In this document: positions 1 to 64,000 of the stretch, piece after piece
Position numbering within the stretch: the stretch's first letter is position 1
Layout of the letters: the number at the start of each line of letters is the position of its first letter
Sequence record: NC_028448.1
DNA from: Escherichia phage slur14
Reading direction: 5' to 3' (one strand)
DNA: 64,000 nt
Notes under the pieces: generated by a model
Databases searched by the model: none
Told to the model about the DNA's origin: nothing
Seen by the model: the letters and a program-made list of their open reading frames with translations, nothing else
Position numbers and translations under genes: made by a program

Positions 1-1590
1 TCTGGTTCTAAAAGACCAATACCAGCATGTGTAATTCCAAAACGTCCAAAAATGATAGGAGTTAAAGAAGTAGATACAAAATTTCTGAAATAGAATACTT
101 TATTTTTAACTAGTGCTTCGTATATAGGAGCAGTCATACTTTGAGCACGATAAACTGTAATGCCTTCTGGTATACGATCACCATTTTCAAAAGCAGAATC
201 TAAATTAGTTATAGCAGCTTCAATTTCTTTTTCACTCATTACTTCATAACGTTCTGGATCATAACGACCCAAAAGAAGATTATTGATGTCAGTATATCCT
301 GAACCGCAATACTCTCTAATGCCACGCTTTTGTGATGGAGTATATTTAGAACCATCACGGGCAATAGTAATATCAATCATTGGACCTGCACCAATTCCAG
401 AGAAACTATAAATCATTCTTTTGAGGAATTTAGTTTTTGTCGCGTTCCAGGAATTTTTAGTTATTTCTTCCCAGACTTCATCTGGCTGTCCTTTACGGGT
501 TTTATTATGTTTATCAAGCCAAGTATCTTTATATTCTTCAAATAATTGATTAACAGCTGCTGCGTATTTCTCTAAACATTTTATTGAAGTAGTCGGTTCA
601 TTTTTAATCGCATTAAGAATTACATCTTTAATTTTTTCAGAAACTTCATTAACCTCACTTTTTGAAAAGAATTTATAGTCATAATGAAGTTCATCTGCAG
701 TTCCTTCGGCAATGATTTTTGCTGCCTTAGTTTTAGAAGCTAATGAATTAATTCCAATTTTCATTTCTTCTGCTTCGGGAATTAAAGGTGCAGTAGCTGG
801 TTTATTAAAATTAGCTGCTGTAGATTCATACTTCTGGAATAATTCACTTTCAAATCTAGAAGACTCTAATGATTGACTTTGTGCAATTGCTCTACGGGAA
901 ATTTTAACTTTAACGATTACAGCTTGATCAGAACGTTTATCATTTTCTTGTGCAATAGATGCTGCAATTGCCTCATTTTTAGTTACTTGAGCTCCAGTAT
1001 CTTTATTGATATAAACATCACCGACCTTCGATTCAACTTTAGTAAAGAGCTCGGTACTAATTTCCGGAACCCCTGGAATGTCTTCTAGCGATACATTTTT
1101 GCGATGTATAAGAATATATGCATACTTTTTATCATAATCCCAGAGTTCCTTAAGAAGGACGTATCTGCCACCTGAACGACTACGGATAAGTCTATCAGCA
1201 ATAACTTGAATTTGTCGAGCTTGACCAGCAGTTTTAGACTTAAGAATACGGAGCATACAGGCATCAATTTTATACTGACGCATTGTTTGCATTGCAACAG
1301 TAAAAACCGAATTGATATAATTAATTGGGCTTGGACCAAGACCTTTCAATTTAGCAATTGAACCTTTAGCGGTTAATGTAAAAGGAACAATATGCATCAT
1401 TTTATCGCCCATCTTTAAATCGCGATTAGTATCACCTCCAGATGTATAGGTACATAAACGAAAACCTGGTTGTTCAATTGCGTCATCAACATGAACTGAA
1501 AAAATTTGTGGTATTTTCTTCTTTGGATTTAAGTTTGTAATTGGAAGAGTAGTATCTTCGTCAAATAATTCTGTAATTAGTTCCATCATA
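1..1590 (-). CDS. alt: ADP-ribosyltransferase Alt, 3' end cut by window edge
   Basis: Continuous minus-strand frame from ATG at 1588-1590 (GAGAGGA SD upstream) running off coordinate 1; translation contains ...YEALVKNKVFYFRNFVSTSLTPIIFGRFG... as remembered for T4 Alt. Absent from ORF track because the stop lies outside the window. Confidence 0.85.
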
Positions 1591-1638
1591 TCCTCTCTAG
1601 TGTTTATTCTATTTATAAAATTAAAGGCCCGAAGGCCT

Positions 1639-1827
1639 TTAGTAATCTAGTGGTAAGAGAGTACGATATATTTCAAACTTTGGTCCTTTTTCATAGGCAT
1701 CAAATGTTTCTGTAAATTTATTATAAGCGTATGCATCTACAAATTCGAGAATGACTTGTGATACAGAAGTAGAAACATCTCCACCTTCTTTTTGAGCAAT
1801 GACAATTGTTTCTAAGTAAGCTTTCAT
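1639..1827 (-). CDS. hypothetical small protein between alt and gene 30
   Basis: 62-aa ORF, start overlaps ligase stop; hairpin plus T-run downstream at about 1620-1640. Confidence 0.5.
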   Translation of the reverse strand: MKAYLETIVIAQKEGGDVSTSVSQVILEFVDAYAYNKFTETFDAYEKGPKFEIYRTLLPLDY

Positions 1828-3287
1828 AGACCAGTTACCTCATGAAAATCACCAAATACATCCTCGAATGTATTAGCTTTAGTTTTATCTTCACGTAAAC
1901 GAATCGCAATCGGAAGAAATAATTTAACGTAATCAGTGCGGCCATCAGATTTTAACCAACCGTTGCATTCGCACTCTAGAATTTTTCCAATATAATAATT
2001 TTGGTTTTCCATAATGCGAGTACGGTCAAGTTCATGTGATTTTACACCGGCTTTATCTTTTAAGCCTGAACCAGCATTTACCTTAATTTTTCCACACTCT
2101 GACTCAAGAATAAATCCACCCGCTTTAGTAGGGTCTTTACGGTGAGGATAAATTCCTACAATTTTTAAATCAACATCAATTACTTCTTTAAATTTATAGA
2201 GATTTTTTGAACGAGCATTTTCCCATAATCCATCGATATTTTTGAGAATAATACCTTCAAGACCTTGGTCAATATACTTTTTATAAATTACCTTAGCTTC
2301 ATCTAGGTTATTTACTACCTGGTTTTCAATTAAAATTACTTTATCATAGCCTGATGTCATTTGTTCTAGTTTAGAAAAACGTACATCATATTTTAAACGA
2401 AACGCCGGAAGACCGTATATTTCTACCAACGGGACATAATCCCAGACCTGAAACTTCATGCATTGAGCTTCTTTTTCGGAAATGGTTCCCTTTAAAGATT
2501 TATTAGCGATTCCATTAGAAGTAGTACGTGATTCAGCTACTTCGGCGAATTCTTTGGCTTTACTAATTTCAGGATAAGCATCAAAAAGAAAATCTAGGCC
2601 TTCTGGCTCCTTTTTAACTTGCTCATGGTATACCAATTCGCCATCAATTAACACGCCTTCTGGATGAATCTGGCGGGCTTCAGCGGTCATTTTGATTAAT
2701 TCTTCCTTAAGAAGATCTAATCCTAGATATTCATTACCGGCTCGTGATAAAAGACGAACATCATCTAATTCATCACCTCTGACTTCGGCAAAGCACCGAG
2801 CCCCATCAGCTTTTAACTGGGCAAAGGCTGGAAATTTGATATTCTTATTAATGCCTTTTTCATCATAAGAACTTGCCAGCATTTGAGGTTGTTCAGGAAT
2901 TAAACCTGGCCAAACTTTGTTTGCAATAGATACTGAAGCACCACATTCAAGGTCTCGCATCATCACTCGACGCAAAACTTCAACATCATCTTTTTTACCA
3001 TCGGTGATATATCCAGTTAATTCCTCAATTGCTGCATTTCCAGTCAATTTCCGAGTAGCTAATGTGAATTCAATGAAGTCAAGCATATCGGTAAGAGTCA
3101 ACATTCCAAAACTCTGGGTAGCAATACCAGGTTTAGGCCATTTCTTGATATAATACTGCAGCCCACGAGAATAAGTCAGACGATATACTCGTTTAAGCAA
3201 TTCATTATCTTTATTCTTTTCAAGAATTGCTTGCTTCTGCTTAGTTGAACCAATAGATGCTATTTCGTTCAGAATTTTAAGAATCAT
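1824..3287 (-). CDS. 30: ATP-dependent DNA ligase gp30
   Basis: 487 aa; KADGAR adenylation motif (LKADGARCFAEV); length and position as T4 gp30. Confidence 0.95.
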   Translation of the reverse strand: MILKILNEIASIGSTKQKQAILEKNKDNELLKRVYRLTYSRGLQYYIKKWPKPGIATQSFGMLTLTDMLDFIEFTLATRKLTGNAAIEELTGYITDGKKDDVEVLRRVMMRDLECGASVSIANKVWPGLIPEQPQMLASSYDEKGINKNIKFPAFAQLKADGARCFAEVRGDELDDVRLLSRAGNEYLGLDLLKEELIKMTAEARQIHPEGVLIDGELVYHEQVKKEPEGLDFLFDAYPEISKAKEFAEVAESRTTSNGIANKSLKGTISEKEAQCMKFQVWDYVPLVEIYGLPAFRLKYDVRFSKLEQMTSGYDKVILIENQVVNNLDEAKVIYKKYIDQGLEGIILKNIDGLWENARSKNLYKFKEVIDVDLKIVGIYPHRKDPTKAGGFILESECGKIKVNAGSGLKDKAGVKSHELDRTRIMENQNYYIGKILECECNGWLKSDGRTDYVKLFLPIAIRLREDKTKANTFEDVFGDFHEVTGL

Positions 3288-3553
3288 TGTTCATCCTTCA
3301 GAGTTTGATTTACAGCTCTATTATAAATCAATTCATCATTAAGCTCAGTTAAAGACCTATGATATGTAGTTCTAACTTTATTTCCTTGCATCCAGTGCTT
3401 GATATAAATGAAACCTTGCTCTACACATTTTTTAAAAATTCGTTCGTCTTTTTGAGCTCGGAATTCTGGATTGCATCTAAAAAATTGATTTACGTGACCG
3501 TAATCACGTGTAGTATTACCTTCATTTTCATAAATAGTGTGAACAACAAACAT
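3284..3553 (-). CDS. hypothetical protein (T4 30.1 position)
   Basis: 89-aa ORF translationally coupled to neighbours. Confidence 0.6.
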   Translation of the reverse strand: MFVVHTIYENEGNTTRDYGHVNQFFRCNPEFRAQKDERIFKKCVEQGFIYIKHWMQGNKVRTTYHRSLTELNDELIYNRAVNQTLKDEQ

Positions 3554-4392
3554 TAGAATGCTCCTTGGAAAATATTATCACCACAAGTAGGTCTATTATA
3601 CAAATACTCTATACCGCCGGGTTTAATATAGTTCCATGTCTGAAACGGATGTGTCTGATATGGATGATATAGATGATTATAAGGATTAAATCCAGGAGTT
3701 CTCCAGGTAGTGTTCCAACGAAAAGAATCGTTTTTAATCATCTTTTCAATTACATCTTTTATAGCTTTTTCACTATCAAAACTTTCTTTATTTTCCTTTG
3801 GTGAAAAAAGCTTATTCTCTACATCGTTCCATGTATAAACTCGCTGAGCAGTTTTTGGAATACTGTCACGTTCCCCTCGAGCCATCCAATAAACAGGAAC
3901 ACTTAATATTTCACTCGCGTGATCGCAGTGGTGAGCGAGATCGTCAATATAACAAATTACGTTATATTTCTCTTTTGCCTTTTTGAACAACTCTTCTTTT
4001 GAAGAATCATGACCACACATCAGTACTTCTGAGAAGGCACCAGGAAAAAGAGCATTCAAATTAAATTGACGATTCAGCAGAGCGTCAATAGAATCACCCA
4101 GCGCTGTAACAGCTACAAAATTATAATCTTCTTTTAATTTGTTAATTACACACAGAGCATCTTTATATGGAGACAAGTAACGAATAAAATCTGAACGATT
4201 GTATTTTTCAATTAACTTGACACCAAGTTCTTCATCACAATTAAAAAGTTTACCAGGAGAAATAAATTTTTCATCTTGGATCATTTTTAAAATATGTTCC
4301 AACGGAAGATTATATTTCTGAGCAAAATAAGGAAGGCCTGATTGCCAGCTTAAACACACTCCATCAATATCAGTTAAAATAGTAGGCTTCAT
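3553..4392 (-). CDS. HAD-superfamily hydrolase-like protein (T4 30.2 position)
   Basis: 279 aa; N-terminal LTDIDGVCLSW resembles HAD motif I (DxDG[TV]). Confidence 0.6.
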   Translation of the reverse strand: MKPTILTDIDGVCLSWQSGLPYFAQKYNLPLEHILKMIQDEKFISPGKLFNCDEELGVKLIEKYNRSDFIRYLSPYKDALCVINKLKEDYNFVAVTALGDSIDALLNRQFNLNALFPGAFSEVLMCGHDSSKEELFKKAKEKYNVICYIDDLAHHCDHASEILSVPVYWMARGERDSIPKTAQRVYTWNDVENKLFSPKENKESFDSEKAIKDVIEKMIKNDSFRWNTTWRTPGFNPYNHLYHPYQTHPFQTWNYIKPGGIEYLYNRPTCGDNIFQGAF

Positions 4393-4853
4393 AGAGAGTC
4401 TCTTAATAGGTTTAACACATCAATAAATTCAGCTTCGGTTAGTATTGTATCATCTTTTGTTAGACCACTAGCCATGCTGTGCTTCAAAACTTTTCCTTTC
4501 GAGGCTTGTAATGCATCACGAAAGCCCTTGTTTTGGATCACTGCTTCAAAATATGCATTTGTGTATAATTCTTTCCACGCCGGGGAGTATCTTGAAAATG
4601 GAACTCCAAGCCAGAAGAGGGTTCCACGGTCCTGAGCTCTTGCATAAGACCTTCCAGCTTGTTGGGCGGCAAGCCCGGATAACCCAAATATACGACGTTG
4701 TTGTTCAACGTTTTTCACCTTGCATCCTTGGAGGAATCCTTCAAGACCTCCAAATTGAATACCATCCATAACGAAAGGCCATTGGGCGAAATTACTTAAT
4801 GTACATGATGGCCACCTAAAATTGCTTCTAATCTCTAACTCAGACATTTTCAA
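4389..4853 (-). CDS. NADAR/YbiA-like (DUF1768) domain protein (T4 30.3 position)
   Basis: 154 aa; LSNFAQWPFVMDGIQFGGLEGFLQ resembles the YbiA/NADAR FSNF..WP..DG core. Confidence 0.6.
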   Translation of the reverse strand: MKMSELEIRSNFRWPSCTLSNFAQWPFVMDGIQFGGLEGFLQGCKVKNVEQQRRIFGLSGLAAQQAGRSYARAQDRGTLFWLGVPFSRYSPAWKELYTNAYFEAVIQNKGFRDALQASKGKVLKHSMASGLTKDDTILTEAEFIDVLNLLRDSL

Positions 4854-5046
4854 TGCTTATAATTTCAACATCAGCCCAATGACCATAGCAAGGAAGACGA
4901 AATTCAACTGGCCAGTTAGGGTCCTTTTCTAATATAATAGACTCAACTCGTGGTTCTTCACGTTCATCAGTATATGGATTTTTATCTGTTACTTTATATG
5001 TGACCTTAATGTACTGAATTCCAAAAATCTTATTAATTATATTCAT
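4840..5046 (-). CDS. hypothetical protein (30.4 position)
   Basis: 68-aa ORF in operon context. Confidence 0.5.
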   Translation of the reverse strand: MNIINKIFGIQYIKVTYKVTDKNPYTDEREEPRVESIILEKDPNWPVEFRLPCYGHWADVEIISIENV

Positions 5047-5240
5047 ACTAATTCCTTTAATCCGTAGATAGGAGATAATTCATCACCCATACGAAGGTCT
5101 TCATTTCCATCTACCCAGGAAACAATATAAGCCTCTTTTATTTGAATACCACTCCATTTAAATGGAGGTAGAACCTTAGAAATTAATCCAGGTATACCAA
5201 CTCCCTTTAATTCAACAGTTTGACCTAAAAAGAATTTCAT
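5043..5240 (-). CDS. hypothetical protein (30.5 position)
   Basis: 65-aa ORF, start/stop overlap with neighbours. Confidence 0.5.
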   Translation of the reverse strand: MKFFLGQTVELKGVGIPGLISKVLPPFKWSGIQIKEAYIVSWVDGNEDLRMGDELSPIYGLKELV

Positions 5241-5527
5241 TAGAACCTCATCTGAAAACCGTGCGATTTAACATTACCGCCGCCAATATCAGAGATATTA
5301 ATTTCGCGCGCAATTGAAGGGTCAATGTCAATTTCGCGATTGAGTTTAGTGATAGCTAAAGTATCACGCCCATTTACAGTACGGAACTCTAAAGGACAAA
5401 CCACATCAACGTAGTTTTTAATCGATTCGCTAGTAGGCTGCAAATGAGCAGGAAGGTCTTTAGGCGCCTTTGAGAAAACCACTTCACAGAAATTTTTGCG
5501 GGTATCAAAATAAGTAGTCATAAACAT
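5240..5527 (-). CDS. hypothetical protein (30.6 position)
   Basis: 95-aa ORF. Confidence 0.55.
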   Translation of the reverse strand: MFMTTYFDTRKNFCEVVFSKAPKDLPAHLQPTSESIKNYVDVVCPLEFRTVNGRDTLAITKLNREIDIDPSIAREINISDIGGGNVKSHGFQMRF

Positions 5528-5568
5528 AGTATTTTCCTCAGTAAGGGGCCGAAGCCCCTCATTTTATT

Positions 5569-5946
5569 TTAAATATCAAATTCGTTAAGAACTACATCAA
5601 AGATTGCTTCAAGATGCTCAGGTTTAGCTCTGTTACTCAGAATATGACGAATCCAAGTTTTAACCAGAAGCTTGCGATTAACGCCATTCCAGCAAGGATG
5701 AGTCCCTAAATCGCGTTGACGAAAATCATCATCCAAAGCAATTTTGAAGTTGGAACCTTCCATTGTGATTGAAACCGTGATGCCATTTTCAAATCGCATA
5801 TAAACGTAGTTAGGAGTCATATACTGTTCAATTTCGCATACTGATCCATTTTGATGTTTCCAAAGGCAGATGGTATCAATAGAACCTGCAATACCATTAG
5901 AAACATATTTACGTTCAAAGTTAATGTAGTTCATTTTATTCTCCAA
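5569..5946 (-). CDS. hypothetical protein (30.7 position)
   Basis: 125-aa ORF; early-type promoter upstream (5950-6000). Confidence 0.6.
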   Translation of the reverse strand: MENKMNYINFERKYVSNGIAGSIDTICLWKHQNGSVCEIEQYMTPNYVYMRFENGITVSITMEGSNFKIALDDDFRQRDLGTHPCWNGVNRKLLVKTWIRHILSNRAKPEHLEAIFDVVLNEFDI

Positions 5947-6001
5947 GATGTTTAATTGCGGTACAGGTATATAATATCATGTCCTGTACCAAAGTAAACA
6001 A

Positions 6002-6334
6002 TTATTTTACTACTTTCCAATGCTGCATGTCAAGTTTACCAACTTTTTTCATCTTCTCAATTAAGCGTTCGGCACGTTGGCGAGCTGTAACATAATACCA
6101 TTCACCTAATTCATTTTGTTCAATTTTTCCAACGATTACTGTATTCAATTCATAAATCCAACCAGTAAAGAAATTATGAACTTGAATTGTAAAGGTGAAA
6201 TCTGTTCCCATACCTTCTGTTGTTTCTACTTCAATAATATCACCTTCAACTGCCATTAAGAACCACATAGTTTCATCATATTTACCATTGAAGCATTTAG
6301 TTTTAACTGCAGCGTTCAGATTAATCGTTTTCAT
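6002..6334 (-). CDS. hypothetical protein (30.8 position)
   Basis: 110-aa ORF. Confidence 0.6.
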   Translation of the reverse strand: MKTINLNAAVKTKCFNGKYDETMWFLMAVEGDIIEVETTEGMGTDFTFTIQVHNFFTGWIYELNTVIVGKIEQNELGEWYYVTARQRAERLIEKMKKVGKLDMQHWKVVK

Positions 6335-6410
6335 TTTATTCTCCTTTGTTTGTGTAAGATAATACTATCACAAAGGAACCATACTGTAAACAACTTTATG
6401 CAATCTTTGG

Positions 6411-6440
6411 AAAATAAAAAAGGACTCCCGAAGGAGTCCT
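6411..6440 (-). terminator. intrinsic terminator after the 30.9-position gene
   Basis: Minus-strand AGGACTCCTTCGGGAGTCCT followed by TTTTTTATTTT. Confidence 0.65.
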
Positions 6441-6444
6441 CAAC

Positions 6445-6621
6445 TTATGCTTTCTGCTTACCAAAACGAGAAGCATCATCTCGAAGAACCGCACGTGCTC
6501 GGCGCATGATCTTCTCAACAGTTTGATTGATACGAGAGTTCGACCCACGCTTGTAGCCAGCGCGTTTAGAATCACCAACTTTCTTTTCAACTGCTTTCTT
6601 TGCTTTAGCTTGTTTTGCCAT
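6445..6621 (-). CDS. small highly basic protein (30.9 position)
   Basis: Start moved to ATG at 6619-6621 (MAKQAKAKK...); 58 aa, Lys/Arg-rich; terminator hairpin downstream at 6421-6440. Confidence 0.55.
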   Translation of the reverse strand: MAKQAKAKKAVEKKVGDSKRAGYKRGSNSRINQTVEKIMRRARAVLRDDASRFGKQKA

Positions 6622-7019
6622 TATAAATTCTCTTTTAAATGAAAATGCAGGACTTATTGGCATTGCCTGCGCAAGCCCTCAAGGGGAACATAGGTTTTTG
6701 GATATTTAACGACCAGGATAACCATAAACCCGTCATCATACCTTATAGCTCTTATCTGTTGCACACCGTTAGCTTAAAGGTTCCGGGTTCGATTTCTCGA
6801 GGATAAGATATATACTGATGGATATATAGGCCTTGAGGCGTACTCCCGATTGGCCATCACCTCGGGGTAGCATGCACTTGCCGCTATAAGAATAACATTC
6901 AAGAGGTACACCGTAAAACTGCCGGGGTCTTAAAACTATAATGATTCGCAAATCATTAATCAGACAGTTCGACGGCTCCTCGATTTTAGCTCACACTAAG
7001 GCAGTGAATCTCCAGTAAA

Positions 7020-7268
7020 TTACTTCAGTGTTACCACAAAGTGACGAACTGCTTTTCGTGCAGCAGAAGCCAAAGGCTTAGCATATTTAAGTTCATCTTT
7101 TTCCTGAAGCTCAGCAGCTAATGCAGTTTGAGCAGGATTCAGATGTTTGAAATAACGCAGGATTTCAAGAGCTTCGGCTTCAACATCAATAGATGCGCCA
7201 TAGTTTTCGTGACCATTATTCCATGCGTTTCGTTGCAGTTCAAGAGCGTGTTGTAATTGTTTAATCAT
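7020..7268 (-). CDS. rIII: lysis-inhibition accessory protein rIII
   Basis: 82 aa, MIKQLQHALELQRNAWNNGHENYG... as remembered for T4 rIII. Confidence 0.9.
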   Translation of the reverse strand: MIKQLQHALELQRNAWNNGHENYGASIDVEAEALEILRYFKHLNPAQTALAAELQEKDELKYAKPLASAARKAVRHFVVTLK

Positions 7269-7415
7269 TTAAAAATTCTCGTTAGAGATTAAAACTCGGT
7301 AGTCACGTTCTTCTGAATTTCATCTTCTTTCGACAGATCTCTCAGTTGTAGACTACCACATAGAATTGTTCGGTTAACTTATTATTCCGACACCCAATTC
7401 ATATTATTATTTATA

Positions 7416-7751
7416 TCACTTATAAAGACACGGAATAGCTTTATAGTGACAGGTAACAAATTTTTGTTTAATTTCTTTTGGCTGCTTAAGACCCAGAGCT
7501 ACAAAAGGATGCGGAACATTTCGAATTTGACCAACTGGGAGAGAAGTCAAATCACCAACTTCGCAGAAACCTTCAGGAACATCAGGACCGACAGAGTGAA
7601 TTACACACAGTTCAGGAACTTCACCTTGAACACGTTTACCGATAATAAGTCCTGATTCTGTAACTTCTTCATCACCGGCTTGTGCAGGTTCAGAAACTAA
7701 AATAACATATTCACCGACAGCACGAATTGGTAGCTGTTGTACTTCAGACAT
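7416..7751 (-). CDS. 31: head-assembly co-chaperonin gp31 (GroES-like)
   Basis: 111 aa, [19 protein letters not shown]...; position after rIII as in T4. Confidence 0.95.
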
Positions 7752-7807
7752 CGTTTTTCCTTTTTGTTAACAGATGAGTTAATAATAACAAATAATTCTT
7801 AAAGCAT

Positions 7808-8116
7808 TTATTTACCAATAAATTGAAGCAAATGCTCAACTTTCATACCATTAACAGAAATCAATTTGTCAATAGAAAAACCTCGCCATGCACCGAGCTC
7901 AACATCAAATACTGGAATCATATCCGTAGATTCTTTCCGAGTAGATTCAGTCAATTTACCGGTTTGCATGGTTGGCATAAAGTCTGCATCACGAGTACCT
8001 TTCATAGTACGAATAGTACCATCAGACTTTTCAAAAACTACGTTTGAAACACCCATGGACAATTTAGTTTTCAAAATTTCACGAATTGCTACTTTCTGCT
8101 CAGTTGTTAGTTTCAT
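7808..8116 (-). CDS. hypothetical protein (31.1 position)
   Basis: 102-aa ORF. Confidence 0.6.
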   Translation of the reverse strand: MKLTTEQKVAIREILKTKLSMGVSNVVFEKSDGTIRTMKGTRDADFMPTMQTGKLTESTRKESTDMIPVFDVELGAWRGFSIDKLISVNGMKVEHLLQFIGK

Positions 8117-8353
8117 TTATTTACCTATCACAGTTTTAATATGAGTTGTTCCACGTTCTTTAAGGGTGGAAAGTAATTTTTGGCATTTTTCTAAATCAGA
8201 TTTCCAACTATATGGTCTATCAATACTAGTCCAATCAGTTTTATAATACTGTTTCCATTTAGAGAAAAAATATTTCTTATACTCTACAGCAAATGAGATG
8301 TTCTCGTTAGAATAAGAACTAATTGCTGTGAGCTTTACCAAACGAAATTTCAT
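8117..8353 (-). CDS. hypothetical protein (31.2 position)
   Basis: 78-aa ORF. Confidence 0.55.
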   Translation of the reverse strand: MKFRLVKLTAISSYSNENISFAVEYKKYFFSKWKQYYKTDWTSIDRPYSWKSDLEKCQKLLSTLKERGTTHIKTVIGK

Positions 8354-8934
8354 TATTCACCGCAGAATTCGTTGATATTTTCCCAGTTTAACTTATTCAA
8401 GTTTTTCTTAGGAACATTAAACACTTCAATACCTGCATTTCGCAGAATATCATCCCAACCAGGTTTATTTTTGTCGTATGTTTCACAATAAACCAGCTTT
8501 TTAATACCAGATTGAGCTATCGCTTTTGCGCAATCTGGGCAAGGAGAAAGTGTTACATACATAGTAGCACCTTCAATAGAAGAACCATTTCGTGCAGCAA
8601 ACAAAATTGCATTTAGTTCAGCATGAATTTCATTTTTAGATGACCATTCCGAGTGAGCACTACGATGTTCTTTCGCCAAAACAAAACGATCAGTTGAACC
8701 AAATGATACGCATTCAGGCTTATGACCTTGAATGATAGTATGTTTAGGCTTATTCAGCAACCAACCTTGCTCAGCAGCATAATCGCAGCAATTCACACCC
8801 CCGGCAGGTGAACCATTATATCCGGTAGAAATAATACGTCCATTCTTTTCAATTACCGCTCCTACCTTCCAGGAGCAACATTTTGATTCTTGTGATACTA
8901 AATATGCAATTTGAAGTACTGTACTCGCTTTCAT
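8353..8934 (-). CDS. cd: dCMP deaminase
   Basis: 193 aa; zinc-ligand motifs HAELNAI and PCPDCAK typical of cytidine/dCMP deaminases. Confidence 0.95.
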   Translation of the reverse strand: MKASTVLQIAYLVSQESKCCSWKVGAVIEKNGRIISTGYNGSPAGGVNCCDYAAEQGWLLNKPKHTIIQGHKPECVSFGSTDRFVLAKEHRSAHSEWSSKNEIHAELNAILFAARNGSSIEGATMYVTLSPCPDCAKAIAQSGIKKLVYCETYDKNKPGWDDILRNAGIEVFNVPKKNLNKLNWENINEFCGE

Positions 8935-9269
8935 TTCATAATCACCAGATAAGCAGATTTAGCAGTTTCAACACGATAAATTTCGTGACGAAGTTTAGTT
9001 ATACTTTTAATAACAGAACTAATTATATTCTGCCCATCTTTAAAGCGGTTTTTCTTATCAATAAAAATTGCACCAACCATCTTTTTGTGAAGCTCAACTG
9101 GATACTTCGTCACAATAATAGCATCATATACAGAAGGATGAATACTATTTACTAGAGTGTCATTCATTAAAGTTATTCTAATGAACTGTGCTGTTTCAGA
9201 GTCAAGCGCTCTATGATCGCCAGTATCATTTTCAAGACAATTATCAATTATATCAGTTAAATTCATCAT
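8931..9269 (-). CDS. hypothetical protein (cd.1 position)
   Basis: 112-aa ORF. Confidence 0.55.
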   Translation of the reverse strand: MMNLTDIIDNCLENDTGDHRALDSETAQFIRITLMNDTLVNSIHPSVYDAIIVTKYPVELHKKMVGAIFIDKKNRFKDGQNIISSVIKSITKLRHEIYRVETAKSAYLVIMK

Positions 9270-9502
9270 AGTACGCCATACACCCTTTGTGCTTCAACTA
9301 ATCCATCAAAATCCAGTTTAAGATGCGATATTTGATCGCCATCGCCTGGATTCACAATTACTAATACTGAACGAGGAGTTTCGGTAATAACACGAACCGA
9401 TGTTTCAGGAAATCGTTCAGAAACCTTATTTACCAATTCCTGAGCAAATAGTTTAACTTTTTCTTGGAATTCTTTAACAGTAATTGGTTTTTCACTTAGC
9501 AT
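9266..9502 (-). CDS. hypothetical protein (cd.2 position)
   Basis: 78-aa ORF. Confidence 0.55.
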   Translation of the reverse strand: MLSEKPITVKEFQEKVKLFAQELVNKVSERFPETSVRVITETPRSVLVIVNPGDGDQISHLKLDFDGLVEAQRVYGVL

Positions 9503-10023
9503 GTTGATCCCAGCTCCTTACTTTCAACGTTTTTAACTAATTTGACAGAAACTAATTCAGCATCTTGAGTAATCATTACCGGGCCTTCTTCATACTCTTC
9601 AAGATATTCTAGAGCTTTCTTTTTAGCTTCTTCCTTCGTATCAGTTTGAGCATAGATATAAAACATACAACCAGTAATACCTACTACTTTCCACTTAATT
9701 TCTTTATCAGTTTTAATTTCAAATTTACTGACAGAATCATCTTTTTGAACTTCTTCGAAAAAAGAATATTCTAACATATAAGCAATTGAAAATAACGGGC
9801 TAACTTTATAAGATTCGCCCATTACATCAACAGCTTTATACCAACAATCATCAATTTCGCGTTTAATGCTAATAACATTTTTCGCAGGATCTATTTTTAC
9901 TTTAAATGAATTTTCCCCAATAAACTGGGCAATTCGTTTATTAGCCCCGCAAGTTTCATTAAAAATATCTTTATATCCAGCTTTAAAGCGATAAACCTTA
10001 TCTTCTTCAAACCATTCGCTCAT
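9496..10023 (-). CDS. hypothetical protein (cd.3 position)
   Basis: 175-aa ORF; early-type promoter upstream at about 10030-10085. Confidence 0.6.
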   Translation of the reverse strand: MSEWFEEDKVYRFKAGYKDIFNETCGANKRIAQFIGENSFKVKIDPAKNVISIKREIDDCWYKAVDVMGESYKVSPLFSIAYMLEYSFFEEVQKDDSVSKFEIKTDKEIKWKVVGITGCMFYIYAQTDTKEEAKKKALEYLEEYEEGPVMITQDAELVSVKLVKNVESKELGSTC

Positions 10024-10085
10024 TTCAATTTCCTCATTTGTTTTGGTAGAGCTATAATATCACAACTCTACCGTAAAGTAAACTA

Positions 10086-10391
10086 TTAAATTGCTTTGAA
10101 TTCTGATGTCTGTGATTCAAAGCGAATATCGCCTTTGATGACTAGCTCAGCATCAAGACCGAATACAACAATGATATGCGCTGAACCTGGATACAACGTG
10201 ATGGCAACAGAATCCACCTGGTCTGGAAGCAAAGTATTCAATACATGAGTCACTTGAGCGTGGATTCGAAGTTCAGCTGCATTATCAAGCTTTTCAAACA
10301 TGTTATTAGCGATAATTTGGCTAAACACTACTTCTACGATTTTAGAGTAAGTCGGAAACATATTTACCTCACATAATTTTCTTCGAGCCAA
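10086..10391 (-). CDS. hypothetical protein (cd.4 position)
   Basis: 101-aa ORF. Confidence 0.55.
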   Translation of the reverse strand: MARRKLCEVNMFPTYSKIVEVVFSQIIANNMFEKLDNAAELRIHAQVTHVLNTLLPDQVDSVAITLYPGSAHIIVVFGLDAELVIKGDIRFESQTSEFKAI

Positions 10392-10564
10392 TCAATAACA
10401 TCCAAAGCGTTATCAAAAGTTGAACCATCTACTTTGTCTTCTGTTTCATAATCAAGAACATCTAGGCCTACTCTTCCGTCAACAATAGGCCATAAACAAA
10501 ATAGATATTTCTTTTCTTTTTCAATTTTATCACAAAGACGATAAATCTTTTCTATATTATTCAT
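10364..10564 (-). CDS. hypothetical protein (cd.5 position)
   Basis: 66-aa ORF. Confidence 0.5.
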   Translation of the reverse strand: MNNIEKIYRLCDKIEKEKKYLFCLWPIVDGRVGLDVLDYETEDKVDGSTFDNALDVIDWLEENYVR

Positions 10565-10753
10565 AAGTTTTCCATGGTAAAGGCAGTTTAGTTTTCTTTA
10601 CTGTTAGTTCAATATCAGGATTCTTTTCTCTTAATTTAAGGCATTCCTCCCAAGCTCTGATTTCACTAGTGAATACACAAAATTGCCCATTACTAGTACC
10701 AACTAAACCACTATTTACAATAACAATAGACCAAGTTTCATGATGCCACGCCA

Positions 10754-10754
<1 letters not shown>
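10557..10754 (-). CDS. hypothetical small protein
   Basis: 65-aa ORF coupled to pseT stop. Confidence 0.45.
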
Positions 10755-11979
<1,225 letters not shown>

Positions 11980-11982
11980 TTA

Positions 11983-12213
11983 TTATTTCTCAACCAATGA
12001 TTGAATATAATCATGCAGGTCTTTAGATGCTTTACCCCACTTATTTTGGTATTCATTTTTAAGATTAGCCCGAGATTGAGCTAATAAAACATCATTAGTT
12101 GGAGGTAAAGATTCTAACCGTTGAATCTGGCGTCCATAAATCATTGCAGCCATCTCGGATTCATAAATCAATCCTTTGAGATGTTCAAATTGATGCCATG
12201 AAATCATTTGCAT
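11983..12213 (-). CDS. hypothetical protein
   Basis: 76-aa ORF. Confidence 0.5.
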   Translation of the reverse strand: MQMISWHQFEHLKGLIYESEMAAMIYGRQIQRLESLPPTNDVLLAQSRANLKNEYQNKWGKASKDLHDYIQSLVEK

Positions 12214-12503
12214 TTATCCTCTTTTAGCTCTTGACGATAATAACATATCATAGTTTTTTGGTCATGTACATATCGTTTTACATCATTAAGCCAAATACGA
12301 AATTCCTGGGAATCTTCAAATGGCATACCGACCCAAGCTTTACCATCAATAACTTTAACTTGCCAAGATAGTTTAGCTTCATCATATGACTTTATTTGTA
12401 CAGGCCAATTAGGATGAACTGTTTCTTTCTTTACTTCTAGAGGCTTTGTCGAACAACCAACTAGAAGACCAATAGATAATATTACTGCTGATAGTTTAAT
12501 CAT
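12204..12503 (-). CDS. pseT.2: o-spanin (outer-membrane lipoprotein, Rz1-like)
   Basis: 99 aa; signal peptide with lipobox LLVGC; directly downstream of and overlapping the i-spanin gene. Confidence 0.8.
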   Translation of the reverse strand: MIKLSAVILSIGLLVGCSTKPLEVKKETVHPNWPVQIKSYDEAKLSWQVKVIDGKAWVGMPFEDSQEFRIWLNDVKRYVHDQKTMICYYRQELKEDKCK

Positions 12504-12853
12504 TTAGAAAGGTCCTGGATGTCTTCTGCGAACTTGTTGAAGGAGTTGTTGATTTGTTTTTCAACCAATCCTGGCTTATGAGCCACCACATCCGCCTTCT
12601 TTGCGTCTTTGCGCAGTTTTTCATTTTCACGCTCAATAGCAGCAATTGCCTCACGATTTTTATTATTCATCGCATCAATATAATTATACTGAATTCGCAA
12701 ATTGTTTAATGCTAAAGCGTTTTCATTGGCCGTTTTTGTAATTTCTACAACAGACGTTTCTAATCTTTCAATTTTATTTTTTAAAATTAAAGAAGTTCCG
12801 CCCAATGCAATTACAATTAATAGCAAACCTGTTGTCGTATTACTTAATTGCAT
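12500..12853 (-). CDS. pseT.3: i-spanin (inner-membrane, Rz-like)
   Basis: 117 aa; N-terminal TM segment (GLLLIVIALGGTSLIL) then coiled-coil-like region; 4-nt overlap with o-spanin. Confidence 0.8.
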   Translation of the reverse strand: MQLSNTTTGLLLIVIALGGTSLILKNKIERLETSVVEITKTANENALALNNLRIQYNYIDAMNNKNREAIAAIERENEKLRKDAKKADVVAHKPGLVEKQINNSFNKFAEDIQDLSK

Positions 12854-13347
12854 AAAGTTTTAATAACCTCTATAATATCGTCTTGAGAAAGACCGTTAAT
12901 TAAAATATGATGTTCCGCCGGAGATTTAGAAATTTTAAAGCATGCCGCAACATCTTCTGCCATATCTGATGCACTACGATTTGGATTACTAATCCCAAGG
13001 CGGTGTTTTCCCGTTAAAGGATTAACGATGATATAGCATTTACAGTTGTTAACATGAACATTAGGTTGAGTCTGATTAATGAACACATCACAATCATATT
13101 TCGCAAGCTGATTTTCTAAAAAGACTTTCATCTCCTCAACCGCATCAGGAAGCATATCACGGGCTTGCTCAAGACGACGATTTCGATATTCTTTAATGGT
13201 CGTTTTCCGCTTGACTTGCTTAGCTAAATCTTTCTTAAGATCGGTGATATATCCAACTCGACGATTTCCTTTGAATACAGAAATCCCATCTGTAGTATCA
13301 CCGTATGCTTCAACGACCATTTCAGTAGTAATAAGTTGTAAATCCAT
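12844..13347 (-). CDS. alc: Alc, inhibitor of host transcription on cytosine DNA
   Basis: 167 aa from second Met (MDLQLITTEMVVEAYGD...); position between spanins and rnlA as in T4. Confidence 0.85.
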   Translation of the reverse strand: MDLQLITTEMVVEAYGDTTDGISVFKGNRRVGYITDLKKDLAKQVKRKTTIKEYRNRRLEQARDMLPDAVEEMKVFLENQLAKYDCDVFINQTQPNVHVNNCKCYIIVNPLTGKHRLGISNPNRSASDMAEDVAACFKISKSPAEHHILINGLSQDDIIEVIKTLCN

Positions 13348-13411
13348 CATAAAGTCCTCATGTTATGTCAGTAAGACTACTATAACACAACACGAGGGAC
13401 TTGTAAACAGC

Positions 13412-14999
<1,588 letters not shown>

Positions 15000-15021
15000 A
15001 ATAAAATGGGCCTTGCGGCCC
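15000..15021 (-). terminator. hairpin/terminator between nrdB and denA
   Basis: Minus-strand GGGCCGCAAGGCCC followed by ATTTTATT, directly before denA ATG. Confidence 0.5.
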
Positions 15022-15026
15022 ACTCC

Positions 15027-16196
15027 TTAAAAATATTTTTTAAAACTCATCATAACTTTATCATCAACATCATTATCAATCTGTGCTACAAGGTAAGATG
15101 ACAGTTCTACTTCTTGCGGCGCGGATTGAACATTATCAGAATTAAGGTATTCACGAATCCAAGGATATGGATGTTTAACCGGAGCATCGGTAATTGGGCA
15201 TGGAAGACCGCACTGTTTCATACGAGATACAGTTAAGTAATCAATAAAGCTCCACATGCTATTTGTATTTAATCCAGGAACATCACCATCTTTAAATAAA
15301 TGAACTGCCCAATCTTTTTCTTGGCGGTTAACTTCCATGAAAATATCAACTGCTTCTTGTTCACACTCTTGAGCAATTTTAACCCATTCATCGCCATCAG
15401 TGCCAAGTTGAAGTTGACGAATAATATATTGAGTGCCTTTAAGGTGAAGCTGCTCATCACGTGCAATGAACTTCATAATCTTGGCATTACCTTCCATGAT
15501 TTCCATATTCTTGTGGAAGTTAAAGGTACATGCGAAAGATACATAAAAACGAATAGCTTCTAAGGCATTAATAACGTGCAAACAGAGGTAAAGAGATTTC
15601 ATTAGCTCTCGTTTGGCGTATTCAACGACTTTACCAAGTTCATCTTTGCGCCAACCTTCAGACAAAATTCCTTCGTATTCTTCTTTAGCGTTTTCCCATT
15701 CACGGGTTTTAACCAAGACATCATCGTAATATCGCCCAATGGACTCAGCACGTTTCATAATAGCTTCATCTAATACAATCTCATCAAACACCTTCGATGG
15801 ATCAGTATAAAGATTTCGCATGATATGTGTATATGAACGGCTGTGAATAGTTTCACTAAAAGTCCACGTAGCAACCCATGTATCAAGGCTTGGGTCTGAA
15901 ATTAATGACATAAGTACAGCAGATGGCGCGCGACCCTGAATGCTATCCAAAAGTGATTGATACTTCAGGTTATTAGTAAAAATATTCTGTTGATACTGAG
16001 GAAGTTTATTAAATTGTGCAGCATCCATCATCAAGTTTACTTCTTCAGGACGCCAGAAAAATGATAATTGCTTTTCAGTCAAATCTTCAAAAACTTTATG
16101 GCGTTGAATATCATAACGCGCAATACCAAGACCTGAACCGAAGAACATAGGTTCTTTTAAAACATCAACTGGATTTGTATTAAAAACTGTGCTCAT
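15027..16196 (-). CDS. nrdB: ribonucleotide reductase small subunit
   Basis: 389-aa uninterrupted frame with class I R2 features; no intron. Confidence 0.95.
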   Translation of the reverse strand: MSTVFNTNPVDVLKEPMFFGSGLGIARYDIQRHKVFEDLTEKQLSFFWRPEEVNLMMDAAQFNKLPQYQQNIFTNNLKYQSLLDSIQGRAPSAVLMSLISDPSLDTWVATWTFSETIHSRSYTHIMRNLYTDPSKVFDEIVLDEAIMKRAESIGRYYDDVLVKTREWENAKEEYEGILSEGWRKDELGKVVEYAKRELMKSLYLCLHVINALEAIRFYVSFACTFNFHKNMEIMEGNAKIMKFIARDEQLHLKGTQYIIRQLQLGTDGDEWVKIAQECEQEAVDIFMEVNRQEKDWAVHLFKDGDVPGLNTNSMWSFIDYLTVSRMKQCGLPCPITDAPVKHPYPWIREYLNSDNVQSAPQEVELSSYLVAQIDNDVDDKVMMSFKKYF

Positions 16197-16247
16197 AAAT
16201 TTTCCGCTTAGTTAATAGTTGGTGACTCGTCCATGAGTCAAATTATA

Positions 16248-18512
16248 TCATAATTTACAGGATGAACAATCTTCAGCTTTAGGAGTTTCTATTTCATAAT
16301 CATCAGTACCAGAACCATCGCGGGTATTATGATAATAGAAATTTTTTCCGCCAAAATACCAAAAATACAAAAGGTCATCAATCATTATTGACATTGGAAC
16401 CTTGCCTTTAGGGAAGATTTGGGGGTCATAGTATGTATTCGCCGAAGCTGATTGACAAACCCATTTCAGCATAATAGCTACCTGCGTAAGATAAGGTTTA
16501 TTACCTTTCTTAGCTAATTTCCATGTATAGTCGTAAAGGTCTATGTTATGCTCAATATTGGGCACGACTTGATTAAAGGAGCCCTCTTTTGATTCTTTAA
16601 CAGAGACTGGTCCACGTGGAGGCTCGATACCGTTTGTACTGTTAGAAACTTGGGAAGATGACTCACATGGCATAAGTGCTGATAATGTGCTATTACGGAT
16701 GCCAAAGAGCTTAAGGTCTTCCCGCAGCGACGACCAGTCACAAACGTATTTTGGAGCTGCGATTTGGTCAATCTTTTTATTGTACCAGTCGATAGGTAAT
16801 TCGCCTCGAGACCAACGAGTGTCTGAATAATATTCGCAAGGTCCTTTTTCTTTGGCGAGCTTAATGGATGCTTTAATGAGTCCATACTGTAATCTCTCAA
16901 ATAGTTCATGTGTTAAATCGTTAGCATCTTCATAAGAAGCAAAGTTACTTGCCAGCCAAGCTGCATAGTTAGTAACACCTACACCAAGGTTTCGACGCTT
17001 TTTAGCTTTTTCTGCTTCAGGAACTGGATATCCTTGGTAATCCAAAAGATTATCAAGAGCACGAACTTGAACTTCTGCCAATTCATTAATTTTATCTTGG
17101 TCTTGCCAGTCAAAATTATCCAGTACGAATGCAGAGAGAGTACACAATCCAATTTCAGCATCAGGACTATTCACATCATTTGTTGGAATAGCAATTTCAC
17201 AGCACAAGTTACTCTGACGAATAGGTGCCTTTTCACGAATAAACGGAGTATAGTTATTCGTATTATCAATGAACTGCACATAAATCCTTGCTGTTCCTGA
17301 ACGTTCAGTCATGAGCAATTCAAATAGTTCACGGGCTTTAATACGCTTTTTACGAATATTAGGGTCTTTTTCTGCTGCTTCGTATAATTCACGGAAACGG
17401 TCTTGGTCTTTAAAATAAGAATAATAAAGCTCGCCACCCATTTCATGCGGACTGAACAAAGTAATGTAATCGTTCTTTCCGAATCGTTCCATCATCAAAT
17501 CATTCAGCTGAACACCATAATCCATATGACGAATGCGGTTTTCTTCTACGCCTTTGTTATTTTTCAAAACGAGAAGATTTTCAACTTCCAAATGCCAAAT
17601 AGGATAATAAGCAGTAGCAGCGCCGCCACGAATTCCACCCTGTGAACATGATTTAACTGCAGTCTGAAAATGTTTCCAAAAAGGAATAACACCAGTATGG
17701 CGTACTTCACCCATGCCAATCTTAGAACCTTCAGCACGAATCATACCTACGTTAATTCCAATTCCAGCGCGTTTAGAAATATATTCAACAATTGAAGCAG
17801 AAGCTTTATTAATTGACTTCAATGAATCACCAGCTTCAATAACAACGCATGAACTAAACTGTCGAGTCGGAGTACGGCAACCAGCCATAATAGGAGTTGG
17901 CAATGAAATCTGTCGAGTAGATACTGCTTCATAAAAACGAATAACATGTTTTAATCTATCAACAGGTTCATCTTGATGCAATGCCATTCCAATAGTCATA
18001 AATGCAAACTGTGGAGTTTCATAAATTTGACCAGTGGTTTTATCTTTAACTAGATATTTTTCTTTTAATTGCATCGCCCCGGAATAAGTAAATTCCATAT
18101 CCCGCTCGTGCTTAATTTTTGATTCTAAAAATGTAATTTCTTCTGCTGAATATTTTGACAATAATTCAGGGTCGTATTTACCTTCATTTACACAGTAAGA
18201 AATATGGTCAATAAATGAACGTGGTTCATACTGTCCATAAACATGCTTACGAAGAGCAAACATTAAACAACGTGCAGCTACATATTGATAATCAGGCTCT
18301 TCAACCGAAATAGAATTCGCAGCAGCCTTAATGACAATAGTCTGAATATCATTAGTTGTCATTCCATCACGGAGATAAGATTTAATATTTTCATATAATT
18401 CATAAGGATCTACTGATGTTCCTTCAGCTGCCCAAGATAAAACTTTAATAATTTTTTGTGGGTCAAAGCTCTGAGAAACACCACTACTTTTGATAACATT
18501 AATTAATTGCAT
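16248..18512 (-). CDS. nrdA: ribonucleotide reductase large subunit
   Basis: 754 aa; class Ia R1-like C-terminal cysteine pair (EDCSSCKL); only 51 bp from nrdB. Confidence 0.95.
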   Translation of the reverse strand: MQLINVIKSSGVSQSFDPQKIIKVLSWAAEGTSVDPYELYENIKSYLRDGMTTNDIQTIVIKAAANSISVEEPDYQYVAARCLMFALRKHVYGQYEPRSFIDHISYCVNEGKYDPELLSKYSAEEITFLESKIKHERDMEFTYSGAMQLKEKYLVKDKTTGQIYETPQFAFMTIGMALHQDEPVDRLKHVIRFYEAVSTRQISLPTPIMAGCRTPTRQFSSCVVIEAGDSLKSINKASASIVEYISKRAGIGINVGMIRAEGSKIGMGEVRHTGVIPFWKHFQTAVKSCSQGGIRGGAATAYYPIWHLEVENLLVLKNNKGVEENRIRHMDYGVQLNDLMMERFGKNDYITLFSPHEMGGELYYSYFKDQDRFRELYEAAEKDPNIRKKRIKARELFELLMTERSGTARIYVQFIDNTNNYTPFIREKAPIRQSNLCCEIAIPTNDVNSPDAEIGLCTLSAFVLDNFDWQDQDKINELAEVQVRALDNLLDYQGYPVPEAEKAKKRRNLGVGVTNYAAWLASNFASYEDANDLTHELFERLQYGLIKASIKLAKEKGPCEYYSDTRWSRGELPIDWYNKKIDQIAAPKYVCDWSSLREDLKLFGIRNSTLSALMPCESSSQVSNSTNGIEPPRGPVSVKESKEGSFNQVVPNIEHNIDLYDYTWKLAKKGNKPYLTQVAIMLKWVCQSASANTYYDPQIFPKGKVPMSIMIDDLLYFWYFGGKNFYYHNTRDGSGTDDYEIETPKAEDCSSCKL

Positions 18513-18829
18513 AAGTCCTCAACTTGAAAATCGTCTTTAAACAATCGGTTAACTATATGAGCTATTATATCACCATGACACGGCTTTGGTTTACATGTGC
18601 ATCCTAGCCTCATTCCACGTAAAGGCTCTAAATGTGCTTTAGTTATTTCTCCGGATTTAATTCGACGTATAAAATCTTTTTTGAATAATTCAATGGCAGC
18701 CTCCCGGCTGCCAGCATCTTTACCGACGTAATTTCCCCAAAATGTACCGCGGTGAATATTAACATCAAAGTCGGATTTGTATTTATTCACTACCCGACAT
18801 AGACGGCCAGCGCGGTGATGATTCGGCAT
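18503..18829 (-). CDS. hypothetical Cys/His-motif protein (nrdA.1 position)
   Basis: 108 aa with [13 protein letters not shown] cluster. Confidence 0.6.
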
Positions 18830-19046
18830 ATTGTTTTTCCGTTAATACAGTAATATCGTAGTAACAGTCAGAAGAAGTTTTAACTGTGGAAATTTTATTG
18901 TCAAAATATTCACGAGTCATTTTATGAGTATAGTATTTTTTACCATAAATGATAATAGGCTGTTCTGGTCCTGGAACTTCTAACTCGCTTGGGTTAGGAA
19001 GTGTAAAAAGAACAACGCCAGAAGTATCTTTAAATCGTAAAATCAT
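18783..19046 (-). CDS. hypothetical protein (nrdA.2 position)
   Basis: 87-aa ORF; overlaps preceding ORF by 47 nt, one boundary may be wrong. Confidence 0.45.
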
Positions 19047-19903
19047 ATTGCCATTTTCCCTTTAATTGCTGGATGCGATTCATAATTTTCAAGGATAAAA
19101 TCTTTCGGTTTCATGTATTCAGTTAACCAGTAAAGCTGTGTTTCGGTGTCACAATTTCCAAACTCTATAGGCCAATCAATTTTAAGTTCACACAGTTCTT
19201 TAGGCTCACGACGTAAAATTTCTTTACATTGCTCAGTATGATTCATATAGATGTGAGTATTACCACCAGAAAATATCAAATCTCCTGGGATAAGATTACA
19301 CATCTTAGCCACAATATGCGTCAAGGCAGCGTACGAGGCAATGTTGAATGGCAATCCCAAGAAAACATCTACACTTCTTTGGTACCATTGTAAATCAAGA
19401 TAACCATTACGCACATTAAACTGATAGAACATATGACAGGGCGGTAATGCCATTTGATTGATTTCAGCTGGATTCCATGCTGAAACGATTTGACGTCGAT
19501 CAGTTGGTAATTTTTTAATACGATCAATAGTTTCAACTAATTGATCCACACCACCGAAATCACGCCATTGTTTACCGTATATAGGACCAAGTTCACCACT
19601 ATGATATCCTAGGTCTTTAGCTTGGTTTTCATAGTTATCGTCCCAAATAGTTTTACCTTGAATAAGACTGCCATGAGTGCGAAGACGTAAATCATTAACA
19701 TTGGTAGAACCGGAAATAAACCATAGAAGCTCAGCAATGCATGCATTCCAGGCGAGCTTTTTAGTTGTTACTGCAGGAAAACCTTTTGTTAAATCCCAAC
19801 GCAATTTAGTACCGAACAAAGCAATTGTTCCTGTGCCTGTTCGGTCATCGGTTTCATAGCCATTTTCAAAAATGTCTTTAATTAAATCTTGGTATTGTTT
19901 CAT
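19043..19903 (-). CDS. td: thymidylate synthase
   Basis: 286-aa uninterrupted frame; TS active-site region [11 protein letters not shown]; no intron. Confidence 0.95.
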
Positions 19904-19948
19904 TTAGTACCTTATATAAATTATAATACATTTTATGAAGCTAAATAA

Positions 19949-21145
<1,197 letters not shown>

Positions 21146-21156
21146 ATTATCTCCTA

Positions 21157-21489
21157 TTAAAAAGGATCAGGAACATATCCGCTAGCTTTAATCATTTTAA
21201 TTAACGTTAACATTCCTTTGTTAACTGCTCGTGAGATTTCATCAAAAACTTCATCACTAAAAAGTTCTAACACGCCCTTCTGAACTTTTAATTTACAGCC
21301 AACAATTTCGTCATCGCCTATAGTAAATTCATTACCACCAATTCCACCGAAAAACTTAATTACACCAGTTAACTGTCTTCCACGAGAATATGGGTCGTGT
21401 GATAAAGTAATATGAGTCACCCCGGGTACAGTTTTAAATTGGCAGCGAATATTTACTTGTGAAATTCCAGTTACATGAATGTCAGACAT
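21157..21489 (-). CDS. hypothetical protein (frd.2 position)
   Basis: 110-aa ORF. Confidence 0.6.
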   Translation of the reverse strand: MSDIHVTGISQVNIRCQFKTVPGVTHITLSHDPYSRGRQLTGVIKFFGGIGGNEFTIGDDEIVGCKLKVQKGVLELFSDEVFDEISRAVNKGMLTLIKMIKASGYVPDPF

Positions 21490-21499
21490 AATATTTTCC

Positions 21500-21742
21500 T
21501 CAAATAGACTTTTTCACAATTTTCCAATCAGCTTTAAACTGATCGACGTCAGAGTGATAAATCCAAAATCCTGCGCTTTCTCCGTCTTCATAAAGAGGAC
21601 ATCCATCGCATTCATCTTCCCACCCCATATCGCGTAAAAGGTGTTCAGCTTTTTCAACAAGCTCAGAATCTTTACCGATGATATTAAAATACCATTTACC
21701 TCTAACTTCTGAATCTTTGATGCTCTGGCGTTGTAATCTCAT
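21500..21742 (-). CDS. hypothetical protein (frd.3 position)
   Basis: 80-aa ORF. Confidence 0.55.
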   Translation of the reverse strand: MRLQRQSIKDSEVRGKWYFNIIGKDSELVEKAEHLLRDMGWEDECDGCPLYEDGESAGFWIYHSDVDQFKADWKIVKKSI

Positions 21743-21880
21743 TTTATTCTCCTTAGCAAGCTTTAATCAAAAGATATAAACAGACCAACATAACTGCTGC
21801 CATAATATAAGGTGCGAACATTTTCTTTTCTCCATTAGTTTTGATAGGGTAATAGTATCACACTACTACCCTTCTGTAAA

Positions 21881-22243
21881 CTACTTTTTGAAAGTTTTTC
21901 GCAAAAGTTCAATGATTTCATCTACATTGTTTTCGTCAACAATGCAGTGAATTTTTGTTACGCCAGAAACCTTGTCTTCTATTTCATCTTCAGAAGTCGG
22001 TTCTTTATACTCACGAAAACAATGAAATTCATCTTCGCAGACGTTGAAGTAAAAATGCTTTCCATTGGCGCATTCTACGTGTTTTACTACTTTAAATTCA
22101 TCAGCAAAGAAAACTTCTTTAACTTCAAACCATCCGCCATTTTCTTGAATAGCTTTAACTATTAATGAATTAGAACGCGGGCGATAATTAATAAATGTAT
22201 CAATAAGTCTTGGAACAAGTTCGTACTTTTTATCAATATACAT
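21881..22243 (-). CDS. hypothetical protein
   Basis: 120-aa ORF. Confidence 0.6.
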   Translation of the reverse strand: MYIDKKYELVPRLIDTFINYRPRSNSLIVKAIQENGGWFEVKEVFFADEFKVVKHVECANGKHFYFNVCEDEFHCFREYKEPTSEDEIEDKVSGVTKIHCIVDENNVDEIIELLRKTFKK

Positions 22244-22287
22244 TATGTTTTCCTCATTTTAATAGGGGCTTGATAGCCCCTCGATAA

Positions 22288-22518
22288 TTACTGTTCAATC
22301 AATCCCATGTAAAATTCTGCATCTTCAGCATCCATACCATCACAGTATTCATTAGCCATAAATCGTTCAAGAACTTCTAAAGGACCTTCAATAACAATAG
22401 AAAAATTGCAATAATTGGGATCATCATGAATACTTGTGATACTAAGTTCAGGATAACGATTACGAATAATTTCTTCAATATATTCAAAATCAACGATGTC
22501 AATATCAACTTTAGCCAT
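22288..22518 (-). CDS. hypothetical acidic protein
   Basis: 76 aa from ATG at 22516-22518 (AAGAGGAAA SD); early promoter cassette upstream. Confidence 0.55.
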
Positions 22519-22554
22519 ATTGTTTTCCTCTTTAATCATCAGCAGTATTGCCGA

Positions 22555-22595
22555 TAGTTGTATAGTACCATAAAGCTTTATGCTTGTAAACCGTT
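22555..22595 (-). promoter_or_regulatory. early promoter cassette downstream of gene 32
   Basis: Same conserved cassette (GATAGTTGTATAGTACC...TGTAAACCGTTTTGTGAAAAAATTTT). Confidence 0.65.
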
Positions 22596-22611
22596 TTGTG
22601 AAAAAATTTTT

Positions 22612-22642
22612 GAAATAAAAAAGGGGACCTCTAGGGTCCCCA
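22612..22642 (-). terminator. intrinsic terminator after gene 32
   Basis: Minus-strand GGGGACCCTAGAGGTCCCC followed by TTTTTTATTT. Confidence 0.7.
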
Positions 22643-22663
22643 ATTAATTAGTAATATAATCTA

Positions 22664-23572
22664 TTAAAGGTCATTCAAAAGGTCATCCAGGTCCGTGTCA
22701 TCAGCACTAGATGAACTGCCAGAGCTTGAGCTCATAAAATCATCTTCAGTTTTTGTATTGAAGTCATCAACATTGAATGCATCCAAATCATCAGCAACTT
22801 TATCAGCTTTCTTAGCAGCAGTTGCTGCGGCACCACCCATAGCAGCAGTTCCCATAACTTGACTGAACTTAGTGCTCAGTTCTTCAAACGATTTGAATTT
22901 ATCTTTAGAAGTCATTTCAGAAAGGTCAACCATTTGTTCGAACAGTTCTTTTTGGAAAGATTCATCATCAATGTTTGGAATCGCAGATTGATTCAGGAAT
23001 TTAGATTCGTCGTAGTTACTAAAACCAGAAACTTGTTTAACTTTCAGTACAAAGTTAGCACCTTCCCACGGACAAGTTACATCAACCGGAGTTTCACCCA
23101 TTTCAACATCAACTGCAATCATTGCATTGATTTTATCCCAGATTTTCTTACCGAAACGGTATTTAAATACTTTACCTTCGTTTTCTGGAGCAGCCGGGTC
23201 TTTTACTACAAGAATGTTAGCCCAGTAAGAAGTTTTACGTTTAACAAGGCTGTACTCTTTATTGTCAGTGTTGTACAAATCATTTTTACTGATGTATTGA
23301 CATACTGGACAAGAATCGTAATCACCGTGGGTAGATGAACAGTTTTCAATATACCATTTACCATTTTTCTTGAAACCGTGATTTACAAGAATTGCGAATG
23401 GTGCTTGTTCATCATTTTTAGACGGAAGAAAACGAATTACTGCTTGACCGTTACCCGCATTGTCGAGTTTCAGTTTCCACTCGCCTTTATCTTCAGAAGA
23501 AAAACCACCTTTATTTCCAGCCAGTTTAGCCATTTGTGCAGCGAGTTCAGCAGTAGATTTACGTTTAAACAT
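22664..23572 (-). CDS. 32: single-stranded DNA-binding protein gp32
   Basis: [48 protein letters not shown]... with acidic C-terminal tail; terminator hairpin downstream. Confidence 0.97.
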
Positions 23573-23671
23573 TTTTATTTCCTTTTTAATTTAATTAACA
23601 GTTGGTGCTATGACGATGTATGACCTCATAGCTGGTCAGTGAGATAATTATAATCTATTTATAATAAGCAA

Positions 23672-24325
23672 TTAATACTTGCAAGATTTCACAGTTTCAA
23701 TAAAAACATTTTTAGCTTTCTGTGAATCAATATTTAAAATTTTTCTATAAGCCTTTAACTTTATAGAATAATTATTCCAGACTAAATTATCAGTCTGTTC
23801 ATCATGTTTATCAATTATATTTAAAAACGAATCAAGCAAGATAAACGTTTCAAACGAAATTATATTCGACTGAAGCAGTTTAAAAATATAACTTGATTGA
23901 ACCTTTGGATTATATTCAAAGATTTCTTTAAAAGCAGAAACTTCAACTTTTTTACTAAAATAATAAATGTTGCGAATATCTTCTTCAAACTTAAATTTAA
24001 TTTGCTTTAAGCGTCCGATATATTCACGATAAAACACAAGTGCATCAGCGTCAGAGATGTCACCAATCCAAGCATCTTGGTTAGCAACAAGATTGCTTAT
24101 AAAGATTAAAGCAAGTTCCTTTAATTTATATTTTTCTGATAACTTCTGGAAAAAATACTTATCCCTTCGCTTTTGATAAGCGGCATCAGACACCCGCATG
24201 CACCAATTATACTTAATTACATCATACTTTCCATTCATATGTTGTTTTATCATTAAGTATAATTTATAAACTGATTTACCATCAATATATCTTTCACCAC
24301 CAGCAGGCATGCGGAGTTTAATCAT
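23672..24325 (-). CDS. 59: helicase loader gp59
   Basis: 217 aa, MIKLRMPAGGERYIDGKSVYKLYLMIKQHMNGKYD... Confidence 0.95.
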   Translation of the reverse strand: MIKLRMPAGGERYIDGKSVYKLYLMIKQHMNGKYDVIKYNWCMRVSDAAYQKRRDKYFFQKLSEKYKLKELALIFISNLVANQDAWIGDISDADALVFYREYIGRLKQIKFKFEEDIRNIYYFSKKVEVSAFKEIFEYNPKVQSSYIFKLLQSNIISFETFILLDSFLNIIDKHDEQTDNLVWNNYSIKLKAYRKILNIDSQKAKNVFIETVKSCKY

Positions 24326-24660
24326 AATAGAAAATCTAATGTATTAGTTTTTTCACAACGAACAACAGAAGGACGTAAAAGATTTTCGTCAATAGCTTCT
24401 GACTGAATTTTTTCAATTATACCCGAAGGAATAAATTTAGCAAATTGAGTTTCAGGAATAGAATTTTCTTCCAAGAATGCTGTTGTAGCTTCAAGATAAC
24501 TCATTCCAAACTCTTCTACCATTTTTTCAATAATAAATCCATTTTCTTGGCGGTCAAGAAGCTTTGCAATTTCATCCTTTTCTTTCTTAATTGAGAGTTC
24601 TTTTTCTGAAAGACCGGTCTCATCGACCGGACGAATATCATTTAGAGAAAACTGTGTCAT
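24322..24660 (-). CDS. 33: late transcription co-activator gp33
   Basis: 112 aa from ATG at 24658-24660 (MTQFSLNDIRPVDETG...); track start is TTG. Confidence 0.9.
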   Translation of the reverse strand: MTQFSLNDIRPVDETGLSEKELSIKKEKDEIAKLLDRQENGFIIEKMVEEFGMSYLEATTAFLEENSIPETQFAKFIPSGIIEKIQSEAIDENLLRPSVVRCEKTNTLDFLL

Positions 24661-24907
24661 AAAGTTCAACTACCTCTTCAGTTTCAGCTTCAAACACATC
24701 ACGGTTATCTTTATGATACAAAGCTAATAGACGATTAAACATCTTACCATCAACGCCAAGTTCATCTTTGGCACGAATTCGAATATCTTTAATCAATTCA
24801 TTATAACCAGAAATTTTCAGTTTATGATCAGATGCTTCTTTAATAAATTTAGCCAAGTCTTCGCCGTGGATAGCTTCATCAAATTCAACCATTTCTTTTT
24901 TAGCCAT
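24638..24907 (-). CDS. dsbA: dsDNA-binding protein DsbA
   Basis: 89 aa, position between rnh and 33 as in T4. Confidence 0.85.
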   Translation of the reverse strand: MAKKEMVEFDEAIHGEDLAKFIKEASDHKLKISGYNELIKDIRIRAKDELGVDGKMFNRLLALYHKDNRDVFEAETEEVVELYDTVFSK

Positions 24908-24915
24908 TATTCACC

Positions 24916-25833
24916 TCAAAATTCATTAATGCTATTAGTTAATTTAGAAAGACCCGCTTTTACAAAATATGAATAAATTTTGCCACGCGGTGGTAATTTA
25001 TATGAATTATAGTAATTCACAATGTTTGAAGCAATATTATCAGGAATATAATCAAAATCAATTAGAACTAAATTTTCTTTATAACGATTATATTCAGATT
25101 CAGTGAGAAGCACCTTAGCTTGCTCACGGTCATTAGCAATAGCTTCAACAATAGAGGTTTTCATTGAAGGAGTTCGTTCACCTTCAACTCTAGTAAACCA
25201 AAAGTCAGATCGTACTTTAACTGAAGCAACGTTATCCTTTTTGTCGCCTTTAAGGATTTTAGTCATACAGTCAATTTCAGCAGAACCGCTTTTAATTTTA
25301 ACCCATTTCTTATGCATCGGTGACCATTGCTTAACATTTGGGTATTTGTGAAGCTGTGTAAAGTCACCATCCGATGAAATGATTAAAATCTTGTGTCCTT
25401 CTAAAGAGAACTTTTTAACAAGAACAGCAATGTGGTCATCTGCTTCATACTTATCAATATCCATAACAATGTATGGCATATAAGCTTTCAATTCATCTAT
25501 AACTTTATGGCTGGATTCAAAATAACCTTCCCAGTCCCAAGTAGATTCTTCTCGTGCTTTTCCACGGTTTTTCTTGTAATAGTAAGCAAAATCACGACGC
25601 CAGTATCCAGATTTCGCGTTATCAATACACAGTACAATTTTAGTGTATCCAAGCGTTTTTGCTTTTTTAACATTAAACTTAATTGAGTTCAATATCAAAT
25701 GACGAACCATTGATAAATTAATTTTTTCTTTATCTGGGAAGTTTACCAAAGCAGTTGAAAGCGCAATTTGACTAAAGTCAATTAAGCAGATTCCTTCTTT
25801 GTAATCTTCATCCAGCATCATTTCTAAATCCAT
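24916..25833 (-). CDS. rnh: RNase H (5'-3' exonuclease / flap endonuclease)
   Basis: 305 aa from ATG at 25831-25833 (MDLEMMLDEDYKEG...); track start is TTG. Confidence 0.95.
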   Translation of the reverse strand: MDLEMMLDEDYKEGICLIDFSQIALSTALVNFPDKEKINLSMVRHLILNSIKFNVKKAKTLGYTKIVLCIDNAKSGYWRRDFAYYYKKNRGKAREESTWDWEGYFESSHKVIDELKAYMPYIVMDIDKYEADDHIAVLVKKFSLEGHKILIISSDGDFTQLHKYPNVKQWSPMHKKWVKIKSGSAEIDCMTKILKGDKKDNVASVKVRSDFWFTRVEGERTPSMKTSIVEAIANDREQAKVLLTESEYNRYKENLVLIDFDYIPDNIASNIVNYYNSYKLPPRGKIYSYFVKAGLSKLTNSINEF

Positions 25834-25895
25834 ATGAACCTCGTTCAATTAGTGAGATTTCTATTATATACCATCCAAATCTTAAAGTAAACAAG

Positions 25896-25903
25896 TATAA
25901 ATA
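25896..25903 (+). promoter_or_regulatory. late promoter (TATAAATA) for gene 34
   Basis: Exact TATAAATA 35 nt upstream of gene 34 ATG. Confidence 0.8.
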
Positions 25904-25937
25904 CTTATTATTGAAAACACAATAGGAGCCCGGGAGA

Positions 25938-28900
25938 ATGGCCGAGATTAAAAGAAAGTTCAGAGCAGAAGATGGTCTGGACGCAGGTGGCGATAAAATA
26001 ATCAACGTAGCTTTAGCTGATCGTACCGTAGGAACTGACGGTGTTAACGTTGATTACTTAATTCAAGAAAACACAGTTCAACAATACGATCCAACTCGTG
26101 GATATTTAAAAGATTTTGTAATCATTTATGATAACCGCTTTTGGGCTGCTATAAATGATATTCCAAAACCGGCAGGAGCTTTTAATAGCGGACGCTGGAG
26201 AGCATTACGTACCGATGCTAACTGGATTACAGTCTCATCTGGTTCATATCAATTAAAATCCGGTGAAGCTATTTCGGTTAACACTGCAGCTGGTAATGAT
26301 ATTACATTTACTTTACCATCTACCCCAATTGACGGTGATACTATCGTTCTCCAAGATATTGGAGGAAAACCTGGAGTTAACCAAGTTTTAATTGTAGCTC
26401 CAGTGCAAAGTATTGTAAACTTTAGAGGTGAACAGGTACGTTCAGTACTAATGACTCATCCAAAGTCACAGCTAGTTTTAATTTTTAGTAATCGTCTGTG
26501 GCAAATGTATGTAGCTGATTATAGTAGAGAAGCTGTAGTTGTAACACCAGCGAATACTTATCAAGCGCAATCTAATGATTTTATCGTGCGTAGATTTACT
26601 TCTGCTGCACCAATTAATGTTAAACTTCCAAGATTTGCTAATCATGGCGATATTATTAATTTCGTCGATTTAGATAAACTGAATCCACTTTATCATACAA
26701 TTGTTACTACATACGATGAAACGACTTCAGTACAAGAAGTTGGAACTCATTCCATTGAAGGCCGTACATCGATTGACGGTTTCTTGATGTTTGATGATAA
26801 TGAGAAATTGTGGAGATTGTTTGACGGTGACAGTAAAGCGCGTTTACGCATTATAACGACTAATTCTAATATTCGTCCAAATGAAGAAGTCATGGTATTT
26901 GGTGCGAATAACGGAACAACTCAGACAATTGAACTTCAGCTTCCAACTAATATTTCTGTTGGTGATACTGTTAAAATTTCCATGAATTACATGAGAAAAG
27001 GACAAACAGTTAAAATCAAAGCTGCCGGTGAAGATAAAATTGCTTCTTCAGTTCAATTGCTGCAATTCCCAAAACGCTCAGAATATCTGCCTGAGGCTGA
27101 ATGGGTAACAGTTCAAGAATTAGTTTTTAATGGTGAAACTAATTATGTTCCAGTTTTACAACTTGCTTATATAGAAGATTCTGATGGAAAATACTGGGTT
27201 GTGCAACAAAATGTTCCAACTGTAGAAAGAGTTGATTCTTTAAATGATTCTACTAGAGCAAGATTAGGCGTAATTGCTTTAGCTACACAAGCTCAAGCTA
27301 ACGTCGATTTAGAAAATTCTCCACAAAAAGAATTAGCAATTACTCCAGAAACATTAGCTAACCGTACTGCTACAGAAACTCGTAGAGGTATCGCAAGAAT
27401 AGCAACTACTGCTCAAGTGAATCAGAACACCACATTCTCTTTTGCAGATGACCTTATCATTACTCCTAAAAAGCTGAATGAAAGAACTGCTACAGAAACT
27501 CGCAGAGGTGTTGCTGAAATTGCTACGCAGCAAGAAACTAATACAGGAACCGATGATACTACAATCATCACTCCTAAAAAGCTTCAAGCTCGTCAAGGTT
27601 CTGAATCATTATCTGGTATTGTAACTTTTGTATCTACTGCAGGTGCTACTCCAGCTTCTAGCCGTGAATTAAATGGTACAAATGTTTATAATAAAAACAC
27701 TAATAATTTAGTTGTTTCACCTAAAGCTTTGGATCAGTATAAAGCTACGCCTACTCAACAGGGTGCAGTAATTTTAGCAGTTGAAAGTGAAGTAATTGCT
27801 GGACAAAGTCAGCAAGGATGGGCAAATGCTGTTGTAACGCCAGAAACGTTACATAAAAAGACATCAACTGATGGAAGAATTGGTTTAATTGAAATTGCTA
27901 CGCAAAGTGAAGTTAATACAGGAACTGATTATACTCGTGCAGTCACTCCTAAAACTTTAAATGACCGTAGAGCAACTGAAAGTTTAAGTGGTATAGCTGA
28001 AATTGCTACACAAGTTGAATTCGACGCAGGCGTCGACGATACTCGTATCTCTACACCATTAAAAATTAAAACCAGATTTAATAGTACTGATCGTACTTCT
28101 GTTGTTGCTCTATCTGGATTAGTTGAATCAGGAACTCTCTGGGACCATTATACACTTAATATTCTTGAAGCAAATGAGACACAGCGCGGTACACTTCGTG
28201 TAGCTACACAAGTTGAAGCTGCTGCAGGAACATTAGATAATGTTTTAATAACTCCTAAAAAGCTTTTAGGTACTAAATCTACTGAAGCACAGGAAGGTGT
28301 TATTAAAGTTGCAACCCAGTCTGAAACTGTGACTGGAACGTCAGCGAACACTGCTGTATCTCCAAAAAATTTAAAATGGATTGTGCAGAGTGAACCTACT
28401 TGGGCAGCTACTACTGCGATAAGAGGTTTTGTTAAAACTTCATCTGGTTCAATTACATTCGTTGGTAATGATACAGTCGGTTCTACACAAGATTTAGAAC
28501 TGTATGAGAAAAATAGCTATGCAGTATCACCATATGAATTAAACCGTGTATTAGCAAATTATTTGCCGTTAAAAGCAAAAGCTGCTGATACAAATTTATT
28601 GGATGGTCTAGATTCATCTCAGTTCATTCGTAGGGATATTGCACAGACGGTTAATGGTTCACTAACCTTAACCCAACAAACGAATCTGAGTGCCCCTCTT
28701 GTATCATCTAGTACTGCTACGTTTGGTGGTTCAGTTTCGGCAAATAGTACATTAACTATTTCTAATACTGGAACGGCAACTCGTCTGATTTTTGAGAAAG
28801 GACCTCAGACTGGAACTAACCCAGCACAGACGATGACTATCAGAGTATGGGGAAATCAGTTTGGTGGCGGATCAGATACAACACGTTCTACTGTATTTGA

Positions 28901-29807
28901 AGTTGGTGATGAAACGTCTAATCATTTTTATTCTCAACGTAATAAAGATGGGAATATAGCGTTTAGCATTAATGGTACTGTAATGCCAATAAACATTAAT
29001 GCTTCCGGTTTGATGAATGTGAATGGTGTTGCAACATTCGGTCGTTCAGTTACAGCCAATGGTGAATTCATTAGCAAGTCTGCAAATGCTTTCAGAGCAA
29101 TAAATGGTGATTATGGATTCTTTATCAGGAATGATGGCGGTAGCACATATTTTATGCTTACTGCATCTGGTGATCAGACTGGCGGATTTAATGGATTACG
29201 TCCATTATCAATTAATAATGCATCTGGCCAAGTAACGATTGGTGAAAGCTTAATCATTGCCAAAGGTGCTACTATAAATTCAGGTGGTTTGACTGTTAAC
29301 TCGAGAATTCGTTCTCAGGGTACTAAAACATCTGATTTATACACCCGTGCACCAACATCTGATACTGTAGGATTCTGGTCAATTGATATTAACGATTCAG
29401 CCACTTATAACCAGTTTCCGGGTTATTTTAAAATGGTTGAAAAAACTAATGAAGTGACTGGGCTTCCATACTTAGAACGTGGAGAAGAAGTTAAATCTCC
29501 TGGTACACTGACTCAGTTTGGTAACACACTTGATTCGCTTTACCAAGATTGGATTACTTATCCAACGACGCCAGAAGCGCGTACCACTCGCTGGACACGT
29601 ACATGGCAGAAAACCAAAAACTCTTGGTCAAGTTTTGTTCAGGTATTTGACGGAGGTAACCCTCCTCAACCGTCTGATATCGGTGCTTTACCATCTGATA
29701 ATGCTACAATGGGAAATCTTACTATTCGTGATTTCTTACGAATTGGTAATGTTCGCATTATTCCTGACCCAGTGAATAAAACTGTTAAATTTGAATGGGT
29801 TGAATAA
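25938..29807 (+). CDS. 34: long tail fibre proximal subunit gp34
   Basis: 1289 aa; late promoter TATAAATA 35 nt upstream. Confidence 0.97.
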   Translation: MAEIKRKFRAEDGLDAGGDKIINVALADRTVGTDGVNVDYLIQENTVQQYDPTRGYLKDFVIIYDNRFWAAINDIPKPAGAFNSGRWRALRTDANWITVSSGSYQLKSGEAISVNTAAGNDITFTLPSTPIDGDTIVLQDIGGKPGVNQVLIVAPVQSIVNFRGEQVRSVLMTHPKSQLVLIFSNRLWQMYVADYSREAVVVTPANTYQAQSNDFIVRRFTSAAPINVKLPRFANHGDIINFVDLDKLNPLYHTIVTTYDETTSVQEVGTHSIEGRTSIDGFLMFDDNEKLWRLFDGDSKARLRIITTNSNIRPNEEVMVFGANNGTTQTIELQLPTNISVGDTVKISMNYMRKGQTVKIKAAGEDKIASSVQLLQFPKRSEYLPEAEWVTVQELVFNGETNYVPVLQLAYIEDSDGKYWVVQQNVPTVERVDSLNDSTRARLGVIALATQAQANVDLENSPQKELAITPETLANRTATETRRGIARIATTAQVNQNTTFSFADDLIITPKKLNERTATETRRGVAEIATQQETNTGTDDTTIITPKKLQARQGSESLSGIVTFVSTAGATPASSRELNGTNVYNKNTNNLVVSPKALDQYKATPTQQGAVILAVESEVIAGQSQQGWANAVVTPETLHKKTSTDGRIGLIEIATQSEVNTGTDYTRAVTPKTLNDRRATESLSGIAEIATQVEFDAGVDDTRISTPLKIKTRFNSTDRTSVVALSGLVESGTLWDHYTLNILEANETQRGTLRVATQVEAAAGTLDNVLITPKKLLGTKSTEAQEGVIKVATQSETVTGTSANTAVSPKNLKWIVQSEPTWAATTAIRGFVKTSSGSITFVGNDTVGSTQDLELYEKNSYAVSPYELNRVLANYLPLKAKAADTNLLDGLDSSQFIRRDIAQTVNGSLTLTQQTNLSAPLVSSSTATFGGSVSANSTLTISNTGTATRLIFEKGPQTGTNPAQTMTIRVWGNQFGGGSDTTRSTVFEVGDETSNHFYSQRNKDGNIAFSINGTVMPININASGLMNVNGVATFGRSVTANGEFISKSANAFRAINGDYGFFIRNDGGSTYFMLTASGDQTGGFNGLRPLSINNASGQVTIGESLIIAKGATINSGGLTVNSRIRSQGTKTSDLYTRAPTSDTVGFWSIDINDSATYNQFPGYFKMVEKTNEVTGLPYLERGEEVKSPGTLTQFGNTLDSLYQDWITYPTTPEARTTRWTRTWQKTKNSWSSFVQVFDGGNPPQPSDIGALPSDNATMGNLTIRDFLRIGNVRIIPDPVNKTVKFEWVE

Positions 29808-29815
29808 GAGGTATT

Positions 29816-30934
29816 ATGGAAAAATTTATGGCAGAGTTTGGACAAGGATATGTCCAAACGCCATTTTTATCGGAAAGCAATTCAGTAAGATATAAAATAA
29901 GTATAGCGGGTTCTTGCCCGCTTTCTACTGCAGAAGGACCATACGTTAAATTTCAGGATAATCCTGTTGGAAGTCAAACATTTAGCGCAGGACTTCATTT
30001 AAGAGTTTTTGACCCTTCTACAGGAGCATTAGTTGATAGTAAGTCATATGCTTTTTCGACTTCAAATGATACTACATCAGCTGCTTTTGTTAGTTTCATG
30101 AATTCTTTTTCAAACAACAGACTTGTTGCTATATTAACCAGTGGAAAGGTTAATTTTCCTCCTGAGGTAGTATCTTGGCTAAGAACCGCTGGAACGTCTG
30201 CTTTTCCATCTGACTCTGTACTGTCAAGATTCGACGTATCATATGCTGCTTTTTATACTTCTTCTAAAAGAGCTATTGCATTAGAGCATGTTAAACTGAG
30301 TAATAGAAAAAGCACAGATGATTATCAAACTATTTTAGATGTTGTATTTGACAGTTTAGAAGACGTCGGAGCTACCGGCTTTCCAAGAAGAACGTATGAA
30401 AGCGTTGAGCAATTTATGTCAGCGGTTGGTGGAACTAATAACGAAATTGCGCGTCTACCAACTTCGGCTGCAATAAGTAAACTCTCTGATTATAATTTAA
30501 TTCCTGGTGATGTTCTTTATCTTAAAACACAGCTATACGCCGATGCTGATTTACTTGCTCTTGGAACTACAAATATATCTATCCGTTTTTATAATGCATC
30601 AAATGGATATATTTCCTCGACACAAGCTGAATTTACTGGGCAAGCTGGGTCATGGGAATTAAAGGAAGATTATGTAGTTGTTCCAGAAAACGCAGTAGGA
30701 TTTACGATATATGCACAGAGAACTGCTAAAGCTGGCCAAGGTGGCATGAGAAATTTAAGCTTTTCTGAAGTATCAAGAAATGGCGGCATTTCAAAACCTG
30801 CTGAATTTGGCGTCAATGGTATTCGTGTTAATTATATCTGCGAATCTGCTTCACCTCCGGATATAATGGTACTTCCTACACAAGCATCGTCTAAAACTGG
30901 TAAAGTGTTTGGGCAAGAATTTAGAGAAGTATAA
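29816..30934 (+). CDS. 35: long tail fibre hinge protein gp35
   Basis: 372 aa, MEKFMAEFGQGYVQTPFLSESNSVRYKISIAGSCPLS... Confidence 0.95.
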   Translation: MEKFMAEFGQGYVQTPFLSESNSVRYKISIAGSCPLSTAEGPYVKFQDNPVGSQTFSAGLHLRVFDPSTGALVDSKSYAFSTSNDTTSAAFVSFMNSFSNNRLVAILTSGKVNFPPEVVSWLRTAGTSAFPSDSVLSRFDVSYAAFYTSSKRAIALEHVKLSNRKSTDDYQTILDVVFDSLEDVGATGFPRRTYESVEQFMSAVGGTNNEIARLPTSAAISKLSDYNLIPGDVLYLKTQLYADADLLALGTTNISIRFYNASNGYISSTQAEFTGQAGSWELKEDYVVVPENAVGFTIYAQRTAKAGQGGMRNLSFSEVSRNGGISKPAEFGVNGIRVNYICESASPPDIMVLPTQASSKTGKVFGQEFREV

Positions 30935-30939
30935 ATTGA

Positions 30940-30963
30940 GGGAGCCTTCGGGTTCCCTTTTTC
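30940..30963 (+). terminator. intrinsic terminator after gene 35
   Basis: GGGAGCC-TTCG-GGTTCCC hairpin followed by TTTTTC. Confidence 0.7.
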
Positions 30964-30965
30964 TT

Positions 30966-30973
30966 TATAAATA
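30966..30973 (+). promoter_or_regulatory. late promoter (TATAAATA) for gene 36
   Basis: Exact TATAAATA 24 nt upstream of gene 36 ATG, just after the gene 35 terminator. Confidence 0.8.
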
Positions 30974-30996
30974 CTATTAAAATAAAGGGGCATACA

Positions 30997-31659
30997 ATGG
31001 CTGATTTAAAAGTAGGTTCAACAACCGGAGGCTCTGTCATTTGGCATCAAGGAAATTTTCCATTGAATCCAGCCGGTGACGATGTACTCTATAAATCATT
31101 TAAAATATATTCAGAATATAATAAACCACAAGCTGCTGATAACGATTTCGTTTCTAAAGCTAATGGTGGTACTTACGCTGCGACTGTTCGATTTAATGGA
31201 GGCGTACATGTTCCTACTATAGGTAGTAATCAACAGTGCGGTGTTTATCCAGGTAACGGTGATGCAGCTACTTTTGCTATGGCAAATATTGACATCGTTT
31301 CGTGGAATGGTATTGGTTTTAAATCATCACAAGGTTCAGCAGACCGAACTGTTGTAATTAATGCACGTAATGGTGATATTAGTACAAAAGGCATTGTGAC
31401 AGCAGTAGGTCAAATAAGAAGTAATGCAGTTTCTCCTGTATCAGCAAATGACCTTACTAGAAAGGACTATGTTGATGGAGCAATAAATACTGTTACAGCA
31501 AATGCGAACTCTAGAGTGTTGCGTTCTGGTGACACTATGACAGGTAATTTAACGGCGCCAAACTTTTTCTCGCAGAATCCCGCATCTCAACCTTCACATG
31601 TTCCACGATTTGACCAAATCGTAATTAAGGATTCTGTTCAAGATTTCGGCTATTATTAA
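30997..31659 (+). CDS. 36: long tail fibre distal connector gp36
   Basis: 220 aa; own TATAAATA late promoter at 30966-30973. Confidence 0.95.
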
Positions 31660-31667
31660 GAGGACTT

Positions 31668-34600
31668 ATGGCTACTTTAAAACAAATACAATTTAAAAGA
31701 AGCAAAACCGCAGGTGCACGTCCTGCTGCTTCAGTATTAGCCGAAGGTGAATTGGCTATAAACTTAAAAGATAGAACAATTTTTACTAAAGATGATTCAG
31801 GAAATATCATTGATTTAGGTATTGCTAAAGGCGGTCAAATTGATGGAAATGTAACTATCAATGGTCTTTTGAGATTAAATGGCGATTATGTACAAACGGG
31901 TGGAATGACTGTAAATGGACCTATTGGTTCTACTGATGGCGTAACAGCAAAAGTTTTCAGATCTACACAGGGTTCATTTTATGCAAGAGCAACAAACGAT
32001 ACTGCAAATGCCCATCTTTGGTTTGAAAATACAAATGGCTCAGAACGTGGCGTTTTATATTCAAAACCGCAGTCTGAAAATGAAGGCGTAATTACAATGC
32101 GTGTTCGTCAAGGAACCGCTGCGGGAGCTCAAAATTCAGAATTTCATTTCATTTCTACTGATGGTGGTATCTTCCAGGCACGCAAATTAACTGCTTTAAC
32201 TTCTATTAGTACACCAACTATTAGTGTTAATTTAATTAATCATGATTCTAAAGCCTTTGGACAATACGATTCACAATCATTGGTTCAGTATGTTTATCCT
32301 GGAACTGGTGAAACAAACGGTGTAAACTATCTTCGTAAAGTTCGATCTAAGTCAGGCGGAACTATTTACCATGAAATTTGTACAGCTCAGACTGGACTGG
32401 CAGATGAAATGTCATGGTGGACTGGTAATACACCGTTATTTAAACTATATGGTATTCGTAACGACGGTAGAATGATTATTCGCAATAGCTTGGCCATTGG
32501 TACTGTGACGCAAGGGTTTCCGTCAAGCGATTATGGAAATGCTGGGGCACTAGGAAATATATTTCTTGCTTTAGGCGATAATGGAACTGGTCTAGTTTAT
32601 AGAAAAACTGGTGTATTTGATTTCGTTGGTTCTGGTTTATCTTTGGCATCTATCACACCTGATAGTTTCCGTAGTACTCGTAAAGCAATATTTGGACGCT
32701 CAGAAGACCAAGGTACAACATGGATTATGCCTGGAACGAACGCTGCATTTTTATCAGTTCAAACACAAGCTGATGAAAACACTGCTGGAGACGGTCAGAC
32801 ACATATTGGCTATAACTCAGGCGGAAAAATGAACCACTATTTCCGTGGTAAAGGCAAAACTAATATTAATACTCAAGAAGGCATGGAAGTTAACCCGGGT
32901 ATTTTGAAATTGGTAACTGGCTCTAATAACGTACAGTTTTATGCCGACGGAACAGTATCTTCAATACAAAGAATTAAATTTGATAACGGATTAGTTCTTA
33001 CTGGTGCTAGACCCGACGGTATTCAACTTGACGCTCCTACAACAACAGATGGCACTAAAACTATATTGTGGGCCGCCGGTACTCGCCCAGGTCAGAATAA
33101 AAGTTATCTATCTATCAAAGCATGGGGTAATGCCTTTAATGCATCTGGCAATCGTGCTCGTGAAACAGTTTTTCAAGTATCAGATGGACAAGGTTACCAT
33201 TTTTATTCTCAACGAGTTGCTCCCGGATCAGGTTCTACCGTCGGACCTATTCAATTTCGAGTTAATGGTGGTTTATTAACTTCTGGTGGTATTACATCAT
33301 CTGGTTCTATTGTTACTGAATCAAGTTTAGTTGCAAATAATGGATTATCTGTAAATGGTCAGGCTAAATTCGGTGGAACAGCAGATGCGTTGAGAATTTG
33401 GAATGCTGAATACGGCGCTATTTTCCGTCGTTCAGAAACTAGCTTTTATATTATTCCTACTCTTAAAGACGCTGGTAAAAGTGGTGGAATAAGTAATTTA
33501 CGCCCATTTACCATCAATCTTGCAAATGGCAGTGTTATGATTGGTAATCATACACAAGCTGGAAAAAATTTGCTTACTATTGATAATGTATCAAAATTCG
33601 TTCAGACTGATGTTAGACTTCGTGTTAACATGGATTCTGACGGTATTGTGCTCAACGCATCATCTCAAGCATCATCTAACTTTATTCAAGGACGTAAAGC
33701 AGATGTAACAAAATGGTATTTAGGTATTGGCGATGGTGGTAATGTTGTTCGTATGCATAATTACACTTACTCCCACGGCATTGCATTGAATGCTGATACA
33801 GTCGATATTACTAAGCCTCTTAAAATTAATAATATTCGAATTGGTACTGACGGTAACATCACAGGTGGTTCTGGTAATTTTGCTAACTTGAATACCACAA
33901 TAAATAACCTTAAGACGGATATTGTCTCAAGTTATCCTATTGGTGCTCCGATTCCTTGGCCTACTGATACACCTCCTGAAGGTTATGCCATAATGGAAGG
34001 TCAAACATTTGATGCTGACTTGTATCCTAAGTTAGCTGCGGTGTATCCTTCCGGCACTCTGCCTGATATGCGTGGTCAAACTATCAAGGGTAAACCATCC
34101 GGGCGTGCTGTATTGAGTACAGAAGCAGACGGTGTTAAGTCACATAGCCATAGTGCAAGTGCATCAAGCACAGATTTGGGTACTAAGACCACTTCTAGTT
34201 TTGATTACGGTAGCAAAACGACTTCAAGCTTTGATTATGGTACTAAGACCAGTAATACCACTGGTAACCATAGCCATACAGTGAGTGGTAATACTAGTTC
34301 CGCTGGTGCGCACCAACACTCACAAACCGGTCCAAGGGGTACTAATAATCAACCCACAGGAATATATCCTAATGGATCTACTCGAATTAGCGGAACCCTG
34401 GTTGTTGGTTTTGGCCTAAGCAACGGTGTTGTGCCTGGTACAAGCCAATATATTGCAAAGTCGTCAACAGAAGGTAACCATACCCATACTTGGTCTGGTA
34501 CTACTAGCTCTACGGGTAACCACGCGCATACTGTAGGTATCGGTGCCCATAGCCATTCGGTCGGTATTGGTGCTCATACCCACACGGTAGCTATTGGTTC

Positions 34601-34691
34601 GCACGGACATACTATCACTGTAAATAGTACAGGTAATACAGAAAACACGGTTAAAAACATTGCTTTTAACTATATCGTTCGTTTAGCATAA
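31668..34691 (+). CDS. 37: long tail fibre distal subunit gp37 (receptor-binding)
   Basis: 1007 aa; C-terminal His-box repeats (GNHSHT, GNHTHT, GAHSHS, GAHTHT, GSHGHT). Confidence 0.95.
34186..34252 (+). repeat. tandem direct repeat inside gene 37
   Basis: Two adjacent ~33-nt units encoding (T/S)KTTSSFDYG. Confidence 0.6.
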
Positions 34692-34696
34692 GGAGA

Positions 34697-34716
34697 GGGG
34701 CTTCGGCCCCTTTTTA
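34697..34716 (+). terminator. hairpin after gene 37 (attenuator/terminator)
   Basis: GGGGC-TTCG-GCCCC followed by TTTTT, just before gene 38. Confidence 0.55.
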
Positions 34717-34720
34717 TAAT

Positions 34721-35272
34721 ATGAAACTCTATCATTATTATTTTGACACTAAAGAATTTTACAAAGAAGAAAATTATAAACCATTAAAAGGCGTAGGATT
34801 TCCGGCTCATTCAACACCAAAAAAACCTTTAGACCCTAAAGAAGGTTACGCTGTTGTATTTGACGAACGTGAACAAGAATGGGTATATATTGAAGACCAT
34901 CGTGGAAAAACAGTATGGACTTATGATAAGCAAAAAATTGTTATTGACACTCCAGGTGCTCTTCAAAATGTTACTACAGAAGAACCTGGTGAATTTGACA
35001 TTTGGACCGACGACGGGTGGAAGGAAGATGAAGCATATAAACGCGTAGTTCAACGTGATAAGAAAATTCATGAACTCTATAAATTATTCAGTGTTTTAAG
35101 TTCTCTTATTGACGCAGAGGTTGCTAATAGAGAAGAAAAACGAAAATTTAAAGAGCTCAAAAAATTCTTTGCCCTTTTAGAAAAACATGAACATCTTGGC
35201 GGCGAATTCCCTAAATTCCCTGACCTTGAAAACAAATCTATTATCAAAGCGATTATAAATATCTTTAAGTAA
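34721..35272 (+). CDS. 38: tail fibre assembly chaperone gp38 (T4-type, 183 aa)
   Basis: 183 aa immediately downstream of 37. Confidence 0.9.
   Translation: MKLYHYYFDTKEFYKEENYKPLKGVGFPAHSTPKKPLDPKEGYAVVFDEREQEWVYIEDHRGKTVWTYDKQKIVIDTPGALQNVTTEEPGEFDIWTDDGWKEDEAYKRVVQRDKKIHELYKLFSVLSSLIDAEVANREEKRKFKELKKFFALLEKHEHLGGEFPKFPDLENKSIIKAIINIFK
35254..35261 (+). promoter_or_regulatory. late promoter (TATAAATA) for holin t
   Basis: Exact TATAAATA 21 nt upstream of t ATG. Confidence 0.75.
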
Positions 35273-35281
35273 GGAGGTATT

Positions 35282-35941
35282 ATGGCAACACCAAAAGTGT
35301 CATTTTCGCCTAGTGATATTCTATTTGGGTTGCTAGATCGTATTTTCAAAGATAACGCTACTGGAAAGGTTTTAATGTCCCGAGTAGCGGTAATTATTCT
35401 TTTGTTCCTAATGGCACTAATATGGTACAAAGGAAGTATTTTGCTGGATTATTATGTAAGAGCTAAGTATGATACTTATACTGAAATAATCCAAAAAGAA
35501 CGAGCTTTACGTTTTGAATCTGCGGCTCTAGAACAACTGCAAATAGTTCATATCTCATCTGGTGCAGATTTTAGTGCTGTGTATTCTTTCAGACCTAAAA
35601 ACTTAAATTATTTTGTCGACCTTATAGCTTATGAAGGCAAACTACCTAGCACAATTTCTGAAAAGTCCCTTGGTGGATTCCCGGTGGATAAAACGGCTAA
35701 TGAATATATAATTCATTTAAGTGGCCGTCATTTCTCATCTAAATCAGAATTTGCATTTTTGCCTACAAAATCTAAGACTGCCGAACTTTCTTATATGTAT
35801 AGTTGTCCATACTTTAATTTGGATAACATCTATGCTGGAACTGTGACGATGTATTGGTATAAGGGGAATAATATACTTGAGGAAGATCGCTTAGCGGCTA
35901 TATGCAACCAAGCGGTCCGAATACTAGGAAGGGCTAAATAA
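35282..35941 (+). CDS. t: holin t
   Basis: 219 aa; single N-terminal TM (VAVIILLFLMALIWY) with large periplasmic domain; TATAAATA late promoter at 35254-35261. Confidence 0.95.
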   Translation: MATPKVSFSPSDILFGLLDRIFKDNATGKVLMSRVAVIILLFLMALIWYKGSILLDYYVRAKYDTYTEIIQKERALRFESAALEQLQIVHISSGADFSAVYSFRPKNLNYFVDLIAYEGKLPSTISEKSLGGFPVDKTANEYIIHLSGRHFSSKSEFAFLPTKSKTAELSYMYSCPYFNLDNIYAGTVTMYWYKGNNILEEDRLAAICNQAVRILGRAK

Positions 35942-36214
35942 TTAGTTGTTAGAATACATCGCTAAATGACGATAAATATTTTCAAAACCTTCATTGAATT
36001 CACTAATCAGTGTTTTCTTTTCTTCGGCAGTTAAATTTGTAATTAGTTTTCTGAACGAATTCTGATTTAGCTGCCGACCATCTTTTTTAATTCCAATCTC
36101 ATTCAAGAATCCGATGAAACTTGCTCGGTCTTCAACAATATCTTCCCTAGAGAATTTAATCAAAATAGAAGCAATAGTAATAATTTCGCGTACGATTTCA
36201 ATGTCTTTATTCAT
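35942..36214 (-). CDS. asiA: anti-sigma70 factor AsiA
   Basis: 90 aa, MNKDIEIVREIITIASILIKFSREDIVEDRASFIGFLNEIG...; convergent with t. Confidence 0.9.
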   Translation of the reverse strand: MNKDIEIVREIITIASILIKFSREDIVEDRASFIGFLNEIGIKKDGRQLNQNSFRKLITNLTAEEKKTLISEFNEGFENIYRHLAMYSNN

Positions 36215-36260
36215 AACGTTTTATTCATTCCACTTAGTTGATATGGATATAGTACCATTA

Positions 36261-36422
36261 TCAGTGTTGATTGTAAACGGCTTTTTCTACGCTTTTAACG
36301 TAATCAATGTAGTCTTCCTGTTCATACGAGTGTAAGGCCAAGAATGGAACTAATAGTTCATTATAGACTAAAGCCTCACGCTCACGTTCGGCCTCTACTA
36401 CGTTCTGAAGATTATGACTCAT
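36261..36422 (-). CDS. hypothetical small protein
   Basis: 53 aa from ATG at 36420-36422 (MSHNLQNVVEAE...). Confidence 0.4.
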   Translation of the reverse strand: MSHNLQNVVEAEREREALVYNELLVPFLALHSYEQEDYIDYVKSVEKAVYNQH

Positions 36423-36711
36423 ATTGTTCCTTATAACTATCAATGTAGTCCTGTATGTCGAAGAATGACATTTCATATTCTAGGACATTAAGAGCCCGTT
36501 CTTCAGTATAGTCAGAACCAAAGACGATAGTGATTTCACCAGGCTTCATGTGATTGAAATCGACACTAAAAGGAATACGAGAACATACTTCGTCTGCCAT
36601 ATCTACGATAACACTACGACACACTTCTCGGTTAACCTGATAAAGCTCTGCAAGTTCTTCACATCGAATAACAAGTTCAGTGGCAGGATTTTCTTTGATT
36701 TTAGTAAGCAT
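36412..36711 (-). CDS. acidic protein, possible Arn (anti-McrBC) equivalent
   Basis: 99 aa, strongly acidic; lies between asiA and motA where T4 arn maps; name from position and composition only. Confidence 0.5.
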   Translation of the reverse strand: MLTKIKENPATELVIRCEELAELYQVNREVCRSVIVDMADEVCSRIPFSVDFNHMKPGEITIVFGSDYTEERALNVLEYEMSFFDIQDYIDSYKEQYES

Positions 36712-36785
36712 AGTCTTTACCCTTATGTTTTTGTTTGCGTTTAGATTGAAGTTCTGATTTCTTCTTGTCCTTATGGACAGAAGCC

Positions 36786-37010
36786 TTATTGAAATCGTGT
36801 TTTGCTACAAGATTGTTCATAATGATTTATAACCTCATTTAAACATTTGTCTGTGAAAGAAAACTTTTTAGCCACAGAACATTCGATAATGTGCTCTTTC
36901 AAATCTTTAGAGTCAGTATATCCCATCTCAGTAATAAAGTGACGAATTAAAGCTTTATTCTTATCATTAACAGAATTAAAATAATCTGCTTTAGAATCAA
37001 TTATTCTCAT
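36786..37010 (-). CDS. hypothetical protein
   Basis: 74-aa ORF. Confidence 0.5.
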   Translation of the reverse strand: MRIIDSKADYFNSVNDKNKALIRHFITEMGYTDSKDLKEHIIECSVAKKFSFTDKCLNEVINHYEQSCSKTRFQ

Positions 37011-37278
37011 CGTCTAATTTCCTTAATTGATATTGAAACGAGCTAATAATTTCTTCGTTCATTTTAATATACATGTCGCGCAAGAAAGGTTTTAACCCAT
37101 CACGAATAATTGCTAACGTATCACCTTTACATAAATTAACCAAATAAGGATGGTCTAAAGCATCCCAACCAGGCTGATTAGCATACATACCATAATTTTC
37201 TTCCATCATAGCATTCAGGCGTTTGATATGATTAATGTGGGCTTCAATAGCATCAATCTGGAGTTGTTTAAGATTCAT
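36997..37278 (-). CDS. hypothetical protein
   Basis: 93-aa ORF. Confidence 0.55.
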   Translation of the reverse strand: MNLKQLQIDAIEAHINHIKRLNAMMEENYGMYANQPGWDALDHPYLVNLCKGDTLAIIRDGLKPFLRDMYIKMNEEIISSFQYQLRKLDDENN

Positions 37279-37739
37279 TAGTAAAGGTCCTCAGAGTAAA
37301 GTTCTTTTTCATTACCACCACGTTCAATACGTACTTGTCCAGCGTAAGTTGCAATAATCATTGCTTCTTCACGTGTCCAATAATTACTATATTGGTCAAT
37401 AAACCCTTGGTCATCATTACAAACTTGTTGAGTAACTAATTGAGGTTTAACTACATCTAAAACTTCTGCCATATCTTTAGAATAATGACGAGCACCTGGA
37501 ATAATAAGAGTTCGTCCATCTTTTAATTTAAAACGGTTGGCTGCACAGACAATTCGTCGTTGATACTTTTGGTTTTCATCCCAATACACAGTCTGCCAAC
37601 AGATTTCAGGAACTTCATCTAAAACATTTTGTTCTGTATATTCACCACCGTAAGAAGCTAATTTAGCAGCCAGACTTTCCGGAGTCTCACGCGACAAAGC
37701 TTTATCTAACAGAGCTAAACGTTCTTTAAAAGTTTTCAT
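37278..37739 (-). CDS. hypothetical protein
   Basis: 153-aa ORF. Confidence 0.6.
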
Positions 37740-38065
37740 TTAAACCATCCTTTAATACGTTGCCACAAAGTTTTCTGTTGAGCTTTGTTAACACCAATTG
37801 AACGAATAACCGGTTGAGATTCCTGGAATTCTTTATAATCAGCAAGGTAAATTTCGTAAGCTGCATCAGTAAATGAACTTATCGCTGCCATAAAATTATT
37901 GCGAATACCTACTGGAGCATCTTTACTTTCACGAATAATCATGTATTTACCAGTCTTAATCTTTACGATAGTTCCAAGATAAGCTCCATGATACCAGATG
38001 TCCCACCCCTCTTGAGTGGGTTCTGCACAACGACGAAGTTCATTGACAATTTCTAACTTGTTCAT
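37736..38065 (-). CDS. hypothetical protein
   Basis: 109-aa ORF. Confidence 0.55.
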
Positions 38066-38075
38066 TATTTATTCC

Positions 38076-38711
38076 TCACAGTTCAGATGCTACAGTGATT
38101 ACAGCTTCAATGTTTTCTGCCGAGCGTTTAATGTCAAGATACACATTACCGTTTTTAGCGATTTTACATGACATTCCGATATCAGTAAATTTCTGAATAT
38201 GATGTTCCATCATTTTGTATCCAAAAATTCGCATATTTCCATTGTTGTTAATTTCAAAATTACGAATTCCGTGAGTGCGTTTTTCTAAAATAGCGAGATA
38301 GTTACTGCGATAAGTTTCAACCTTTTTAAGAACAAATCCATTTTCATCTAAAAGTTTTAACATGAGGTCTTTATCTTCTTCCATATCGGAAGTAATCTCA
38401 CGAGCTTTACGAGTTGCTCGTTTTTTCAGCAGTTCCGGAGCATTTTCTTGTGCGTATAAAGTTGCTGCATTTGAAATAATATCCTGAGCTTCACCAGTAA
38501 TGATTAATCCATCACCAGATTTCTCCACCAGGCCTTTTTTAATCAATACCCCAATATTACTATTAACTACTGCGTTACCTAAATCTGGATGCACCTCACG
38601 AACTTCTGCAGCTGTAATGAAATCTTTCTTAGCAATAGTAATTAAAATCGCAGCAGTTTTTTCATTCAGAACATCGTTAGAAGCTTTGATGATGTAAGTT
38701 ACTTTAGACAT
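38076..38711 (-). CDS. motA: middle-transcription activator MotA
   Basis: 211 aa, MSKVTYIIKASNDVLNEKTAAILITIAKKDFITAAEVREVHPDLGNAV...; early promoter cassette upstream. Confidence 0.95.
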   Translation of the reverse strand: MSKVTYIIKASNDVLNEKTAAILITIAKKDFITAAEVREVHPDLGNAVVNSNIGVLIKKGLVEKSGDGLIITGEAQDIISNAATLYAQENAPELLKKRATRKAREITSDMEEDKDLMLKLLDENGFVLKKVETYRSNYLAILEKRTHGIRNFEINNNGNMRIFGYKMMEHHIQKFTDIGMSCKIAKNGNVYLDIKRSAENIEAVITVASEL

Positions 38712-38739
38712 TTTCTAATCTCCGTAATTCTGTATCAGT

Positions 38740-38785
38740 AGTTGATAGTTGTATAGTACCACAGTATGCTTTGGTTGTAAACCGT
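38740..38785 (-). promoter_or_regulatory. early promoter cassette upstream of motA
   Basis: Plus-strand GTAGTTGATAGTTGTATAGTACC...GTAAAC, i.e. minus-strand GTTTAC -35 and GGTACTATACAAC -10 region (sigma70-type T4 early pattern). Confidence 0.7.
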
Positions 38786-38802
38786 TTTGTGAAAAAATTT
38801 TA

Positions 38803-38832
38803 AAATAAAAAAGGGAGAGCCTCGGCTCTCCC
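38803..38832 (-). terminator. intrinsic terminator after gene 52 operon
   Basis: Minus-strand GGGAGAGCCGAGGCTCTCCC followed by TTTTTTATTTT. Confidence 0.7.
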
Positions 38833-38837
38833 TAAAA

Positions 38838-38987
38838 TTACTGCATGAATGTGATAACTATCATGATAACACGTTGAATTCCGAACGCAAGAAGACCTCC
38901 TGCTACGGCTGGAACAACGCCTAAACCCGCCAGTAAAATGCTACCAGATACTAATGCAGCGCTTGTAATACCAATGAATGGACTCAT
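38838..38987 (-). CDS. small hydrophobic membrane protein
   Basis: 49-aa ORF not in track; ATG overlaps gp52 stop (ATGA), AGAGGAAA SD. Confidence 0.5.
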   Translation of the reverse strand: MSPFIGITSAALVSGSILLAGLGVVPAVAGGLLAFGIQRVIMIVITFMQ

Positions 38988-40312
38988 TTGATTTCCTCTA
39001 AATCTTTGGTGTATTCTGTAACTACATCAGTAGTTTTCCAATATTCGTTTTCTTCTTTCTTAGCTTTAGCTTCTTCAGCAAGTTTCTTTGCTTCGTCGGA
39101 AGTCATATGAAAAATATTCATACCAACTAGTTTATCAACATAAGAAGAATACATCTCAATTTTAGAAAGTTCTTCGGTCAGTTCTTTACGAGTTTTACCC
39201 TGTACAACAATTTCACCTGAAATTACTTTCTTAATGAAATGCGCCTTGGCAAAGGCTAAACGAAATGCTGATTCAGTTTCTTTGATTTTGTTATCAATTC
39301 GTTTTTGGACATAAGTTTTACGAACTTCAACGAAGTCTTTGATTAAATCAACTACGTTATCGTAAACTTGCAGCTTTCCTTTCTCATTAATAACAGTAAT
39401 ATTCTGTGAACGACGCTCAATCAACCCGAAGTCTTTCATAATTTTAGCGTGACGTTCTTCTTCATTATCGCTCAAAGAGTATTCTTTGCGGAATTTAACT
39501 TTGAAGCCAAAACCATGCTCACCACAAGCATCATCCCACGTAATGAAGCCTTTATCTTCAAGCGGGTCTAAGATTTTACTCACATAAGTTTCACGATCAT
39601 ACTTATACGGAATCTCAGTGATATGCATTTGAGTTCGTGAAGTAAACTTATATGTTCCACGAATTTCATATTGCCCATCAATTTCAACGACTTCACCACG
39701 AAATTCTGGGAATTCTACCTTCGGTTTAGTTACTTTCTTTCCTTGAAGAGCTTGCAGTACAGCTTTCTTAACAGAAGAAACACTATGAGGAAGAATGTAA
39801 GTTGCATAACCAGTTGCAATACCGGAAACGCCATTAAGAAGAACAGTAGGAATAACAGGCAAATAGAAAGCAGGCGGAATGTGTTCTTTATCTTGATGTA
39901 CCGGAGCATATTCAGTATCTTTATATACGTTATAGAAATTTTTACTTACACGAGCAAAAATATAACGACTTGCTGCTGCTTTTTGAACGGTACGAGAACC
40001 AAAGTTTCCTTGACCATCTAACAGAGGAAAGTTATTATTCCAAGTATTAGCCATCAAAGCACCTGCGTCTTGCGCAGAGTTTTCACCATGATGATATCCA
40101 AGGTCCGCTACACCACCTGCAATAGAAGCGAGTTTGTGAAACTTATCTTTATTTCCTCGCGCCAAATCAAGAGCTCGAGCAATAACAAATCGTTGAACTG
40201 GCTTAAATCCATCAATCATATTTGGAATGGCACGATTTTCAACCGTGTACATAGCATAAGCCAATGCTTCATTATCAATGATACTTTTTAAATCGCGATT
40301 ATTCAGTTGCAT
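38984..40312 (-). CDS. 52: DNA topoisomerase II medium subunit gp52 (GyrA-like)
   Basis: 442 aa; MQLNNRDLKSIIDNEALAYAMYTVENRAIPNMIDGFKPVQRFV... Confidence 0.95.
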   Translation of the reverse strand: MQLNNRDLKSIIDNEALAYAMYTVENRAIPNMIDGFKPVQRFVIARALDLARGNKDKFHKLASIAGGVADLGYHHGENSAQDAGALMANTWNNNFPLLDGQGNFGSRTVQKAAASRYIFARVSKNFYNVYKDTEYAPVHQDKEHIPPAFYLPVIPTVLLNGVSGIATGYATYILPHSVSSVKKAVLQALQGKKVTKPKVEFPEFRGEVVEIDGQYEIRGTYKFTSRTQMHITEIPYKYDRETYVSKILDPLEDKGFITWDDACGEHGFGFKVKFRKEYSLSDNEEERHAKIMKDFGLIERRSQNITVINEKGKLQVYDNVVDLIKDFVEVRKTYVQKRIDNKIKETESAFRLAFAKAHFIKKVISGEIVVQGKTRKELTEELSKIEMYSSYVDKLVGMNIFHMTSDEAKKLAEEAKAKKEENEYWKTTDVVTEYTKDLEEIK

Positions 40313-40316
40313 AAAT

Positions 40317-40457
40317 TTACCATACTAGTGAATGTAGTGCCATAATAACATCAGAAATGAAAAGCACGACTTGAATTAATCCGAACATTACTCCATAATA
40401 TAGTGCTATCAATAAAATAGCAAGGGCTAATGAATAGCCCAAGATTTTCTTAATCAT
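40317..40457 (-). CDS. small hydrophobic membrane protein (52.1 position)
   Basis: 46-aa ORF not in track; overlaps next ORF in ATGATTAA. Confidence 0.45.
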   Translation of the reverse strand: MIKKILGYSLALAILLIALYYGVMFGLIQVVLFISDVIMALHSLVW

Positions 40458-40608
40458 TAGTAGATAACAACACAAATGTTAAATATGCACACATACCCTG
40501 AGCTAAAGCTTGCGAAAACACACTGCTGGCATCAATACAGATAGTTAAAACACATGCTACTATCCAACAAATAAATGAAATAACTCCTAATAATTTTGCA
40601 ATATTCAT
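40450..40608 (-). CDS. small membrane protein, possible ac equivalent
   Basis: 52-aa hydrophobic ORF with GAGGAAA SD; size and position match T4 ac as I recall it. Confidence 0.45.
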   Translation of the reverse strand: MNIAKLLGVISFICWIVACVLTICIDASSVFSQALAQGMCAYLTFVLLSTND

Positions 40609-40615
40609 ATTTTCC

Positions 40616-40696
40616 TCACTGGCGTCCGAAGACGCCTTTGGTTTTAAGATTGTTACGATAGAACTGCATCACGTGTTCGTTATGGAAATTACTCAT
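40616..40696 (-). CDS. stp: Stp peptide
   Basis: 26-aa [29 protein letters not shown]; ATG overlaps ndd stop (TAATG). Confidence 0.8.
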
Positions 40697-41154
40697 TAAT
40701 ATGCCTGCAAAACAAATTTAAAGTTATCAGCCAACATACGGTTCATTTCTTCAAGTGTTTGATACTCAGAATGATGATTACGAGTAAACGCCAAAGCTAA
40801 CTGACCTTTACCAAATCCCGTCGTCAGAGGTTTCATCTTAGAAGCAGGCAGATAAAATACTGTGTATGGAACATTGTTATTTGCAATAGTACGCGCAAGC
40901 TGAGACCGACGCTGACGAATATGACTTAGAACCGCACTGAATCCTTGCTTAGAACGCTGATTACCTACATAAAATCGTGCAGACACGCACGGATTACTAA
41001 ATGGACGACCATCTAATTTACACACTAAAAAGTAAAATCCAGGTTTAGATAAAATATCTTTATGTGGAACTCCCAAAAACCATTCACCGTTCTTGATTGT
41101 ACCAATAACGGTAGCGCCTGCGTTGTTCAGATCAGTAACAGTCATATATTTCAT
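40696..41154 (-). CDS. ndd: nucleoid disruption protein Ndd
   Basis: 152 aa from ATG at 41152-41154 ([18 protein letters not shown]...); track start is GTG. Confidence 0.9.
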
Positions 41155-41214
41155 ATTAATTTCCTCTAAATTATTTTCTACTCCAAGGCCGCATGAATAC
41201 ACACGGCCATTAAA

Positions 41215-41430
41215 TTAATCGTCGCAGTCGACGCTCAATTCCCAGAATTCTTCTACGGTATAAGTTTCAGTATCATTTTCAATACAGAAACGTTCATTAC
41301 TATTATTTGCTAAAGTAGCATTAACTGTCGGTTTCTCGCTAGTGCTCTTAAGAGGTGAAATACGAATTAACTGATCACCGTTATCTAAACAAAAAATTTC
41401 ACCAACTTTTACATCTTTAAAACTTTTCAT
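41215..41430 (-). CDS. hypothetical protein (ndd.1 position)
   Basis: 71-aa ORF. Confidence 0.55.
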   Translation of the reverse strand: MKSFKDVKVGEIFCLDNGDQLIRISPLKSTSEKPTVNATLANNSNERFCIENDTETYTVEEFWELSVDCDD

Positions 41431-41545
41431 AATTCACCTCAAGGAGTATAAAATCCAAATGCAGTTGTTGACCATCCCATCCAATATGGGAAATTTGCAC
41501 CAATGTAAAACATAAGAATATAAAACCAAATGTTTAGTAAATTCA

Positions 41546-41743
41546 TCATTTTACACCATTCCAAATTGTTTCAACTACGGATTTTAAACCATTTTGATGA
41601 ATATCAATTCCGACTACTGTCATCAAATAGATTCCAACTACAACTGAACCTAAGGCAAAAATCAGCATGAAAATGAATAAAGCCGGAAAAATATTATCGA
41701 AAAACCATTCAATAGATGTAAAAGCACTGCGTTTACGCTTCAT
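41546..41743 (-). CDS. small membrane protein
   Basis: 65 aa from ATG at 41741-41743 (GAGGAAA SD); hydrophobic core. Confidence 0.5.
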   Translation of the reverse strand: MKRKRSAFTSIEWFFDNIFPALFIFMLIFALGSVVVGIYLMTVVGIDIHQNGLKSVVETIWNGVK

Positions 41744-41750
41744 ATTTTCC

Positions 41751-41864
41751 TCACATAAATCCAAAGTAAACGTTTAATACATCAATCATTAAAACGATTG
41801 GGAATATACTCAAAACTATTAGTATTATAACTACATTCCATATAGCTTTAACAATCTTTTTCAT
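41751..41864 (-). CDS. small membrane peptide
   Basis: 37 aa from ATG at 41862-41864 (GGAGGAAC SD); the track's longer form runs through the promoter cassette. Confidence 0.45.
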   Translation of the reverse strand: MKKIVKAIWNVVIILIVLSIFPIVLMIDVLNVYFGFM

Positions 41865-41879
41865 TTTCTGTTCCTCCGT

Positions 41880-41925
41880 AGTTGATAGTTGTATAGTACC
41901 ACAGAGGAACAGTCTTGTAAACAAC
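41880..41925 (-). promoter_or_regulatory. early promoter cassette
   Basis: Conserved cassette, GTAAAC at 41917-41922. Confidence 0.65.
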
Positions 41926-42107
41926 TTTTTTAAAAATATTCGTAATAAATGTGAATACCAACTACTACCGCTGAAACCTGTGCAACCCACCACGCACAAG
42001 CAATAAGTACAGAATTCAAAATTTTCATAATAACCTCATCACAAAAGTAAATGTTAAACAAATTAATGGAATACTAATTAACCAAACAAAACACCACCAT
42101 AATGAAC

Positions 42108-42371
42108 TCATAGTTCAATCTCAATGATTTCCAGGTGTTTTTGTTTTATTGCCTTTTTAACACAATCATGGACTAAATATGACCATGAATCATTATATTC
42201 TCCATTAACTAATCGTTGGAGATCTTCACGTGATGATAAGTAAGGTTGATCTGATTCCCATTTTGATAAAAATACTGCAGTAAAAATATCTCCTTCACCT
42301 GTAGTTGAAGTCGTAAATGCAATAAATTCACCGGTAATTTTATGTTTAGCGTAATAAAATTTAAATTTCAT
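42108..42371 (-). CDS. hypothetical protein
   Basis: 87-aa ORF downstream of a promoter cassette. Confidence 0.55.
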   Translation of the reverse strand: MKFKFYYAKHKITGEFIAFTTSTTGEGDIFTAVFLSKWESDQPYLSSREDLQRLVNGEYNDSWSYLVHDCVKKAIKQKHLEIIEIEL

Positions 42372-42384
42372 TTTTACTCCTCCG

Positions 42385-42430
42385 TAGCTGATAGTTGTAT
42401 AGTACCACGGTCCTTGTGGTATGTAAACTG
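42385..42430 (-). promoter_or_regulatory. early promoter cassette
   Basis: Conserved cassette, GTAAAC at 42423-42428. Confidence 0.65.
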
Positions 42431-42447
42431 TTTTGTGAAAAAATTTT

Positions 42448-43005
42448 TTAAATGGAAAGATACCATCCGTTGTAGTTGCTTTTTCTTACAACCTTACGAA
42501 GGTCTTCTCTGTCACCGATGAACTTCGGAGTGTACTGGATGACACCTGAATGAATTTCTTTAGTGTTGAATATAATTATACAGTCAGCGACTTGATGATT
42601 TAGAATGGGCCCTAGATTTATTCCAGAACCGTATGGATACTCTCCGCTGCATCCTGTTGTTACAGAAATCCAACGTGAGTCAGTTTGGTGTGTCTTAACT
42701 TCTACACGAAGCCCGCAGTATCTTGGATGCGCCAATACATCCCATGCGTATGTATACGGGTCATTAACATCCTCTTGGCCTTTATTGACATATCCGCTTA
42801 GCCAATCTGCTACAAAAAACTCTGCGTACACAGCGATACGGCATCTTTCGATAACTTCTGCCTTATCCTGATTCGGATTTTGTTTTAAAGAGTATCTTGC
42901 TGTATCAGCAATTTTGACCTTCATTTCACTAGTCAAGTCACTGTTCGATAGGGTAAATGTCGGAATCTGAAATAGTCTCTGTAAACCCGGATTCGTTTTC
43001 TGCAT
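42448..43005 (-). CDS. denB: endonuclease IV
   Basis: 185 aa, position between ndd cluster and rIIB as in T4. Confidence 0.85.
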   Translation of the reverse strand: MQKTNPGLQRLFQIPTFTLSNSDLTSEMKVKIADTARYSLKQNPNQDKAEVIERCRIAVYAEFFVADWLSGYVNKGQEDVNDPYTYAWDVLAHPRYCGLRVEVKTHQTDSRWISVTTGCSGEYPYGSGINLGPILNHQVADCIIIFNTKEIHSGVIQYTPKFIGDREDLRKVVRKSNYNGWYLSI

Positions 43006-43267
43006 TTAGACTTTCCTTTTTACCACTGAGATAGGCGTTATATACTTTAAGAGTGCCATAATAAATTCGGTCATTTTCATCTAAAGACTCGCGGTCAAGT
43101 TCATCGAGCTCCTTTTTATCCATGACTATAACATTATTACAGTAAAGAAACCCAAGTTTTTCGTGACCAAACTCAAATTTATTACAGTACACAATATTAG
43201 CGTGATGATTTCCGTGCAGTTTAATCTCTTTTATGTCGGAATCACCGATATTCATACAATAAATCAT
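42938..43267 (-). CDS. hypothetical protein (denB.1 position)
   Basis: 109-aa ORF overlapping denB 5' end by 68 nt. Confidence 0.5.
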   Translation of the reverse strand: MIYCMNIGDSDIKEIKLHGNHHANIVYCNKFEFGHEKLGFLYCNNVIVMDKKELDELDRESLDENDRIYYGTLKVYNAYLSGKKESLNAENESGFTETISDSDIYPIEQ

Positions 43268-43304
43268 AATTTTTCCTTAAAACAAAAGGGCCGAAGCCCT
43301 TATT

Positions 43305-43499
43305 TTATTTGAATTGTGCAATTCTTTTCTCTAGACATTCAGCATAAGATTTCATTGAGATGAACTGTGAAAGTAGCAGTTCTTGCTCAACTGCACTAAC
43401 TGTTAGAAACTTTGCGCTTTCTAAAAATTTGCTCAGTGCATTAATTTTGAGCATTAATTGATCGTATTCTTCTTTTACTCGTGCTTGATAACCTAACAT
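43305..43499 (-). CDS. hypothetical protein
   Basis: 64-aa ORF flanked by GGGCCGAAGCCC hairpins. Confidence 0.5.
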   Translation of the reverse strand: MLGYQARVKEEYDQLMLKINALSKFLESAKFLTVSAVEQELLLSQFISMKSYAECLEKRIAQFK

Positions 43500-43527
43500 A
43501 ATTTTCCTTAGTTAAGGGCCGAAGCCC

Positions 43528-44466
43528 TTATTTAAATTGTTCAGTAACGTCTTCAACTACTTCGTATTGGCAGGTACGCATTTTAGCGTCGTTGTAATCA
43601 ATCGGAATTGATACTACATCGCGAGGATGTACTTTAACTTTTACGACTCGGCTGGTTGAACTGCCAAAGTGACGAATATAAGATTTAGAACACACATGCA
43701 GACCACGAGAACAAGTTTGTGTATCATCGTCATTCACACGAGTACGTGGCATTTTAACTACTTTACCAGGACTGTTATCAAAGGTATTTGAGTGACAGTC
43801 AAAGTAATTACTACGAACTACTTTCCAAGCATAGAAGTAACCATCTTCTGTAATTTCAATATCATTTGCTACCAAGAAATCAAAGAGTCGAGATACCGCT
43901 TTTTGGCTTGGGTTTTCCAACAGATTTTCCAAGAACGGAAAATAAAATTCAAAGTTTTCACCTTTTTCCATCGAGTCAAGAATACGATCAACCAAACCAG
44001 ACCGTAATTCGATATTTTGATAGAACAAGCTTCCGCCTTCAATTCGAACATCGCCGGAAATATATTTTTCAACAGCGCGACGAACATTAATTTTTTGTGC
44101 CGCTTCTTCCAACTTATCTGCTACAAGCAGATTAAGAATTTCCTGGAAGTTTGAATGAGTATTAGGAGTTGCGTTATAAGTTACACCGTCAACGGTAATT
44201 GAAATGAATTTTTTAGATGCATTCCAAATAATGTCAGATTTAGCAACTGGAGCAATAGCTGCATCGCTATTAACTTTAACTGTAATATCACCGCTAATAG
44301 TAACTTTAGAGCGTTTAGCTTCTTCAGCATTTTTCAAAACACGACGGATTGTGTCAACCGATACACCTTGCCAATCAGCCAATTCCTGCTGAGTGTAATT
44401 ACCACTTGAATACAGCTTAACAATTTCAGCTTGTTCGTTTTTGGTCAGGCATTTAATATTGTACAT
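43528..44466 (-). CDS. rIIB: rIIB
   Basis: 312 aa, upstream neighbour of rIIA. Confidence 0.95.
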   Translation of the reverse strand: MYNIKCLTKNEQAEIVKLYSSGNYTQQELADWQGVSVDTIRRVLKNAEEAKRSKVTISGDITVKVNSDAAIAPVAKSDIIWNASKKFISITVDGVTYNATPNTHSNFQEILNLLVADKLEEAAQKINVRRAVEKYISGDVRIEGGSLFYQNIELRSGLVDRILDSMEKGENFEFYFPFLENLLENPSQKAVSRLFDFLVANDIEITEDGYFYAWKVVRSNYFDCHSNTFDNSPGKVVKMPRTRVNDDDTQTCSRGLHVCSKSYIRHFGSSTSRVVKVKVHPRDVVSIPIDYNDAKMRTCQYEVVEDVTEQFK

Positions 44467-44477
44467 AATTTTCCTTA

Positions 44478-46655
44478 TTAGGCCGCAAGGGCCTTCATAG
44501 TTTTAGCGATTTGGGAAACTTCATCATCACTTAAAGAGTTGCGATAACCAATGAAGTCGGAAACAATACGGAATTTCTTGGTAAACTCAGCAACCATTTT
44601 ATCACTATTTTTTGAAGCATTACGTGATAATTCATCAAAGAGATTAGTTACTGTCCAGATATCATGACCGATGGTATCTTTTCCACCATTGAAATACACA
44701 CCGCGTAATGAACTAACCATATTACCAAGTCGTGTATATTCTTCAGAAACTTCATCTGTACTGAAGTACTTCATCATAAAATCTAGTTCAGGATACTTGA
44801 TAATTTTATCAATATATCGTTGAGCTGAACTTGAATAACCTACATACTTATCATAATCTACATCATCAAAAGCATCTACATATAAATCACGCAAAGCTTC
44901 AAAAATACATTGGCACTGACCGAGTTCTTTTACCTTTTTCTGTAAAAGCGGACGAATAACATAAAATTCATTAATGCCAATAAGATTAGCCATACGAATC
45001 AAAATATTCATAGATGGATGACAAAGAGATGTAGTACCATCCATAGAGAAAATATCAGAACGATGCATATACGCTACATAACCAGTAATTTCATCTGCTT
45101 CTGATGTGAGCGTAAATAATTCCTCTTTTTCCCAGCGCCCATCTTTAATTTCAAATTTAAATGCTGTAGCAGCTTTAGGACGAGGAGCTTTACTTTTAAC
45201 TACCTTTGGAATATAGCTTTTAACTAAAGCTTCGATTTCTGACAAATAATGAATGTTAACTTCATCACTTTCAAACATCGCCATAATATCAGGAAGTAAA
45301 TCAATCTGCGATTCTACTTCTGGATTAATAAACAGAAGACGCTCGTTGTGATGAATATTTAAAGTGTTATTAAATTCACTATCATCTAACGCATGTGCTA
45401 ATCCACGAACAATATTAACACGATTTTTAATATTATCAATAACGATATTAATTTTTGTTGTATTAATACCAAACAGACGATAACTTGATGCAACGGCTGA
45501 AGTTTCATGACTTTGCTTAATGCGTTTCAGTCGAGGGTCAAGATTTACTTCATACACAACTCCTGCATTGCATAACTTACTGTCAGGTTCAAACATACTC
45601 TGCATCTTCTTATATGACAGATTTTTAGTCGTGAATTTGACTGAATTACTAATCATATAATCTCGAGCAGAATACCCCATCTTCATCAATTCACGATATG
45701 TGTGACGAGGAGATGTAGATTCTTTAAATCGTTTTACATCTTCATTAAATGCTTTCTCACTGAGTTCTTTAACTCGTTCAATGATATTTTTACGAGTGCG
45801 ATCATCCAGTGAAAGAGCCTCGCGAGATGGAGCAATATCAAGTGAACCCATTGGAAATTTAATGTAATTCACTTCATTGCGAATGCTTAGCCAGTTACGG
45901 TCTCTAATAACACCATCGATAGGATAAACAATACCGCCATAGATAGCATATAATCCACCACGATCAGGCCAGTATCTTTCTGGATTTACACCGTAATAGT
46001 CATCAAAATCCGGAAAATAATCAATTTCGCGGTCAAGACCATTAATGATAGCCAAATCTTTGAATGGTCGCATGATATAAGAAACTTCATAAGCAAAGTT
46101 TCTAAAGTCTTTTTCTTCAACTGGAACTACGATTTCAATACCAGTTTTATCATTTGGACCCATTTCTTTTACGAATGTAGGTTTAATTTGTGGACCATCG
46201 CCATCCATGTAAGCTACATAACCACGAATTTCGCCTTTATGATATGAAGTAATACTAAATGTATCAGTATAACTAAACGGAGATTTAGAACCTAAACCAA
46301 ATCCGCCAATGAAATCGTTAGATTCAGCCTTAGATGAACTAAAGTATGAATTATACAACCCAGGAGAATTATCATCACCTTGAATATCAAAATCGCTCAT
46401 ACCCGGACCAAAATCTCGACAAACAAATCGTGGATCTAAACGTCCAGGAACTTGTATGATAAATTTTTCAGGATTTCCATTGAGAGCATGGGCATCAATC
46501 ATGTTGGTAATCAATTCACGGACTACTGCGCGAATTTTGTTTGTATACAAATCAGATGACAGAATTTTAAATACTTTAGGAGATGCTGTGATGCTAAATG
46601 CTTTTGATTTAGAACCATTACCAAGAATTGTTTCTTTTTCAGTGGTGATAATCAT
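44478..46655 (-). CDS. rIIA: rIIA
   Basis: 725 aa, [57 protein letters not shown]... Confidence 0.95.
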
Positions 46656-46665
46656 AATTTCCTCA

Positions 46666-46869
46666 TTAATTCATATTACGCTTAATAACTTCAGCAACTT
46701 CTAGTAGTTCATCTTTAGTTGCAGTGTCGGATTGAATTTTATCTCTAATATCCTTAAAGCGGTTTTTAAATTCTTCGGCTTCTCCCATATCGAAAAAGCG
46801 TTGAATGATTCTATATTCTCGATGAACTGCTTTATCAAAAAGTTCTAAATTTACTTTATATGATTTCAT
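46666..46869 (-). CDS. hypothetical protein (rIIA.1 position)
   Basis: 67-aa ORF; early promoter upstream. Confidence 0.6.
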
Positions 46870-46887
46870 TTCAATATCCTCATTTGC

Positions 46888-46925
46888 CCAATTAATTATA
46901 CCACATCCTTGTGGTAAAGTAAACT
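46888..46925 (-). promoter_or_regulatory. early promoter upstream of rIIA.1
   Basis: GTAAAC at 46919-46924 with AATTATACCA -10 region about 17 bp away on the minus strand. Confidence 0.55.
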
Positions 46926-48741
46926 ACTGACTCATCCATTCTTTGCGAAGGTCAGCATTATCTCCCATGAGCATTTCAAAAAGCTCTTTCCAGTTCTCAG
47001 GAAGTTTAACAACATCATATACTGGATTTTGAATCATTTCACGATATTCAGATTTTTCCAAAGAGCCAAGTCCTTTAATATAACGGATGCTATGTTTAGG
47101 TAGAGCATCTTTGGCACTCTCATATTCAGCGACTGTATAAAACCATTCTTGTTTTTTACCGACCTGAGCGATGATTACAGGAGTTTTGACGAAGCGAATT
47201 CTTCCTTGTTCAAACAGTTCTGGCCAATTACTAAAAAATCCGAGCAGAGAAGGATAAATGCTTCCTAGACCATCGTGGTCAGCATCGGTCATAATAGCAA
47301 TATTATGATAATTCAAGTTTTCAGCCTTTTCACCAAGAACTAATCCAGTGATTGCGCAAATGTCAAACAGTTCTTTGTTTTTAAGCATATCGGCATATGA
47401 CATACCCCAACTGTTGAGAACTTTACCACGCAATGGATAACCACCATGAAGTTCTTTATCACGAACATCAATAAGATATCCGATAGCAGAATCACCCTCA
47501 GTCAAGAACAATGTAGTGTCAGCATCTTTACCGCACAGATTAGCTTTAATATGTTTATGAACCTTTGCCTTAGAAGCCTTTTTAGCTGCTTTAGTTTCTG
47601 CTGCTTTTTCTGCCGCCAATTTACGAGCCAAAGCAGCTTCAATAATCGGCATCAGAATTGCTTCATTATTTAGAATAGCGCGTGAAATCTTTTTAGCGTC
47701 AAGTTGAATATGACTACGAATTTCGCCAAATGGAGAAGTCAAACGCTCTTTAGTTTGAGAATCAAATCGCATGTTTTTCATATCACGAACAAACATAACG
47801 ATTGTCAAACATTCTTTTACACGCGCTTTAGTTACATCAATTTTGAACTTACGTTTGATTTGTGGAATAAGGTCTTCACAAATATCATCCATAACACAGT
47901 CAATGTGATGGCCACCATTCTTAGTGTGAATGTTATTCACGTAAGTTAATTGACGAAATCCATCCGGTGAACGACCAACCGCAATAGAACAATTTTCTTG
48001 TTCTTGAACGATAGCATGCTCATCATATTGGCGTGCATATTTCTTAAAATTGCCCTGAACCTTTTTACCATTAAAGGTAAATTGAATATCAGGATAAACT
48101 ACTGCAAGTGTCTGGAGACGATCTAGTGTAATGTCAAGATAAACTTGGGACAGCTCATTAGTTTCAAATGACATAAAATCAGGAATGAAAGTAACACGAG
48201 TTCCTTTCCATTTTCCAGGAATATCTTCCCATGATTTATTTTCCATGCCGTTTGAACAACGAACTACAATATTATTTTGACCATCACCAGTTTCACCGAC
48301 AAACATCACAGAAAAAATGTTTGTCAAACTAGAACCAACACCATTCATACCGCCAGTGACGCGTTCTTTATCATCGCCAAAGTTACCACCTGCTTTTGGA
48401 ATAGTCCATGCAGCAACAGGACCAGGAATTTCTTCACCGGTAGGTGTTTTAACCATCGCCTGTGGAATACCACGACCGTTATCTTCAACTGTTACTTGAT
48501 TGTTTTTAATAGTAACATTAATTTTATTTGCGAATTTAAACTTAGTACGAATACCTTCATCTACTGAGTTATCGATAATTTCATCAATAAGCTTAACAAG
48601 ACCAGGTACATACTGAACACTTTCCCATTTACCAAACAGAAAGCGCTCATGCATTTCATTAGCAGAAGAGCCAATGTACATGCCGCTACGCTTTTTGATA
48701 TGTTCAATATCGCTCAGAATTTTAATTTCATTCTTAATCAT
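46924..48741 (-). CDS. 39: DNA topoisomerase II large subunit, fused 39/60 form (GyrB-like)
   Basis: 605 aa from ATG at 48739-48741; one frame containing ATPase region and a C-terminal ~115 aa (...IAIMTDADHDGLGSIYPSLLGFFSNWPELFEQGRIRFVKTP...) that T4 encodes separately as gene 60. Confidence 0.95.
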   Translation of the reverse strand: MIKNEIKILSDIEHIKKRSGMYIGSSANEMHERFLFGKWESVQYVPGLVKLIDEIIDNSVDEGIRTKFKFANKINVTIKNNQVTVEDNGRGIPQAMVKTPTGEEIPGPVAAWTIPKAGGNFGDDKERVTGGMNGVGSSLTNIFSVMFVGETGDGQNNIVVRCSNGMENKSWEDIPGKWKGTRVTFIPDFMSFETNELSQVYLDITLDRLQTLAVVYPDIQFTFNGKKVQGNFKKYARQYDEHAIVQEQENCSIAVGRSPDGFRQLTYVNNIHTKNGGHHIDCVMDDICEDLIPQIKRKFKIDVTKARVKECLTIVMFVRDMKNMRFDSQTKERLTSPFGEIRSHIQLDAKKISRAILNNEAILMPIIEAALARKLAAEKAAETKAAKKASKAKVHKHIKANLCGKDADTTLFLTEGDSAIGYLIDVRDKELHGGYPLRGKVLNSWGMSYADMLKNKELFDICAITGLVLGEKAENLNYHNIAIMTDADHDGLGSIYPSLLGFFSNWPELFEQGRIRFVKTPVIIAQVGKKQEWFYTVAEYESAKDALPKHSIRYIKGLGSLEKSEYREMIQNPVYDVVKLPENWKELFEMLMGDNADLRKEWMSQ

Positions 48742-48810
48742 CACTTATCCTCGTTTGGTTTCGGGAATATTATACTCCGGTAATCATAAAGCTAAAGGCC
48801 CGAAGGCCTT

Positions 48811-49080
48811 TTATTTAAAACGAATAGTTGAATCCTTAAAGAACAGCCCAGAACATACTGTTCCTTCTACTTTCTGCCCAGTAGGTCCAATAGCACGAAA
48901 TCCAGTATGTTGGAAATCATTTTCAGAACAACCAAACCAATTATATCCAGTGATTTCAATATTAGTAAAACCACTTGAAGATAAAACTTTGGTTGCATTA
49001 TCAGCATCAGTACATCCTGCTAAAGACACTGCTAATACTAATGCCGCGATAGAACGATTAATATATTTCATAATTTTCAC
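48811..49080 (-). CDS. putative lipoprotein
   Basis: 89 aa; signal peptide with lipobox LAGC. Confidence 0.6.
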   Translation of the reverse strand: MKIMKYINRSIAALVLAVSLAGCTDADNATKVLSSSGFTNIEITGYNWFGCSENDFQHTGFRAIGPTGQKVEGTVCSGLFFKDSTIRFK

Positions 49081-49448
49081 TCAAATTTAATGGCTTGAAG
49101 AAGACTAATAATTCTCAAGCGACTTCTTTCATCTTTAACTGTAAAAGAAAGGGGGTCACCAGATTTCATAGTAATGGTACATTCAAAATCAAAATCTTCG
49201 GAAACTTCTTTGAAGAAGTCAAATTCTTCATCATAAATTAGAACATTACTCTGACAACTATGAAGAATTTTTCCATCATTTCCAGATGCTGTACTAATCA
49301 TTGTAACATTATGACCTTTCATATCTTCAACGATAAATTCACTAGTCAATATTACAGCATTAATAGAACTATTCCTATTACTAGCAGAAAGTAGATATTT
49401 CTGTTCTTCACCTTCACGAATGCGATATTTCTTACCAATTTTAAACAT
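49077..49448 (-). CDS. hypothetical protein
   Basis: 123-aa ORF. Confidence 0.6.
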   Translation of the reverse strand: MFKIGKKYRIREGEEQKYLLSASNRNSSINAVILTSEFIVEDMKGHNVTMISTASGNDGKILHSCQSNVLIYDEEFDFFKEVSEDFDFECTITMKSGDPLSFTVKDERSRLRIISLLQAIKFE

Positions 49449-49450
49449 AA

Positions 49451-49627
49451 TTACCCTTTAAGTAAGTCGTAAAAACCACCATTCACATGCTTAGGAGCAG
49501 AAGGCCGACGAGTAGACAAACGATGACATTTAGGGCAAACATCATTTTCTCGTTCAGAAATCTTTTTAATTTTTTCATATTCATGCCCGCAATCTTCGGA
49601 TTGGCATTTATAATCATACATTGGCAT
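49451..49627 (-). CDS. zinc-ribbon small protein (CxxC...CxxC)
   Basis: 58-aa ORF not in track: MPMYDYKCQSEDCGHEYEKIKKISERENDVCPKCHRL...; AGGA SD. Confidence 0.55.
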   Translation of the reverse strand: MPMYDYKCQSEDCGHEYEKIKKISERENDVCPKCHRLSTRRPSAPKHVNGGFYDLLKG

Positions 49628-49629
49628 AA

Positions 49630-50049
49630 TTATTCCTTAAAGTGTGCTTTCAACATCTGATACAAGGACCATGCCTGTTCATTATTTTCAATAGTAACTT
49701 TCATGACTGGGAATTTTGTGAAATCTTCTATTTGTTCTTGCTCTTCCTGCTCTTGTTCTTCAGCTGCCTGATATGGATTTTCCACTTCATCAAAGAACCC
49801 AGCTTCGTTAGTAGAAAGCCAGATAAAGTTTTCGTCAAGGATATCACCATGTGTTGCATATCCAACTGTGCCAGTAGATGTCACAATTTTAGTAGGACGA
49901 CCAAGATGGTCAACATCTAAAATTTTAAAAGGATGCATACCTAAGCGGCGTGCATAGATTCCGTTATCAGTATGGTCTTTAATAAAAGCTTCTTGAGCTT
50001 GTTTATTTTTAAATTGATACCATTTATTAACTTCAAATTTAATAGCCAT
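49630..50049 (-). CDS. hypothetical protein with acidic EQEQEEQEQ tract
   Basis: 139-aa ORF. Confidence 0.6.
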
Positions 50050-50264
50050 TAATAAATTTCCTTCCAGTAAGTTGTACCGTCTTCAGTGATTTCACGGAAT
50101 ACACCATAAATCGGTTGTTTATCACCAACCTTTTCATACACATAAACCGAAGTCAAGTGAGTAAACTTGATGGTGTGTTCCTTTTGAACTACTACCAAAT
50201 TTGGATCGAATAATACATCTTCAAATTCGTCATTAGTGCAGTTCTGAACAATTTTACGTTTCAT
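50049..50264 (-). CDS. hypothetical protein
   Basis: 71-aa ORF. Confidence 0.5.
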
Positions 50265-50277
50265 TACAATTTCCTCA

Positions 50278-50559
50278 TTAATTGAACAGTGGAGCGATGC
50301 GTTTCAGAAGAGTAGCAGCACCTTTGGCGAATTTTACATCATGAAAAACAGTTTCTTCTTCCGTTACAACACGAGCTTTAATGTTTTCACAATCCCAATT
50401 TTTACGAACAATCTTCAAAAGCTGCAGTAAATCTTTACATTCAGCAATATCGATAACACATCCACGAGAATCTTCCATTATCGCACGATAACCATAAGCC
50501 ATACCATAATCGTTGAAAGATTGCTCGATGATAATTAAGTTTTCCATTTTATTCTCCAA
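50278..50559 (-). CDS. hypothetical protein
   Basis: 93-aa ORF with promoter cassette upstream. Confidence 0.55.
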   Translation of the reverse strand: MENKMENLIIIEQSFNDYGMAYGYRAIMEDSRGCVIDIAECKDLLQLLKIVRKNWDCENIKARVVTEEETVFHDVKFAKGAATLLKRIAPLFN

Positions 50560-50644
50560 GTTGTTTTCTGTATCAGTAGTTGATATTGATATAGTACCAT
50601 AATCAACTACTGATGTATATAGTTTTATGAAAAAATTTTAAACT

Positions 50645-51136
50645 TTATGCATAACGAGCTTTGCTATAGTGTTTAATCCAGCTTTCAGGAATGACTTTGT
50701 ATGTTCCTAAAAATACCGTGTTGTACAACTTAACACCGTCTTCTACCCATTGATCGGTAATGTATGCACACATAGCGCGAGTACGGTTAACAACACCTTC
50801 CTCACCTTCAGTAAATTCAAACTCATAAGGAGCAACGAACTTGATAGCTTGACCGAGTTTCCACTTAAAGTCTACACCTACATGCGAAGTATCAATCGTT
50901 TCAATTCCTTTAGCGGGAACAGCTTTCAAAAACGCAGGCTCAAGAAATTTCCATCGAACATAACCAAACTGAGGTTTAGACATTCCATCTTTAGGAATGA
51001 TACGCACTTTTACTTCAGAATCTTCATCTTTAACACCATGTTTAAGCTGAATGCTTACGACTTCAACCAATTTTCCTGCTGCTTTAGAACGGGATTTATC
51101 AGATACACGAGCAATTTCACCGATATTAATATTCAT
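50645..51136 (-). CDS. motB: MotB, DNA-binding modifier of transcription
   Basis: 163 aa, MNINIGEIARVSDKSRSKAAGKLVEV...; position between 39 cluster and dexA. Confidence 0.8.
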   Translation of the reverse strand: MNINIGEIARVSDKSRSKAAGKLVEVVSIQLKHGVKDEDSEVKVRIIPKDGMSKPQFGYVRWKFLEPAFLKAVPAKGIETIDTSHVGVDFKWKLGQAIKFVAPYEFEFTEGEEGVVNRTRAMCAYITDQWVEDGVKLYNTVFLGTYKVIPESWIKHYSKARYA

Positions 51137-51209
51137 AATTATCTCTCACTTGTTAAAAAGATTTTATACTCCGCAGGACCATTATACTCTGGTCCCAAGA
51201 GTTTGTAAA

Positions 51210-51713
51210 CTAGCTTACACGAACATTAATCACTGCGCTGCGAGGAACTACAGAGTACTCTCCAGCATGAACTACATTAAGAAGTTCAACGCCATCTTCA
51301 ATCCACTGGTCAGTTACCCAACCGCCGACCGGATTCGCGAATGGACGACGAATGTAAACTGCCTTACACAACAAATCAGTCGGGTCTTCAATTTTTTCAA
51401 CTGGTGCCACATACATAGAAACTAAATCCATATCAATATGGGATTTTTCCTGTTCTTCTTTTTCAATTTCTGTCAATAGACTAAAATCTTTTTCATAAAT
51501 AATAAGCGATGACACCATTCCATAATAGTTTCTAATTTCAATATACATCATGCCGATAAGAATTCCGCTATTAACACTAATAACAGTAAAAGGATATCCG
51601 CCAGTTAAAGCAAGAAGTTCACAAAACTTATTATGAGCTGTATTAGACAGTACCGGAAAATTCTTAATTTCATCAAATTTTTTCAATTGATAAACAGCAT
51701 TATTTTTAATCAT
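51210..51713 (-). CDS. MotB C-terminal-domain paralogue
   Basis: 167 aa; C-terminus TDQWIEDGVELLNVVHAGEYSVVP aligns with MotB TDQWVEDGVKLYNTVFLGTYKVIP. Confidence 0.6.
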   Translation of the reverse strand: MIKNNAVYQLKKFDEIKNFPVLSNTAHNKFCELLALTGGYPFTVISVNSGILIGMMYIEIRNYYGMVSSLIIYEKDFSLLTEIEKEEQEKSHIDMDLVSMYVAPVEKIEDPTDLLCKAVYIRRPFANPVGGWVTDQWIEDGVELLNVVHAGEYSVVPRSAVINVRVS

Positions 51714-51723
51714 AATTTTCTCT

Positions 51724-52227
51724 TTAATCTAAGGTAATAAAGCCTTTTAGTTCGGCATGTGACTTGCGGAACATTACTTGATGCCCGCCAACGATAACTT
51801 GGTCATCTGGTACTTCGTATACAGCAAGATAAAATCCTTTCGAAGCTAATTCTTCACGCTCTTCTCGTGTGAACCATCTCATCATATCATATTCGCTAGC
51901 GAAAGCAAAATGATAAAGAGCTATAAACCATCCTGGAATATAGTGATCTACGCCTACATATTCTTCTTTCTCAAAATTAGTATTAATTGCTATATTAGCA
52001 TTTTTAACTAATAATTTGTCTTCATGCGGCACAGGAATTCTTTTATTATCATTACTATGATGCATAAAATTGGGTCTGTCATAACCTACGCGTAATAACC
52101 ACTCTTCACTCCATGAATCTATTATACTCCTGTACGGAGTTATTTGAACACAAAGATCTCGACGTATTGTTATAGCATCTTCATAATTAAGAATACTAAA
52201 TGATGATTCAACACGATAAATTTTCAT
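51724..52227 (-). CDS. hypothetical protein
   Basis: 167-aa ORF; early promoter upstream. Confidence 0.6.
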   Translation of the reverse strand: MKIYRVESSFSILNYEDAITIRRDLCVQITPYRSIIDSWSEEWLLRVGYDRPNFMHHSNDNKRIPVPHEDKLLVKNANIAINTNFEKEEYVGVDHYIPGWFIALYHFAFASEYDMMRWFTREEREELASKGFYLAVYEVPDDQVIVGGHQVMFRKSHAELKGFITLD

Positions 52228-52290
52228 TTTATTATCCTCAGTAGCTATGGTGTTATAATACCATAACTAACCGAGGAAGTAAACAACTTT

Positions 52291-52974
52291 TTATCGTTTA
52301 ATTGGAAGAGATAGAGGATCGCATTCTTCCTCTGACGGAGCATCTTCAAGACCCATAGCGTATCGCAAAGCATACTTCATCATCAGAATGTCTTTCGCAC
52401 AGTCATGAATAGAATCATGTGCAACGAATCCATCTAAAGTTCCTTTTGGAAGAGGACACGTGGTCATATCACGAACAAGCAGAAGTGCTTCAATTCTGGT
52501 ACGAATATCACGCTGATTCCAGAATTTACAAGGTTCTAACTTAAATGTATCAAGCTCATTCTCGGAAACGCCGTTAAGACGTTGAATATCGCGAATGAGA
52601 TCGACTAAAATTGGAAAATCAAACGACATTCCACGGCACCAACCTTGAGATTTCCAAGGATCGATGTTATGTGCATTGATGTAATCATTAAATTTTGCAA
52701 TACCATCGATAGTGCTTACATCTTCATCGGATGGTGCAATATTTTTTCGAGCTTCAGGAGATTGATTCTTCCACCATTCGATAGTACTTTTAGTAAAAAG
52801 ACGATGTCCTTTTTGGCTTTTTAAATCAAATTTGATTTTAATGCCACGTGAAACTAATTCATCAAATGTTTCAACCACTTCTGGATTAGGGTCAAAAGCA
52901 ATTACAGCTAAATCAATAACCGCTGCTTTTTCACCACTTCCCATTGTTTCAAAATCTATAATAAAATCAAACAT
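52291..52974 (-). CDS. dexA: exonuclease A (DEDD 3'-5' exonuclease)
   Basis: 227 aa, MFDFIIDFETMG... (exo I motif D-x-E). Confidence 0.9.
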   Translation of the reverse strand: MFDFIIDFETMGSGEKAAVIDLAVIAFDPNPEVVETFDELVSRGIKIKFDLKSQKGHRLFTKSTIEWWKNQSPEARKNIAPSDEDVSTIDGIAKFNDYINAHNIDPWKSQGWCRGMSFDFPILVDLIRDIQRLNGVSENELDTFKLEPCKFWNQRDIRTRIEALLLVRDMTTCPLPKGTLDGFVAHDSIHDCAKDILMMKYALRYAMGLEDAPSEEECDPLSLPIKR

Positions 52975-53231
52975 TAAATTTTCCTCGCTAAATCACGAAT
53001 TTGACCTACAGTATAGTCTTGAATATAAACTTTATTGATAGGCTCATCAATAAATTTTGCCATAGATTCAATGTCTTTTTGTATTTCTTCAAGACTGTAT
53101 ACTATCTTTAAAGCTTTTTCGCGAATAGTAATATTTTCAGGACCCTGATTTTCTTTAATGACAGCTTTAACATTTGCCATAAGAGATTTAAATTGGTACC
53201 AACTTAATTCAATCATTAATAATCGCCTCAT
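52974..53231 (-). CDS. hypothetical protein (dexA.1 position), tandem paralogue
   Basis: 85 aa; shares pattern with the next ORF (MRxL...QF...LEEIxxDL...DYxxGxI). Confidence 0.55.
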   Translation of the reverse strand: MRRLLMIELSWYQFKSLMANVKAVIKENQGPENITIREKALKIVYSLEEIQKDIESMAKFIDEPINKVYIQDYTVGQIRDLARKI

Positions 53232-53469
53232 AAAGATAGCTAATTTCGCCTAAAACATAATCATTAATTGTAACAGTTTTCACTTCACCGCAAAAGAATT
53301 CTAACGCAATTAAATCTCGTTCAATTTCTTCTAATTGAAGCATCAACTTACTAGATTCAATTTTTACAGTTTCACGATTTTTACCATGAGCAATTTCATA
53401 AATTTCGCTCACTTTATCTTGAAGCAGATAAAACTGGTCTTTAGTTATTTCCACGAATAGCTTCCTCAA
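53209..53469 (-). CDS. hypothetical protein (dexA.2 position), tandem paralogue
   Basis: 86 aa; paralogous to the preceding ORF. Confidence 0.55.
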   Translation of the reverse strand: MRKLFVEITKDQFYLLQDKVSEIYEIAHGKNRETVKIESSKLMLQLEEIERDLIALEFFCGEVKTVTINDYVLGEISYLYEAIIND

Positions 53470-53701
53470 ATTTAATTAGTAATTTACAGACACTTTCATC
53501 TAGTGTAATTACCGTATCTGTATTACTGTGATATGATTGTTTTTCAATTCGTTTAATTGCTAATATAGTATCACTTATAAGATAAAGCTTATGAAGGAGC
53601 TCAGCTCCTGTTACCATAACATTAAGATTATCTTGCTTATTAGTATGCTTCCTTATACCATCTATTAGACGATTTAAATATTTTGAATTGATGTTAATCA
53701 T
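53441..53701 (-). CDS. hypothetical protein
   Basis: 86-aa ORF. Confidence 0.5.
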   Translation of the reverse strand: MININSKYLNRLIDGIRKHTNKQDNLNVMVTGAELLHKLYLISDTILAIKRIEKQSYHSNTDTVITLDESVCKLLIKFEEAIRGNN

Positions 53702-53707
53702 ATAGCC

Positions 53708-55027
53708 TCACACATAAAACACATCATAACGACCACGGGTGACACCAACATAAAGAAGCTGCTGAGCTAGTTCAGCATCTGCATAATGAATACAAGGCGT
53801 ATAAATGAAAGCACGGTCTACAGACATACCCTGAGCTTTATGGAATGTTGATGCAGGAAGTGCTTTCACTTTACTAAACTGTGATTTAGCATCCCAAAAA
53901 TCACTCCACGGAGCTTTTCCGCCTTTGTTCCAATTTTTATAAGTTTCTGCCGTTTTACCTAAAAATAGGTTAAACTTATATAGCTCTTCATCAGATGAAA
54001 TTATTTTAATCTTTTCACGATAATATTCATCATCGCCGTAAGTTTCTACTGTTAAATCCCAATGACGAATTAAGTATTCTCCAGGAACACCACGAGCTTT
54101 AACAAATGTTGATGTATACTCTGCTTCTATAATACGAACTAATTGTCCGTTATTAAAAATAATTTCTGACACAGGCTTTCCATCAATTTTATATGTTTTA
54201 ATTAATGGTTCCTGCATTACAATAATTTCACCGACAATAAAATCTTTATCAGTTTCAAAAATCTTTTTACGAATAATGCTATTTAACTTATCAACAGATT
54301 TATTCGTAAATGCCATTACGCGATTTTCAAACAAATCATCTAAAGATTTGACGATTGAAAAATAATTTACCATAAAATCGCGTAAAGCGGTATCACCAGT
54401 AAATCCACGTACTCCATGCCCGTCAACAACTTTATCATAAATCCACTTACCATTACGAACGTCAGTAGCTACATCAATAATAGGAGCATTACTGCGTTTA
54501 ACTTCAGTGAGTTCACACTGATAAAAATCTTTATGTGTAAAGAACGGACTGATATAAGCAGTGTTTTCTCCTGGGTCAACAGGTCTAATTTGCTTATTAT
54601 CGCCTATTCCAATTATAGTACACCAAGGTGGGATAGTTGAAAGCAGAATTTTAAATAGCTTTCTATCATACATTGACACTTCGTCGCAGATTAATACCCT
54701 GCATTTAGCTAAATCTGGTACTTCCTTCTGCTCAAAAAGAACATTTTCTTCATATGTTACTGGGTTAATTTTAAGAATACTATGAATAGTACTCGCTTCT
54801 TTCCCTGATAGTTTTGAAAGAATCTTTTTAGCCGCATGCGTAGGAGCTGCTAAAATAATACCAGTTTCACCCGTAGATATTAAAGCTTCAATGATGAACT
54901 TAGTAAGAGTAGTCTTACCAGTACCAGCAGGTCCATTAATAGTTACATGATGTTTCTTTTCTTTAATAGCCCTCATAACGATGTTAAAGGCATTTTTCTG
55001 GCCTTCTGTCAAATCATCAAATGTCAT
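53708..55027 (-). CDS. dda: Dda DNA helicase (SF1B)
   Basis: 439 aa; Walker A GPAGTGKTT. Confidence 0.95.
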   Translation of the reverse strand: MTFDDLTEGQKNAFNIVMRAIKEKKHHVTINGPAGTGKTTLTKFIIEALISTGETGIILAAPTHAAKKILSKLSGKEASTIHSILKINPVTYEENVLFEQKEVPDLAKCRVLICDEVSMYDRKLFKILLSTIPPWCTIIGIGDNKQIRPVDPGENTAYISPFFTHKDFYQCELTEVKRSNAPIIDVATDVRNGKWIYDKVVDGHGVRGFTGDTALRDFMVNYFSIVKSLDDLFENRVMAFTNKSVDKLNSIIRKKIFETDKDFIVGEIIVMQEPLIKTYKIDGKPVSEIIFNNGQLVRIIEAEYTSTFVKARGVPGEYLIRHWDLTVETYGDDEYYREKIKIISSDEELYKFNLFLGKTAETYKNWNKGGKAPWSDFWDAKSQFSKVKALPASTFHKAQGMSVDRAFIYTPCIHYADAELAQQLLYVGVTRGRYDVFYV

Positions 55028-55335
55028 CGGAAAGTCCCTGCAATTGGAATACTAACAATACGCCCAGTATCTAGAATTCGTTGATATAATCTTTGTGTAT
55101 CTACATCAGGCTTAACGTGTTTAACTTCTATTTTATTAAACCAAAACTTGCGTGGAGTCTCAACTAGTCTTCGAATTCCCATACCTAAAGCTAGTTTATA
55201 TTGGTCTTTGAGAGTAGTAAAAACTCTATCAGCAATCTCTCTTTCAAAAAATACAGCAGGACGATGTTCATCAAGTGGAACTGGCGCCGTAAATCCGTCT
55301 TTGTCTCGGTAAACTATCGCATATACATAAACCAT
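55024..55335 (-). CDS. hypothetical protein (dda.1 position)
   Basis: 103-aa ORF. Confidence 0.6.
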   Translation of the reverse strand: MVYVYAIVYRDKDGFTAPVPLDEHRPAVFFEREIADRVFTTLKDQYKLALGMGIRRLVETPRKFWFNKIEVKHVKPDVDTQRLYQRILDTGRIVSIPIAGTFR

Positions 55336-55336
55336 A

Positions 55337-56083
55337 TTATCCTCGGATAAGTTTAAAAATTGAACAATTCAGCGGATATCCTCTTTTCAGTTTAAGTTTA
55401 TCAATAAAAGACAAGTTTTGATACCGCTCTACACCTTGAATAATTTTATCACACATATCATATTGCATTTCTGCTTCTGACAACTTTTTCACAATTTTCC
55501 AATCCGAGCCTTTAAGAAGAACGTTCAGTTTAACAACTTCAGCGCCTTCTGCTATGCGAGAACCATCAATACGAGCTTTAAGTGCTATAATCCTTAGCTT
55601 AATATCAGAGGTCTGTTTTGATTTAGAAAGCTTAGAAATGTGTTCAATTCGGTTTTCACGTTTTTTCTGTATAGCTTTAATTTGATTATAAGTCTTTTTG
55701 ATTTTAGCCCATTTCTTTTCATCTAAATTTAGTTTATGAACTTTTTTCGCAGATGAACGACCAATTCGCAAAGCAAACAAATCACGCTTTTCGATCAACT
55801 CTTCTAAAGTATAATCAGAACGAAATGTATTATACTTTTTCTTTACTGCAATAACATTCCCTTTAATGTATCCAACGTTATTATCAAAACGTTCTAATGA
55901 TAATTTCTCTCCTTCAATACGATTATCAAAAGGTTCTCCTGAGTAAGCACAAACTTTCTGATCTAAAATGTTCTTAATGTAATTGAAGTCTAAGTTAAAA
56001 TCTTTAGAACGTCTTTTTGCAGATGCCTGGGTATGCTCTAGACGACGTTTAATTTTACGAATTTGGTTATTAGACAGCTTCAT
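55337..56083 (-). CDS. srd: Srd (sigma-related early protein)
   Basis: 248-aa basic protein between dda and modA as in T4; name from position and size. Confidence 0.7.
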   Translation of the reverse strand: MKLSNNQIRKIKRRLEHTQASAKRRSKDFNLDFNYIKNILDQKVCAYSGEPFDNRIEGEKLSLERFDNNVGYIKGNVIAVKKKYNTFRSDYTLEELIEKRDLFALRIGRSSAKKVHKLNLDEKKWAKIKKTYNQIKAIQKKRENRIEHISKLSKSKQTSDIKLRIIALKARIDGSRIAEGAEVVKLNVLLKGSDWKIVKKLSEAEMQYDMCDKIIQGVERYQNLSFIDKLKLKRGYPLNCSIFKLIRG

Positions 56084-56205
56084 ATTTTTCTCACATCTTA
56101 CGGACGGTTAACTACTTATACTATAACATTTTTACTTTAACTTGTAAACAACTTTATGAAAAATGCTTTAAAACTTTCATGGTATAATGAATCTAAGTCC
56201 TTCCA

Positions 56206-56808
56206 TTATAGATTAAATCCTTCAAAATCAAGAGTATAGATAGTGTATGTTGAATACTTTTTGTATTCATATCTATCTGCAATTCTAAATACACTTCCAG
56301 CTGGTATCATTACTTCTTGTTCATCTGAAACTAATTCCATATTACGATAACGATGACTATCCGGAAACTTAAAGTTTGGATTGTATTCTTTACAGCGTAG
56401 AGCTTTTATAGCATACTCCTGGAAATTGAACACCATAGGAGCTTTGAATTCAAAAATAACTTGTGTGTTATACTCTAAACCGGAAGCAAAATGTAGAGCT
56501 ATATTTTTATCATATGAAGCTGATACGACTTTATCAAATGTAATAATATCAATTCCTTGATTTAACACCTGCTTAGTCTCAGCTGGAACACCTCTCCAAA
56601 GAGGTTTATCGTTTGGAACCAAACGAGATTTGATTATTTCATTTAACCAAGTATGGTCATCTGGTTTGTTGGTAATACAATGAATTAAAAGTTCAATTTC
56701 AGATAAATTAAACCCTTCAGAAAGTAATTCTTCACGAATAGAAGCACGCACCGATGCATCCATTGATTTTATTTTAAAATCTTTTAGTTGCATTATTGAG
56801 TATTTCAT
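56206..56808 (-). CDS. modA: ADP-ribosyltransferase ModA
   Basis: 200 aa. Confidence 0.85.
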   Translation of the reverse strand: MKYSIMQLKDFKIKSMDASVRASIREELLSEGFNLSEIELLIHCITNKPDDHTWLNEIIKSRLVPNDKPLWRGVPAETKQVLNQGIDIITFDKVVSASYDKNIALHFASGLEYNTQVIFEFKAPMVFNFQEYAIKALRCKEYNPNFKFPDSHRYRNMELVSDEQEVMIPAGSVFRIADRYEYKKYSTYTIYTLDFEGFNL

Positions 56809-57428
56809 TCAACTACCTCAATATCATAAACTTTAAATGTTCCAAATGAATCGTGTAATTTTTCTTTTGAAATAGAAGTTATTCTATACTTTCCAATTGG
56901 AATCATCCATTCTTGTTCACGCACAATCATCATTAAGTTATCAGTACGCTCTGAATCTAGCCCATCAGTATCTTCATACGTGTACTTAAACTCAGTATTA
57001 GGAGAAGAAAGTATAATATCGCTGATATGGTCAGAATAATTAAAAGCTTTATCAGTTTTTAAGCGAAGTATTATTTTAGTAAAATATTCAGCATAAGAAA
57101 AAGAACATGCTGTGAGTAAACTAGTAGTAAATGAATCTACCCTGTTCGTTGAAAACACTTCTCCAACTTGTAAATCTTTAATAAGTTCTTCTGTTGATTT
57201 TGATATACCACGATATAACTGATATGGTGATTTAGTTAAATGCTTTTTAATGATTTTATTCAATTGCCGATGAAGAGCTTCATTCTTTTTAGCTTCCATA
57301 CATTGCCAAAGAACAGACTGCTCAAAGTCAGTAAATTTTTCACAGACCTTTTTATACATATCATATTGAAAATCAACGCTTTCAGCTTTTATAGATAACT
57401 GTTCAACATCTGCAAGATTAATAATCAT
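56805..57428 (-). CDS. modB: ADP-ribosyltransferase ModB
   Basis: 207 aa, paralogous to ModA (shared ...EQE[VW]MIP.G...RI... core), coupled to modA. Confidence 0.85.
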   Translation of the reverse strand: MIINLADVEQLSIKAESVDFQYDMYKKVCEKFTDFEQSVLWQCMEAKKNEALHRQLNKIIKKHLTKSPYQLYRGISKSTEELIKDLQVGEVFSTNRVDSFTTSLLTACSFSYAEYFTKIILRLKTDKAFNYSDHISDIILSSPNTEFKYTYEDTDGLDSERTDNLMMIVREQEWMIPIGKYRITSISKEKLHDSFGTFKVYDIEVVE

Positions 57429-57495
57429 GATAGCCTCCGTATACTTCAGAAGCTATCATATCATCGTTAGAAAGGAAAGTAAACAACTTTTTGAA

Positions 57496-57678
57496 TTATT
57501 TTGCCCAGGGAGCCCAGGGCGGAGGGTCAAGATGGTATGAAGCTAGTTCTTCTAGAAGAGCATCTGGGGCTTCAATTCCATAATTCTGTAATACTATACG
57601 GTACTCTTTCTTATAATCACTAGAATCATTCTGGATATTCGTAGAATGATTATCTTCTAACATCTCAAATAAATCCAT
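57496..57678 (-). CDS. hypothetical protein
   Basis: 60-aa acidic ORF. Confidence 0.45.
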   Translation of the reverse strand: MDLFEMLEDNHSTNIQNDSSDYKKEYRIVLQNYGIEAPDALLEELASYHLDPPPWAPWAK

Positions 57679-57686
57679 ATTAATTC

Positions 57687-58157
57687 CTAGCGATAAAAAC
57701 CAAAGTGACGATTAGCTTCAACAATCTTTCTTTCTTCTTCGGACATTCTCCAGCGTAGTCCAACATCAAAATGAGCCCAGACCATCCTAACAAATGCATT
57801 TATATCTTTAATATCTTCAATAATGAATGTTTTACTTTTAGAAGGTTGACTCGCTAATTTAACTTTATCGTCTTCAAACATGTCAAAAAGACCATATTCA
57901 TGAGCTCTTTTATAGCCTTTAATAGTTAAAGCTTCAGAAGAAGAAAACGGTGAATCAGTATTCTGCAAAATATCTTCAGTATGCTTTATAATTAGAATAA
58001 TATTTTCTGGATATTTTCTTTCTTTTATATCTTTAATTAAAATATCCGGATTTTCTGCTAAAGGAATAATTAACGAGCAATTTTTATCAAGTGTATTTAC
58101 TGATTTACCTTCTTTGGACATAAATTCTATTGAATAATGTTTTGCTACTTCAATCAT
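57687..58157 (-). CDS. hypothetical protein
   Basis: 156-aa ORF. Confidence 0.6.
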
Positions 58158-58314
58158 GTGATTTCCTTTTGCCTACTAATGGACCGTCAGGAATTTTGTT
58201 TTCCTGGATATATTTCTCATTTTCTTCCATCATTTTACTGCCAATTTTAAGAAGCAAATCCAAGGCTTCATTTGCTTTTGCTTTGGCCTCTTCTAACGTC
58301 ATATCTTTGCTCAT
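58150..58314 (-). CDS. hypothetical small protein
   Basis: 54-aa ORF not in track ([25 protein letters not shown]...); coupled to both neighbours. Confidence 0.45.
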
Positions 58315-58514
58315 GATTTATCACCGTAAATATCTCTCATTAATTTAAGAGCTGAGCGCTCTAATTTCTTTTCTTGCTCAGCTTTAATCATAGATTTCAT
58401 CCACTCTTCTGATTCGTTCTGCATTTCTTTATTTGCTTGTTCAACCCAGCCATCATCAATATACATTGAGTTTGGTCTATTGAGCCATTCAAGAATCTTC
58501 TTCAGAACTTTCAT
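58311..58514 (-). CDS. hypothetical protein
   Basis: 67-aa ORF. Confidence 0.5.
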
Positions 58515-58974
58515 TTATTTTACCTAAAACAATAGTAGGAGCATCGTCAAATTCATGAATTTTTAGCAAATTTGGTTTTAAATTATTCCATACATAATAA
58601 ATAAAGTATGATAAAGCATCTTCACTCGCAATTATAAATTTATTTCCTTCATTTATTTTCCAGTCATATACTGAATCGTACGAATAAAAAGATAAAGGAT
58701 TACCATTATATTGTTCTGCGCTAACATTAATGTATTCGGATTTAGTAAATGCTTCAATTGCTCTAAACGGACTATTTGGCACAGTTTCAATAATTCCGAT
58801 CTTTTTAAGTTTTATTTCAACATCTTCTGGAACTGGCATTGAAACGAAATTTTCTACGAGATACATAGGGTTACAATAACCCTTATCAATCACTACGGCT
58901 ACAGTAATTGGAACATCTTTAGCAAACGACATGCTATTACTGCTAATATACATTTCAAACAAAATCGCTTCCAT
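58489..58974 (-). CDS. hypothetical protein
   Basis: 161 aa from ATG at 58972-58974 (GAGGAAA SD). Confidence 0.6.
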
Positions 58975-58982
58975 AATTTTCC

Positions 58983-59315
58983 TCAATCGCAAGATGTAGA
59001 TGAACAACCAGAATCACAAGAACTTCCGCATGAATCACCTGCCCATACATGAACAGGGACATTTGTATCATATGAATCAGAACTAGACTGTGTATTAGAT
59101 GATGTAGTAGGTACTGACCAGCGCCAAGGATTTTTATAATATTCTTGGGCTTCTTCATAAGTCATAGTAACTGCTTCTACTGTTCCATCTCCCATATAAA
59201 CATATTCAACTACAGTTAAAGAGAGGTAGTCATTTGAAATAGGAACTACACCTTCTCCGGGAGTTGTAGAGAAAAAATCCGTAAAGAAACTTTTAAACCA
59301 ATTAAAGATAAACAT
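58983..59315 (-). CDS. hypothetical protein with Cys/Ser-rich C-terminal tail
   Basis: 110 aa; tail ...[13 protein letters not shown]...[20 protein letters not shown]. Confidence 0.55.
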
Positions 59316-59521
59316 TACAAAAAGCCTCTCTTGAATTCGACTTGCTTTTCGCCATAATCATATCGAATCTCTGCATTAAATTCGACAGAACCATCTGCGT
59401 ACATCATAAATGAATGCACAACAACTTCTGTAGACCATGGCTGTAGTTCATATTTCTTCATTACATGTCGTGAAATGATAATATCTAAATCTTCATTTGG
59501 TTTAATCCAGCGATTTAACAT
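59315..59521 (-). CDS. hypothetical protein
   Basis: 68-aa ORF with promoter upstream. Confidence 0.5.
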   Translation of the reverse strand: MLNRWIKPNEDLDIIISRHVMKKYELQPWSTEVVVHSFMMYADGSVEFNAEIRYDYGEKQVEFKRGFL

Positions 59522-59584
59522 AGTGCTCTCCTCTATAAGATAATTCTATTATACCATACTCATTTTGGAAAGTAAACCATTTAA

Positions 59585-59611
59585 ATGAAAAAAGGACTCC
59601 CGAAGGAGTCC
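59585..59611 (-). terminator. intrinsic terminator after soc
   Basis: Minus-strand AGGACTCCTTCGGGAGTCCT followed by TTTTTTCATTT; same hairpin as at 6421-6440. Confidence 0.65.
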
Positions 59612-59617
59612 TTGAAT

Positions 59618-59863
59618 TTATTCACCAGTTACTTTCCACAAATCTTCATTTGCAGCAATCCATTCAGTACGTTGATTTTCTTCATATACTGTAGAATATG
59701 CTGCTTTTTCTGAAGGGAATGTCTGATAATGAGCACCAGAAATTTTGTGAACGTCAGAATAAAGAGGGAAAGCTACAGAAATTTCCTTTCCTTCAATTTT
59801 CTTATTTCCATCTAATTTCTGCTCAAATGTTTTGATATTAACATAACCGCGAGTACTAGCCAT
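59618..59863 (-). CDS. soc: small outer capsid protein Soc
   Basis: 81 aa, MASTRGYVNIKTFEQKLDGNKKIEGKEISVAFPLYSDVHKISGAHYQTFP...; terminator hairpin downstream. Confidence 0.9.
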   Translation of the reverse strand: MASTRGYVNIKTFEQKLDGNKKIEGKEISVAFPLYSDVHKISGAHYQTFPSEKAAYSTVYEENQRTEWIAANEDLWKVTGE

Positions 59864-59879
59864 GTAATTCTCCTTTTAT

Positions 59880-60089
59880 TTAAATTACATGATTATTTAT
59901 AATAAATTCTCGCGGAACGTTAAAATACCCAATTTTAGTTAATATAACAACATCGCCGTTAATAATTACCGGAGAATAATCTTCTGGAGCATTAAATTTC
60001 CAATGGGCTCTAATATTATATCCATCAGAACCAAATGCTCGACTAGCCGGTCTCCCGGCTTTTTGCCATGCATAAAAATCAAATTTCAT
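59880..60089 (-). CDS. hypothetical protein (soc.1 position)
   Basis: 69-aa ORF. Confidence 0.55.
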   Translation of the reverse strand: MKFDFYAWQKAGRPASRAFGSDGYNIRAHWKFNAPEDYSPVIINGDVVILTKIGYFNVPREFIINNHVI

Positions 60090-60283
60090 TTTGAATGCTC
60101 TATAATTAATTTTAAAGCTTCTTCACTGACAAAAATTTCGTCAGGACCTTCTATAATTTCAACCATACGAAGTTGATTAGTTAAGAGCTCACACACGAGC
60201 TCTTTGTTATAATCTTTAAATAGCTGGTCAATACGTTTCTTATGGGCTTTCTTGAGCTGGCGTTTATTTAAACTAGCCATCAA
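60086..60283 (-). CDS. hypothetical protein (soc.2 position)
   Basis: 65-aa ORF. Confidence 0.55.
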   Translation of the reverse strand: MMASLNKRQLKKAHKKRIDQLFKDYNKELVCELLTNQLRMVEIIEGPDEIFVSEEALKLIIEHSK

Positions 60284-60798
60284 TAACCTCGGTCTTGACG
60301 AGCGAAGTTTTCAGCATTTTTCAGATAATAAAGTTTAAAGATTTCTTCAGCCGACATTCCAAGAGCAATAAATTTATTCATGAAAAAGTGAAATTGATCA
60401 ATCAGTTCAAATTTAATTTCAAGCTGATCTTCGGGAGATAAATCTTGAATTTTCTTGGATTGCATTTCAGAATAACGTTTCTTCCAAGGTTTCCATACAG
60501 CAGAAGCTTCTTTTTCACCATTACTCATACCACCAAGAGAAGTATATAGCTCGCGAGTTTCATCTGCGATATAATCGTCTTGGTTTCGCAACCAAGCAAG
60601 AACTTCTCCTGCAGTTTCAAGTGAATCAGGATGACGATTTGTTTCTGGCTTATCATTAGCCAAACGAATCTGTAAATGCCGCTGCATGTCAAGCATAACC
60701 TGCAATGGGTCAATACTGTGCATAATATACTCAGCATATGCACGATTTGCTTTATCAACACCTTCGATCAAATGAGCACATTCATTAAAGTGAGCCAT
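60280..60798 (-). CDS. 56: dCTPase/dUTPase gp56
   Basis: 172 aa from ATG at 60796-60798 (MAHFNECAHLIEGVDKA...). Confidence 0.9.
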   Translation of the reverse strand: MAHFNECAHLIEGVDKANRAYAEYIMHSIDPLQVMLDMQRHLQIRLANDKPETNRHPDSLETAGEVLAWLRNQDDYIADETRELYTSLGGMSNGEKEASAVWKPWKKRYSEMQSKKIQDLSPEDQLEIKFELIDQFHFFMNKFIALGMSAEEIFKLYYLKNAENFARQDRGY

Positions 60799-60858
60799 TA
60801 TTTTTCCTTTCAATTCATTAATAAGTTAAATAATTATATCATTTGAGTATGTAAGCAA

Positions 60859-62198
<1,340 letters not shown>

Positions 62199-62219
62199 TA
62201 TATCATCCTCAGCAATTTA

Positions 62220-62255
62220 TTTTATAATACCATAACAAGCTGAGAAAGTAAACAA
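62220..62255 (-). promoter_or_regulatory. early promoter upstream of the nuclease-like ORF and dam
   Basis: GTAAAC at 62248-62253 and TTATAATACC at 62222-62231, 17-bp spacing. Confidence 0.55.
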
Positions 62256-62297
62256 ATTTATGAAATTTGTGATAAATATTAATTTAAAGGAGGACAT

Positions 62298-62498
62298 ATG
62301 GTACAAAAATTAATGGCACTTGTTAATGCCATAAAAGGTAATAAAAAACGTATAGCTTTTACTATTTCTGCTATGGTAGGAATTTTACTCTGGAACTTTA
62401 TTTTATCACCAATTGCAATTGCGCATGGTGTTAATATTCCAGTAGTTACTCTTGATACATTCGTAGATCTAGCATTTGCTTTAGTTGGGTTAATTTAA
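62298..62498 (+). CDS. small membrane protein on plus strand
   Basis: 66 aa; strong SD AAGGAGG 5 nt before ATG; hydrophobic C-terminal half; 3' end overlaps primase stop by 4 nt. Confidence 0.5.
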   Translation: MVQKLMALVNAIKGNKKRIAFTISAMVGILLWNFILSPIAIAHGVNIPVVTLDTFVDLAFALVGLI

Positions 62499-63523
62499 AT
62501 CTTGGCATATTTAGATAGCCGCATTTTAGCCATCAACCCCTGGGCAATATTATTTTTCATATATTCCATAATTTGTTCAGGGGTTGCACCTTCCTTTCTA
62601 ATCATATCATTAACATCTTTTGATTTCCAGGGAGATTTATCCCAAAACATAACCCTTTCTCCTGCATCAACTAATTTAGTCATTCGTTTAATAGTGTCAG
62701 GGTGACGAGGTTCATTATCTAAAACCCACACTCGTCTATCTTTAAATGGAACAACTTCTAGGTCTAATTGACCACCCGTAATAGCTATACCATTTTCAAT
62801 AAAAAGTGAATCTATAGGTCCTTCTAGAACATATACATCACCATCTTTAACTCGTTCGACTCCATAGATTTTTGTTGCTTCAGGATAAGCTTTGATGGTG
62901 ATATATTTTTGAGGAGCATCTTTCTTTAATGCACGTCCTTGAAACGACTCAGCTTTTCCATTAGCATTATAAATTGGAATAACAAGACGAGGCTCAGAAA
63001 TTTCCTTTTTATATGTTCCCGGTGCTATGCTATTAACCAATTTAGGCCATTCGGTTGTAAACCAAAGATATTTCCATTTATCCTTTGGAATACAACGAGC
63101 TTTTACATATTTTATAATTGGATGGTCTTCCGCCAGTTTATCTAATCTAACACATGACGGAAGAGATTTAATTATTTTCTTCTCAGGTTGTTTAGGAAGT
63201 TCTTTAGGTTTTTCTACTGGACGACTTTTACCTTTTTCTTTTCTTATTTCAAAGATATACTCACGATATAAATCAGGTTCAAACTCCTTTAAATATATTC
63301 CGATTGGTGCATGATAGTTACAGTTATAACAATGAATATTTCCTTCATTATTATCACCATAATACCATCCACGGGCTTTATTTTGGTCGGTTTTTGAATC
63401 TCCGCAAACAGGACATCTAAACCGTAATTTAAAAGTTGAACTATTATTTACTTGTGTGAATTTAGGTAAATGAGCTAATGCACGGTATGCAAACTCATTA
63501 TCAATCCAAGGTATTGATGACAT
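62495..63523 (-). CDS. 61: DNA primase gp61
   Basis: 342 aa; zinc ribbon CPVCGDSKTDQNKARGWYYGDNNEGNIHCYNCNYH and TOPRIM-like region. Confidence 0.95.
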   Translation of the reverse strand: MSSIPWIDNEFAYRALAHLPKFTQVNNSSTFKLRFRCPVCGDSKTDQNKARGWYYGDNNEGNIHCYNCNYHAPIGIYLKEFEPDLYREYIFEIRKEKGKSRPVEKPKELPKQPEKKIIKSLPSCVRLDKLAEDHPIIKYVKARCIPKDKWKYLWFTTEWPKLVNSIAPGTYKKEISEPRLVIPIYNANGKAESFQGRALKKDAPQKYITIKAYPEATKIYGVERVKDGDVYVLEGPIDSLFIENGIAITGGQLDLEVVPFKDRRVWVLDNEPRHPDTIKRMTKLVDAGERVMFWDKSPWKSKDVNDMIRKEGATPEQIMEYMKNNIAQGLMAKMRLSKYAKI

Positions 63524-63525
63524 TT

Positions 63526-63690
63526 TTACTCTTCTTTTTCTTTAGATTCCTCTTTTTTCTTTTTAGGAATCTGTTCAGGACCTTTATTTACTACAGCACC
63601 TGATGTTGTTCCAGTAGAGATATTTTCAGGATTACCACCTGAATCTCCAGCAACCATATCTTCTTTAATAAATTCTTTATATGTTTTCAT
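63526..63690 (-). CDS. hypothetical small protein (61.1 position)
   Basis: 54-aa ORF not in track (MKTYKEFIKEDMVAGDSGGNPENISTG...KKKKEESKEKEE). Confidence 0.5.
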   Translation of the reverse strand: MKTYKEFIKEDMVAGDSGGNPENISTGTTSGAVVNKGPEQIPKKKKEESKEKEE

Positions 63691-63691
63691 A

Positions 63692-64000
63692 TTAACCTCT
63701 ATTCATAAAAGCATTAAAAATTTGGTCATCAATAGATGGAATAGCAACCTTTTCGGCATCATTTAGCAAATCATTAATTTCATCAGATATCATAACACAT
63801 GTGCCTTTATTTCCTGTAATTGTTACTGCACAATTACGAACGTTTTCTTTATCAAATTTTAGGTTAATATTTTCGTAGTGAAAATCCTTTAATGCCGAAT
63901 ATATCTTTAAAATGAAATTGTCTTTTACTACAATAAACCCAACTTCACTATTAAAACGTGGTTCATGGAAACTGTAATAAACCTTTTCATCTATGAAATC
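63692..64000 (-). CDS. hypothetical protein, N-terminus beyond window (61.2 position)
   Basis: In-frame minus-strand coding from window end to TAA at 63692-63694. Confidence 0.55.
   Translation of the reverse strand, partial: DFIDEKVYYSFHEPRFNSEVGFIVVKDNFILKIYSALKDFHYENINLKFDKENVRNCAVTITGNKGTCVMISDEINDLLNDAEKVAIPSIDDQIFNAFMNRG

Follow-up and report, generated by a model that had tools for sequence, protein, structure and literature searches.

The closest described relative of the gene considered here is adfN (gene 30.3) of phage T4, reported by Johannesman et al. (Nat Commun 2025, PMC11825919). Its product removes guanine-linked ADP-ribose from DNA in vitro, where it works alone (PMC11825919; PMC11125620). 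AdfN is necessary for the resistance of T4 to DarTG1, and its expression restores the plaquing of RB69 on DarTG1 cells; the E36A mutant of T4 AdfN is defective, K43A gives only partial rescue, and the AdfN of RB69 itself is inactive because a frameshift removes its C-terminal helix (PMC11825919). On infection of a DarTG1 host, DarT1 puts ADP-ribose on guanines of single-stranded phage DNA, and these marks block phage replication; T4 AdfN, a small N-glycosidase of the NADAR fold, hydrolyses the guanine–ribose bond, whereupon ADP-ribose is released, the base is restored, and replication continues. That a phage NADAR undoes DNA ADP-ribosylation by DarT is therefore not new, having been published for T4 between 2023 and 2025. 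Full activity of AdfN-T4 requires a T-even factor, i.e., T-even infection (PMC11825919), and T4 gp30.3 cannot serve as an antitoxin in uninfected cells (PMC11825919; PMC11125620). Given this requirement for a T-even factor, the mechanism of T4 AdfN is not fully closed.

The reported closest relatives of the phage clade are the NADARs associated with DarG1/DarT1 (PMC11825919). These antitoxins, which form the BC4488 subfamily (Schuller et al., Mol Cell 2023, PMC11543638), have the same fold and the conserved Glu and Lys, and they carry out the same reaction as T4 AdfN, the hydrolysis of guanine-ADP-ribose on DNA. [quoted passage not shown] E. coli YbiA (2b3w) is the founding member of the NADAR/DUF1768 family and acts in the clean-up of riboflavin intermediates, unlike gp30.3.

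The DNA analysed here, termed the window, is a stretch of 64,000 nucleotides from Escherichia phage slur14 (NC_028448.1). It belongs to a T4-type phage (Tequatrovirus) and is identical at the DNA level (100%) to Escherichia phage slur03 over positions 3000–5300; the locus is matched by 652 phage records, mostly from Escherichia and Shigella phages. The gene order is that of T4 (alt / alt.1 / 30 / 30.1 / 30.2 / 30.3 / 30.4), and the features are collected in the table. The two adjacent open reading frames of 279 and 154 aa on which the initial annotation was based are where it put them, on the minus strand, and so are the motifs that it quoted, DIDGV in the former and LSNFAQWPFVMDG at residues 19–31 of the latter. 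The length of 154 aa arises because the open frame of 30.3 runs on to a TTG at 4853 (4389–4853); this TTG merely opens the frame, whereas the start in the T4 annotation is the ATG at 4847. The initial annotation also had the pair lying next to DNA ligase. The ligase gene is indeed there, but 30.1, and 30.1 alone, sits between it and 30.2. The genes are tightly packed: the stop of 30.4 overlaps the adfN ATG by 8 nt (ATGTCTGA), 30.1 and 30.2 share 1 nt at the start of the former and the stop of the latter, and the ATGA shared by 30.3 and 30.2 suggests translational coupling. A scan for promoters and terminators gave 22 sites against 21.3 in shuffled sequence, which is no excess. Very probably, the neighbours 30.3 and 30.2 share an early transcription unit in this T4-type phage and do separate jobs, the former as AdfN against DarT1 and the latter as a nucleotidase-like enzyme of the HAD superfamily.

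Features of the gene 30 region and of the ADP-ribosyltransferase genes in the window (residue numbers of gp30.3 follow the 154-aa frame).
Feature	Position	Strand	Remarks
alt (partial)	9-1586		within the window
gene 30, ATP-dependent DNA ligase, 487 aa	1824..3287	-	PF01068, E=1.2e-32
gene 30.1 (DUF3045)	3284..3553	-	PF11243, E=1.2e-64
gene 30.2, HAD-superfamily phosphatase	3553..4392	-	279 aa; 98% identity to T4 gp30.2
gp30.2 C-terminal tail, residues 226-279	3556..3717	-	poorly conserved, low confidence
GGIEYLYNRPT, G259-T269, conserved short motif in gp30.2 tail	3586-3618	-	in 14/100 homologue clusters
HAD motif IV, Asp150-Asp151, predicted Mg2+ ligands	3940..3945	-	invariant, 35 homologues
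HAD motif III, Lys132	3997..3999	-	invariant, 35 homologues
HAD motif II, Thr96	4105..4107	-	T or S, >=90% conserved, 35 homologues
HAD motif I, D8-I-D10-G-V12	4357..4371	-	predicted nucleophile and general acid/base Asp; D8, D10, G11 invariant, 35 homologues
ATGA overlap, 30.3 stop / 30.2 start	4389..4392	-	read from sequence
adfN = gene 30.3	4389..4847	-	152 aa from T4-type ATG; PF08010; 98% identity to T4 gp30.3
C-terminal helix of AdfN, ~residues 140-154	4392..4436	-	helix 140-153 in model; full length vs T4
His125 codon CAC, last beta-strand	4479..4481	-	invariant, 54 homologues; model strand 122-125
Lys45 codon AAG (= K43 in T4), catalytic	4719..4721	-	invariant in close family
Glu38 codon GAA (= E36 in T4), catalytic	4740..4742	-	invariant, 54 homologues; aligns with Glu of YbiA 'SEHYFQ'
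gene 30.4, 68 aa	4840..5046	-	phrog_2042
modA	56209-56808		within the window
modB	56808-57428		within the window

The gp30.3 of the window has the same place as T4 AdfN between 30.4 and 30.2 and the same PF08010 domain; it also agrees with T4 AdfN in the Glu and Lys of the catalytic site, in the His of the phage type, and in having the C-terminal helix. The two proteins are identical at 149 of 152 residues in an alignment that runs full length to the last residue. The three substitutions (A15T, A102V, and I125M in T4 numbering) leave the catalytic residues untouched, and the Met at the third of them is what most members of the close family have. The helix lost from the inactive RB69 allele is intact here. 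On the strength of the 98% identity and of intact Glu38, Lys45, His125, and C-terminal helix, this copy would be expected to be active against DarT1; the window adds another intact adfN allele, and this phage should resist DarTG1. A role in counter-defence against DarT-type DNA ADP-ribosylation, proposed in the initial annotation for both genes, was thus right for 30.3, by way of the published T4 protein (PMC11825919; PMC11125620).

The assignment of gp30.3 to the NADAR/YbiA fold, also made in the initial annotation, was borne out by family profiles, Foldseek, and the conserved Glu and Lys. Single-sequence scans of the two proteins against Pfam, NCBIfam, PHROGs, and PDB sequences gave only PF08010 for gp30.3, together with phrog_420 and phrog_652, both annotated as of unknown function, and no NADAR or HAD family; family profiles and structure models were therefore needed. 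The match of gp30.3 to PF08010 (Phage_30_3) is strong (232.8 bits; cutoff 36), and this family is the one treated in the literature as the phage NADAR subfamily. Against PF08719 (NADAR), gp30.3 itself had no match at E<=1 in the single-sequence Pfam scan. A profile search of 1.84 billion proteins brought in 1135 relatives of gp30.3, and 8 of 54 homologues matched PF08719, none of them reaching the threshold (P0168, for one, scored 27.3 bits where 35.1 were required). Among PDB entries, YbiA ranked first in the profile search (E=0.0084) and again with Foldseek (prob 0.93, TM 0.50), the latter with a gp30.3 model of mediocre quality (pLDDT 68). The N-terminal pattern 'SNFA.WP...DG....E..Q..K' is common to YbiA and gp30.3, with 16% identity between them and a match below the Pfam threshold. 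In the family of 54 homologues, N21, E38, H125, and T139 are invariant. The protein thus has the catalytic Glu and Lys conserved in its N-terminal half, as expected of a NADAR, and, in His125, the last-strand residue of the phage subfamily; unlike the DarG1 type, it has no adjacent DarT and no N-terminal extension, and His replaces the catalytic Asp.

The initial annotation had named the lack of a significant profile hit to NADAR or HAD families, or the loss of conserved catalytic residues, as grounds for giving up its proposal. Read to the letter, the first of these applies, since neither protein has a direct match to PF08719 or to a HAD profile in Pfam; the profiles of homologues do connect to both families, and the catalytic residues are intact in both proteins. 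The fold assignments of both held at greater search depth. The NADAR and HAD links depend on family profiles, on the gp30.3 model of pLDDT 68, and on the literature.

Since the initial annotation pointed to three ADP-ribosyltransferase genes in the window, and alt (partial), modA, and modB were all located, one may ask whether 30.3 and 30.2 together undo or adjust the ADP-ribose marks that the phage's own Alt, ModA, and ModB place on host proteins and RNA. A survey describes T4-like NADARs as early genes expressed along with ADP-ribosyltransferases (PMC9503650). However, all demonstrated NADAR activity, that of T4 gp30.3 included, is on guanine-ADP-ribose in DNA, and the NADARs tested do not cleave thymidine-ADP-ribose (PMC11825919; PMC11125620). 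Moreover, the sole conditional phenotype of 30.3 is that with DarTG1, and modA and modB lie some 52 kb away. We consider such a reversal extremely unlikely, and this part of the initial proposal found no support.

The second protein, gp30.2, was held in the initial annotation to be HAD-like on the strength of motif I, and this was upheld by the conservation of all four motifs, by a confident model, and by HAD fold matches. The AF2 model has a pLDDT of 83, with values above 90 up to about residue 190, lower beyond, and below 50 for most of the tail, which is absent or unalignable in many homologues. It shows a HAD core with an intact active site and a helical cap (residues ~13–85) inserted straight after motif I, i.e., of the C1 type. 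Of the 103 PDB fold matches at E<=1e-3, the 50 listed all have the HAD fold; a further 73 fold matches are among viral structures. Sequence profiles gave less. No HAD family matched gp30.2 itself in Pfam or NCBIfam at E<=1; among 35 homologues, 8 matched PF00702 (best E 3.5e-4) and 5 matched PF06941 (NT5C; best E 1.2e-4), the latter below the curated threshold. Precomputed Pfam domains on 120 gp30.2 relatives comprised none except one fusion with 30.1. No Pfam model covers this family, which is restricted to T4-like phages, and a literature search for a link between gp30.2 and HAD enzymes or phosphatases returned nothing relevant.

What might gp30.2 act on? By fold and active site it is a HAD phosphatase, predicted to depend on Mg2+, and its helical cap encloses the active site, which suggests a small phosphorylated substrate. 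The known enzymes that it most resembles are the deoxyribonucleotidases cdN and mdN (NT5C, PF06941; 2jao, 2i7d, 1q92) and the deoxyribonucleotidase-like protein 3bwv from S. epidermidis, which have the HAD core and the same type of cap. In these proteins, as in gp30.2, an aromatic residue and 'SGL' come after the DxDGV of motif I. By profile, cdN (2jao) is the top PDB match (E=0.02), with DGVlvkWqSGL aligned to DGVLADFESGL, and the best target-normalised TM scores among the matches listed are 0.68–0.71 for 3bwv and 0.62–0.66 for cdN/mdN. Several viral fold neighbours from outside the gp30.2 family are annotated as 5'-nucleotidases. Differences exist: identity to cdN, mdN, and 3bwv is 13–19%, gp30.2 itself has no PF06941 match, and it adds a C-terminal helix and a low-confidence tail of about 55 residues. 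By likeness to the 5'(3')-deoxyribonucleotidases, the substrate is most likely a (deoxy)nucleoside monophosphate; since the NT5C matches fall below the curated threshold, 'nucleotidase' would denote the nearest analogy only.

Another HAD-type phosphatase of the same phage is T4 PseT, the polynucleotide kinase/3'-phosphatase of nucleic-acid end repair, which has a DxDxT motif and a weak profile similarity to gp30.2. A role for gp30.2 as an aid to ligase, either as an end-healing 3'-phosphatase that makes nicks ligatable or by clearing a nucleotide by-product that interferes with ligation, would explain the near-universal adjacency of the HAD and ligase genes. In 70 of 78 related loci, the HAD gene is followed by the ligase gene on the same strand, within 600 bp in 66 of them; where the order of the two is inverted (L076–L078), they still lie close together. 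In addition, there is a weak PHROG match to a polynucleotide kinase/phosphatase (phrog_415, E=0.0036), and proteins of this kind are among the viral fold neighbours of gp30.2. Yet its large helical cap is typical of HAD enzymes that act on small molecules; a cap is lacking in DNA 3'-phosphatases of the PNKP/T4 Pnk type, and the phosphatase of PseT, likewise uncapped, acts on polynucleotide ends. Moreover, T4 already has PseT, and 30.2 is non-essential whereas ligase is essential: in T4 Tn-seq, 72 of 72 TA sites in 30.2 carry insertions, and these are neutral in M9 minimal medium (log2FC -0.10). The related loci are also phylogenetically non-independent, and the HAD–ligase linkage could be synteny inherited among related phages. 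This makes a ligase helper unlikely. A broader version is doubtful: the gp30.2 family would be functionally coupled to ligase across the T4-like phages and might clear an interfering nucleotide or dock the replication/repair machinery via a C-terminal GTGIEYLxxQPT, with NADAR inserted beside it in some lineages and all three acting on damaged or modified replicating DNA. As a phage HAD enzyme, gp30.2 is conserved widely and yet dispensable.

The initial annotation had gone further and joined the two proteins into an ADP-ribose-processing module. In such a two-enzyme pathway, AdfN would free ADP-ribose, and gp30.2 would dephosphorylate ADP-ribose, ribose-5-phosphate, or ADPr-1''-phosphate, or else would potentiate AdfN as the T-even factor. 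The ATGA overlap and the common transcription unit are consistent with this, as is the finding that NADAR immediately precedes the HAD gene at 22 of the 78 HAD loci. In addition, AdfN-T4 reaches full activity only when a T-even phage infects (PMC11825919). RB69 can be rescued by ectopic AdfN (PMC11825919) and appears to carry 30.2, if the loci L009–L014, presumed to be RB69-like from ~75% identity alone, stand for it. Tn-seq of T4 in the presence of DarTG1 speaks against the pathway: insertions within 30.3 disappeared (log2FC -7.25, adj p 0), whereas those in 30.2 were neutral (log2FC -0.12, p 0.61, 71 sites); 30.4 was a second, weaker hit (bioRxiv 10.1101/2025.11.20.689424, Data S6). Consequently, gp30.2 is not required for the counter-defence by AdfN, and a pathway in which both genes are needed is not what these data describe. 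The activity of AdfN alone in vitro argues in the same direction, and the fold neighbours of gp30.2 are nucleotidases rather than sugar-phosphate or ADPr phosphatases.

Nor is co-localisation kept across genomes. In 37 of the 78 HAD loci, a NADAR gene lies no more than 6 kb away, in the order NADAR-then-HAD; conversely, a HAD gene is found within 6 kb in 23 of 80 NADAR loci and is absent from that distance in the other 57. In at least 8 genomes, the HAD and ligase genes are together and NADAR is some 55–60 kb off. The HAD gene thus tracks ligase and not NADAR, and the pairing that the initial annotation proposed did not stand. With respect to DarTG1, the two-enzyme reading is largely refuted, and overall we rate it as very improbable. 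The published Tn-seq suggests that the T-even factor needed by AdfN is not gp30.2, a candidate that was rejected on account of the neutral 30.2 insertions and of the many genomes in which the genes are unlinked. Given the overlapping ATGA, the common operon, and the NADAR–HAD order, a link that is non-essential or redundant could have been missed by one Tn-seq condition. That 30.3 and 30.2 are neighbours in T-even phages is best taken as a matter of gene order within an early region that is itself plastic, rather than as the sign of a pathway of two enzymes.

Both genes are still 'hypothetical' in public records, and the practical value of these results is for annotation: 30.3 may be entered as AdfN / NADAR DNA ADP-ribosylglycohydrolase and 30.2 as a HAD-superfamily phosphatase, NT5C-like.

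Two other kinds of association between the families were considered and rejected. One is a HAD–NADAR fusion, which was absent from 10 multidomain PF08010 proteins, whose partners are a GDSL lipase, LRR, or unassigned regions and never HAD. The other is a tie between the gp30.2 tail and NADAR adjacency, for which there was no correlation across loci: at RB69-like loci, NADAR adjoins a HAD gene of the short form, and loci of the Klebsiella/Citrobacter type have the HAD tail motif and no adjacent NADAR. In two of the loci with inverted order (L076/L077), a divergent NADAR-like open reading frame lies near the ligase and HAD genes.

The two adjacent genes that the initial annotation had proposed as an ADP-ribose-processing pair, encoding proteins of 279 aa (30.2) and 154 aa (30.3), were indeed seen near the DNA ligase gene on the minus strand, in the order of the T4 annotation (alt, alt.1, 30, 30.1, 30.2, 30.3, 30.4). 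Each protein is 98% identical to its T4 counterpart. Between window positions 3000 and 5300 the DNA shows 100% identity to Escherichia phage slur03, and 652 phage records match this region, the majority from Escherichia and Shigella phages.

Features of the locus and of related genes in the window
Feature	Coordinates	Strand	Basis
DNA ligase (gene 30)	1824-3287	-	ORF and Pfam scan
DUF3045 protein (30.1)	3284-3553	-	ORF and Pfam scan
279-aa ORF (30.2)	3553-4392	-	ORF
154-aa ORF (30.3)	4389-4853	-	ORF
68-aa ORF (30.4)	4840-5046	-	ORF
Near-consensus sigma-70-like promoter, TTGACA-18-TAAAAT	6033-6004	-	promoter/terminator scan
Terminator-like strong hairpin and T-run	6441-6420	-	promoter/terminator scan
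Terminator-like strong hairpin and T-run	1641-1622	-	promoter/terminator scan
alt, cut by window start	9-1586	-	70% identical to T4 Alt
modA and modB	56209-57428	-	96-98% identical to T4
gp61.2-related fragment, far end of window	63695-63988	-	36% identical to T4's

In the T4 annotation, 30.3 (adfN) starts at the ATG at window 4847, giving 152 aa; this ATG and the 30.4 stop overlap by 8 nt (ATGTCTGA), and the sequence reads as having no good Shine-Dalgarno ahead of it. The 30.3/30.2 overlap is ATGA and that of 30.2/30.1 one base. A promoter-like site and two terminator-like hairpins flank genes 30.7 to alt.1 on the minus strand, and this bracketing suggests one transcription unit in which adfN, 30.2 and ligase would be co-transcribed, although sites of this kind are no commoner than in shuffled sequence. 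The internal out-of-frame T4 gene 30.3' (window 4484-4711, minus strand) is unconserved: the copy here has ACG for the ATG start and an in-frame stop after ...HILKQ, which suggests that it is not a real gene.

The NADAR assignment of the 154-aa protein had been tied to a PF08719 match; a single-sequence Pfam scan gave none and returned PF08010 'Phage_30_3' instead (232.8 bits), so that formally the initial annotation's own test told against it. Deeper profile and structure evidence supports the NADAR fold. A close-homologue profile, run against 1.84 billion proteins, collected 1135 relatives; all 54 aligned relatives match PF08010, and eight also match PF08719. The best PDB match of the profile is E. 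coli YbiA (2b3w, E=0.0084), over an alignment spanning 'SNFA.WP..DG....E..Q..K', and YbiA is likewise the sole standout in Foldseek (prob 0.93, TM 0.50) with a mediocre AF2 model (pLDDT 68). N21, E38, H125 (in the last strand of the model) and T139 are invariant among the 54 relatives. A His in this strand, where YbiA has Glu and DarG1-type NADARs have Asp, marks the phage gp30.3 subfamily (Schuller et al., PMC11543638; PMC11125620).

The anti-DarT role is already known from the T4 protein, which Johannesman et al. (2025) named AdfN (PMC11825919). DarTG1 is a bacterial toxin-antitoxin defence whose DarT1 attaches ADP-ribose to guanines in phage DNA. T4 without AdfN is sensitised to DarTG1, RB69, whose own allele is truncated by a frameshift, is rescued by ectopic AdfN, E36A and K43A are defective, and purified AdfN strips ADP-ribose from DarT1-modified DNA (PMC11825919). 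A 2024 in vitro study of the gp30.3 NADAR of an E. coli phage, cited by Johannesman et al. as concerning T4 gp30.3, found removal of guanine-linked, not thymidine-linked, ADP-ribose (PMC11125620). Since the present copy keeps E38 and K45 (T4 E36 and K43) as well as H125 and the C-terminal helix, and none of its three substitutions against T4 falls there, the gene may be read as a functional adfN. Many database versions of gp30.3 are truncations of 86-126 aa or chimeras with gp30.7-, gp30.8- or DUF2883-type sequence (PF06919, PF06019, PF11097; clusters P0007, P0012-P0017, P0019 and P0020), so natural T-even phages seem often to break or fuse adfN via deletions, as in RB69.

A functional pairing of 30.2 with 30.3 is not supported by genetics, biochemistry or comparative genomics. 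When T4 transposon insertions were sequenced under DarTG1 (HIDEN-SEQ preprint, Data S6; bioRxiv 10.1101/2025.11.20.689424), only two genes were significant: 30.3 (log2FC -7.25, adj p 0) and, upstream of it, 30.4 (log2FC -1.79, adj p 0.014); 30.2 is neutral (log2FC -0.12, p 0.61, 71 TA sites). Published T4 Tn-seq shows 30.2 to be dispensable in rich medium (insertions at 72/72 sites) and neutral in minimal medium. Furthermore, AdfN acts alone in vitro (PMC11825919, PMC11125620). In the minimal versus rich comparison, a-gt and b-gt insertions are depleted and dda insertions enriched, unconnected with 30.2/30.3.

Among 78 IMG/VR loci encoding gp30.2 relatives, ligase lies downstream of the HAD gene on the same strand in 70 (within 600 bp in 66), upstream in three and missing from the flank in five. 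A gp30.3-type NADAR is found upstream within 6 kb in 37/78 and directly abutting in 22/78; conversely, a HAD gene within 6 kb is seen in only 23/80 loci of gp30.3 relatives. In eight contigs with HAD-ligase, NADAR is about 55-60 kb away, and none of ten multidomain PF08010 proteins scanned carries a HAD fusion. It is therefore ligase that stays beside the HAD gene, whereas the NADAR gene changes place. The HAD-ligase linkage may be partly inherited synteny, because the loci belong to related phages. A distant 183-kb contig (L076/L077, 1986-6597) has a divergent NADAR-like ORF (E=7e-4), ligase, two small ORFs and the HAD gene; ligase and HAD genes remain near each other despite the rearranged order.

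In uninfected cells AdfN-T4 fails to detoxify DarT1, and its rescue of phages that are not T-even is weak; from this the authors inferred the need for a further T-even factor (PMC11825919). The obvious candidate, gp30.2, is argued against by its neutrality under DarTG1. Only 30.3 and 30.4 score there, so the factor is probably an essential or redundant one, or else gp30.4. Formally, gp30.4 is a candidate; the simpler and likely reading of its signal is a polar or translational-coupling effect, as adfN begins within an 8-nt overlap with 30.4 and has no good Shine-Dalgarno ahead of it.

It had also been proposed that 30.2/30.3 reverse the modifications made by the phage's own Alt, ModA and ModB. 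Co-location with these genes, also reported by Iyer et al. (PMC9503650), is all that favours this idea, which conflicts with the guanine-DNA specificity demonstrated for AdfN and is very improbable. The other anti-DarT1 factor of T4 is gp61.2 (AdfA), from which the window's fragment differs considerably.

No curated Pfam or NCBIfam profile matches the 279-aa protein directly, and in PHROGs it falls only in a function-unknown family; the HAD assignment nevertheless holds. Across 35 aligned homologues, the four motifs (D8-x-D10-G-V, T96, K132, D150-D151) vary little or not at all. AF2 models the protein with confidence (pLDDT 83; >90 to roughly residue 190): a Rossmann-like core carries a helical cap directly after motif I, and beyond it a tail of low confidence begins at residue 226. 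Foldseek gave 103 PDB matches at E<=1e-3, all 50 listed having the HAD fold; the best target-normalised TM among those listed is for 3bwv (deoxyribonucleotidase-like, 0.68-0.71), with 0.62-0.66 for cytosolic and mitochondrial 5'(3')-deoxyribonucleotidases. In the PDB the family profile best matches cdN (E=0.02; 'DGVlvkWqSGL' versus 'DGVLADFESGL'), PF06941 NT5C matches 5/35 members and PF00702 8/35, and several viral fold neighbours beyond the family carry a 5'-nucleotidase annotation. These results show the HAD fold and a competent active site, a slight improvement over public annotation. Capped HADs act on small molecules in general, and a nucleotidase-like small-molecule substrate is therefore the best inference.

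The homologues form >100 clusters; named ones are all from phages (hosts Escherichia, Klebsiella, Citrobacter, Yersinia, Serratia, Acinetobacter, Shewanella and others), except one record under Acinetobacter baumannii, whose 169-kb contig is of phage size. Ad hoc names occur on a few, for example 'HAD-superfamily hydrolase' and '5'(3')-deoxyribonucleotidase'. One short stretch of the otherwise poorly conserved, low-confidence tail, residues 259-269 (window 3586-3618, minus strand), is a conserved motif, G(T)GIEYLxxQPT, common to 14/100 clusters, Klebsiella and Citrobacter phages included. This motif may serve as a docking peptide; across the homologue loci compared, it shows no correlation with NADAR adjacency.

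Follow-up and report, generated by a model that had tools for sequence, protein, structure and literature searches.

The rIII–30.9 interval of phage slur14

The DNA analysed here is a 64,000-nucleotide stretch of Escherichia phage slur14 (NC_028448.1; hereafter the window), a T4-like phage of the genus Tequatrovirus. At the locus of interest the genes lie on the minus strand. Gene 31 and rIII, which encodes a lysis-inhibition accessory protein, are followed by gene 30.9, which encodes a very basic 58-aa protein with no known function, and by gene 30.8 (Table 1). A T4-type late promoter consensus, TATAAATA, is located upstream of rIII, and the record for phage Lutter annotates a promoter at the equivalent position. 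The 901-bp stretch around the interval is 100% identical to the sequences of phages slur03, VEc20, and Lutter.

Between rIII and 30.9 there are 356 to 398 nt without a gene, the exact length depending on whether gene 30.9 begins at position 6621 (MAKQ) or at 6663, the upstream ATG used in the T4 annotation. Such a gap is unusual for so tightly packed a genome. The first-pass annotation had described positions 6664–7019 as a G+C-rich, non-coding island, and this description is borne out by a G+C content of 44.4%, compared to 35.3% for the whole window. The value is 42–44% for 6622–7019 and 47.6% for the core at 6746–6888. The four G+C-rich strings singled out at that stage begin at 6783, 6829, 6861, and 6921, where three fall inside the conserved RNA core described below and one (GCCGGGGTC) lies outside it. 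The perfect 8-bp hairpin that was emphasized, TAATGATT-CGCA-AATCATTA, is present exactly at 6939–6958. This hairpin is peripheral to the RNA, being the tip of a longer, separate predicted stem-loop that also includes GCCGGGGTC and is optional among relatives: T4 has the stem-loop, and phages VIPECOOM02 and LF82-1 lack it.

Several observations concern the annotation of this region. The T4-type start of gene 30.9 yields a 72-aa protein beginning MPISPAF, and the 30.9 proteins of other genera are annotated as 56–59 aa. MAKQAK is the 30.9 N-terminus in the loci of three relatives that were read across the start codon, and the 14 extra codons of the long form (6622–6663) overlap a conserved hairpin, GCAGGCAAUGCCAAUAAGUCCUGC. 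The true start of gene 30.9 is probably at 6621. Several GenBank records lay two to four 'hypothetical protein' ORFs over the non-coding gap (window 6400–7300). In some records the feature under the match, apparently 30.9, is named '1,4-alpha-glucan branching enzyme, GH-13-type', a label that evidently arose through faulty annotation. A sub-threshold Rfam match to the Rhizobiales sRNA Atu_C8 at 6406–6489 on the minus strand (31 bits, compared to a gathering score of 50) was rejected, as it is merely the strong intrinsic terminator after gene 30.9. Directly after the rIII stop codon, CUGGAGAUUCAC (7005–7012, minus strand) consists of GGAG followed by A/U-rich sequence, and is loosely similar to the RegB cleavage consensus GG*AGRAYARAA (PMC3014915).

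Table 1. Features of the gene 31 to gene 30.8 region in window coordinates, listed in the direction of transcription. Where two ranges are given, the first is the 5' strand of the pairing. 'Compensatory' gives the number of base pairs with compensatory changes among homologues.
Feature	Position	Strand	Basis or remarks
Gene 31	7416–7751	minus	annotation of relatives/profile match
Late promoter consensus TATAAATA	7408–7415	minus	read from sequence
rIII	7020–7268	minus	phrog_1457, E 5e-44, and annotations
Upstream long stem-loop, tip at 6939–6958	~6909–6976	minus	single-sequence fold
Core structured RNA, P1 to P1, ~145 nt	6744–6888	minus	covariation and covariance model
P1, closing helix, UAUAGC/GCUAUA	6883–6888/6744–6749	minus	6/6 compensatory
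P2 arm	6829–6882	minus	covariation of P2a and basal helix
P2 basal helix, GGC/GCC	6880–6882/6829–6831	minus	
P2 conserved internal loop, AAGUGCAU/CUCAAG	6872–6879/6832–6837	minus	
P2a helix, bulged A6844 and C6840	6862–6871/6838–6849	minus	8/10 compensatory
P2b, short helix	6860–6861/6852–6853	minus	
Loop L2, UGAUGG	6854–6859	minus	6-bp kissing helix with L3
P3 hairpin, A-U-rich, UAUAUAU-CCAUCA-G-UAUAUA	6809–6828	minus	4/7 stem pairs compensatory; 97.6% of cells paired
Loop L3, CCAUCA	6816–6821	minus	kissing partner of L2
P4 arm	6750–6808	minus	covariation
P4 helix, UCUUAUC/GAUAAGA	6802–6808/6750–6756	minus	5/7 compensatory
P4a hairpin, GAAA loop at 6793–6796	6789–6800	minus	4/4 compensatory
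P4b helix, ACCCG/CGG-U-GU	6784–6788/6763–6768	minus	2/5 compensatory
15-nt loop closed by P4b, GAACCUUUAAGCUAA	6769–6783	minus	
Invariant joiner GCAACA, completing the P4 arm	6757–6762	minus	
Module ii: UAUGAUG, hairpin with conserved ~12-nt loop UUUAUGGUUAUC, then CGUUAAAUAUCCAAAAACC	6694–6740	minus	
Module iii: small hairpin of form GUACCCnnnnGGGGCUUG, here UUCCCCUUGAGGGCUUG	6672–6688	minus	
Gene 30.9	6445–6621	minus	phrog_1427, E 2e-31
Intrinsic terminator 3' of gene 30.9, GAGGACUCCUUCGGGAGUCCUUUUUU	6420–6441	minus	terminator scan
Gene 30.8	6002–6334	minus	annotation of relatives/profile match

Architecture and covariation of the core RNA

The island contains a conserved RNA fold whose helices were established by aligning distinct homologues, assigning pairings by hand and with RNAalifold, building a covariance model (R1), and realigning the sequences to this model. 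R1 matches window positions 6740–6891 with 178.4 bits (E ~3e-41), a score far above chance expectation, and this is its only match in the 64 kb. Homologues occur at two genomic sites, either after rIII (A-type, as in slur14) or in the uvsY–uvsW gap (B-type).

Structurally, the P1 helix, which can extend to 6741–6890 in slur14, opens straight into a perfect, linker-free four-way junction. Its sequence varies widely with pairing maintained (for example AUAAAC/GUUUAA, AUUAC/GUAGU, CAUAC/GUAUG, and AUUAG/CUAAU). The P2 arm carries an internal loop with the consensus AAGKGCAU/CUCAAG, whose bases are nearly invariant. The P4 arm forms a small three-way junction that holds most of the invariant bases of the RNA (ACCCGGAMCC and GCUAACGGUGUGCAACAG), the latter being an 18-mer that is invariant in A-type copies. 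In this arm, the P4a loop is usually GAAA among homologues, and the loop closed by P4b has the consensus GAMCC-n5-GCUAA. Most invariant bases are found at junctions, including the three-way junction of P4, and in internal loops. A kissing interaction between loops L2 and L3 clamps two of the arms together.

The fold is supported by strong evidence of covariation. Among 36 distinct homologues, most of which fall into ~8 clades so that independent lineages are effectively few, 96.3% of cells are standard pairs, compared to 26–44% when the 3' partners are slid by one to three columns. Compensatory change on both sides is seen for 31 of the 44 nested pairs, and none of 500 shuffles reaches the observed values. 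Because this alignment was fitted to the covariance model, RNAalifold was also applied to 12 diverse members aligned with plain MAFFT. This structure-blind alignment recovered P1, P4, P4a, and P4b, and newly proposed the L2–L3 kissing helix, in which each of the six pairs shows compensatory change and pairing is complete (100% of cells) across the 12 sequences. The variants of this helix include CGAUGG/CCAUCG, CUAUGG/CCAUAG, CAAUGA/UCAUUG, UGUAUU/AAUACA, and UGCAUU/AAUGCA.

A divergent locus (L122) adds covariation at otherwise invariant positions, in the base of P2 and in P4b. There, the basal C-G pair of P2 becomes U-A (and U·G in another locus, L048), and a G-C pair of P4b becomes A-U. A C-G pair of P4b is replaced by U-A in B-type copies. 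An all-against-all scan of alignment columns for additional tertiary pairs was swamped by the split between A-type and B-type clades, and only a change from U16-A64 to G·U in the P2 internal loop was suggestive. Folding of single sequences gave z-scores short of significance (minus strand −1.55, plus strand −1.07, whole gap −1.09); support for the fold is comparative rather than thermodynamic.

The direction of the mismatches establishes both the strand and the nature of the molecule. The alignment contains 78 G·U cells, distributed over 18 of the 44 pairs, compared to no A·C cells in any pair, and therefore the structure works only on the minus strand. The same asymmetry indicates a single-stranded RNA rather than a DNA cruciform or a duplex protein-binding site, and accordingly disfavours one of the three readings offered in the first-pass annotation, that of a protein-binding or origin-like DNA region. 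The anomaly noticed at that stage is nevertheless real, and another of its readings, a structured RNA, is the correct one, with the qualification that only the central ~145 nt are involved and that the highlighted perfect hairpin is not part of the structure. We conclude that the core is very probably a functional structured RNA produced from the minus strand.

A coding function is hardly credible by comparison. The proposal that a small protein is encoded over the core could draw on the 'hypothetical protein' ORFs in some GenBank records, such as kpv477_220, and on frames of 55–60 aa at this position in the window, including the 60-aa minus-strand frame (6769–6951) that had already been judged unconvincing from the sequence. 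However, in each of 34 homologues every frame is interrupted within the element, and the ORFs annotated over the core in several records are therefore spurious. Furthermore, indels are not multiples of three, and substitutions are concentrated in compensating pairs. Relatives have no conserved protein-coding gene at this position.

Distribution, flanking modules and a second location

BLAST searches of 50,697 phage records identified the gap in ~990 T4-like genomes, with at least 80% of it covered in only 178. With the core block as the query, 409 phage records are recovered. A-type carriers include a subset of Tequatrovirus as well as Dhakavirus, Moonvirus, Jiaodavirus, and Karamvirus, together with Edwardsiella phage PEi26 and phages of Serratia, Kosakonia, and Erwinia. 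Phage EcS1 matches the core at 70%. The core block, and little else of the gap, is 94–95% identical in Jiaodavirus phages of Klebsiella and ~85% identical in Moonvirus. In all seven loci inspected the core lies between rIII and 30.9, and it is directly downstream of rIII in 17 of 42 IMG/VR loci that contain this gene.

An alignment to the T4 30.9–rIII interval, which had been proposed as a check on the island, reveals that T4 lacks the central block. T4 aligns to the gap in two pieces, with ~150 bp (window ~6745–6896) missing, and T2 is likewise cleanly devoid of the core block. The distribution is patchy among close relatives. Cassettes that might substitute for the core at the rIII site were considered and rejected, since relatives without the core just have shorter gaps. 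Where present, the core is 83–94% identical between genera, compared to 68–75% nucleotide identity for rIII and gene 31. Judged from these comparisons, the RNA is dispensable for this type of phage as a whole and appears more constrained than its neighbours. Recent horizontal spread, rather than strong constraint, is another possible source of this combination of strong conservation and patchiness.

Each genome carries a single copy, as BLAST with the core gives no second place in any phage record. All true matches in the IMG/VR and metagenome set are T4-like contigs. Looser two-block pattern scans of IMG/VR returned mostly chance matches in G+C-rich coding DNA, along with one new true lineage.

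The gap that houses A-type copies is modular. Its 30.9-side part is constant in Tequatrovirus and comprises module ii, module iii, and the translation start region of 30.9. In module ii, a hairpin sits between UAUGAUG and CGUUAAAUA..CCAAAAACC; its consensus has the loop UUnUAGGUYAUC and the flanks UAUGAUG and CGUAAAAYA..CCGAAACC, and its stem covaries as judged by eye. This module follows the core in Tequatrovirus, Karamvirus, and EcS1, and precedes it in Jiaodavirus and Serratia phage 4S. The 64-kb window has a single module iii, with a degenerate copy, GUACCUCUUGAAUG, at ~6897–6910 upstream of the core. Exact matches to module iii are found at 15 loci, 11 of which adjoin the RNA and represent both genomic sites; the other four are unrelated contigs. 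Genera differ in how core, module ii, and module iii are ordered (compare loci L003, L005, L006, and L008), and T4 keeps modules ii and iii without the core. In the window, the P2 internal-loop strand CCUCAAGG is complementary to the loop of hairpin iii, CCUUGAGG, but the two show no covariation in other genera, and a pairing of this kind was rejected.

A second location was revealed by Yersinia phage JC221, in which a divergent copy of the RNA resides after uvsY.-2 and faces the convergently transcribed uvsW.1/uvsW genes. Such B-type copies score 117–125 bits with R1 and are present in ~20 records from Slopekvirus (mtp5) and Pseudotevenvirus (GAP161, iPHaGe-KPN-12i), as well as in one IMG/VR lineage. 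Because the gap is convergent, they have no gene downstream on their own strand. B-type copies are also patchy: RB16/RB43-like contigs whose UvsW.1 is 95–97% identical lack the RNA.

The presence of the element at two genomic sites, its patchiness among close relatives, and its clean presence/absence polymorphism bounded by an inverted repeat are features that might be expected of a DNA-level element, such as a replication origin, a site of recombination or homing, or what is left of a small mobile element flanked by terminal inverted repeats. We regard an explanation of this kind as very improbable. The excess of G·U over A·C cells noted above is a signature of single-stranded RNA, and the supposed terminal repeat covaries like a helix, as do the internal helices and the kissing loop, whose pairs a scar would not preserve. 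Marks of a transposon or MITE were sought without success: the element is single copy, no target-site duplication is evident at the junction between T4 and the window, and no transposase or endonuclease gene is present at the locus, where the only neighbours are rIII and 30.9. Two findings speak against the scar of a degraded mobile element, the remaining reading of the first-pass annotation: conservation of the sequence exceeds that of the neighbouring genes, and its terminal repeat behaves as a covarying RNA helix.

Relation to known RNAs and candidate functions

Searches of Rfam 15 uncovered no family to which the RNA belongs. A scan of 1.1 kb at E<=10 yielded nothing that overlaps the core, the 166-nt core alone gave zero matches, and at the gathering score there was nothing in five divergent homologue loci and nothing for the core in the whole window. 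Sub-threshold matches nearby correspond only to the terminator hairpin that follows 30.9 and to comparable noise. A full-text literature search yielded no description of this RNA. The core represents an RNA family of T4-like phages that is well supported and, as it appears, undescribed. Few viruses have been studied as thoroughly as T4 and its relatives; the RNA was probably overlooked because the T4, T2, and RB69-type references lack the core and because annotators place spurious ORFs over it. Hundreds of isolates carry the RNA, including many phages of Klebsiella, Escherichia, Salmonella, and Enterobacter that have been proposed for therapeutic use.

Several specific identities were considered and rejected. 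A tRNA-like reading of CCGGGTTCGATTT on the plus strand fails because ARAGORN reports no tRNA or tmRNA genes in the whole window and because the stretch is antisense to two covarying helices, with the plus-strand GGTTCGA being the antisense of P4a and P4b. A host-derived RNA mimic is contradicted by the absence of bacterial similarity beyond chance matches. Specifically, blastn (word size 11, E<=10) found nothing in 5,426 E. coli genomes and only chance matches of 26–30 nt in 72,556 plasmids, and the invariant 18-mer GCUAACGGUGUGCAACAG has three matches in 185,579 bacterial and archaeal genomes, none of which is accompanied by the other motifs. The core also contains short words that we take to resemble parts of E. 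coli RNase P RNA (GUGCAACAG, GAACCCGG), tmRNA PK1 (CAAGGUGCAUGC), the 16S 530 region, 4.5S RNA, and the SAM-I box (CUUAUC...ACCCGGCAACC...GAUAAGAG). We treat all of these as coincidences given the negative outcome of the Rfam search at E<=10 and of the E. coli blastn search, and for the SAM-I box the shared words pair differently.

Within the T-even group, the closest points of comparison are the T4 species 1 and 2 RNAs (rnaC and rnaD), which are also phage-encoded, structured, ~120–140 nt in length, and located on the gene strand of the genome. However, rnaC and rnaD belong to the tRNA cluster and have a tRNA-like T-arm at their end, whereas the core RNA is found elsewhere and has no tRNA-like end; T4 possesses the former without the latter. 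Homology was rejected after R1, run with filters off on the T4 tRNA region, returned only noise of at most 5.7 bits and no match on either RNA. A 2010 review of post-transcriptional control in T4 lists the role of rnaC and rnaD as unknown and notes that no riboswitch or trans-acting RNA had been characterized in this phage (PMC3014915).

How the RNA is transcribed bears on what it could do. Consensus scans found no sigma-70 or early promoter in the island, and candidates noted by eye are wrongly spaced. Given the late promoter TATAAATA in front of rIII, A-type copies should be transcribed by read-through, and we infer that the RNA is made as part of the rIII transcript. B-type copies probably use a late-type promoter of their own, as the box CATAAATA or GTAAATA lies 8–11 nt before a GGGCAAGG motif. 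With a box so placed, late transcription of the T4 type would begin with the first bases of P1, at its 5' end. These candidate boxes differ from TATAAATA at the first one or two positions, and boxes of this kind might arise by chance in AT-rich DNA.

The architecture of the core invites comparison with riboswitch aptamers. Lysine riboswitches have an L2–L3 kissing loop, cobalamin riboswitches combine a four-way junction with a kissing loop, and the Mn2+ and NiCo riboswitches are four-way junctions with docked conserved loops. Like these aptamers, the core has a closing P1 helix, a multi-way junction, arms clamped by a kissing interaction, and invariant bases in junctions and internal loops. 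It differs in having no Rfam 15 match at E<=10, no expression platform, and B-type copies that precede no gene. The possibility thus arises that the RNA is a cis-acting leader, either a riboswitch-like aptamer or a protein operator, that controls 30.9 or the stability of the rIII mRNA. Multi-helix junctions with invariant unpaired bases and loop-loop contacts would be typical of aptamers, A-type copies in the loci inspected are always between rIII and 30.9 on the coding strand, and 30.9 itself is unusually conserved (87% with KpV477). A-type copies have no recognizable promoter of their own and so could act only within the rIII–30.9 mRNA.

Despite these attributes, regulation in cis seems improbable to us. 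A leader role for 30.9 is made unlikely by the B-type copies that lack a downstream gene on their own strand, by the absence of a conserved platform, and by the varying spacing and module order. The distances from the RNA to rIII and to 30.9 vary between genera, and depending on the genus modules ii and iii either separate the RNA from 30.9 or precede the RNA. No U-tailed terminator follows P1, the sequences 3' of this helix differ between genera, and no conserved terminator/antiterminator or RBS-sequestering partner linked to P1 was found. Finally, T4 and many of its relatives express 30.9 without the core RNA.

Another candidate function is that of a new self-cleaving ribozyme or RNA-processing module that would cut the polycistronic transcript. 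By analogy with small ribozymes, the size, compact fold, invariant junction bases, and phage location of the core might fit such a role. Hairpin and twister-sister ribozymes have a four-way junction and two arms with conserved internal loops, a layout that the core shares, and T4-like phages encode enzymes for RNA end healing and sealing. Unlike these ribozymes, the core has no match to a known ribozyme family at E<=10, and it has no recognizable, conserved candidate for a cleavage site. We consider this proposal to have only a slim chance of being correct.

On balance, we think it reasonably probable that the core is a compact, autonomous non-coding RNA gene of ~145 nt that binds a partner, serves an accessory function, and is not a leader of 30.9. 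Every step beyond a conserved folded RNA on the minus strand is an interpretation, and on its own the description as an autonomous, partner-binding accessory RNA seems to us evenly poised. The concentration of invariant bases in junctions, together with the kissing clamp, would be the anatomy expected of a specific binding pocket or surface. The folded RNA may use these invariant junction and loop bases to bind a specific partner, which could be a protein, a small molecule, or another RNA, and the kissing loop provides a defined three-dimensional constraint on this candidate functional RNA. A patchy yet highly conserved distribution would be typical of accessory functions such as counter-defence, host takeover, or host range. 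Thus, the RNA might be a dispensable factor for host takeover or counter-defence that is exchanged among T4-like phages. Such proposals are directly testable: a single genus includes both natural carriers and non-carriers, and the modules have been delimited with single-base precision.

In the way it came to light, the RNA resembles GOLLD, ROOL, raiA, OLE, and similar orphan RNAs of phages and bacteria, often phage-borne and without a known role, which were likewise discovered solely from conservation and covariation. The core RNA is much smaller, is restricted to Straboviridae of Enterobacterales, and is not represented in Rfam 15. Its movement is reminiscent of the PeSL units, mobile regulatory cassettes that Arbiol et al. 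reportedly described in 2010, in which a promoter and stem-loop flank variable ORFs of T4-type phages. Both cases involve short non-coding stem-loop modules that are shuffled between intergenic sites; here, the RNA is accompanied by the GUACCCnnnnGGGGCUUG hairpin, and the modules change their order. The cases differ in that the cargo is a 145-nt covarying RNA fold and no early promoter was found. More speculatively, and in our estimation unlikely, the core could be the first trans-acting functional RNA of the T-even group and a new compact class, with a pocket that sequesters a host or immune component or is catalytic, traded along with the GUACCCnnnnGGGGCUUG hairpin as a counter-defence or host-takeover cassette.

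Other non-coding elements are also present in the uvsY–uvsW region. In two RB16/RB43-like Pseudotevenvirus contigs (L138:1650–1790 on the minus strand, and L141), the slot used by B-type copies, after uvsY.-2 and a small ORF and before a GUACCCCUUGUGGGGCUUG hairpin, holds a different non-coding stretch of ~150 nt with the form GGGUAGGUAAAAAGUUGCCAUAGGCAAG...GGUUUGAGUUCGAAACGCAAGG...CUGGU. This stretch has no match in Rfam and may be an alternative RNA cassette. A further conserved non-coding block, GGCGUAnnCUUUUGCGCCGUCCGAUnGAGUUUACUUUCGGCGGGGUGAUUG, lies in the convergent gap downstream of the small hairpin (L007:~895–960, L090:~905–965, and L138 minus strand ~1625–1555), and is common to phages with and without the B-type RNA.

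Follow-up and report, generated by a model that had tools for sequence, protein, structure and literature searches.

The receptor-binding tip of gp37 in a slur03-type phage: a His-box needle, an exchangeable head and OmpC as the likeliest receptor

The C-terminal segment of gp37 in the window (i.e. the whole stretch of 64,000 nucleotides that was analysed) very probably codes for the tip (D10-D11), made up of collar, needle and head, with which the long tail fibre of a known phage, slur03, binds its receptor, most likely the porin OmpC. The tip is homologous to that of T4 but carries a different head, and its needle would be one rung longer.

The gp37 gene and its neighbourhood

The open reading frame is 100% identical at the DNA level (megablast) to gp37 of slur03 (NC_042129.1 / LN881728) and of slur08, and its product is identical to YP_009625003.1 of slur03; the gp37 and the tip referred to here as those of slur03 are hence the product of ORF 31668-34691. 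The gene was already in RefSeq, where it is correctly annotated ('long tail fiber protein distal subunit' on the slur03/slur08 record), and belongs to a family that is well studied both structurally and genetically. Phage slur03 is a Tequatrovirus, one of 14 phages obtained from cattle slurry with E. coli K-12 MG1655 as host (PMC4698387). Pfam domains Gp34_trimer and gp37_trimer were matched at aa 492-616 and 659-733 of gp37, respectively, and the gene occupies its usual place in a canonical T-even fibre module, with gp34, gp35 and gp36 upstream and gp38 followed by the holin downstream. The features of this region are:

31668-34691, + strand: gp37, long tail fibre distal subunit, 1007 aa (from the ORF list)
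34697-34715, + strand: C(UUCG)G hairpin and T-run between g37 and g38 (GGGGC-TTCG-GCCCC-TTTTT)
34721-35272, + strand: gp38, T4-type tail-fibre assembly chaperone, 183 aa, annotated 'tail fiber assembly'

The gp38 protein has 68% identity with its T4 counterpart and gave a Pfam match to Caudo_TAP. As it is of the 183-aa chaperone type, the fibre is T4-type and gp37 itself is the adhesin. In T2 and T6, gp38 is an adhesin of ~260 aa with glycine-rich motifs that caps gp37; a fibre of that kind, with a separate gp38 adhesin, is ruled out here by the chaperone type of gp38. The hairpin that separates the two genes folded with a minimum free energy of -15.9 kcal/mol and 10 pairs, flanking bases included, when a 30-nt stretch was submitted; it is kept in T4, and phage JK42 has a compensatory GGGAC/GTCCC change. 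The terminator scan did not flag this hairpin, despite its stable folding.

Architecture of the tip

The homology of the tip is directly observed: the C-terminal 263 aa of gp37 matched PDB entry 2XGF with E=1.2e-81 (phmmer against PDB), and the alignment with chain 2xgf_A (query 1-263 to chain 18-242) spans the collar and both strands of the needle. Along the chain the following elements were delimited:

33942-34085, + strand: collar domain, aa 759-806 (Pfam PF07484 Collar, E=2.6e-11; aligns to the 2XGF collar)
34143-34319, + strand: ascending strand of the needle, aa 826-884; three His boxes, at aa 826, 868 and 882
34182-34211, + strand: FDYG unit 1, aa 839-848, a 10-aa unit
34212-34241, + strand: FDYG unit 2, aa 849-858, a 10-aa unit adjoining unit 1
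34320-34478, + strand: head (tip) cassette of 53 aa, aa 885-937, predicted to make the contact with the receptor
34479-34688, + strand: descending strand of the needle plus the C-terminus, aa 938-1007; five His boxes, at aa 938, 952, 961, 970 and 979
34515-34541, + strand: additional His-box unit of 9 aa, GNHAHTVGI, aa 950-958, facing a 9-aa gap in T4

The original prediction, made from the DNA alone, had described an array of repeated GxHxH boxes in the gp37 C-terminus. The array and its tight clustering are real: eight HxH motifs lie within aa 826-981 (nt 34143-34610), three on the ascending strand (spaced by 42 and 14 residues) and five on the descending strand (spaced by 14, 9, 9 and 9 residues). 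The motif as first worded fits seven of these eight boxes, the first one reading KSHSH. All 16 histidines in the last 182 aa fall inside HxH pairs, while aa 1-825 contain no HxH at all, and shuffles of the whole protein gave a mean of 0.65 HxH and a maximum of 6 in 20,000, compared with the eight of gp37. At the DNA level the descending boxes appear as a tandem array with a 27-nt period (34533-34598; 2.4 copies, 79% matches). This repeat architecture, like the homology, is read straight from the gene. The same prediction took the region for the receptor-binding tip of a T4-type fibre, which it is, although the His boxes and the FDYG repeat that it singled out belong to the structural stem of the needle and not to the head.

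Each chain of the T4 tip follows the needle outwards, makes the head and doubles back, giving a six-stranded trimeric needle; its seven HxH motifs bind seven iron atoms, on which folding critically depends (PMC6957217, PMC12609058). By analogy, three chains of slur03 gp37 would extend outwards through the needle, make up a small head and return to build a six-stranded needle, each HxH box contributing, from all three chains, one axial metal (iron) site, and folding would be assisted by the gp38 chaperone encoded directly downstream. With three ascending and five descending boxes, eight axial metal sites are thus predicted by homology, against seven in T4. We infer from sequence both this metal binding and the packing of paired FDYG and His-box units in the tip. 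An AF2 monomer model of aa 745-1007, built on an alignment of 61 sequences, was of poor quality, with a pLDDT of 55.8 and a pTM of 0.21, the true fold being an intertwined trimer.

Comparison with T4 and other relatives

The tip of T4 gp37 has the same plan as that of slur03 (i.e. a collar and a six-stranded needle, with HxH boxes along the ascending as well as the descending strand and a head in between), the last 47 residues are identical in the two proteins, and a gp38 chaperone gene lies downstream in both. Identity with T4 is 68% over the whole protein, 80% in the collar region (aa 731-825), 63% in the ascending strand and 79% in the descending strand with the C-terminus, and falls to 9 of 53 residues (17%) in the head. 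The protein lengths given in the original prediction, 1007 aa here and 1026 aa for T4, were both borne out, but the shortfall says nothing about the tip: the entire loss of 58 aa lies in the shaft (aa 448-716), and of the 39 aa gained relative to T4 only one is in the shaft and 38 are in the tip, which is therefore longer than that of T4. The tip gains consist of a 10-aa FDYG unit (at aa 840), 19 aa in the head (53 aa versus 34 aa in T4) and a 9-aa His box (at aa 952), the last bringing the HxH boxes to eight where T4 has seven.

Closer relatives of the tip were found in another genus. The gp37 proteins of the Mosigvirus phages JK42 and vB_Eco_mar005P1/mar007P3 share the needle class and the head cassette of slur03, with tips that are 92-96% identical at the nucleotide level and 93-95% at the amino acid level, and their gp38 and holin are 95-100% identical to those of slur03; their gp37 shafts diverge (43-80% nucleotide identity), and the proteins are longer (1037 and 1079 aa). 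In another Mosigvirus, JS09, the needle, gp38 and holin are also 95-100% identical to slur03 at the nucleotide level, and a different head cassette lying between the same His boxes is essentially the only difference there. Further afield, the Stf protein of phage lambda (J02459 orf-314) belongs to the needle class of slur03, with ascending spacings of 42 and 14, descending spacings of 14, 9, 9 and 9, two FDYG units and eight HxH motifs, and is ~62% identical over the tip; its head is a different cassette of 45 aa, and its N-terminal fibre body is unrelated to that of slur03. Lambda Stf and the tail fibres of lambdoid and P2-like prophages of Enterobacterales, a family described in PMC9659904, have the collar and the C-terminal 16-aa motif that are present in slur03.

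This distribution bears on the FDYG repeat, which had been put forward as a perfect tandem duplication. A 10-aa tandem unit does exist, but the two copies are identical at 9 of 10 amino acids (T versus S) and at 23 of 30 nucleotides, with five synonymous and one non-synonymous change among the differing codons. As the copies have diverged so far at the DNA level, mostly at synonymous sites, the duplication is genuine but ancient, and purifying selection acts on both copies. T4 lacks a counterpart of one of the two units, the alignments showing a 10-aa gap there; the same two units, together with eight HxH boxes, occur in lambda Stf and in many prophage fibres, so that the repeat is no peculiarity of slur03, and it is T4 that is the variant one rung shorter than the wider tip family. 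The additional FDYG unit (10 aa, on the outgoing strand) is balanced by the additional His box (9 aa, on the returning strand), which would make the needle one rung longer.

The head as an exchangeable cassette

The head lies between the third and the fourth His box. Heads of the slur03 type were present in 29 of 50,697 phage records (76-100% amino acid identity), in both Tequatrovirus and Mosigvirus. A distant blastn search with the head DNA gave no match among 5,426 complete E. coli genomes, related heads of E. coli prophage proteins (P0005 and P0007) being visible at the protein level only.

Identity profiles from gp36 to the holin revealed a mosaic. While gp36 and the N-terminus of gp37 are 90-98% identical to T4 and the shaft is patchy, the stretch from about nt 33850 through gp38 and the holin, to at least about nt 37900, shows mostly 93-100% identity with the Mosigvirus phages JK42, mar007P3 and JS09, as against only 36-92% with T4 (compared through the holin). 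The boundaries of the head itself can be seen in the comparison with JS09, where nucleotide identity drops to 47% over nt 34297-34446: mismatches become dense at about nt 34310-34328, at the AHQH box (nt 34311-34319) or just beyond it, and grow sparser from about nt 34454 onwards, close to the NHTH box (nt 34479-34487). On both sides of the head lie the copies of a 45-nt direct repeat, which are 76% identical. The head, which has no sequence relation to that of T4, is exchanged between phages as a cassette at the His boxes, and its boundaries fit the idea, attributed to Tetart et al. (1998) in PMC3157838, that recombination between conserved motifs swaps adhesins.

The probable receptor

The T4 tip carries its LPS and OmpC contact patches at residues 932-959 (PMC6957217, PMC12609058), and single substitutions there shift the balance between LPS and OmpC and can change binding (PMC6957217). 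The listed contact residues (I933, N937, G938, G940, G942, G943, S947 and Y949; PMC6957217) are not conserved in the slur03 head. A receptor has been mapped experimentally for JK42 (MK962756.1), the C-terminal 263 aa of which are 93% identical to those of slur03 (50 of 53 residues in the head). RB-TnSeq with this phage in BW25113 gave ompC, envZ and ompR as the top genes, and the authors named OmpC as the primary and Kdo as the secondary receptor (bioRxiv 10.64898/2026.04.02.716166); dependence on OmpC was confirmed in four O157:H7 strains (bioRxiv 10.64898/2026.07.23.740414). OmpC was also the target of 17 of 17 phages with a T4-type gp37 in the RB-TnSeq study, despite 'extensive allelic variation' of the tip. 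As very different heads still target OmpC, divergence in the sequence of the tip predicts a change of receptor poorly.

By comparison with these phages, the receptor of slur03 is most likely OmpC, as for T4. The original prediction had expected a distinct receptor specificity, which would have been refuted by a tip identical to that of T4. The alignment has now been run and the tip is not identical, the head being a clearly distinct allele; as to the identity of the receptor, the use of OmpC by the nearly identical tip of JK42 makes a new one unlikely. Differences in fine specificity (e.g. for OmpC variants or in LPS dependence) are possible. The slur03 head differs from that of JK42 at three of 53 positions.

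Paired repeats along the needle

Two sets of tips were compared, one of 112 unique C-termini from a protein search and IMG/VR and one of 46 unique C-termini taken from one genome per species. The hits of the protein search were for the most part short prophage proteins or incomplete ones rather than full-length gp37s, and served for repeat architecture, not for T-even phylogeny. In both strands the spacing of the HxH boxes obeyed a simple arithmetic, hereafter the ladder rule: the first ascending spacing equals 22+10n residues when the descending strand has n+1 spacings of 9 residues, and spacings of 14 residues are equal in number on the two strands. All eight architectures encountered lie on this diagonal:

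Ascending 22; descending 9
Ascending 32,14; descending 14,9,9 (T4)
Ascending 42; descending 9,9,9
Ascending 42,14; descending 14,9,9,9 (slur03, JK42 and lambda Stf)
Ascending 52; descending 9,9,9,9
Ascending 52,14; descending 14,9,9,9,9
Ascending 72; descending 9,9,9,9,9,9
Ascending 42,14,14; descending 14,14,9,9,9

The fit was exact for 153 of about 158 tips, although these are not independent, because they are mutually related and were retrieved with slur03-like queries. Four further tips kept their length within 2 residues of the rule. In two of them (P0049 and L158) one box has a His replaced by Tyr at unchanged length; L117, from a Candidatus Erwinia dacicola contig, has lost 2 aa within a box, and L134 shows a 1-aa change. 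The only mismatch by a whole unit came from a metagenome contig (L005, IMGVR_UViG_3300030021_000020) and may reflect repeat collapse during assembly. Across the sequences seen, the number of HxH boxes, i.e. of putative metal sites, ranged from 4 to 10 per tip. A head of the slur03 type sits on a needle of T4 length in the E. coli prophage proteins P0005 and P0007, and since head families recur in this manner on needles of different length, the matching of the two strands is not simply a matter of co-inheritance.

On balance, we lean towards a view of the T4/lambda-type needle as a stack of paired rungs, in which each 10-residue FDYG-type unit of the outgoing strand would call for a 9-residue GxHxHxVxI box on the returning one, so that needle length, together with the number of metal sites, would be quantised, evolvable and able to reassort independently of the head; each head-adjacent HxH unit of 14 residues would likewise be mirrored on the opposite strand. 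In the literature covered, which did not include the primary structure paper on the T4 tip, no statement of such a pairing was found, and the nearest was a qualitative remark that the number of HxH motifs may scale with needle length (PMC12609058). The paired-rung rule may be the one regularity reported here that is new.

Alternative explanations

The reading of the tip as an OmpC-binding allele has to be weighed against one in which the divergent head gives slur03 another receptor, either a different porin or LPS alone. A head that matches T4 at so few positions and is 19 aa longer, in which none of the mapped T4 contact residues can be aligned with confidence, would be in keeping with such a switch, as would the three substitutions relative to JK42, given that single changes in the T4 tip are enough to alter the use of LPS versus OmpC. 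We nevertheless consider it improbable, as JK42 depends on OmpC in K-12 as well as in the four O157:H7 strains, every one of the 17 screened T4-type phages uses OmpC in spite of its tip variation, and slur03 was itself isolated on K-12 (PMC4698387), an OmpC producer.

Two other readings concern the repeats. Tetart and colleagues, in work of 1996, are said to have selected T4 for duplications of a small adhesin domain that expanded its host range, and the FDYG repeat could be imagined as a recent event of that kind, since it sits in the C-terminus of gp37, a region in which T4 host-range mutants with duplications are on record (cited in PMC3157838). This is extremely improbable: the copies differ at seven of 30 nucleotides, mostly at synonymous sites, both units also occur in lambda Stf and in most of the prophage homologues sampled, the repeat belongs to the stem and not to the head, and the additional His box on the other strand compensates for the additional FDYG unit. 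A duplication of that type covering the receptor-binding domain is contradicted by the same divergence and the same position in the stem. A more serious contender holds that the His-box and FDYG units are important chiefly as DNA, serving as short, conserved recombination sites for the swapping of heads, their copy number being structurally neutral. It accounts for head boundaries that coincide approximately with the flanking His boxes in the comparison with JS09, for the direct repeat on either side of the head and for the presence of one head family on needles of different length, and it agrees with the motif-mediated recombination that Tetart et al. (1998) proposed (cited in PMC3157838). 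We still find it unlikely, as neutral copy number should make unmatched combinations common, when one whole-unit mismatch was observed in about 158 tips, and as, in T4, the HxH motifs serve as metal ligands and are indispensable for folding (PMC6957217). A role in recombination is compatible with the paired-rung needle as a second function of the same repeats, not as a replacement for it.

Significance

The tip as such is largely ordinary, a near-identical one already having an experimentally mapped receptor. For fibre engineering, the head cassettes bounded by His boxes represent natural swap units, and the apparent restriction of changes in needle length to matched insertions on both strands offers a design rule for chimeric fibres, as well as a testable prediction on folding. 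If the paired-rung reading is true, the length of the needle would perhaps tune the reach of the fibre through surface glycans, slur03 and T4 then differing by one rung.

Mosigvirus-like block and the elements within it

Phage slur03 is placed in Tequatrovirus by classification. From position 33850 onward, nucleotide identity delimits a block of at least 4 kb in which slur03 mostly shares 93–100% identity with JK42, mar007P3 and JS09, all Mosigvirus (RB69-like) phages; identity to T4, for which the comparison runs up to and including the holin gene, is only 36–92%. Unlike this block, gp36 and the N-terminus of gp37 are T4-like (90–98%). Judged from these identities, the block looks like a recent inter-genus recombinant segment. 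The block and two elements lying within it are as follows:

33850 to at least 37900: Mosigvirus-like block (gp37 tip, gp38, holin, asiA and arn genes)
34263–34307 and 34473–34517: 45-nt direct repeat (family D4), copies 76% identical, one on each side of the head cassette
34697–34715: hairpin with a C(UUCG)G tetraloop (GGGGC-TTCG-GCCCC) and a T5 run after it, located after the g37 stop and before the g38 start

The two copies of the direct repeat, each encoding 15 residues, could plausibly act as homology arms for exchange or duplication of the head cassette that they flank. The hairpin between g37 and g38 was unflagged by a consensus terminator scan; the minimum free energy structure of the surrounding 30-nt stretch is −15.9 kcal/mol. 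The hairpin is kept in T4, and the JK42 version carries a compensatory change in the stem (GGGAC/GTCCC).

Related tips in other sequences

Loci L086–L097, found on low-coverage genome contigs, several of them about 48.4–48.5 kb in length, carry the C-terminus of phage lambda stf under unrelated taxon labels (Pseudomonas, Shewanella, Chromatium, Neobacillus, Paenibacillus, Leeuwenhoekiella and a Legionellaceae MAG). L090, the one locus of this set compared with J02459, is 100% identical to it, and in tblastn the remainder match the query at the same identity as L090. These loci are almost certainly lambda DNA contaminating the assemblies concerned.

A mismatch of a whole repeat unit was found in a single tip, L005:

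IMGVR_UViG_3300030021_000020, match 1501–2091: locus L005

This tip has two of the 10-residue FDYG units on the ascending needle strand against only four descending His boxes, with spans of 56 (ascending) and 32 (descending), reflecting either a real, tolerated imbalance or a 27-nt repeat collapsed during metagenome assembly.

The family of the slur03 tip also includes minimal needles, with only about four HxH boxes, no FDYG unit and spacings of 22 (ascending) and 9 (descending), in Klebsiella (L159, L160, L163 and L165) and in Desulfoluna (L151 and L152), the latter genome lying far outside the Enterobacterales.

Follow-up and report, generated by a model that had tools for sequence, protein, structure and literature searches.

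What is the run of very small hydrophobic reading frames between gene 52 and denB in the 64-kb window (the whole stretch of DNA analysed here), are its members genuine genes, and what might their products do in an infected cell? We compared the locus with known phage genes, asked how its frames have been selected, and weighed several explanations for the products that it encodes.

The block of small genes between gene 52 and denB

The window belongs to a T4-type phage and is 100% identical to Escherichia phage slur03 across this region. On the minus strand, from gene 52 to denB, we identified seven hydrophobic micro-genes of 28–65 aa, namely 52.1, ac, ndd.2, ndd.2a, ndd.4, ndd.5, and ndd.6, with the non-hydrophobic 26-aa stp as well as ndd and ndd.1 interspersed among them. 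The initial annotation had located micro-ORFs here and had named genes 52, ndd, stp, and denB; all of these ORFs are indeed present on the minus strand at the positions given, and the four gene calls are correct. Its description of at least six ORFs of 23–65 aa, almost all hydrophobic, captured a real run, but one of seven hydrophobic members of 28–65 aa, of which ndd.2 is borderline. The run lies between gene 52 and denB as described, but it also continues past gene 52 to motA.1. The genes are as follows, with hydropathy given as the best 19-residue Kyte–Doolittle window:

38838..38987, minus strand: motA.1, 49 aa, hydrophobic; start overlaps the gene 52 stop (ATGA)
38984..40312, minus strand: gene 52, DNA topoisomerase II medium subunit; micro membrane ORFs lie to either side
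40317..40457, minus strand: 52.1, 46 aa; hydropathy 2.48; phrog_3595
40450..40608, minus strand: ac, 52 aa; hydropathy 2.74; two hydrophobic segments; phrog_2501
40616..40696, minus strand: stp, 26 aa; hydropathy -0.85, not hydrophobic; phrog_6763
40696..41154, minus strand: ndd, nucleoid disruption protein, 152 aa
41215..41430, minus strand: ndd.1, 71 aa, soluble, acidic, not hydrophobic; GRAVY -0.54; phrog_2183
41439..41549, minus strand: ndd.2, 36 aa; hydropathy 1.29, borderline or weak, aromatic-rich; phrog_4135
41546..41743, minus strand: ndd.2a, 65 aa; hydropathy 2.71; phrog_2401
41751..41864, minus strand: ndd.4, 37 aa; hydropathy 3.06; phrog_3098
41930..42028, minus strand: ndd.5, 32 aa; hydropathy 2.17; phrog_5011
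42025..42111, minus strand: ndd.6, 28 aa; hydropathy 2.31; phrog_8851
42108..42371, minus strand: 87-aa ORF, soluble; phrog_2390; heads the coupled ndd.6–ndd.5 unit

Every micro-gene carries a T4 gene name in NC_000866, and the block matches NC_000866, RB51, and other records gene by gene, with protein identities to the NC_000866 orthologues of 92–100%. PHROG matches were obtained for all micro-genes (E = 1e-17 to 1e-28) and Pfam matches for 52.1, ndd.2a, and stp; a search of the block against NCBIfam gave zero matches, and an Rfam scan of 38500–43500 gave one sub-threshold chance match only. Between gene 52 and denB the window follows T4 in gene order, position, and orientation, and the same arrangement is found in 18 Tequatrovirus loci. 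Taken together, these results identify the run as the block of small genes in the T4 "D region", composed of long-annotated T4 genes that are already known. That these frames were annotated and named in T4 had escaped the initial annotation. The discovery value is low, the names having stood in the T4 genome for decades and the families being curated. However, the micro-genes are omitted from many GenBank records of T4-like phages, so tools that drop short ORFs miss about seven conserved, selected membrane peptides.

The 52.1 product belongs to Pfam DUF7396 (PF24129, E = 1.3e-22; 80.1 bits versus a curated cut-off of 27), and a tblastn search found it in 728 phage records, all matches listed being T4-like genomes of 160–172 kb. 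The ndd.2a product belongs to DUF7248 (PF23906, E = 3.5e-19; 69.0 bits versus a curated cut-off of 27) and has a basic N-terminus, followed by one transmembrane helix and then, at the C-terminus, by a conserved helix with the sequence GLKSVVE.IWNG. It is represented by 147 protein clusters that come, where a source is named, almost entirely from T4-like phages, with full-length contigs of ~165–175 kb. In ndd.4, which occurs in 595 phage records, N-terminal lysines are followed by one very hydrophobic helix. AlphaFold2 modelled 52.1 as a single 44-residue helix (pLDDT 96) and ndd.2a as helices at residues 6–17, 19–51, and 53–62, with the caveat that single-chain AlphaFold defaults to helices on short hydrophobic peptides and is uninformative on their topology. 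A search for relatives of solved structure returned none for 52.1, ac, and ndd.4; for ndd.2a it gave nothing beyond a GPCR transmembrane match, which is spurious. Beyond gene 52, motA.1 is annotated in T4 and RB51 and has a pN/pS of 0.12 among close pairs. A 30-aa ORF at 42374–42466 was rejected as a gene: it sits over a promoter module, its frame and length vary, and in many relatives it is fused to the 87-aa ORF.

Conservation and selection of the micro-genes

Six ORFs that start with ATG, encode 25–80 aa, and reach 1.9 or more in a 19-residue hydropathy window were found on the minus strand of 40317–42111 and none on the plus strand. Among 500 dinucleotide-preserving shuffles the mean was 0.44 and the maximum 4, and 0/500 reached six. 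Frame conservation in relatives had been set beforehand as a refutation test, and the frames proved clearly conserved, being intact in ~96% of the gene copies of 18 close relatives (five disrupted among ~126). Across 18 Tequatroviruses the pN/pS ratios were 0.27 for 52.1, 0.10 for ac, 0.17 for ndd.2, 0.08 for both ndd.2a and ndd.5, and 0.11 for ndd.6, comparable to those of ndd (0.11) and denB (0.06), while alternative frames mostly gave ~1 or more, with the exceptions of frame +1 of 52.1 (0.33) and of ndd.6 (0.46). The shuffles and the pN/pS ratios rule out chance ORFs in T-rich DNA.

The pattern of ndd.4 is different. Within Tequatrovirus it has only 9 variable sites, too few to be informative, and a pN/pS of ~1.15 that arises from I/V changes, with no synonymous excess; between genera pN is lower than pS, and the protein motifs persist. 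Zero synonymous diversity in ndd.4 had been considered as a sign of an overlapping element, but this was weakened when pS came to 0.022 with 18 genomes. Gene 52 is lower still in diversity at its 5' end (pi 0.004 versus 0.018), so the low diversity of ndd.4 looks like local mosaic history.

For a deeper comparison we assembled 62 sequences (61 fetched loci and the window), whose ndd proteins are 40–99% identical to that of the window. In this set 52.1 occurs 48 times, with an invariant core YYG...VVLFISD.I...S..W; ndd.4 occurs in 45 loci with the conserved motif KAIWN...SIFP.V..ID, and ndd.6 in 35 with MSSK.WC..W..SIP.IC. Ndd.2a is present in 27 sequences and ndd.2 in 24, the ndd.2 motif G.N.PYW.G.S reaching Marfavirus and Kanagawavirus relatives; a second ndd.2 ATG at 41546 is better conserved and gives a 35-aa product. 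Ndd.5 was found in 13 loci, all Tequatrovirus in this sample. Five families have motif-conserving homologues in other T4-like genera. Outside T4-like phages, no homologues were seen for ndd.2a, 52.1, ndd.4, or ac, and an exhaustive HMMER search with ac recovered three phage clusters only; stp is the exception, with homologues beyond T4-like phages. A tandem paralogue array was also rejected, as all-against-all hhalign probabilities were at most 6.2%. These analyses show seven separate, non-paralogous families; either purifying selection or conserved motifs are seen in every one. Judged by their sequences, the micro-ORFs are genuine genes.

Translation and transcription of the block

The initial annotation had credited these ORFs with good Shine–Dalgarno (SD) sequences and ATGA overlaps. 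Strong SD sequences indeed precede ac and ndd.2a (each GTGAGGAAAATATG), ndd.4 (ACGGAGGAACAGAAAATG), and ndd.5 (GAGG), but they are weak or absent in 52.1, ndd.2, and ndd.6, whose starts overlap the upstream stop. The 52.1 gene, which has no SD, shares its first 8 nt (ATGATTAA) with the end of ac. An ATGA overlap joins the ndd.2 start to the ndd.2a stop, the ndd.5 start to the ndd.6 stop, and the ndd.6 start to the stop of the 87-aa ORF; stp and ndd overlap by one base (TAATG). The coupling junctions are kept among relatives, with -4 in 32/32 loci for ndd.6 and the 87-aa ORF, -4 in 14/14 for gene 52 and motA.1, and further junctions at -4 in 19/20 and -8 in 21/27. It is likely that members without an SD are read through the stop/start overlap from the upstream gene, which would give coupled chains running from the 87-aa ORF through ndd.6 to ndd.5, from ndd.2a to ndd.2, and from ac to 52.1, followed by gene 52, whose start lies 4 nt beyond the 52.1 stop, and then by motA.1. 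In most T4-like phages, translational coupling links gene 52 to 52.1 on one side and to motA.1 on the other.

Three further elements on the minus strand bear on transcription and RNA structure:

40621..40636, minus strand: GGCGUCUUCGGACGCC tetraloop hairpin, from a terminator-like scan; encodes the Stp C-terminus GVFGR
41868..41921, minus strand: early-promoter-like site (TTTACA, 17 nt, TG-TACTAT), directly upstream of ndd.4
42399..42427, minus strand: early-promoter-like module, second copy, upstream of the 87-aa ORF (direct repeats D2 and D3)

This layout shows short early transcription units behind promoters of the T4 early type. Upstream of ndd.4, the spacer of the promoter and the ndd.4 SD form the two arms of a 15-bp inverted repeat, a hairpin that could sequester this SD. 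Its RNA has a folding energy of -23.2 kcal/mol (z = -4.6), and across 11 variants of the hairpin 98.8% of cells are paired and the changes are one-sided wobble only. The GGCGUCUUCGGACGCC hairpin stops 4 nt short of GAGG in the ac SD.

In T4, the transcripts of the block genes are classed as early, and ndd.1 was detected by mass spectrometry, whereas all nine small products, ac and stp among them, went undetected in the time-course proteome, which the authors attributed to their small size (PMC9697503 Table S2). Deletion sa-delta-9 of T4 takes out the genes from 52.1 through denB; it abolished the stimulation of phospholipid (phosphatidylglycerol) synthesis by T4 and halved phage production. 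On laboratory strains the phage can do without the entire block (PMC6071114).

Proposed action of the products and comparison with known systems

Functional evidence among the micro-genes of the block exists for ac and stp only; our literature searches on the functions of 52.1 and ndd.2–6, and on T4 ribosome profiling, returned nothing. Stp is a different kind of molecule from the rest, a soluble peptide. In T4 it inhibits the type Ic restriction enzyme EcoprrI, unleashing the PrrC anticodon nuclease (PMC1484252). The window Stp shows 100% identity to its T4 counterpart, and its residues 1–26 match PF08133, the family of anticodon nuclease activators (E = 2e-21; 75.3 bits versus a cut-off of 25). 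The initial identification of stp as the PrrC activator peptide is thus borne out, and we infer from this identity and the literature that the window stp probably acts as an EcoprrI inhibitor and PrrC activator. The ac gene, an acridine/acriflavine sensitivity gene, is annotated as encoding an acridine resistance protein. Ac expressed alone raises sensitivity to acriflavine and ampicillin, the G38R substitution eliminates the phenotype in the phage, and the hypothesis put forward is that Ac blocks AcrAB-TolC efflux (bioRxiv 10.1101/2025.06.30.662393).

The initial annotation had regarded the micro-ORF products as membrane-targeted modulators. Their hydropathy and AlphaFold helices fit the membrane, while the word "modulators" draws on position beside host-directed genes; it is a reasonable reading and also the T4 field's own hypothesis, these products having been termed predicted membrane proteins (PMC6071114). 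The best explanation of the whole, to which we give a probability of about 0.6, is that this is the D-region block and that its early, membrane-inserted products act on specific host partners. In the first minutes of infection, the products would enter the inner membrane of the host, each as one helix or a pair of helices, with the basic N-termini of 52.1, ndd.2a, and ndd.4 staying in the cytoplasm. By analogy with bacterial small membrane proteins that tune larger partners, each may use its family-specific conserved residues to bind one particular host target, either a membrane protein or an enzyme of lipid metabolism.

A rather unlikely alternative is counter-defence, in which the products neutralise or decoy membrane-embedded abortive-infection or exclusion systems of the host or a prophage instead of retuning housekeeping membrane functions. 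It fits with the neighbouring stp, which inhibits a restriction enzyme, with rIIB/rIIA just past denB, which counter RexAB (PMC11879866), and with the dispensability of the whole block on laboratory strains. It also fits with the loss of single genes in single isolates and with allelic divergence: ac exists as two alleles about 40% identical, both types lying in tandem in one phage, and the 87-aa ORF likewise has two alleles about 55% identical. However, 52.1, ndd.4, ndd.5, and ndd.6 are strongly conserved and not diversifying, no defence system is known as the target of any member, and the phage functional-genomics literature that we searched leaves the block genes unmentioned.

It is more doubtful still that one or more of the micro-proteins other than Ac and Stp is the T4 factor, long sought, that accounts for a region-level phenotype such as the sa-delta-9 loss of phosphatidylglycerol stimulation, or that 52.1 and motA.1 tether or regulate topoisomerase at the membrane. 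The micro-genes other than ac and stp nevertheless make a compact, well-defined list of targets in a region whose deletion alters host lipid synthesis.

We consider it improbable that the products are non-specific peptides, akin to holins or type I toxins, which shut off the host through a leaky or depolarised inner membrane. One hydrophobic helix dominates all members, Ac sensitises cells to two unrelated drugs, and many cloned T4 immediate-early small genes are lethal (PMC6071114). Against this, a generic disrupter would need neither the family-specific polar and aromatic motifs nor the non-membrane C-terminal helix of ndd.2a, the families are mutually unrelated, and expression is early with no adjoining endolysin gene. 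Moreover, T4 needs an energised membrane in early infection. Finally, the act of translation alone might matter, delivering ribosomes to gene 52 or ndd.1 or protecting mRNA, with the peptides as by-products made hydrophobic by a sense strand of 37% T, but despite the tightly coupled junctions and the fact that the peptides were never seen by mass spectrometry this is very improbable, since the ac missense change G38R alters the phenotype and pN/pS ratios of 0.08–0.27, together with motifs that persist between genera at nearly saturated synonymous divergence (pS ~0.7–0.8), indicate selection on the peptide sequences.

The action on specific host partners that we favour can be set beside known systems. 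The closest comparison is T4 itself, whose 52.1–ndd.6 genes (T4p265–T4p275) have the same order, strand, lengths, and junctions as those of the window. Three differences were found: the window has an intact 65-aa ndd.2a, which a one-base gap splits into "ndd.3" and a truncated "ndd.2a" in the T4 reference; its Ac carries one extra threonine near the C-terminus; and it has the 87-aa ORF between ndd.6 and denB, which is absent from the T4 reference and annotated in slur03 and RB51.

Imm, Sp, RI, and holin T are also small T4 membrane or periplasmic proteins, several of them early and non-essential in the laboratory, but at ~80–220 aa they are larger than the block products and have roles in superinfection exclusion or lysis timing; to our knowledge, neither kind of phenotype has been mapped to an ndd.x gene. 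Peptides of a holin or lysis cassette were rejected, as the transcripts are early and the neighbours are topoisomerase, ndd, and denB, not endolysin.

Bacterial small inner-membrane regulators of the AcrZ type have fewer than 70 aa, a single hydrophobic helix, and a presumed binding to a larger membrane protein. The block products share the size and the helix, with hydropathy of 2.2–3.1 in six of the seven and helical models. BLASTP of Ac against AcrZ gave no alignment at E up to 100, with an approximate AcrZ query sequence. The two also differ in direction: AcrZ binds AcrB and supports pump function, whereas Ac is proposed to block the same pump.

Gene content and annotation of the block

On either side of the micro-gene region lie gene 52, for a topoisomerase subunit, and denB, for endonuclease IV, and every gene within the region is on the minus strand. 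Positions 40200-42500 match Escherichia phage slur03 (Tequatrovirus) at 100% identity and several hundred further T4-type genomes at 88-97%. The run of very small ORFs proposed in the initial annotation is indeed present, with six hydrophobic ORFs against a mean of 0.44 and a maximum of 4 comparable ORFs when the sense strand was shuffled 500 times with dinucleotides preserved, and none on the opposite strand. Its description of almost all members as a hydrophobic helix holds for most of them (hydropathy 2.17-3.06), but ndd.2 is borderline and stp is hydrophilic.

Genes of the block and its neighbours (hydropathy, best 19-residue window; pN/pS, annotated frame in 18 Tequatrovirus loci)
motA.1: 38838-38987 (-), 49 aa, hydrophobic, on the far side of gene 52
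52.1: 40317-40457 (-), 46 aa, hydropathy 2.48, pN/pS 0.27
ac: 40450-40608 (-), 52 aa, hydropathy 2.74, pN/pS 0.10
stp: 40616-40696 (-), 26 aa, hydropathy -0.85, hydrophilic, pN/pS 0.06
ndd: 40696-41154 (-), 152 aa, hydropathy 0.64, not hydrophobic, pN/pS 0.11 (control)
ndd.1: 41215-41430 (-), 71 aa, hydropathy 0.48, not hydrophobic
ndd.2: 41439-41549 (-), 36 aa (35 aa if the second ATG is the start), hydropathy 1.29, borderline, aromatic-rich, pN/pS 0.17
ndd.2a: 41546-41743 (-), 65 aa, hydropathy 2.71, pN/pS 0.08
ndd.4: 41751-41864 (-), 37 aa, hydropathy 3.06, pN/pS near 1
ndd.5: 41930-42028 (-), 32 aa, hydropathy 2.17, pN/pS 0.08
ndd.6: 42025-42111 (-), 28 aa, hydropathy 2.31, pN/pS 0.11
87-aa ORF: 42108-42371 (-), phrog_2390, soluble
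denB (control): pN/pS 0.06

The block has been described and annotated before. NC_000866, the T4 reference, has entries for 52.1, ac, stp, ndd, ndd.1, ndd.2, ndd.2a, ndd.3, ndd.4, ndd.5 and ndd.6, most of them labelled "predicted membrane / periplasmic protein"; the genes are also annotated in RB51 and BASEL phage WilhelmHis. Every protein of the block matches a PHROG family, and Pfam assigns 52.1 to DUF7396, ndd.2a to DUF7248 and stp to PF08133. The micro-genes look unannotated to an ORF-length filter because annotation is patchy among records: several are left out of the Ge15, EC121, T6 and G28 records, and by tblastn the 52.1 and ndd.4 loci carry the annotation "none" in many records. It makes up a compact set of phage membrane peptides that are still uncharacterised.

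Coding status and translation

In contrast to the annotated frames, the two alternative frames mostly gave pN/pS of ~1 or above, except 52.1 frame +1 (0.33) and ndd.6 frame +1 (0.46). The exception among the annotated frames is ndd.4, which has nine variable sites only, mostly I/V exchanges, in the 18 Tequatroviruses; its protein keeps ~60% identity and the motif KAIWN...SIFP.V..ID in Dhakavirus, Kanagawavirus and Marfavirus relatives. Nucleotide diversity of ndd.4 is unusually low in the same 18 loci (pi 0.018, pS 0.022) compared with its neighbours (pi about 0.04-0.10, pS 0.12-0.20), which probably reflects mosaic history rather than extra constraint, since the gene 52 5' end is lower still.

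Only five of ~126 copies are disrupted: two in one T2 record (ac and ndd.2a) and one each in the T4 reference (ndd.2a), EC121 (ndd.2) and a metagenomic contig (ndd.6). The T2 record (MH751506) carries in-frame stops, S11* in ac and G45* in ndd.2a; ndd.2 of EC121 is frameshifted, as is ndd.6 of the contig at its C-terminus, and FL33 has a frameshifted ndd. Inactivations are sporadic, in individual isolates. An iterated profile search of 62 sequences (61 fetched loci and the window, with ndd proteins 40-99% identical to the window's) found 52.1 in 48, ndd.4 in 45, ndd.6 in 35, ndd.2a in 27, ndd.2 in 24 and ac in 23, with ndd.5 confined to Tequatrovirus; the slot of an absent named family is usually filled by another small hydrophobic ORF.

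The good Shine-Dalgarno (SD) sequences and ATGA overlaps that had been reported are divided among the genes: SDs are strong at ac, ndd.2a, ndd.4 and ndd.5 but weak or absent at 52.1, ndd.2 and ndd.6, each of whose starts overlaps the upstream gene's stop (ATGATTAA, ATGA and ATGA, respectively). Overlap junctions are well kept, at -4 from the 87-aa ORF to ndd.6 (32/32 loci), -4 from ndd.6 to ndd.5 (19/20), -8 from ac to 52.1 (21/27) and -4 from gene 52 to motA.1 (14/14). Frame conservation in close relatives, on which the initial annotation let its proposal depend, was thus found in the pN/pS of 18 loci, in the intact frames of all but five of ~126 copies and in the overlap junctions.

RNA-seq classed all block genes as early in T4, and mass spectrometry detected ndd and ndd.1; 52.1, ac, stp, ndd.2, ndd.2a, ndd.3, ndd.4, ndd.5 and ndd.6 were undetected, which the authors ascribed to small size, with the ndd.4 product as example (PMC9697503). 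A literature search found no ribosome-profiling study of T4; for the uncharacterised members, the evidence of translation is therefore evolutionary. Taken together, we put the probability that the micro-genes are genuine coding genes at about 0.95.

Sequence variants and RNA elements

At ndd.2a codon 2 (41729-41743), NC_000866 is without one G (ATGAA-CGT versus ATGAAGCGT; compared with OZ209057.1), so that its annotation has "ndd.3" (26 aa) and a shortened "ndd.2a" (40 aa). Because re-sequenced T4, RB51, T6 and the window all hold a single intact 65-aa ndd.2a, "ndd.3" seems to reflect a lesion of the strain or an error in the reference. Two ac types (T4 and RB51, ~40% identical) occur, in tandem in phage Aplg8; the Ac of the window has an extra threonine (…LLSTND), which was reported to be without effect on acriflavine sensitivity (bioRxiv 10.1101/2025.06.30.662393). 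The 87-aa ORF, also of two types (~55% identical), is missing from the T4 reference and one T2 record, and at 42108-42466 a promoter-crossing frame (a 30-aa ORF in the window) continues into it in several relatives to give 119-120 aa.

Gene 52 is flanked on both sides by coupled micro membrane ORFs (38838-40457): the 52.1 stop lies 4 nt ahead of its start, motA.1 overlaps its stop (ATGA), and a small hydrophobic ORF sits immediately 5' of it in nearly all compared T4-like loci. The ac and ndd.2a genes have the same 16 nt of ribosome-binding site and start, GTGAGGAAAATATGAA. The final stp codons (GVFGR, 40616-40636) form a GGCGUCUUCGGACGCC tetraloop hairpin, so that the same bases serve the C-terminus of Stp and an RNA structure; 4 nt separate the end of this hairpin from the GAGG of the ac SD.

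An early-promoter-like module (GTTTACA, 17 nt, TG-TACTAT, leader, GGAGG) occurs in two copies, one ahead of ndd.4 and one ahead of the 87-aa ORF. The duplication (41865-41934 and 42371-42452) comprises 38 nt at 89% and 27 nt at 81% identity, and a "Pseudomonas" phage record of 142 kb matches 67 nt of the module at 95.5%. At 41868-41912 (-) the ndd.4 SD pairs with the spacer of the adjacent upstream promoter in a 15-bp hairpin (-23.2 kcal/mol, z = -4.6), which would mask the ribosome-binding site in read-through transcripts; transcripts from the proximal promoter would come without the 5' arm. Pairing is maintained in 11 sequence variants through wobble changes only, and thus without compensatory proof; the other promoter copy has no such SD pairing.

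Probable membrane peptides and known functions of the region

The families are mutually unrelated (hhalign probability at most 6%), and each keeps particular residues besides general hydrophobicity: LYYG...VVLFISDVI...S..W in 52.1, a central SVF.Q..AQG with a hydrophobic stretch on either side in ac, G.N.PYW.G.S in ndd.2 and MSSK.WC..W..SIP.IC in ndd.6, while the GLKSVVE.IWNG tail of ndd.2a is nearly invariant and comes after a variable basic N-terminus and transmembrane segment. AlphaFold2 with family alignments predicted one 44-residue helix for 52.1 (pLDDT 96) and helices at 6-17, 19-51 and 53-62 for ndd.2a, with high confidence in the membrane segment only; the models support helicity, not topology. 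No relatives were found among solved structures. Large-database searches placed ndd.2a, 52.1 and ac on T4-like-sized contigs or phage-labelled records; most matches came from short, unlabelled metagenome contigs, and a few NCBI names were bacterial.

We propose a conserved block of immediate-early micro-genes, in part translationally coupled, whose peptides would become embedded in the inner membrane of the host and act via specific contacts with host membrane components. Of the initial suggestion of membrane-targeted modulators, the membrane location is very probable given the hydropathy and helical models, whereas for specific modulators the odds are about even. The micro-proteins might alternatively be counter-defence factors or non-specific permeabilisers; the reading as translation-only spacers is contradicted by pN/pS, since selection acts on amino acids.

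No functional papers on 52.1 or ndd.2 through ndd.6 were found in the literature. In T4, the latent PrrC anticodon nuclease is activated through the inhibition of EcoprrI, a type Ic enzyme, by Stp (PMC1484252), and the Pfam match bears out the earlier identification of stp as the 26-aa PrrC activator. Raoultella phage RP180, a 45-kb Kagunavirus siphovirus, has an unannotated 25-aa frame nearly identical to T4 Stp (1195-1272 (-) of the fetched locus L069), and Stp-like frames occur in the further 42-50 kb non-T4 phages Ro145clw, Rtp and LHE71; judging from these frames, stp appears to pass between phage families that are not related. Deletion or mutation of ac (including G38R) makes T4 acriflavine-resistant, and Ac expressed alone raises the acriflavine sensitivity of E. 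coli by ~3 logs and makes it sensitive to ampicillin too; the authors proposed that Ac blocks the AcrAB-TolC pump (bioRxiv 10.1101/2025.06.30.662393), as repeated in a 2026 PNAS paper. Ac has no sequence similarity to AcrZ. The T4 sa-delta-9 deletion, which spans 52.1 through denB, abolishes phage stimulation of phospholipid synthesis, of phosphatidylglycerol especially, and halves phage production, and several products of this region are thought to be membrane-located (reviewed in PMC6071114).

Follow-up and report, generated by a model that had tools for sequence, protein, structure and literature searches.

In phage T4, the topoisomerase genes 39 and 60 are reportedly split by a MobA element and expressed with a 50 nt translational bypass, a picture that is credited to Huang et al. 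in 1988 and Bonocora et al. in 2011. The element cuts the gene within the region of the TOPRIM DxD motif and brings the 50 nt bypass gap with it. Insertion of MobA deletes 64 nt, and the uninserted state has been termed 'parental Topo2L' (bioRxiv 10.1101/2022.08.31.505936). Phage T6 has a two-subunit topoisomerase whose structure has been solved (PMC11461880). More generally, T4 has already been described as the oddity in endonuclease load (PMC2988022).

We compared these systems with a 64,000 nt stretch of phage DNA (termed the window; Escherichia phage slur14, NC_028448.1), which is 100% identical to Escherichia phages slur03 and slur08 (Tequatrovirus). A first-pass annotation made from the sequence alone had described an unsplit gene 39/60, intronless td and nrdB genes, and the lack of mobE, segG and segF, and had called for alignment to T4 and T2. 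These alignments bear out each of the structural claims. In blastn comparisons with T4, the window lacks the T4-only segments at all six sites, and T2 is collinear with the window, and free of gaps, across nrdB-nrdA-td-frd, 32-59, rIIB-39 and soc-56-dam-61, a span that takes in every one of them. All six sites are T2-like and carry no scars of the T4 elements. Because the differences are exact, structural and seen by alignment, chance is not at issue. On this sequence evidence, the window very probably (probability of about 0.93) represents the ordinary, parental Tequatrovirus configuration, in which the T4-type endonuclease inserts are absent and gene 39 is unsplit. The coordinates of the relevant features are collected in Table 1.

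Table 1. Positions in the window of genes, spacers and segments at the sites compared with T4 and T2.
Feature	Position	Strand	Basis
nrdB, intronless ribonucleotide reductase small subunit, 389 aa	15027..16196	-	Pfam Ribonuc_red_sm
nrdA-nrdB spacer, 51 bp	16197..16247	-	ORF ends; blastn against T4
td, intronless thymidylate synthase, 286 aa	19043..19903	-	Pfam Thymidylat_synt 1-266/266, E 7e-96
32-59 spacer, 99 bp, between gene 32 (22664..23572) and gene 59 (23672..24325)	23573..23671	-	blastn
Gene 38, T4-type tail-fibre assembly chaperone, 183 aa	34721..35272	+	Pfam Caudo_TAP
Gene 52, GyrA-like partner subunit, 442 aa	38984..40312	-	Clean ORF; T4 gp52
Gene 39, unsplit GyrB-like large subunit of type IIA topoisomerase, 605 aa	46924..48741	-	ORF; Pfam; T2 gp39
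64 nt parental segment, replaced in T4 by the 1117-bp MobA element	47260..47323	-	blastn against T4
Two small ORFs, 69 aa (59880..60089) and 64 aa (60086..60280)	59880..60280	-	Pfam DUF7422; PHROGs 5773, 5782

Gene 39 encodes an unsplit topoisomerase subunit

The single frame that had been proposed for gene 39 is present, and it runs without interruption through 605 codons from its ATG. A GTG codon immediately upstream of this ATG would yield a protein of 606 aa. The product matches the Pfam families HATPase_c, DNA_gyraseB and TOPRIM_C above their cut-offs and is composed of GHKL ATPase, transducer and TOPRIM domains, with the sequence EGDSA at aa 415 and DADHDG at aa 486. The gp39 protein of T2 is 99.8% identical over 605 aa, from which it differs by one residue, and the two proteins are alike in length, domain order and structure. 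In addition, residues 1-605 of the window gp39 match residues 1-605 of PDB entry 8ylu_C end to end. This chain, named DNA topoisomerase by its depositors, we take to be the T6 gp39 of PMC11461880.

The partner subunit is encoded by gene 52, which lies 6.6 kb from gene 39 and is annotated as DNA topoisomerase II in NC_042129. Its product is 99.3% identical to T4 gp52 over 442 aa. Like the enzymes of T2 and T6, gp39 and gp52 would form a two-subunit A2B2 type IIA topoisomerase, which during phage replication is predicted to open a transient, ATP-dependent double-strand break and to pass one duplex through it. Given what is described for the T6 and T2 proteins, the two subunits probably assemble as a heterotetramer that relaxes DNA in an ATP-dependent manner.

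The T4 topoisomerase is the same enzyme with the same gene flanks, and BLASTP aligns the window protein with two T4 products in turn. Amino acids 1-473 correspond to T4 gp39 1-473 (99%), and amino acids 472-605 correspond to T4 gp60 27-160 (96%). Thus, a counterpart of gp60 does form the C-terminus of the window gp39 as had been suggested, but it comprises 134 aa and not the ~115 aa given earlier, a figure that agrees with the 114 codons that follow the bypass gap in T4. At the junction itself, blastn places 64 nt of the window against 1117 nt of T4. The 64 nt segment spans the TOPRIM DxD motif as well as the position, just after Gly491 of the window protein (window 47269-47271), at which T4 carries the 50 nt bypass gap. 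Where T4 carries GGA-UAG...GGA-UUA at the gap, the window carries GGT-CTA, and its frame runs on there as GAT GGT CTA GGA. The 141 nt around the segment are 96.5% identical to T2.

The 1117-bp element of T4 comprises the tail of gene 39, mobA, 60.1, the head of gene 60 and the 50 nt bypass gap, all of which are absent from the window. T4 gp39 has a 43-aa C-terminal extension that the window gp39 lacks, and the unique head of T4 gp60 (roughly 26-31 aa) is likewise missing from the window. None of the 15-mers of the bypass gap was found anywhere in the window. A tblastn search of the window with T4 mobA, a 37-aa pseudogene fragment, returned a best E of 4.6, and an HMM built from mobB-E gave no match there. 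With the frame continuous and the 1117 nt of T4 missing, the window has no gene-60 split, no bypass element and no mobA, in agreement with the earlier description. The junction matches exactly the published account of parental Topo2L and its 64 nt deletion (bioRxiv 10.1101/2022.08.31.505936). In the window, the MobA element is not inserted in gene 39, and the 64 nt that it deletes are retained.

The td, nrdB and intergenic sites are empty

The td and nrdB genes had also been reported as uninterrupted, and this is correct. Both ORFs are intact and match their Pfam families over the full length, and blastn reveals that 1021 nt of T4 td are missing at window 19351/19356 and 600 nt of T4 nrdB (the intron with I-TevIII) at window 15529/15532. 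No homologues of I-TevI or I-TevIII were found in the window by tblastn. A scan with Rfam at gathering thresholds produced no match in the window, nor did it detect the T4 td and nrdB introns that served as a positive control. Since the scan missed the introns of T4 as well, the absence of introns from td and nrdB rests on the alignment and the intact ORFs.

The spacers tell of similar absences. Between nrdA and nrdB (16197-16247), the unaligned sequence amounts to 55 nt in the window versus 700 nt in T4, and T4 nrdB.1 and mobE are absent. No mobE homologue was found in the window by tblastn or HMM, and the spacer region is 96.5% identical to T2. The short distance and the lack of mobE that had been claimed for this site are therefore both confirmed, with ~700 bp of T4 missing. 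The distance of about 100 bp proposed for the 32-59 interval proved to be 99 bp. Here, 35 nt of the window remain unaligned versus 623 nt of T4 that include segG, a gene absent from the window, and 141 nt at the site are 100% identical to T2.

Between soc (59618..59863) and gene 56 (60280..60798), blastn sets 415 nt of the window against 696 nt of T4. As described previously, two small ORFs stand in place of T4 segF. The same two ORFs are present in T2 (AP018813 14223..14623; 98.2% identical), where they correspond to soc.1 and soc.2, names that PMC5931544 quotes from Belle et al. (2002).

The window gp56 is the T2 allele (98% identical to T2, 70% to T4), and the thymidylate synthase protein is about 85% identical to T2 and to T4, such that the td allele of T2 is about 15% diverged at the protein level from that of the window. 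For these reasons, td and gene 56 of the window are, as judged by sequence, not simply 'T4 minus the insert'. The td, nrdB, nrdA-nrdB, 32-59 and soc-56 sites are likewise unoccupied, T2-type target alleles, and T4 endonucleases might be expected to cut and convert the window sites in a mixed infection.

Other endonucleases and the tail fibre

Searches with the 15 T4 homing endonucleases (tblastn) and with HMMs of the seg and mob families recovered nothing in the window. A weak tblastn match to segF at window 810-1145 (E 0.018) falls within alt and was put down to chance. When the 15 proteins and family HMMs were applied to slur03, in a search that covered all but 1,660 bp of its genome, no homologue was found. 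The sole GIY-YIG protein in the window is denA/EndoII (14589..15023), which is 99% identical to that of T4 and is not a homing endonuclease.

Hidden homing endonucleases were also sought in the T4-absent inserts (9496-10023, 11659-11979, 19949-20320, 20900-21489, 36261-36711, 42108-42371, 42938-43267, 49077-49448, 50278-50547, 51210-51713, 53441-53701, 61638-62198 and 62298-62498). None of the 17 window-only ORFs scanned carries an HNH, GIY-YIG or LAGLIDADG domain according to Pfam and PHROGs, and this candidate source of endonucleases was rejected. One of these ORFs, encoding 186 aa beside dam (61638..62198), has a PD-(D/E)XK fold and motif, and gave no match in a sequence search of the PDB. 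T4 lacks the ORF owing to a 540-bp deletion between TTTGTGAT direct repeats, after which only its last 88 nt remain. Invasion by a free-standing nuclease was rejected as an explanation for this ORF, and the 540-bp deletion represents a loss in T4.

The first-pass annotation had gone on to liken the whole genome to the T2-type uninvaded state. This holds for the six sites, which are collinear with T2, but 'uninvaded' overstates the case for the genome, because the deposited annotation of slur03 includes an HNH endonuclease ORF by the tRNA cluster, outside the window. The T4-type tail fibres that had been noted are present. The 183-aa gp38 is 67.6% identical to T4 gp38 and shows no match to the 262-aa adhesin gp38 of T2; both gp38 and gp37 are T4-type in the window, whereas those of T2 are of the adhesin type. 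In the mosaic T-even genomes, the type of tail fibre is not linked to which sites endonucleases occupy.

The element-free state is common among T4 relatives

Only about 43 records in the phage collection contain the T4 39/60 cassette, versus about 480 close relatives that hold the region (481 records, T2 included, contain most of window 46000-50000). Since so few carry the cassette, a fused gene 39 is the norm. Other T4 elements occur in 50 (segF), 142 (segG), 118 (nrdB intron) and 197 (td intron) records of the collection. The element-free state is thus not distinctive, but is usual among the relatives of T4. The two-subunit topoisomerase of T2 and T6, parental Topo2L, soc.1 and soc.2 in place of segF, and the exceptional endonuclease load of T4 have all been published already. 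The slur03-type genome shows once more, in one field isolate, an element-free configuration known for T2 and T6 since the 1980s-2000s.

Possible histories of the empty sites

Empty sites of this sequence are compatible alike with a history free of invasion and with re-conversion through recombination with an uninvaded phage. We consider it unlikely that the lineage formerly carried T4-type elements, in part or in full, and that gene conversion in mixed infections with phages free of them, or precise intron loss, removed these elements and restored the sites. Such loss gains some credence from the mosaic nature of T-even genomes, seen here in the T2 allele of gp56 and a third allele of td, and from the genome of Escherichia phage vB_EcoM_Lutter (MT682714). 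Lutter is 99.2% identical to the window over positions 1-25000 and 99.6% identical from nrdA to td exon 2, up to the intron site; exon 1, the td/frd ORF and frd are together 96.0% identical. At window 19351/19356, where the window is intronless, Lutter td is interrupted by a 1020-bp intron, which holds an ORF of 245 aa, as long as I-TevI. An intron at the same position in a background that is 99.6% identical indicates that its gain or loss was very recent. However, homing is biased towards gain, and the six sites are cleanly T2-like without scars. Furthermore, gene 39 cannot return to its parental state by simple deletion, because the MobA element swaps the 64 nt for a diverged copy (bioRxiv 10.1101/2022.08.31.505936), and the 64 nt of the window are the parental, T2-like sequence.

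Still less likely is the explanation that the target alleles of the window are immune, being too diverged for cleavage by T4-type endonucleases rather than never having met them. The cleavage and recognition region of I-TevI in td does have many differences from the T4 exons in a gene whose product is 85% identical to T4 and T2, and the product of gene 56, the SegF target, is 70% identical to that of T4. Against this, Lutter hosts an intron in the same td allele. This observation rules out an I-TevI-resistant td allele as the main reading, and by extension from Lutter we assume that the window td would be sensitive to I-TevI. The gene 56 allele of the window is that of T2 (98%), and T2 gene 56 is a documented substrate of SegF (Belle et al., 2002, quoted in PMC5931544). 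Similarly, the window and T2 are 96.5% identical in the target region of gene 39, and MobA was shown to act on that of T2 according to the account that bioRxiv 10.1101/2022.08.31.505936 gives of Bonocora et al. (2011).

Finally, a mis-assembly or annotation artefact near the ends of a deposited record can be dismissed as a source of the fused frame, for although RefSeq NC_042129 is broken inside gene 39, with a 127-bp terminal duplication and only a 460-aa fragment annotated, the 39/60 junction is about 900 bp away from the break, the gene 39 region is in one piece in the slur08 record, and T2 is among the 481 records in all that hold most of this region, ~43 of them with the T4 cassette. The break at the record ends of NC_042129 could nevertheless give the false impression of a topoisomerase gene that is shortened or split.

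Implications for endonuclease invasion in Tequatrovirus

It had been suggested earlier that this genome would be useful for dating homing-endonuclease invasions. That use is weak, since Lutter, a near-identical phage, already carries a td intron at precisely this site. Gain or loss of an intron between genomes that are more than 99% identical, as in the slur03 and Lutter pair, implies that invasions are to be dated by population surveys that take in hundreds of genomes, and not from single genomes.

We tentatively raise the possibility, which we do not favour strongly, that slur03-type phages are truly naive at the six sites and form natural before-and-after pairs with near-identical relatives that differ from them by single elements alone, such as Lutter with its td intron. 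If so, these pairs would allow direct measurement of co-conversion tract lengths, and of how fast and in what order endonucleases invaded wild Tequatrovirus populations. In homing and marker-exclusion crosses with MobA, SegF, SegG, MobE and I-TevI, the slur03-type genome would also be a handy naive recipient.

Gene 39 is a single uninterrupted frame

The first-pass annotation described gene 39 as one 605-aa frame, and the open reading frame recovered here (see the table below) agrees, with HATPase_c, DNA_gyraseB and TOPRIM_C domains in its product. Residues 1-473 of this product are 99% identical to residues 1-473 of T4 gp39, and residues 472-605 are 96% identical to residues 27-160 of T4 gp60. 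The final 43 residues of T4 gp39 and the initial ~26 residues of T4 gp60 have no equivalent in the window gene.

In a nucleotide comparison, T4 was found to carry 1117 nt in place of 64 nt of the window. This T4 segment contains the gene 39 tail, mobA, 60.1, the gene 60 head and the 50 nt gap that is bypassed during translation. T4 reads GGA-TAG, the 50 nt gap and then GGA-TTA, whereas the window frame at the same point reads GAT GGT CTA GGA. Furthermore, none of the 15-mers of the T4 gap is present anywhere in the window. The gene 60 split, its bypass element and mobA are therefore absent, as had been proposed. The annotated gp60 share of about 115 aa holds for the portion of gp60 past the gap, but 134 aa correspond in total.

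The MobA element described by Manning and Atkins (bioRxiv 10.1101/2022.08.31.505936) is 1097-1106 nt long, removes 55-75 nt from the parental gene (64 nt in the example they give), and gives ORF1 a tail of ~44 aa and ORF2 a head plus the bypass cassette. The same authors find insert-free ‘parental’ genomes, with 96-99% DNA identity, in every clade, and recount that, in mixed infection, T2 acquired the split and the 50 nt insert through copying by an intact MobA. The window is a parental genome in this sense. It is improbable, though still worth weighing, that the empty sites arose by secondary loss through conversion from element-free phages; at gene 39, where the 64 parental nt are still in place, a deletion would not suffice and gene conversion would be needed.

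Other T4 insertion sites are also empty

Besides the 39/60 cassette (MobA element), five more T4-only segments are missing from the window when it is compared by blastn with the matching T4 regions.

Features of the window and T4-only segments. Record counts are from the phage collection, in which ~480 records cover the bulk of the gene 39 region of the window or of its first 25 kb, and give records with at least 80% of the segment and records with any match.
Feature	Window position	Strand	In window	T4 length (nt)	Records, at least 80%	Records, any match
gene 39	46924..48741	-	605 aa counted from ATG			
gp52 gene	38984..40312					
td	19043..19903	-	286 aa			
frd-td ORF	19949..20320	-	115-123 aa			
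denA (endonuclease II)	14589..15023					
gene 56 (dCTPase)	60280..60798	-				
ORF beside dam	61638..62198	-	186 aa; stop overlaps dam start codon			
goF-like ORF	49077..49448	-	123 aa			
related ORF	9496..10023	-	175 aa			
39/60 cassette	47260-47323		64 nt	1117	41	43, many of them T4 stocks
nrdB intron	15529/15532		absent	600	118	191
nrdB.1 + mobE			nrdA-nrdB spacer of 51 bp	700	20	143
td intron (query T4 143544-144564)	19351/19356		absent	1021	197	260
segG			32-59 spacer of 99 bp	623	142	142
segF			415 nt with ORFs of 69 and 64 aa	696	50	78

The td and nrdB (389 aa) frames are intact and their family matches run full length. These results bear out the annotation of both genes as uninterrupted, of nrdA-nrdB and 32-59 spacers without mobE and segG, and of two small ORFs in place of segF between soc and 56. 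The T4-type assignment of the 183-aa gp38 likewise stands: this protein has a Caudo_TAP domain and shares 67.6% identity with T4 gp38, and the T2 gp38 (262 aa) is unrelated to it. Flanking genes are clean ORFs that are 98-100% identical to T4, with the exception of gp56 (70%), which at 98% identity to T2 is the T2 allele. Identity to T4 is 100% in the adjoining soc and 98% in dam, a pattern that fits a T4 segF cassette that brought its own gene 56 allele. Where frd and td overlap in T4, the window has an ORF of phrog_1928, which T2 and phage Lutter also carry.

The alignment to T4 and T2 called for by the first-pass annotation was run, and the sites that lack the T4-only segments are gap-free against T2 (AP018813). 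Single blocks span nrdB-nrdA-td-frd (10721-21155), 32-59 (21828-31856), rIIB-39 (43228-51211) and soc-56-dam-61 (53708-64000). T2 has a gene 39 of 1818 nt, the same two small soc-56 ORFs, an nrdA-nrdB spacer of 51 bp, an intronless td and a 32-59 spacer of 99 bp. Its gp39 is 99.8% identical to that of the window, its gene 39 target region 96.5% and its 32-59 spacer 100%.

Judged from the segment counts, each empty state is in the majority, and the fused form of gene 39 clearly predominates. Older PCR surveys suggested that the td intron is far rarer than 197 of ~480 close Tequatrovirus records. Edgell et al. (PMC2988022) enumerate the T4 sites, and according to them the 15 endonuclease genes of T4 are not approached by any other T-even-like phage. 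A passage of PMC5931544 credits Belle et al. 2002 with the finding that T2 has soc.1 and soc.2 where T4 has segF, and another field isolate without all these genes is reported in that paper. Thus, the first-pass observation is confirmed and its structural interpretation is correct, and the biology was already known.

The td allele and the dating of invasions

The td protein is ~85% identical to both the T2 and T4 thymidylate synthases, which share 98% identity, and the neighboring nrdA and frd each show 98% identity to T4. By sequence, the window td is a divergent allele and not ‘T4 minus intron’; ~100 records match it at at least 95% identity, versus 524 in the 80-90% band. Lutter (MT682714.1, 141706-147253, aligned with window 17873-20901) is 99.6% identical over the stretch that begins in nrdA and runs up to the td intron site, and has a 1020-bp intron exactly at 19351/19356 that contains an ORF of 245 aa, matching I-TevI in size. 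Past the intron, exon 1, the td/frd ORF and frd are together 96.0% identical to the window, and this stretch may be a co-conversion tract.

Because the Lutter intron resides in the window td allele, this allele is not intrinsically immune. Immunity of the resident alleles is therefore a doubtful explanation for the empty sites, and the target sites are moreover T2-like. The presence of the intron in so similar a sequence indicates that its gain or loss was very recent.

The usefulness of this genome for dating homing-endonuclease invasions had been overstated. Lutter already carries the td intron, and the tail-fibre genes lie >10 kb from every T4 insertion site in a highly mosaic genome, such that tail-fibre type is uninformative on invasion timing. 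Informative pairs with and without the element, such as Lutter and slur03 (a genome matching the window, described below), are already in the databases.

Identity to T4 dips next to T4 endonuclease sites, to 87.7% in the nrdB 5′ part (15532-16196), 83.4% in td exon 1 (19356-19906) and 89.4% in 56-dam (60317-61725). Other aligned blocks are mostly at 92-98%, with several distant from endonuclease sites also <92%; the dips fit flanking-marker co-conversion in T4 history.

Source genome and endonuclease search

By megablast, three parts of the window are 100% identical to Escherichia phages slur03 (LN881728 / NC_042129) and slur08 (LN881733), Tequatrovirus isolates from cattle slurry (PMC4698387). 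Window 1-48339 is the exact reverse complement of NC_042129 1-48339, and the window continues past the linear ends of that record, where a 127-bp duplicate (window 48213-48339) is probably assembler overlap. An assembly artefact at gene 39 is scarcely credible, as the slur08 record, T2 and hundreds of genomes hold this region and the T4 cassette is found in only ~43.

None of the 15 T4 homing endonucleases gave a significant tblastn match in the window, nor in slur03 outside one stretch of 1,660 bp. Family HMMs for seg/I-Tev and mob matched none of the six-frame ORFs. The sole GIY-YIG protein is denA, 99% identical to its T4 counterpart, which is not a homing endonuclease. In Pfam and PHROGs searches, the ORFs of ~12 inserts absent from T4 show no HNH, GIY-YIG or LAGLIDADG domain. 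Two ORFs absent from T4, of 123 and 175 aa, have a common N-terminal region and both match PHROGs 622 and 3710, the first also matching a goF family (phrog_13003). These two ORFs and goF seem to make up a small paralogous family dispersed through the early regions.

Outside the window, directly upstream of the slur03 tRNA cluster, a 202-aa ORF (NC_042129.1 98739..99347) is annotated as ‘HNH endonuclease’. It has a weak Pfam HNH match (E 0.005), weak helix-turn-helix matches and no similarity to the T4 mob family. The resemblance to a T2-type uninvaded state holds for the sites, which are collinear with T2, but given this annotation the slur03 genome may not be strictly devoid of nucleases of the homing type.

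Also outside the window, a beta-glucosyl-HMC-alpha-glucosyltransferase gene (NC_042129.1 146277..147119) lies beside uvsX with no segA between. This enzyme is of the T2/T6 type, and T4 has beta-gt and segA there. DNA modification of the T2/T6 type is thus combined in this genome with tail-fibre genes of the T4 type.

A putative nuclease gene beside dam

The 186-aa ORF is carried by T2 and 145 phage records and is missing from T4. It has sub-threshold Pfam matches to DpnII and BanI, and a D72...E85-x-K87 motif that is invariant across its few homologs. Foldseek neighbors of its AlphaFold model (pLDDT 79) are mostly PD-(D/E)XK nucleases at low TM-scores (0.3-0.48), and include Bax1, McrC, the R2 endonuclease domain, Mus81, Can2 and Nt.BspD6I. 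The product is probably a nuclease with a restriction-endonuclease fold whose translation is coupled to that of the phage Dam methylase. Two TTTGTGAT direct repeats (window 61719-61727 and 62258-62266; T4 17704-17711) bound a clean 540-bp deletion in T4, which keeps the last 88 nt of the ORF upstream of dam. Read from these repeats, the difference is a T4 loss and not a gain in the window phage.

Implications for the topoisomerase

The slur03 RefSeq/GenBank record is linearised within gene 39, and therefore only a 460-aa fragment is annotated (record 34..1416); the window and the slur08 record both contain the complete gene. The annotation in NC_042129.1 could be misread as a truncated or split topoisomerase gene.

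The gene 39 product matches the solved chain 8ylu_C, taken to be the T6 gp39 of PMC11461880, residue for residue over residues 1-605. Topoisomerase II of T2 and T6 consists of two subunits, gp39 and gp52, and the three-subunit T4 enzyme is the exception (PMC11461880). Because of this full-length match, the two-subunit T2 and T6 enzymes and the gp52 gene in the window, we infer that gp39 and gp52 most likely use the standard A2B2 type IIA topoisomerase mechanism. Such an unsplit enzyme would need neither ribosomal bypass nor the assembly of a split TOPRIM domain.
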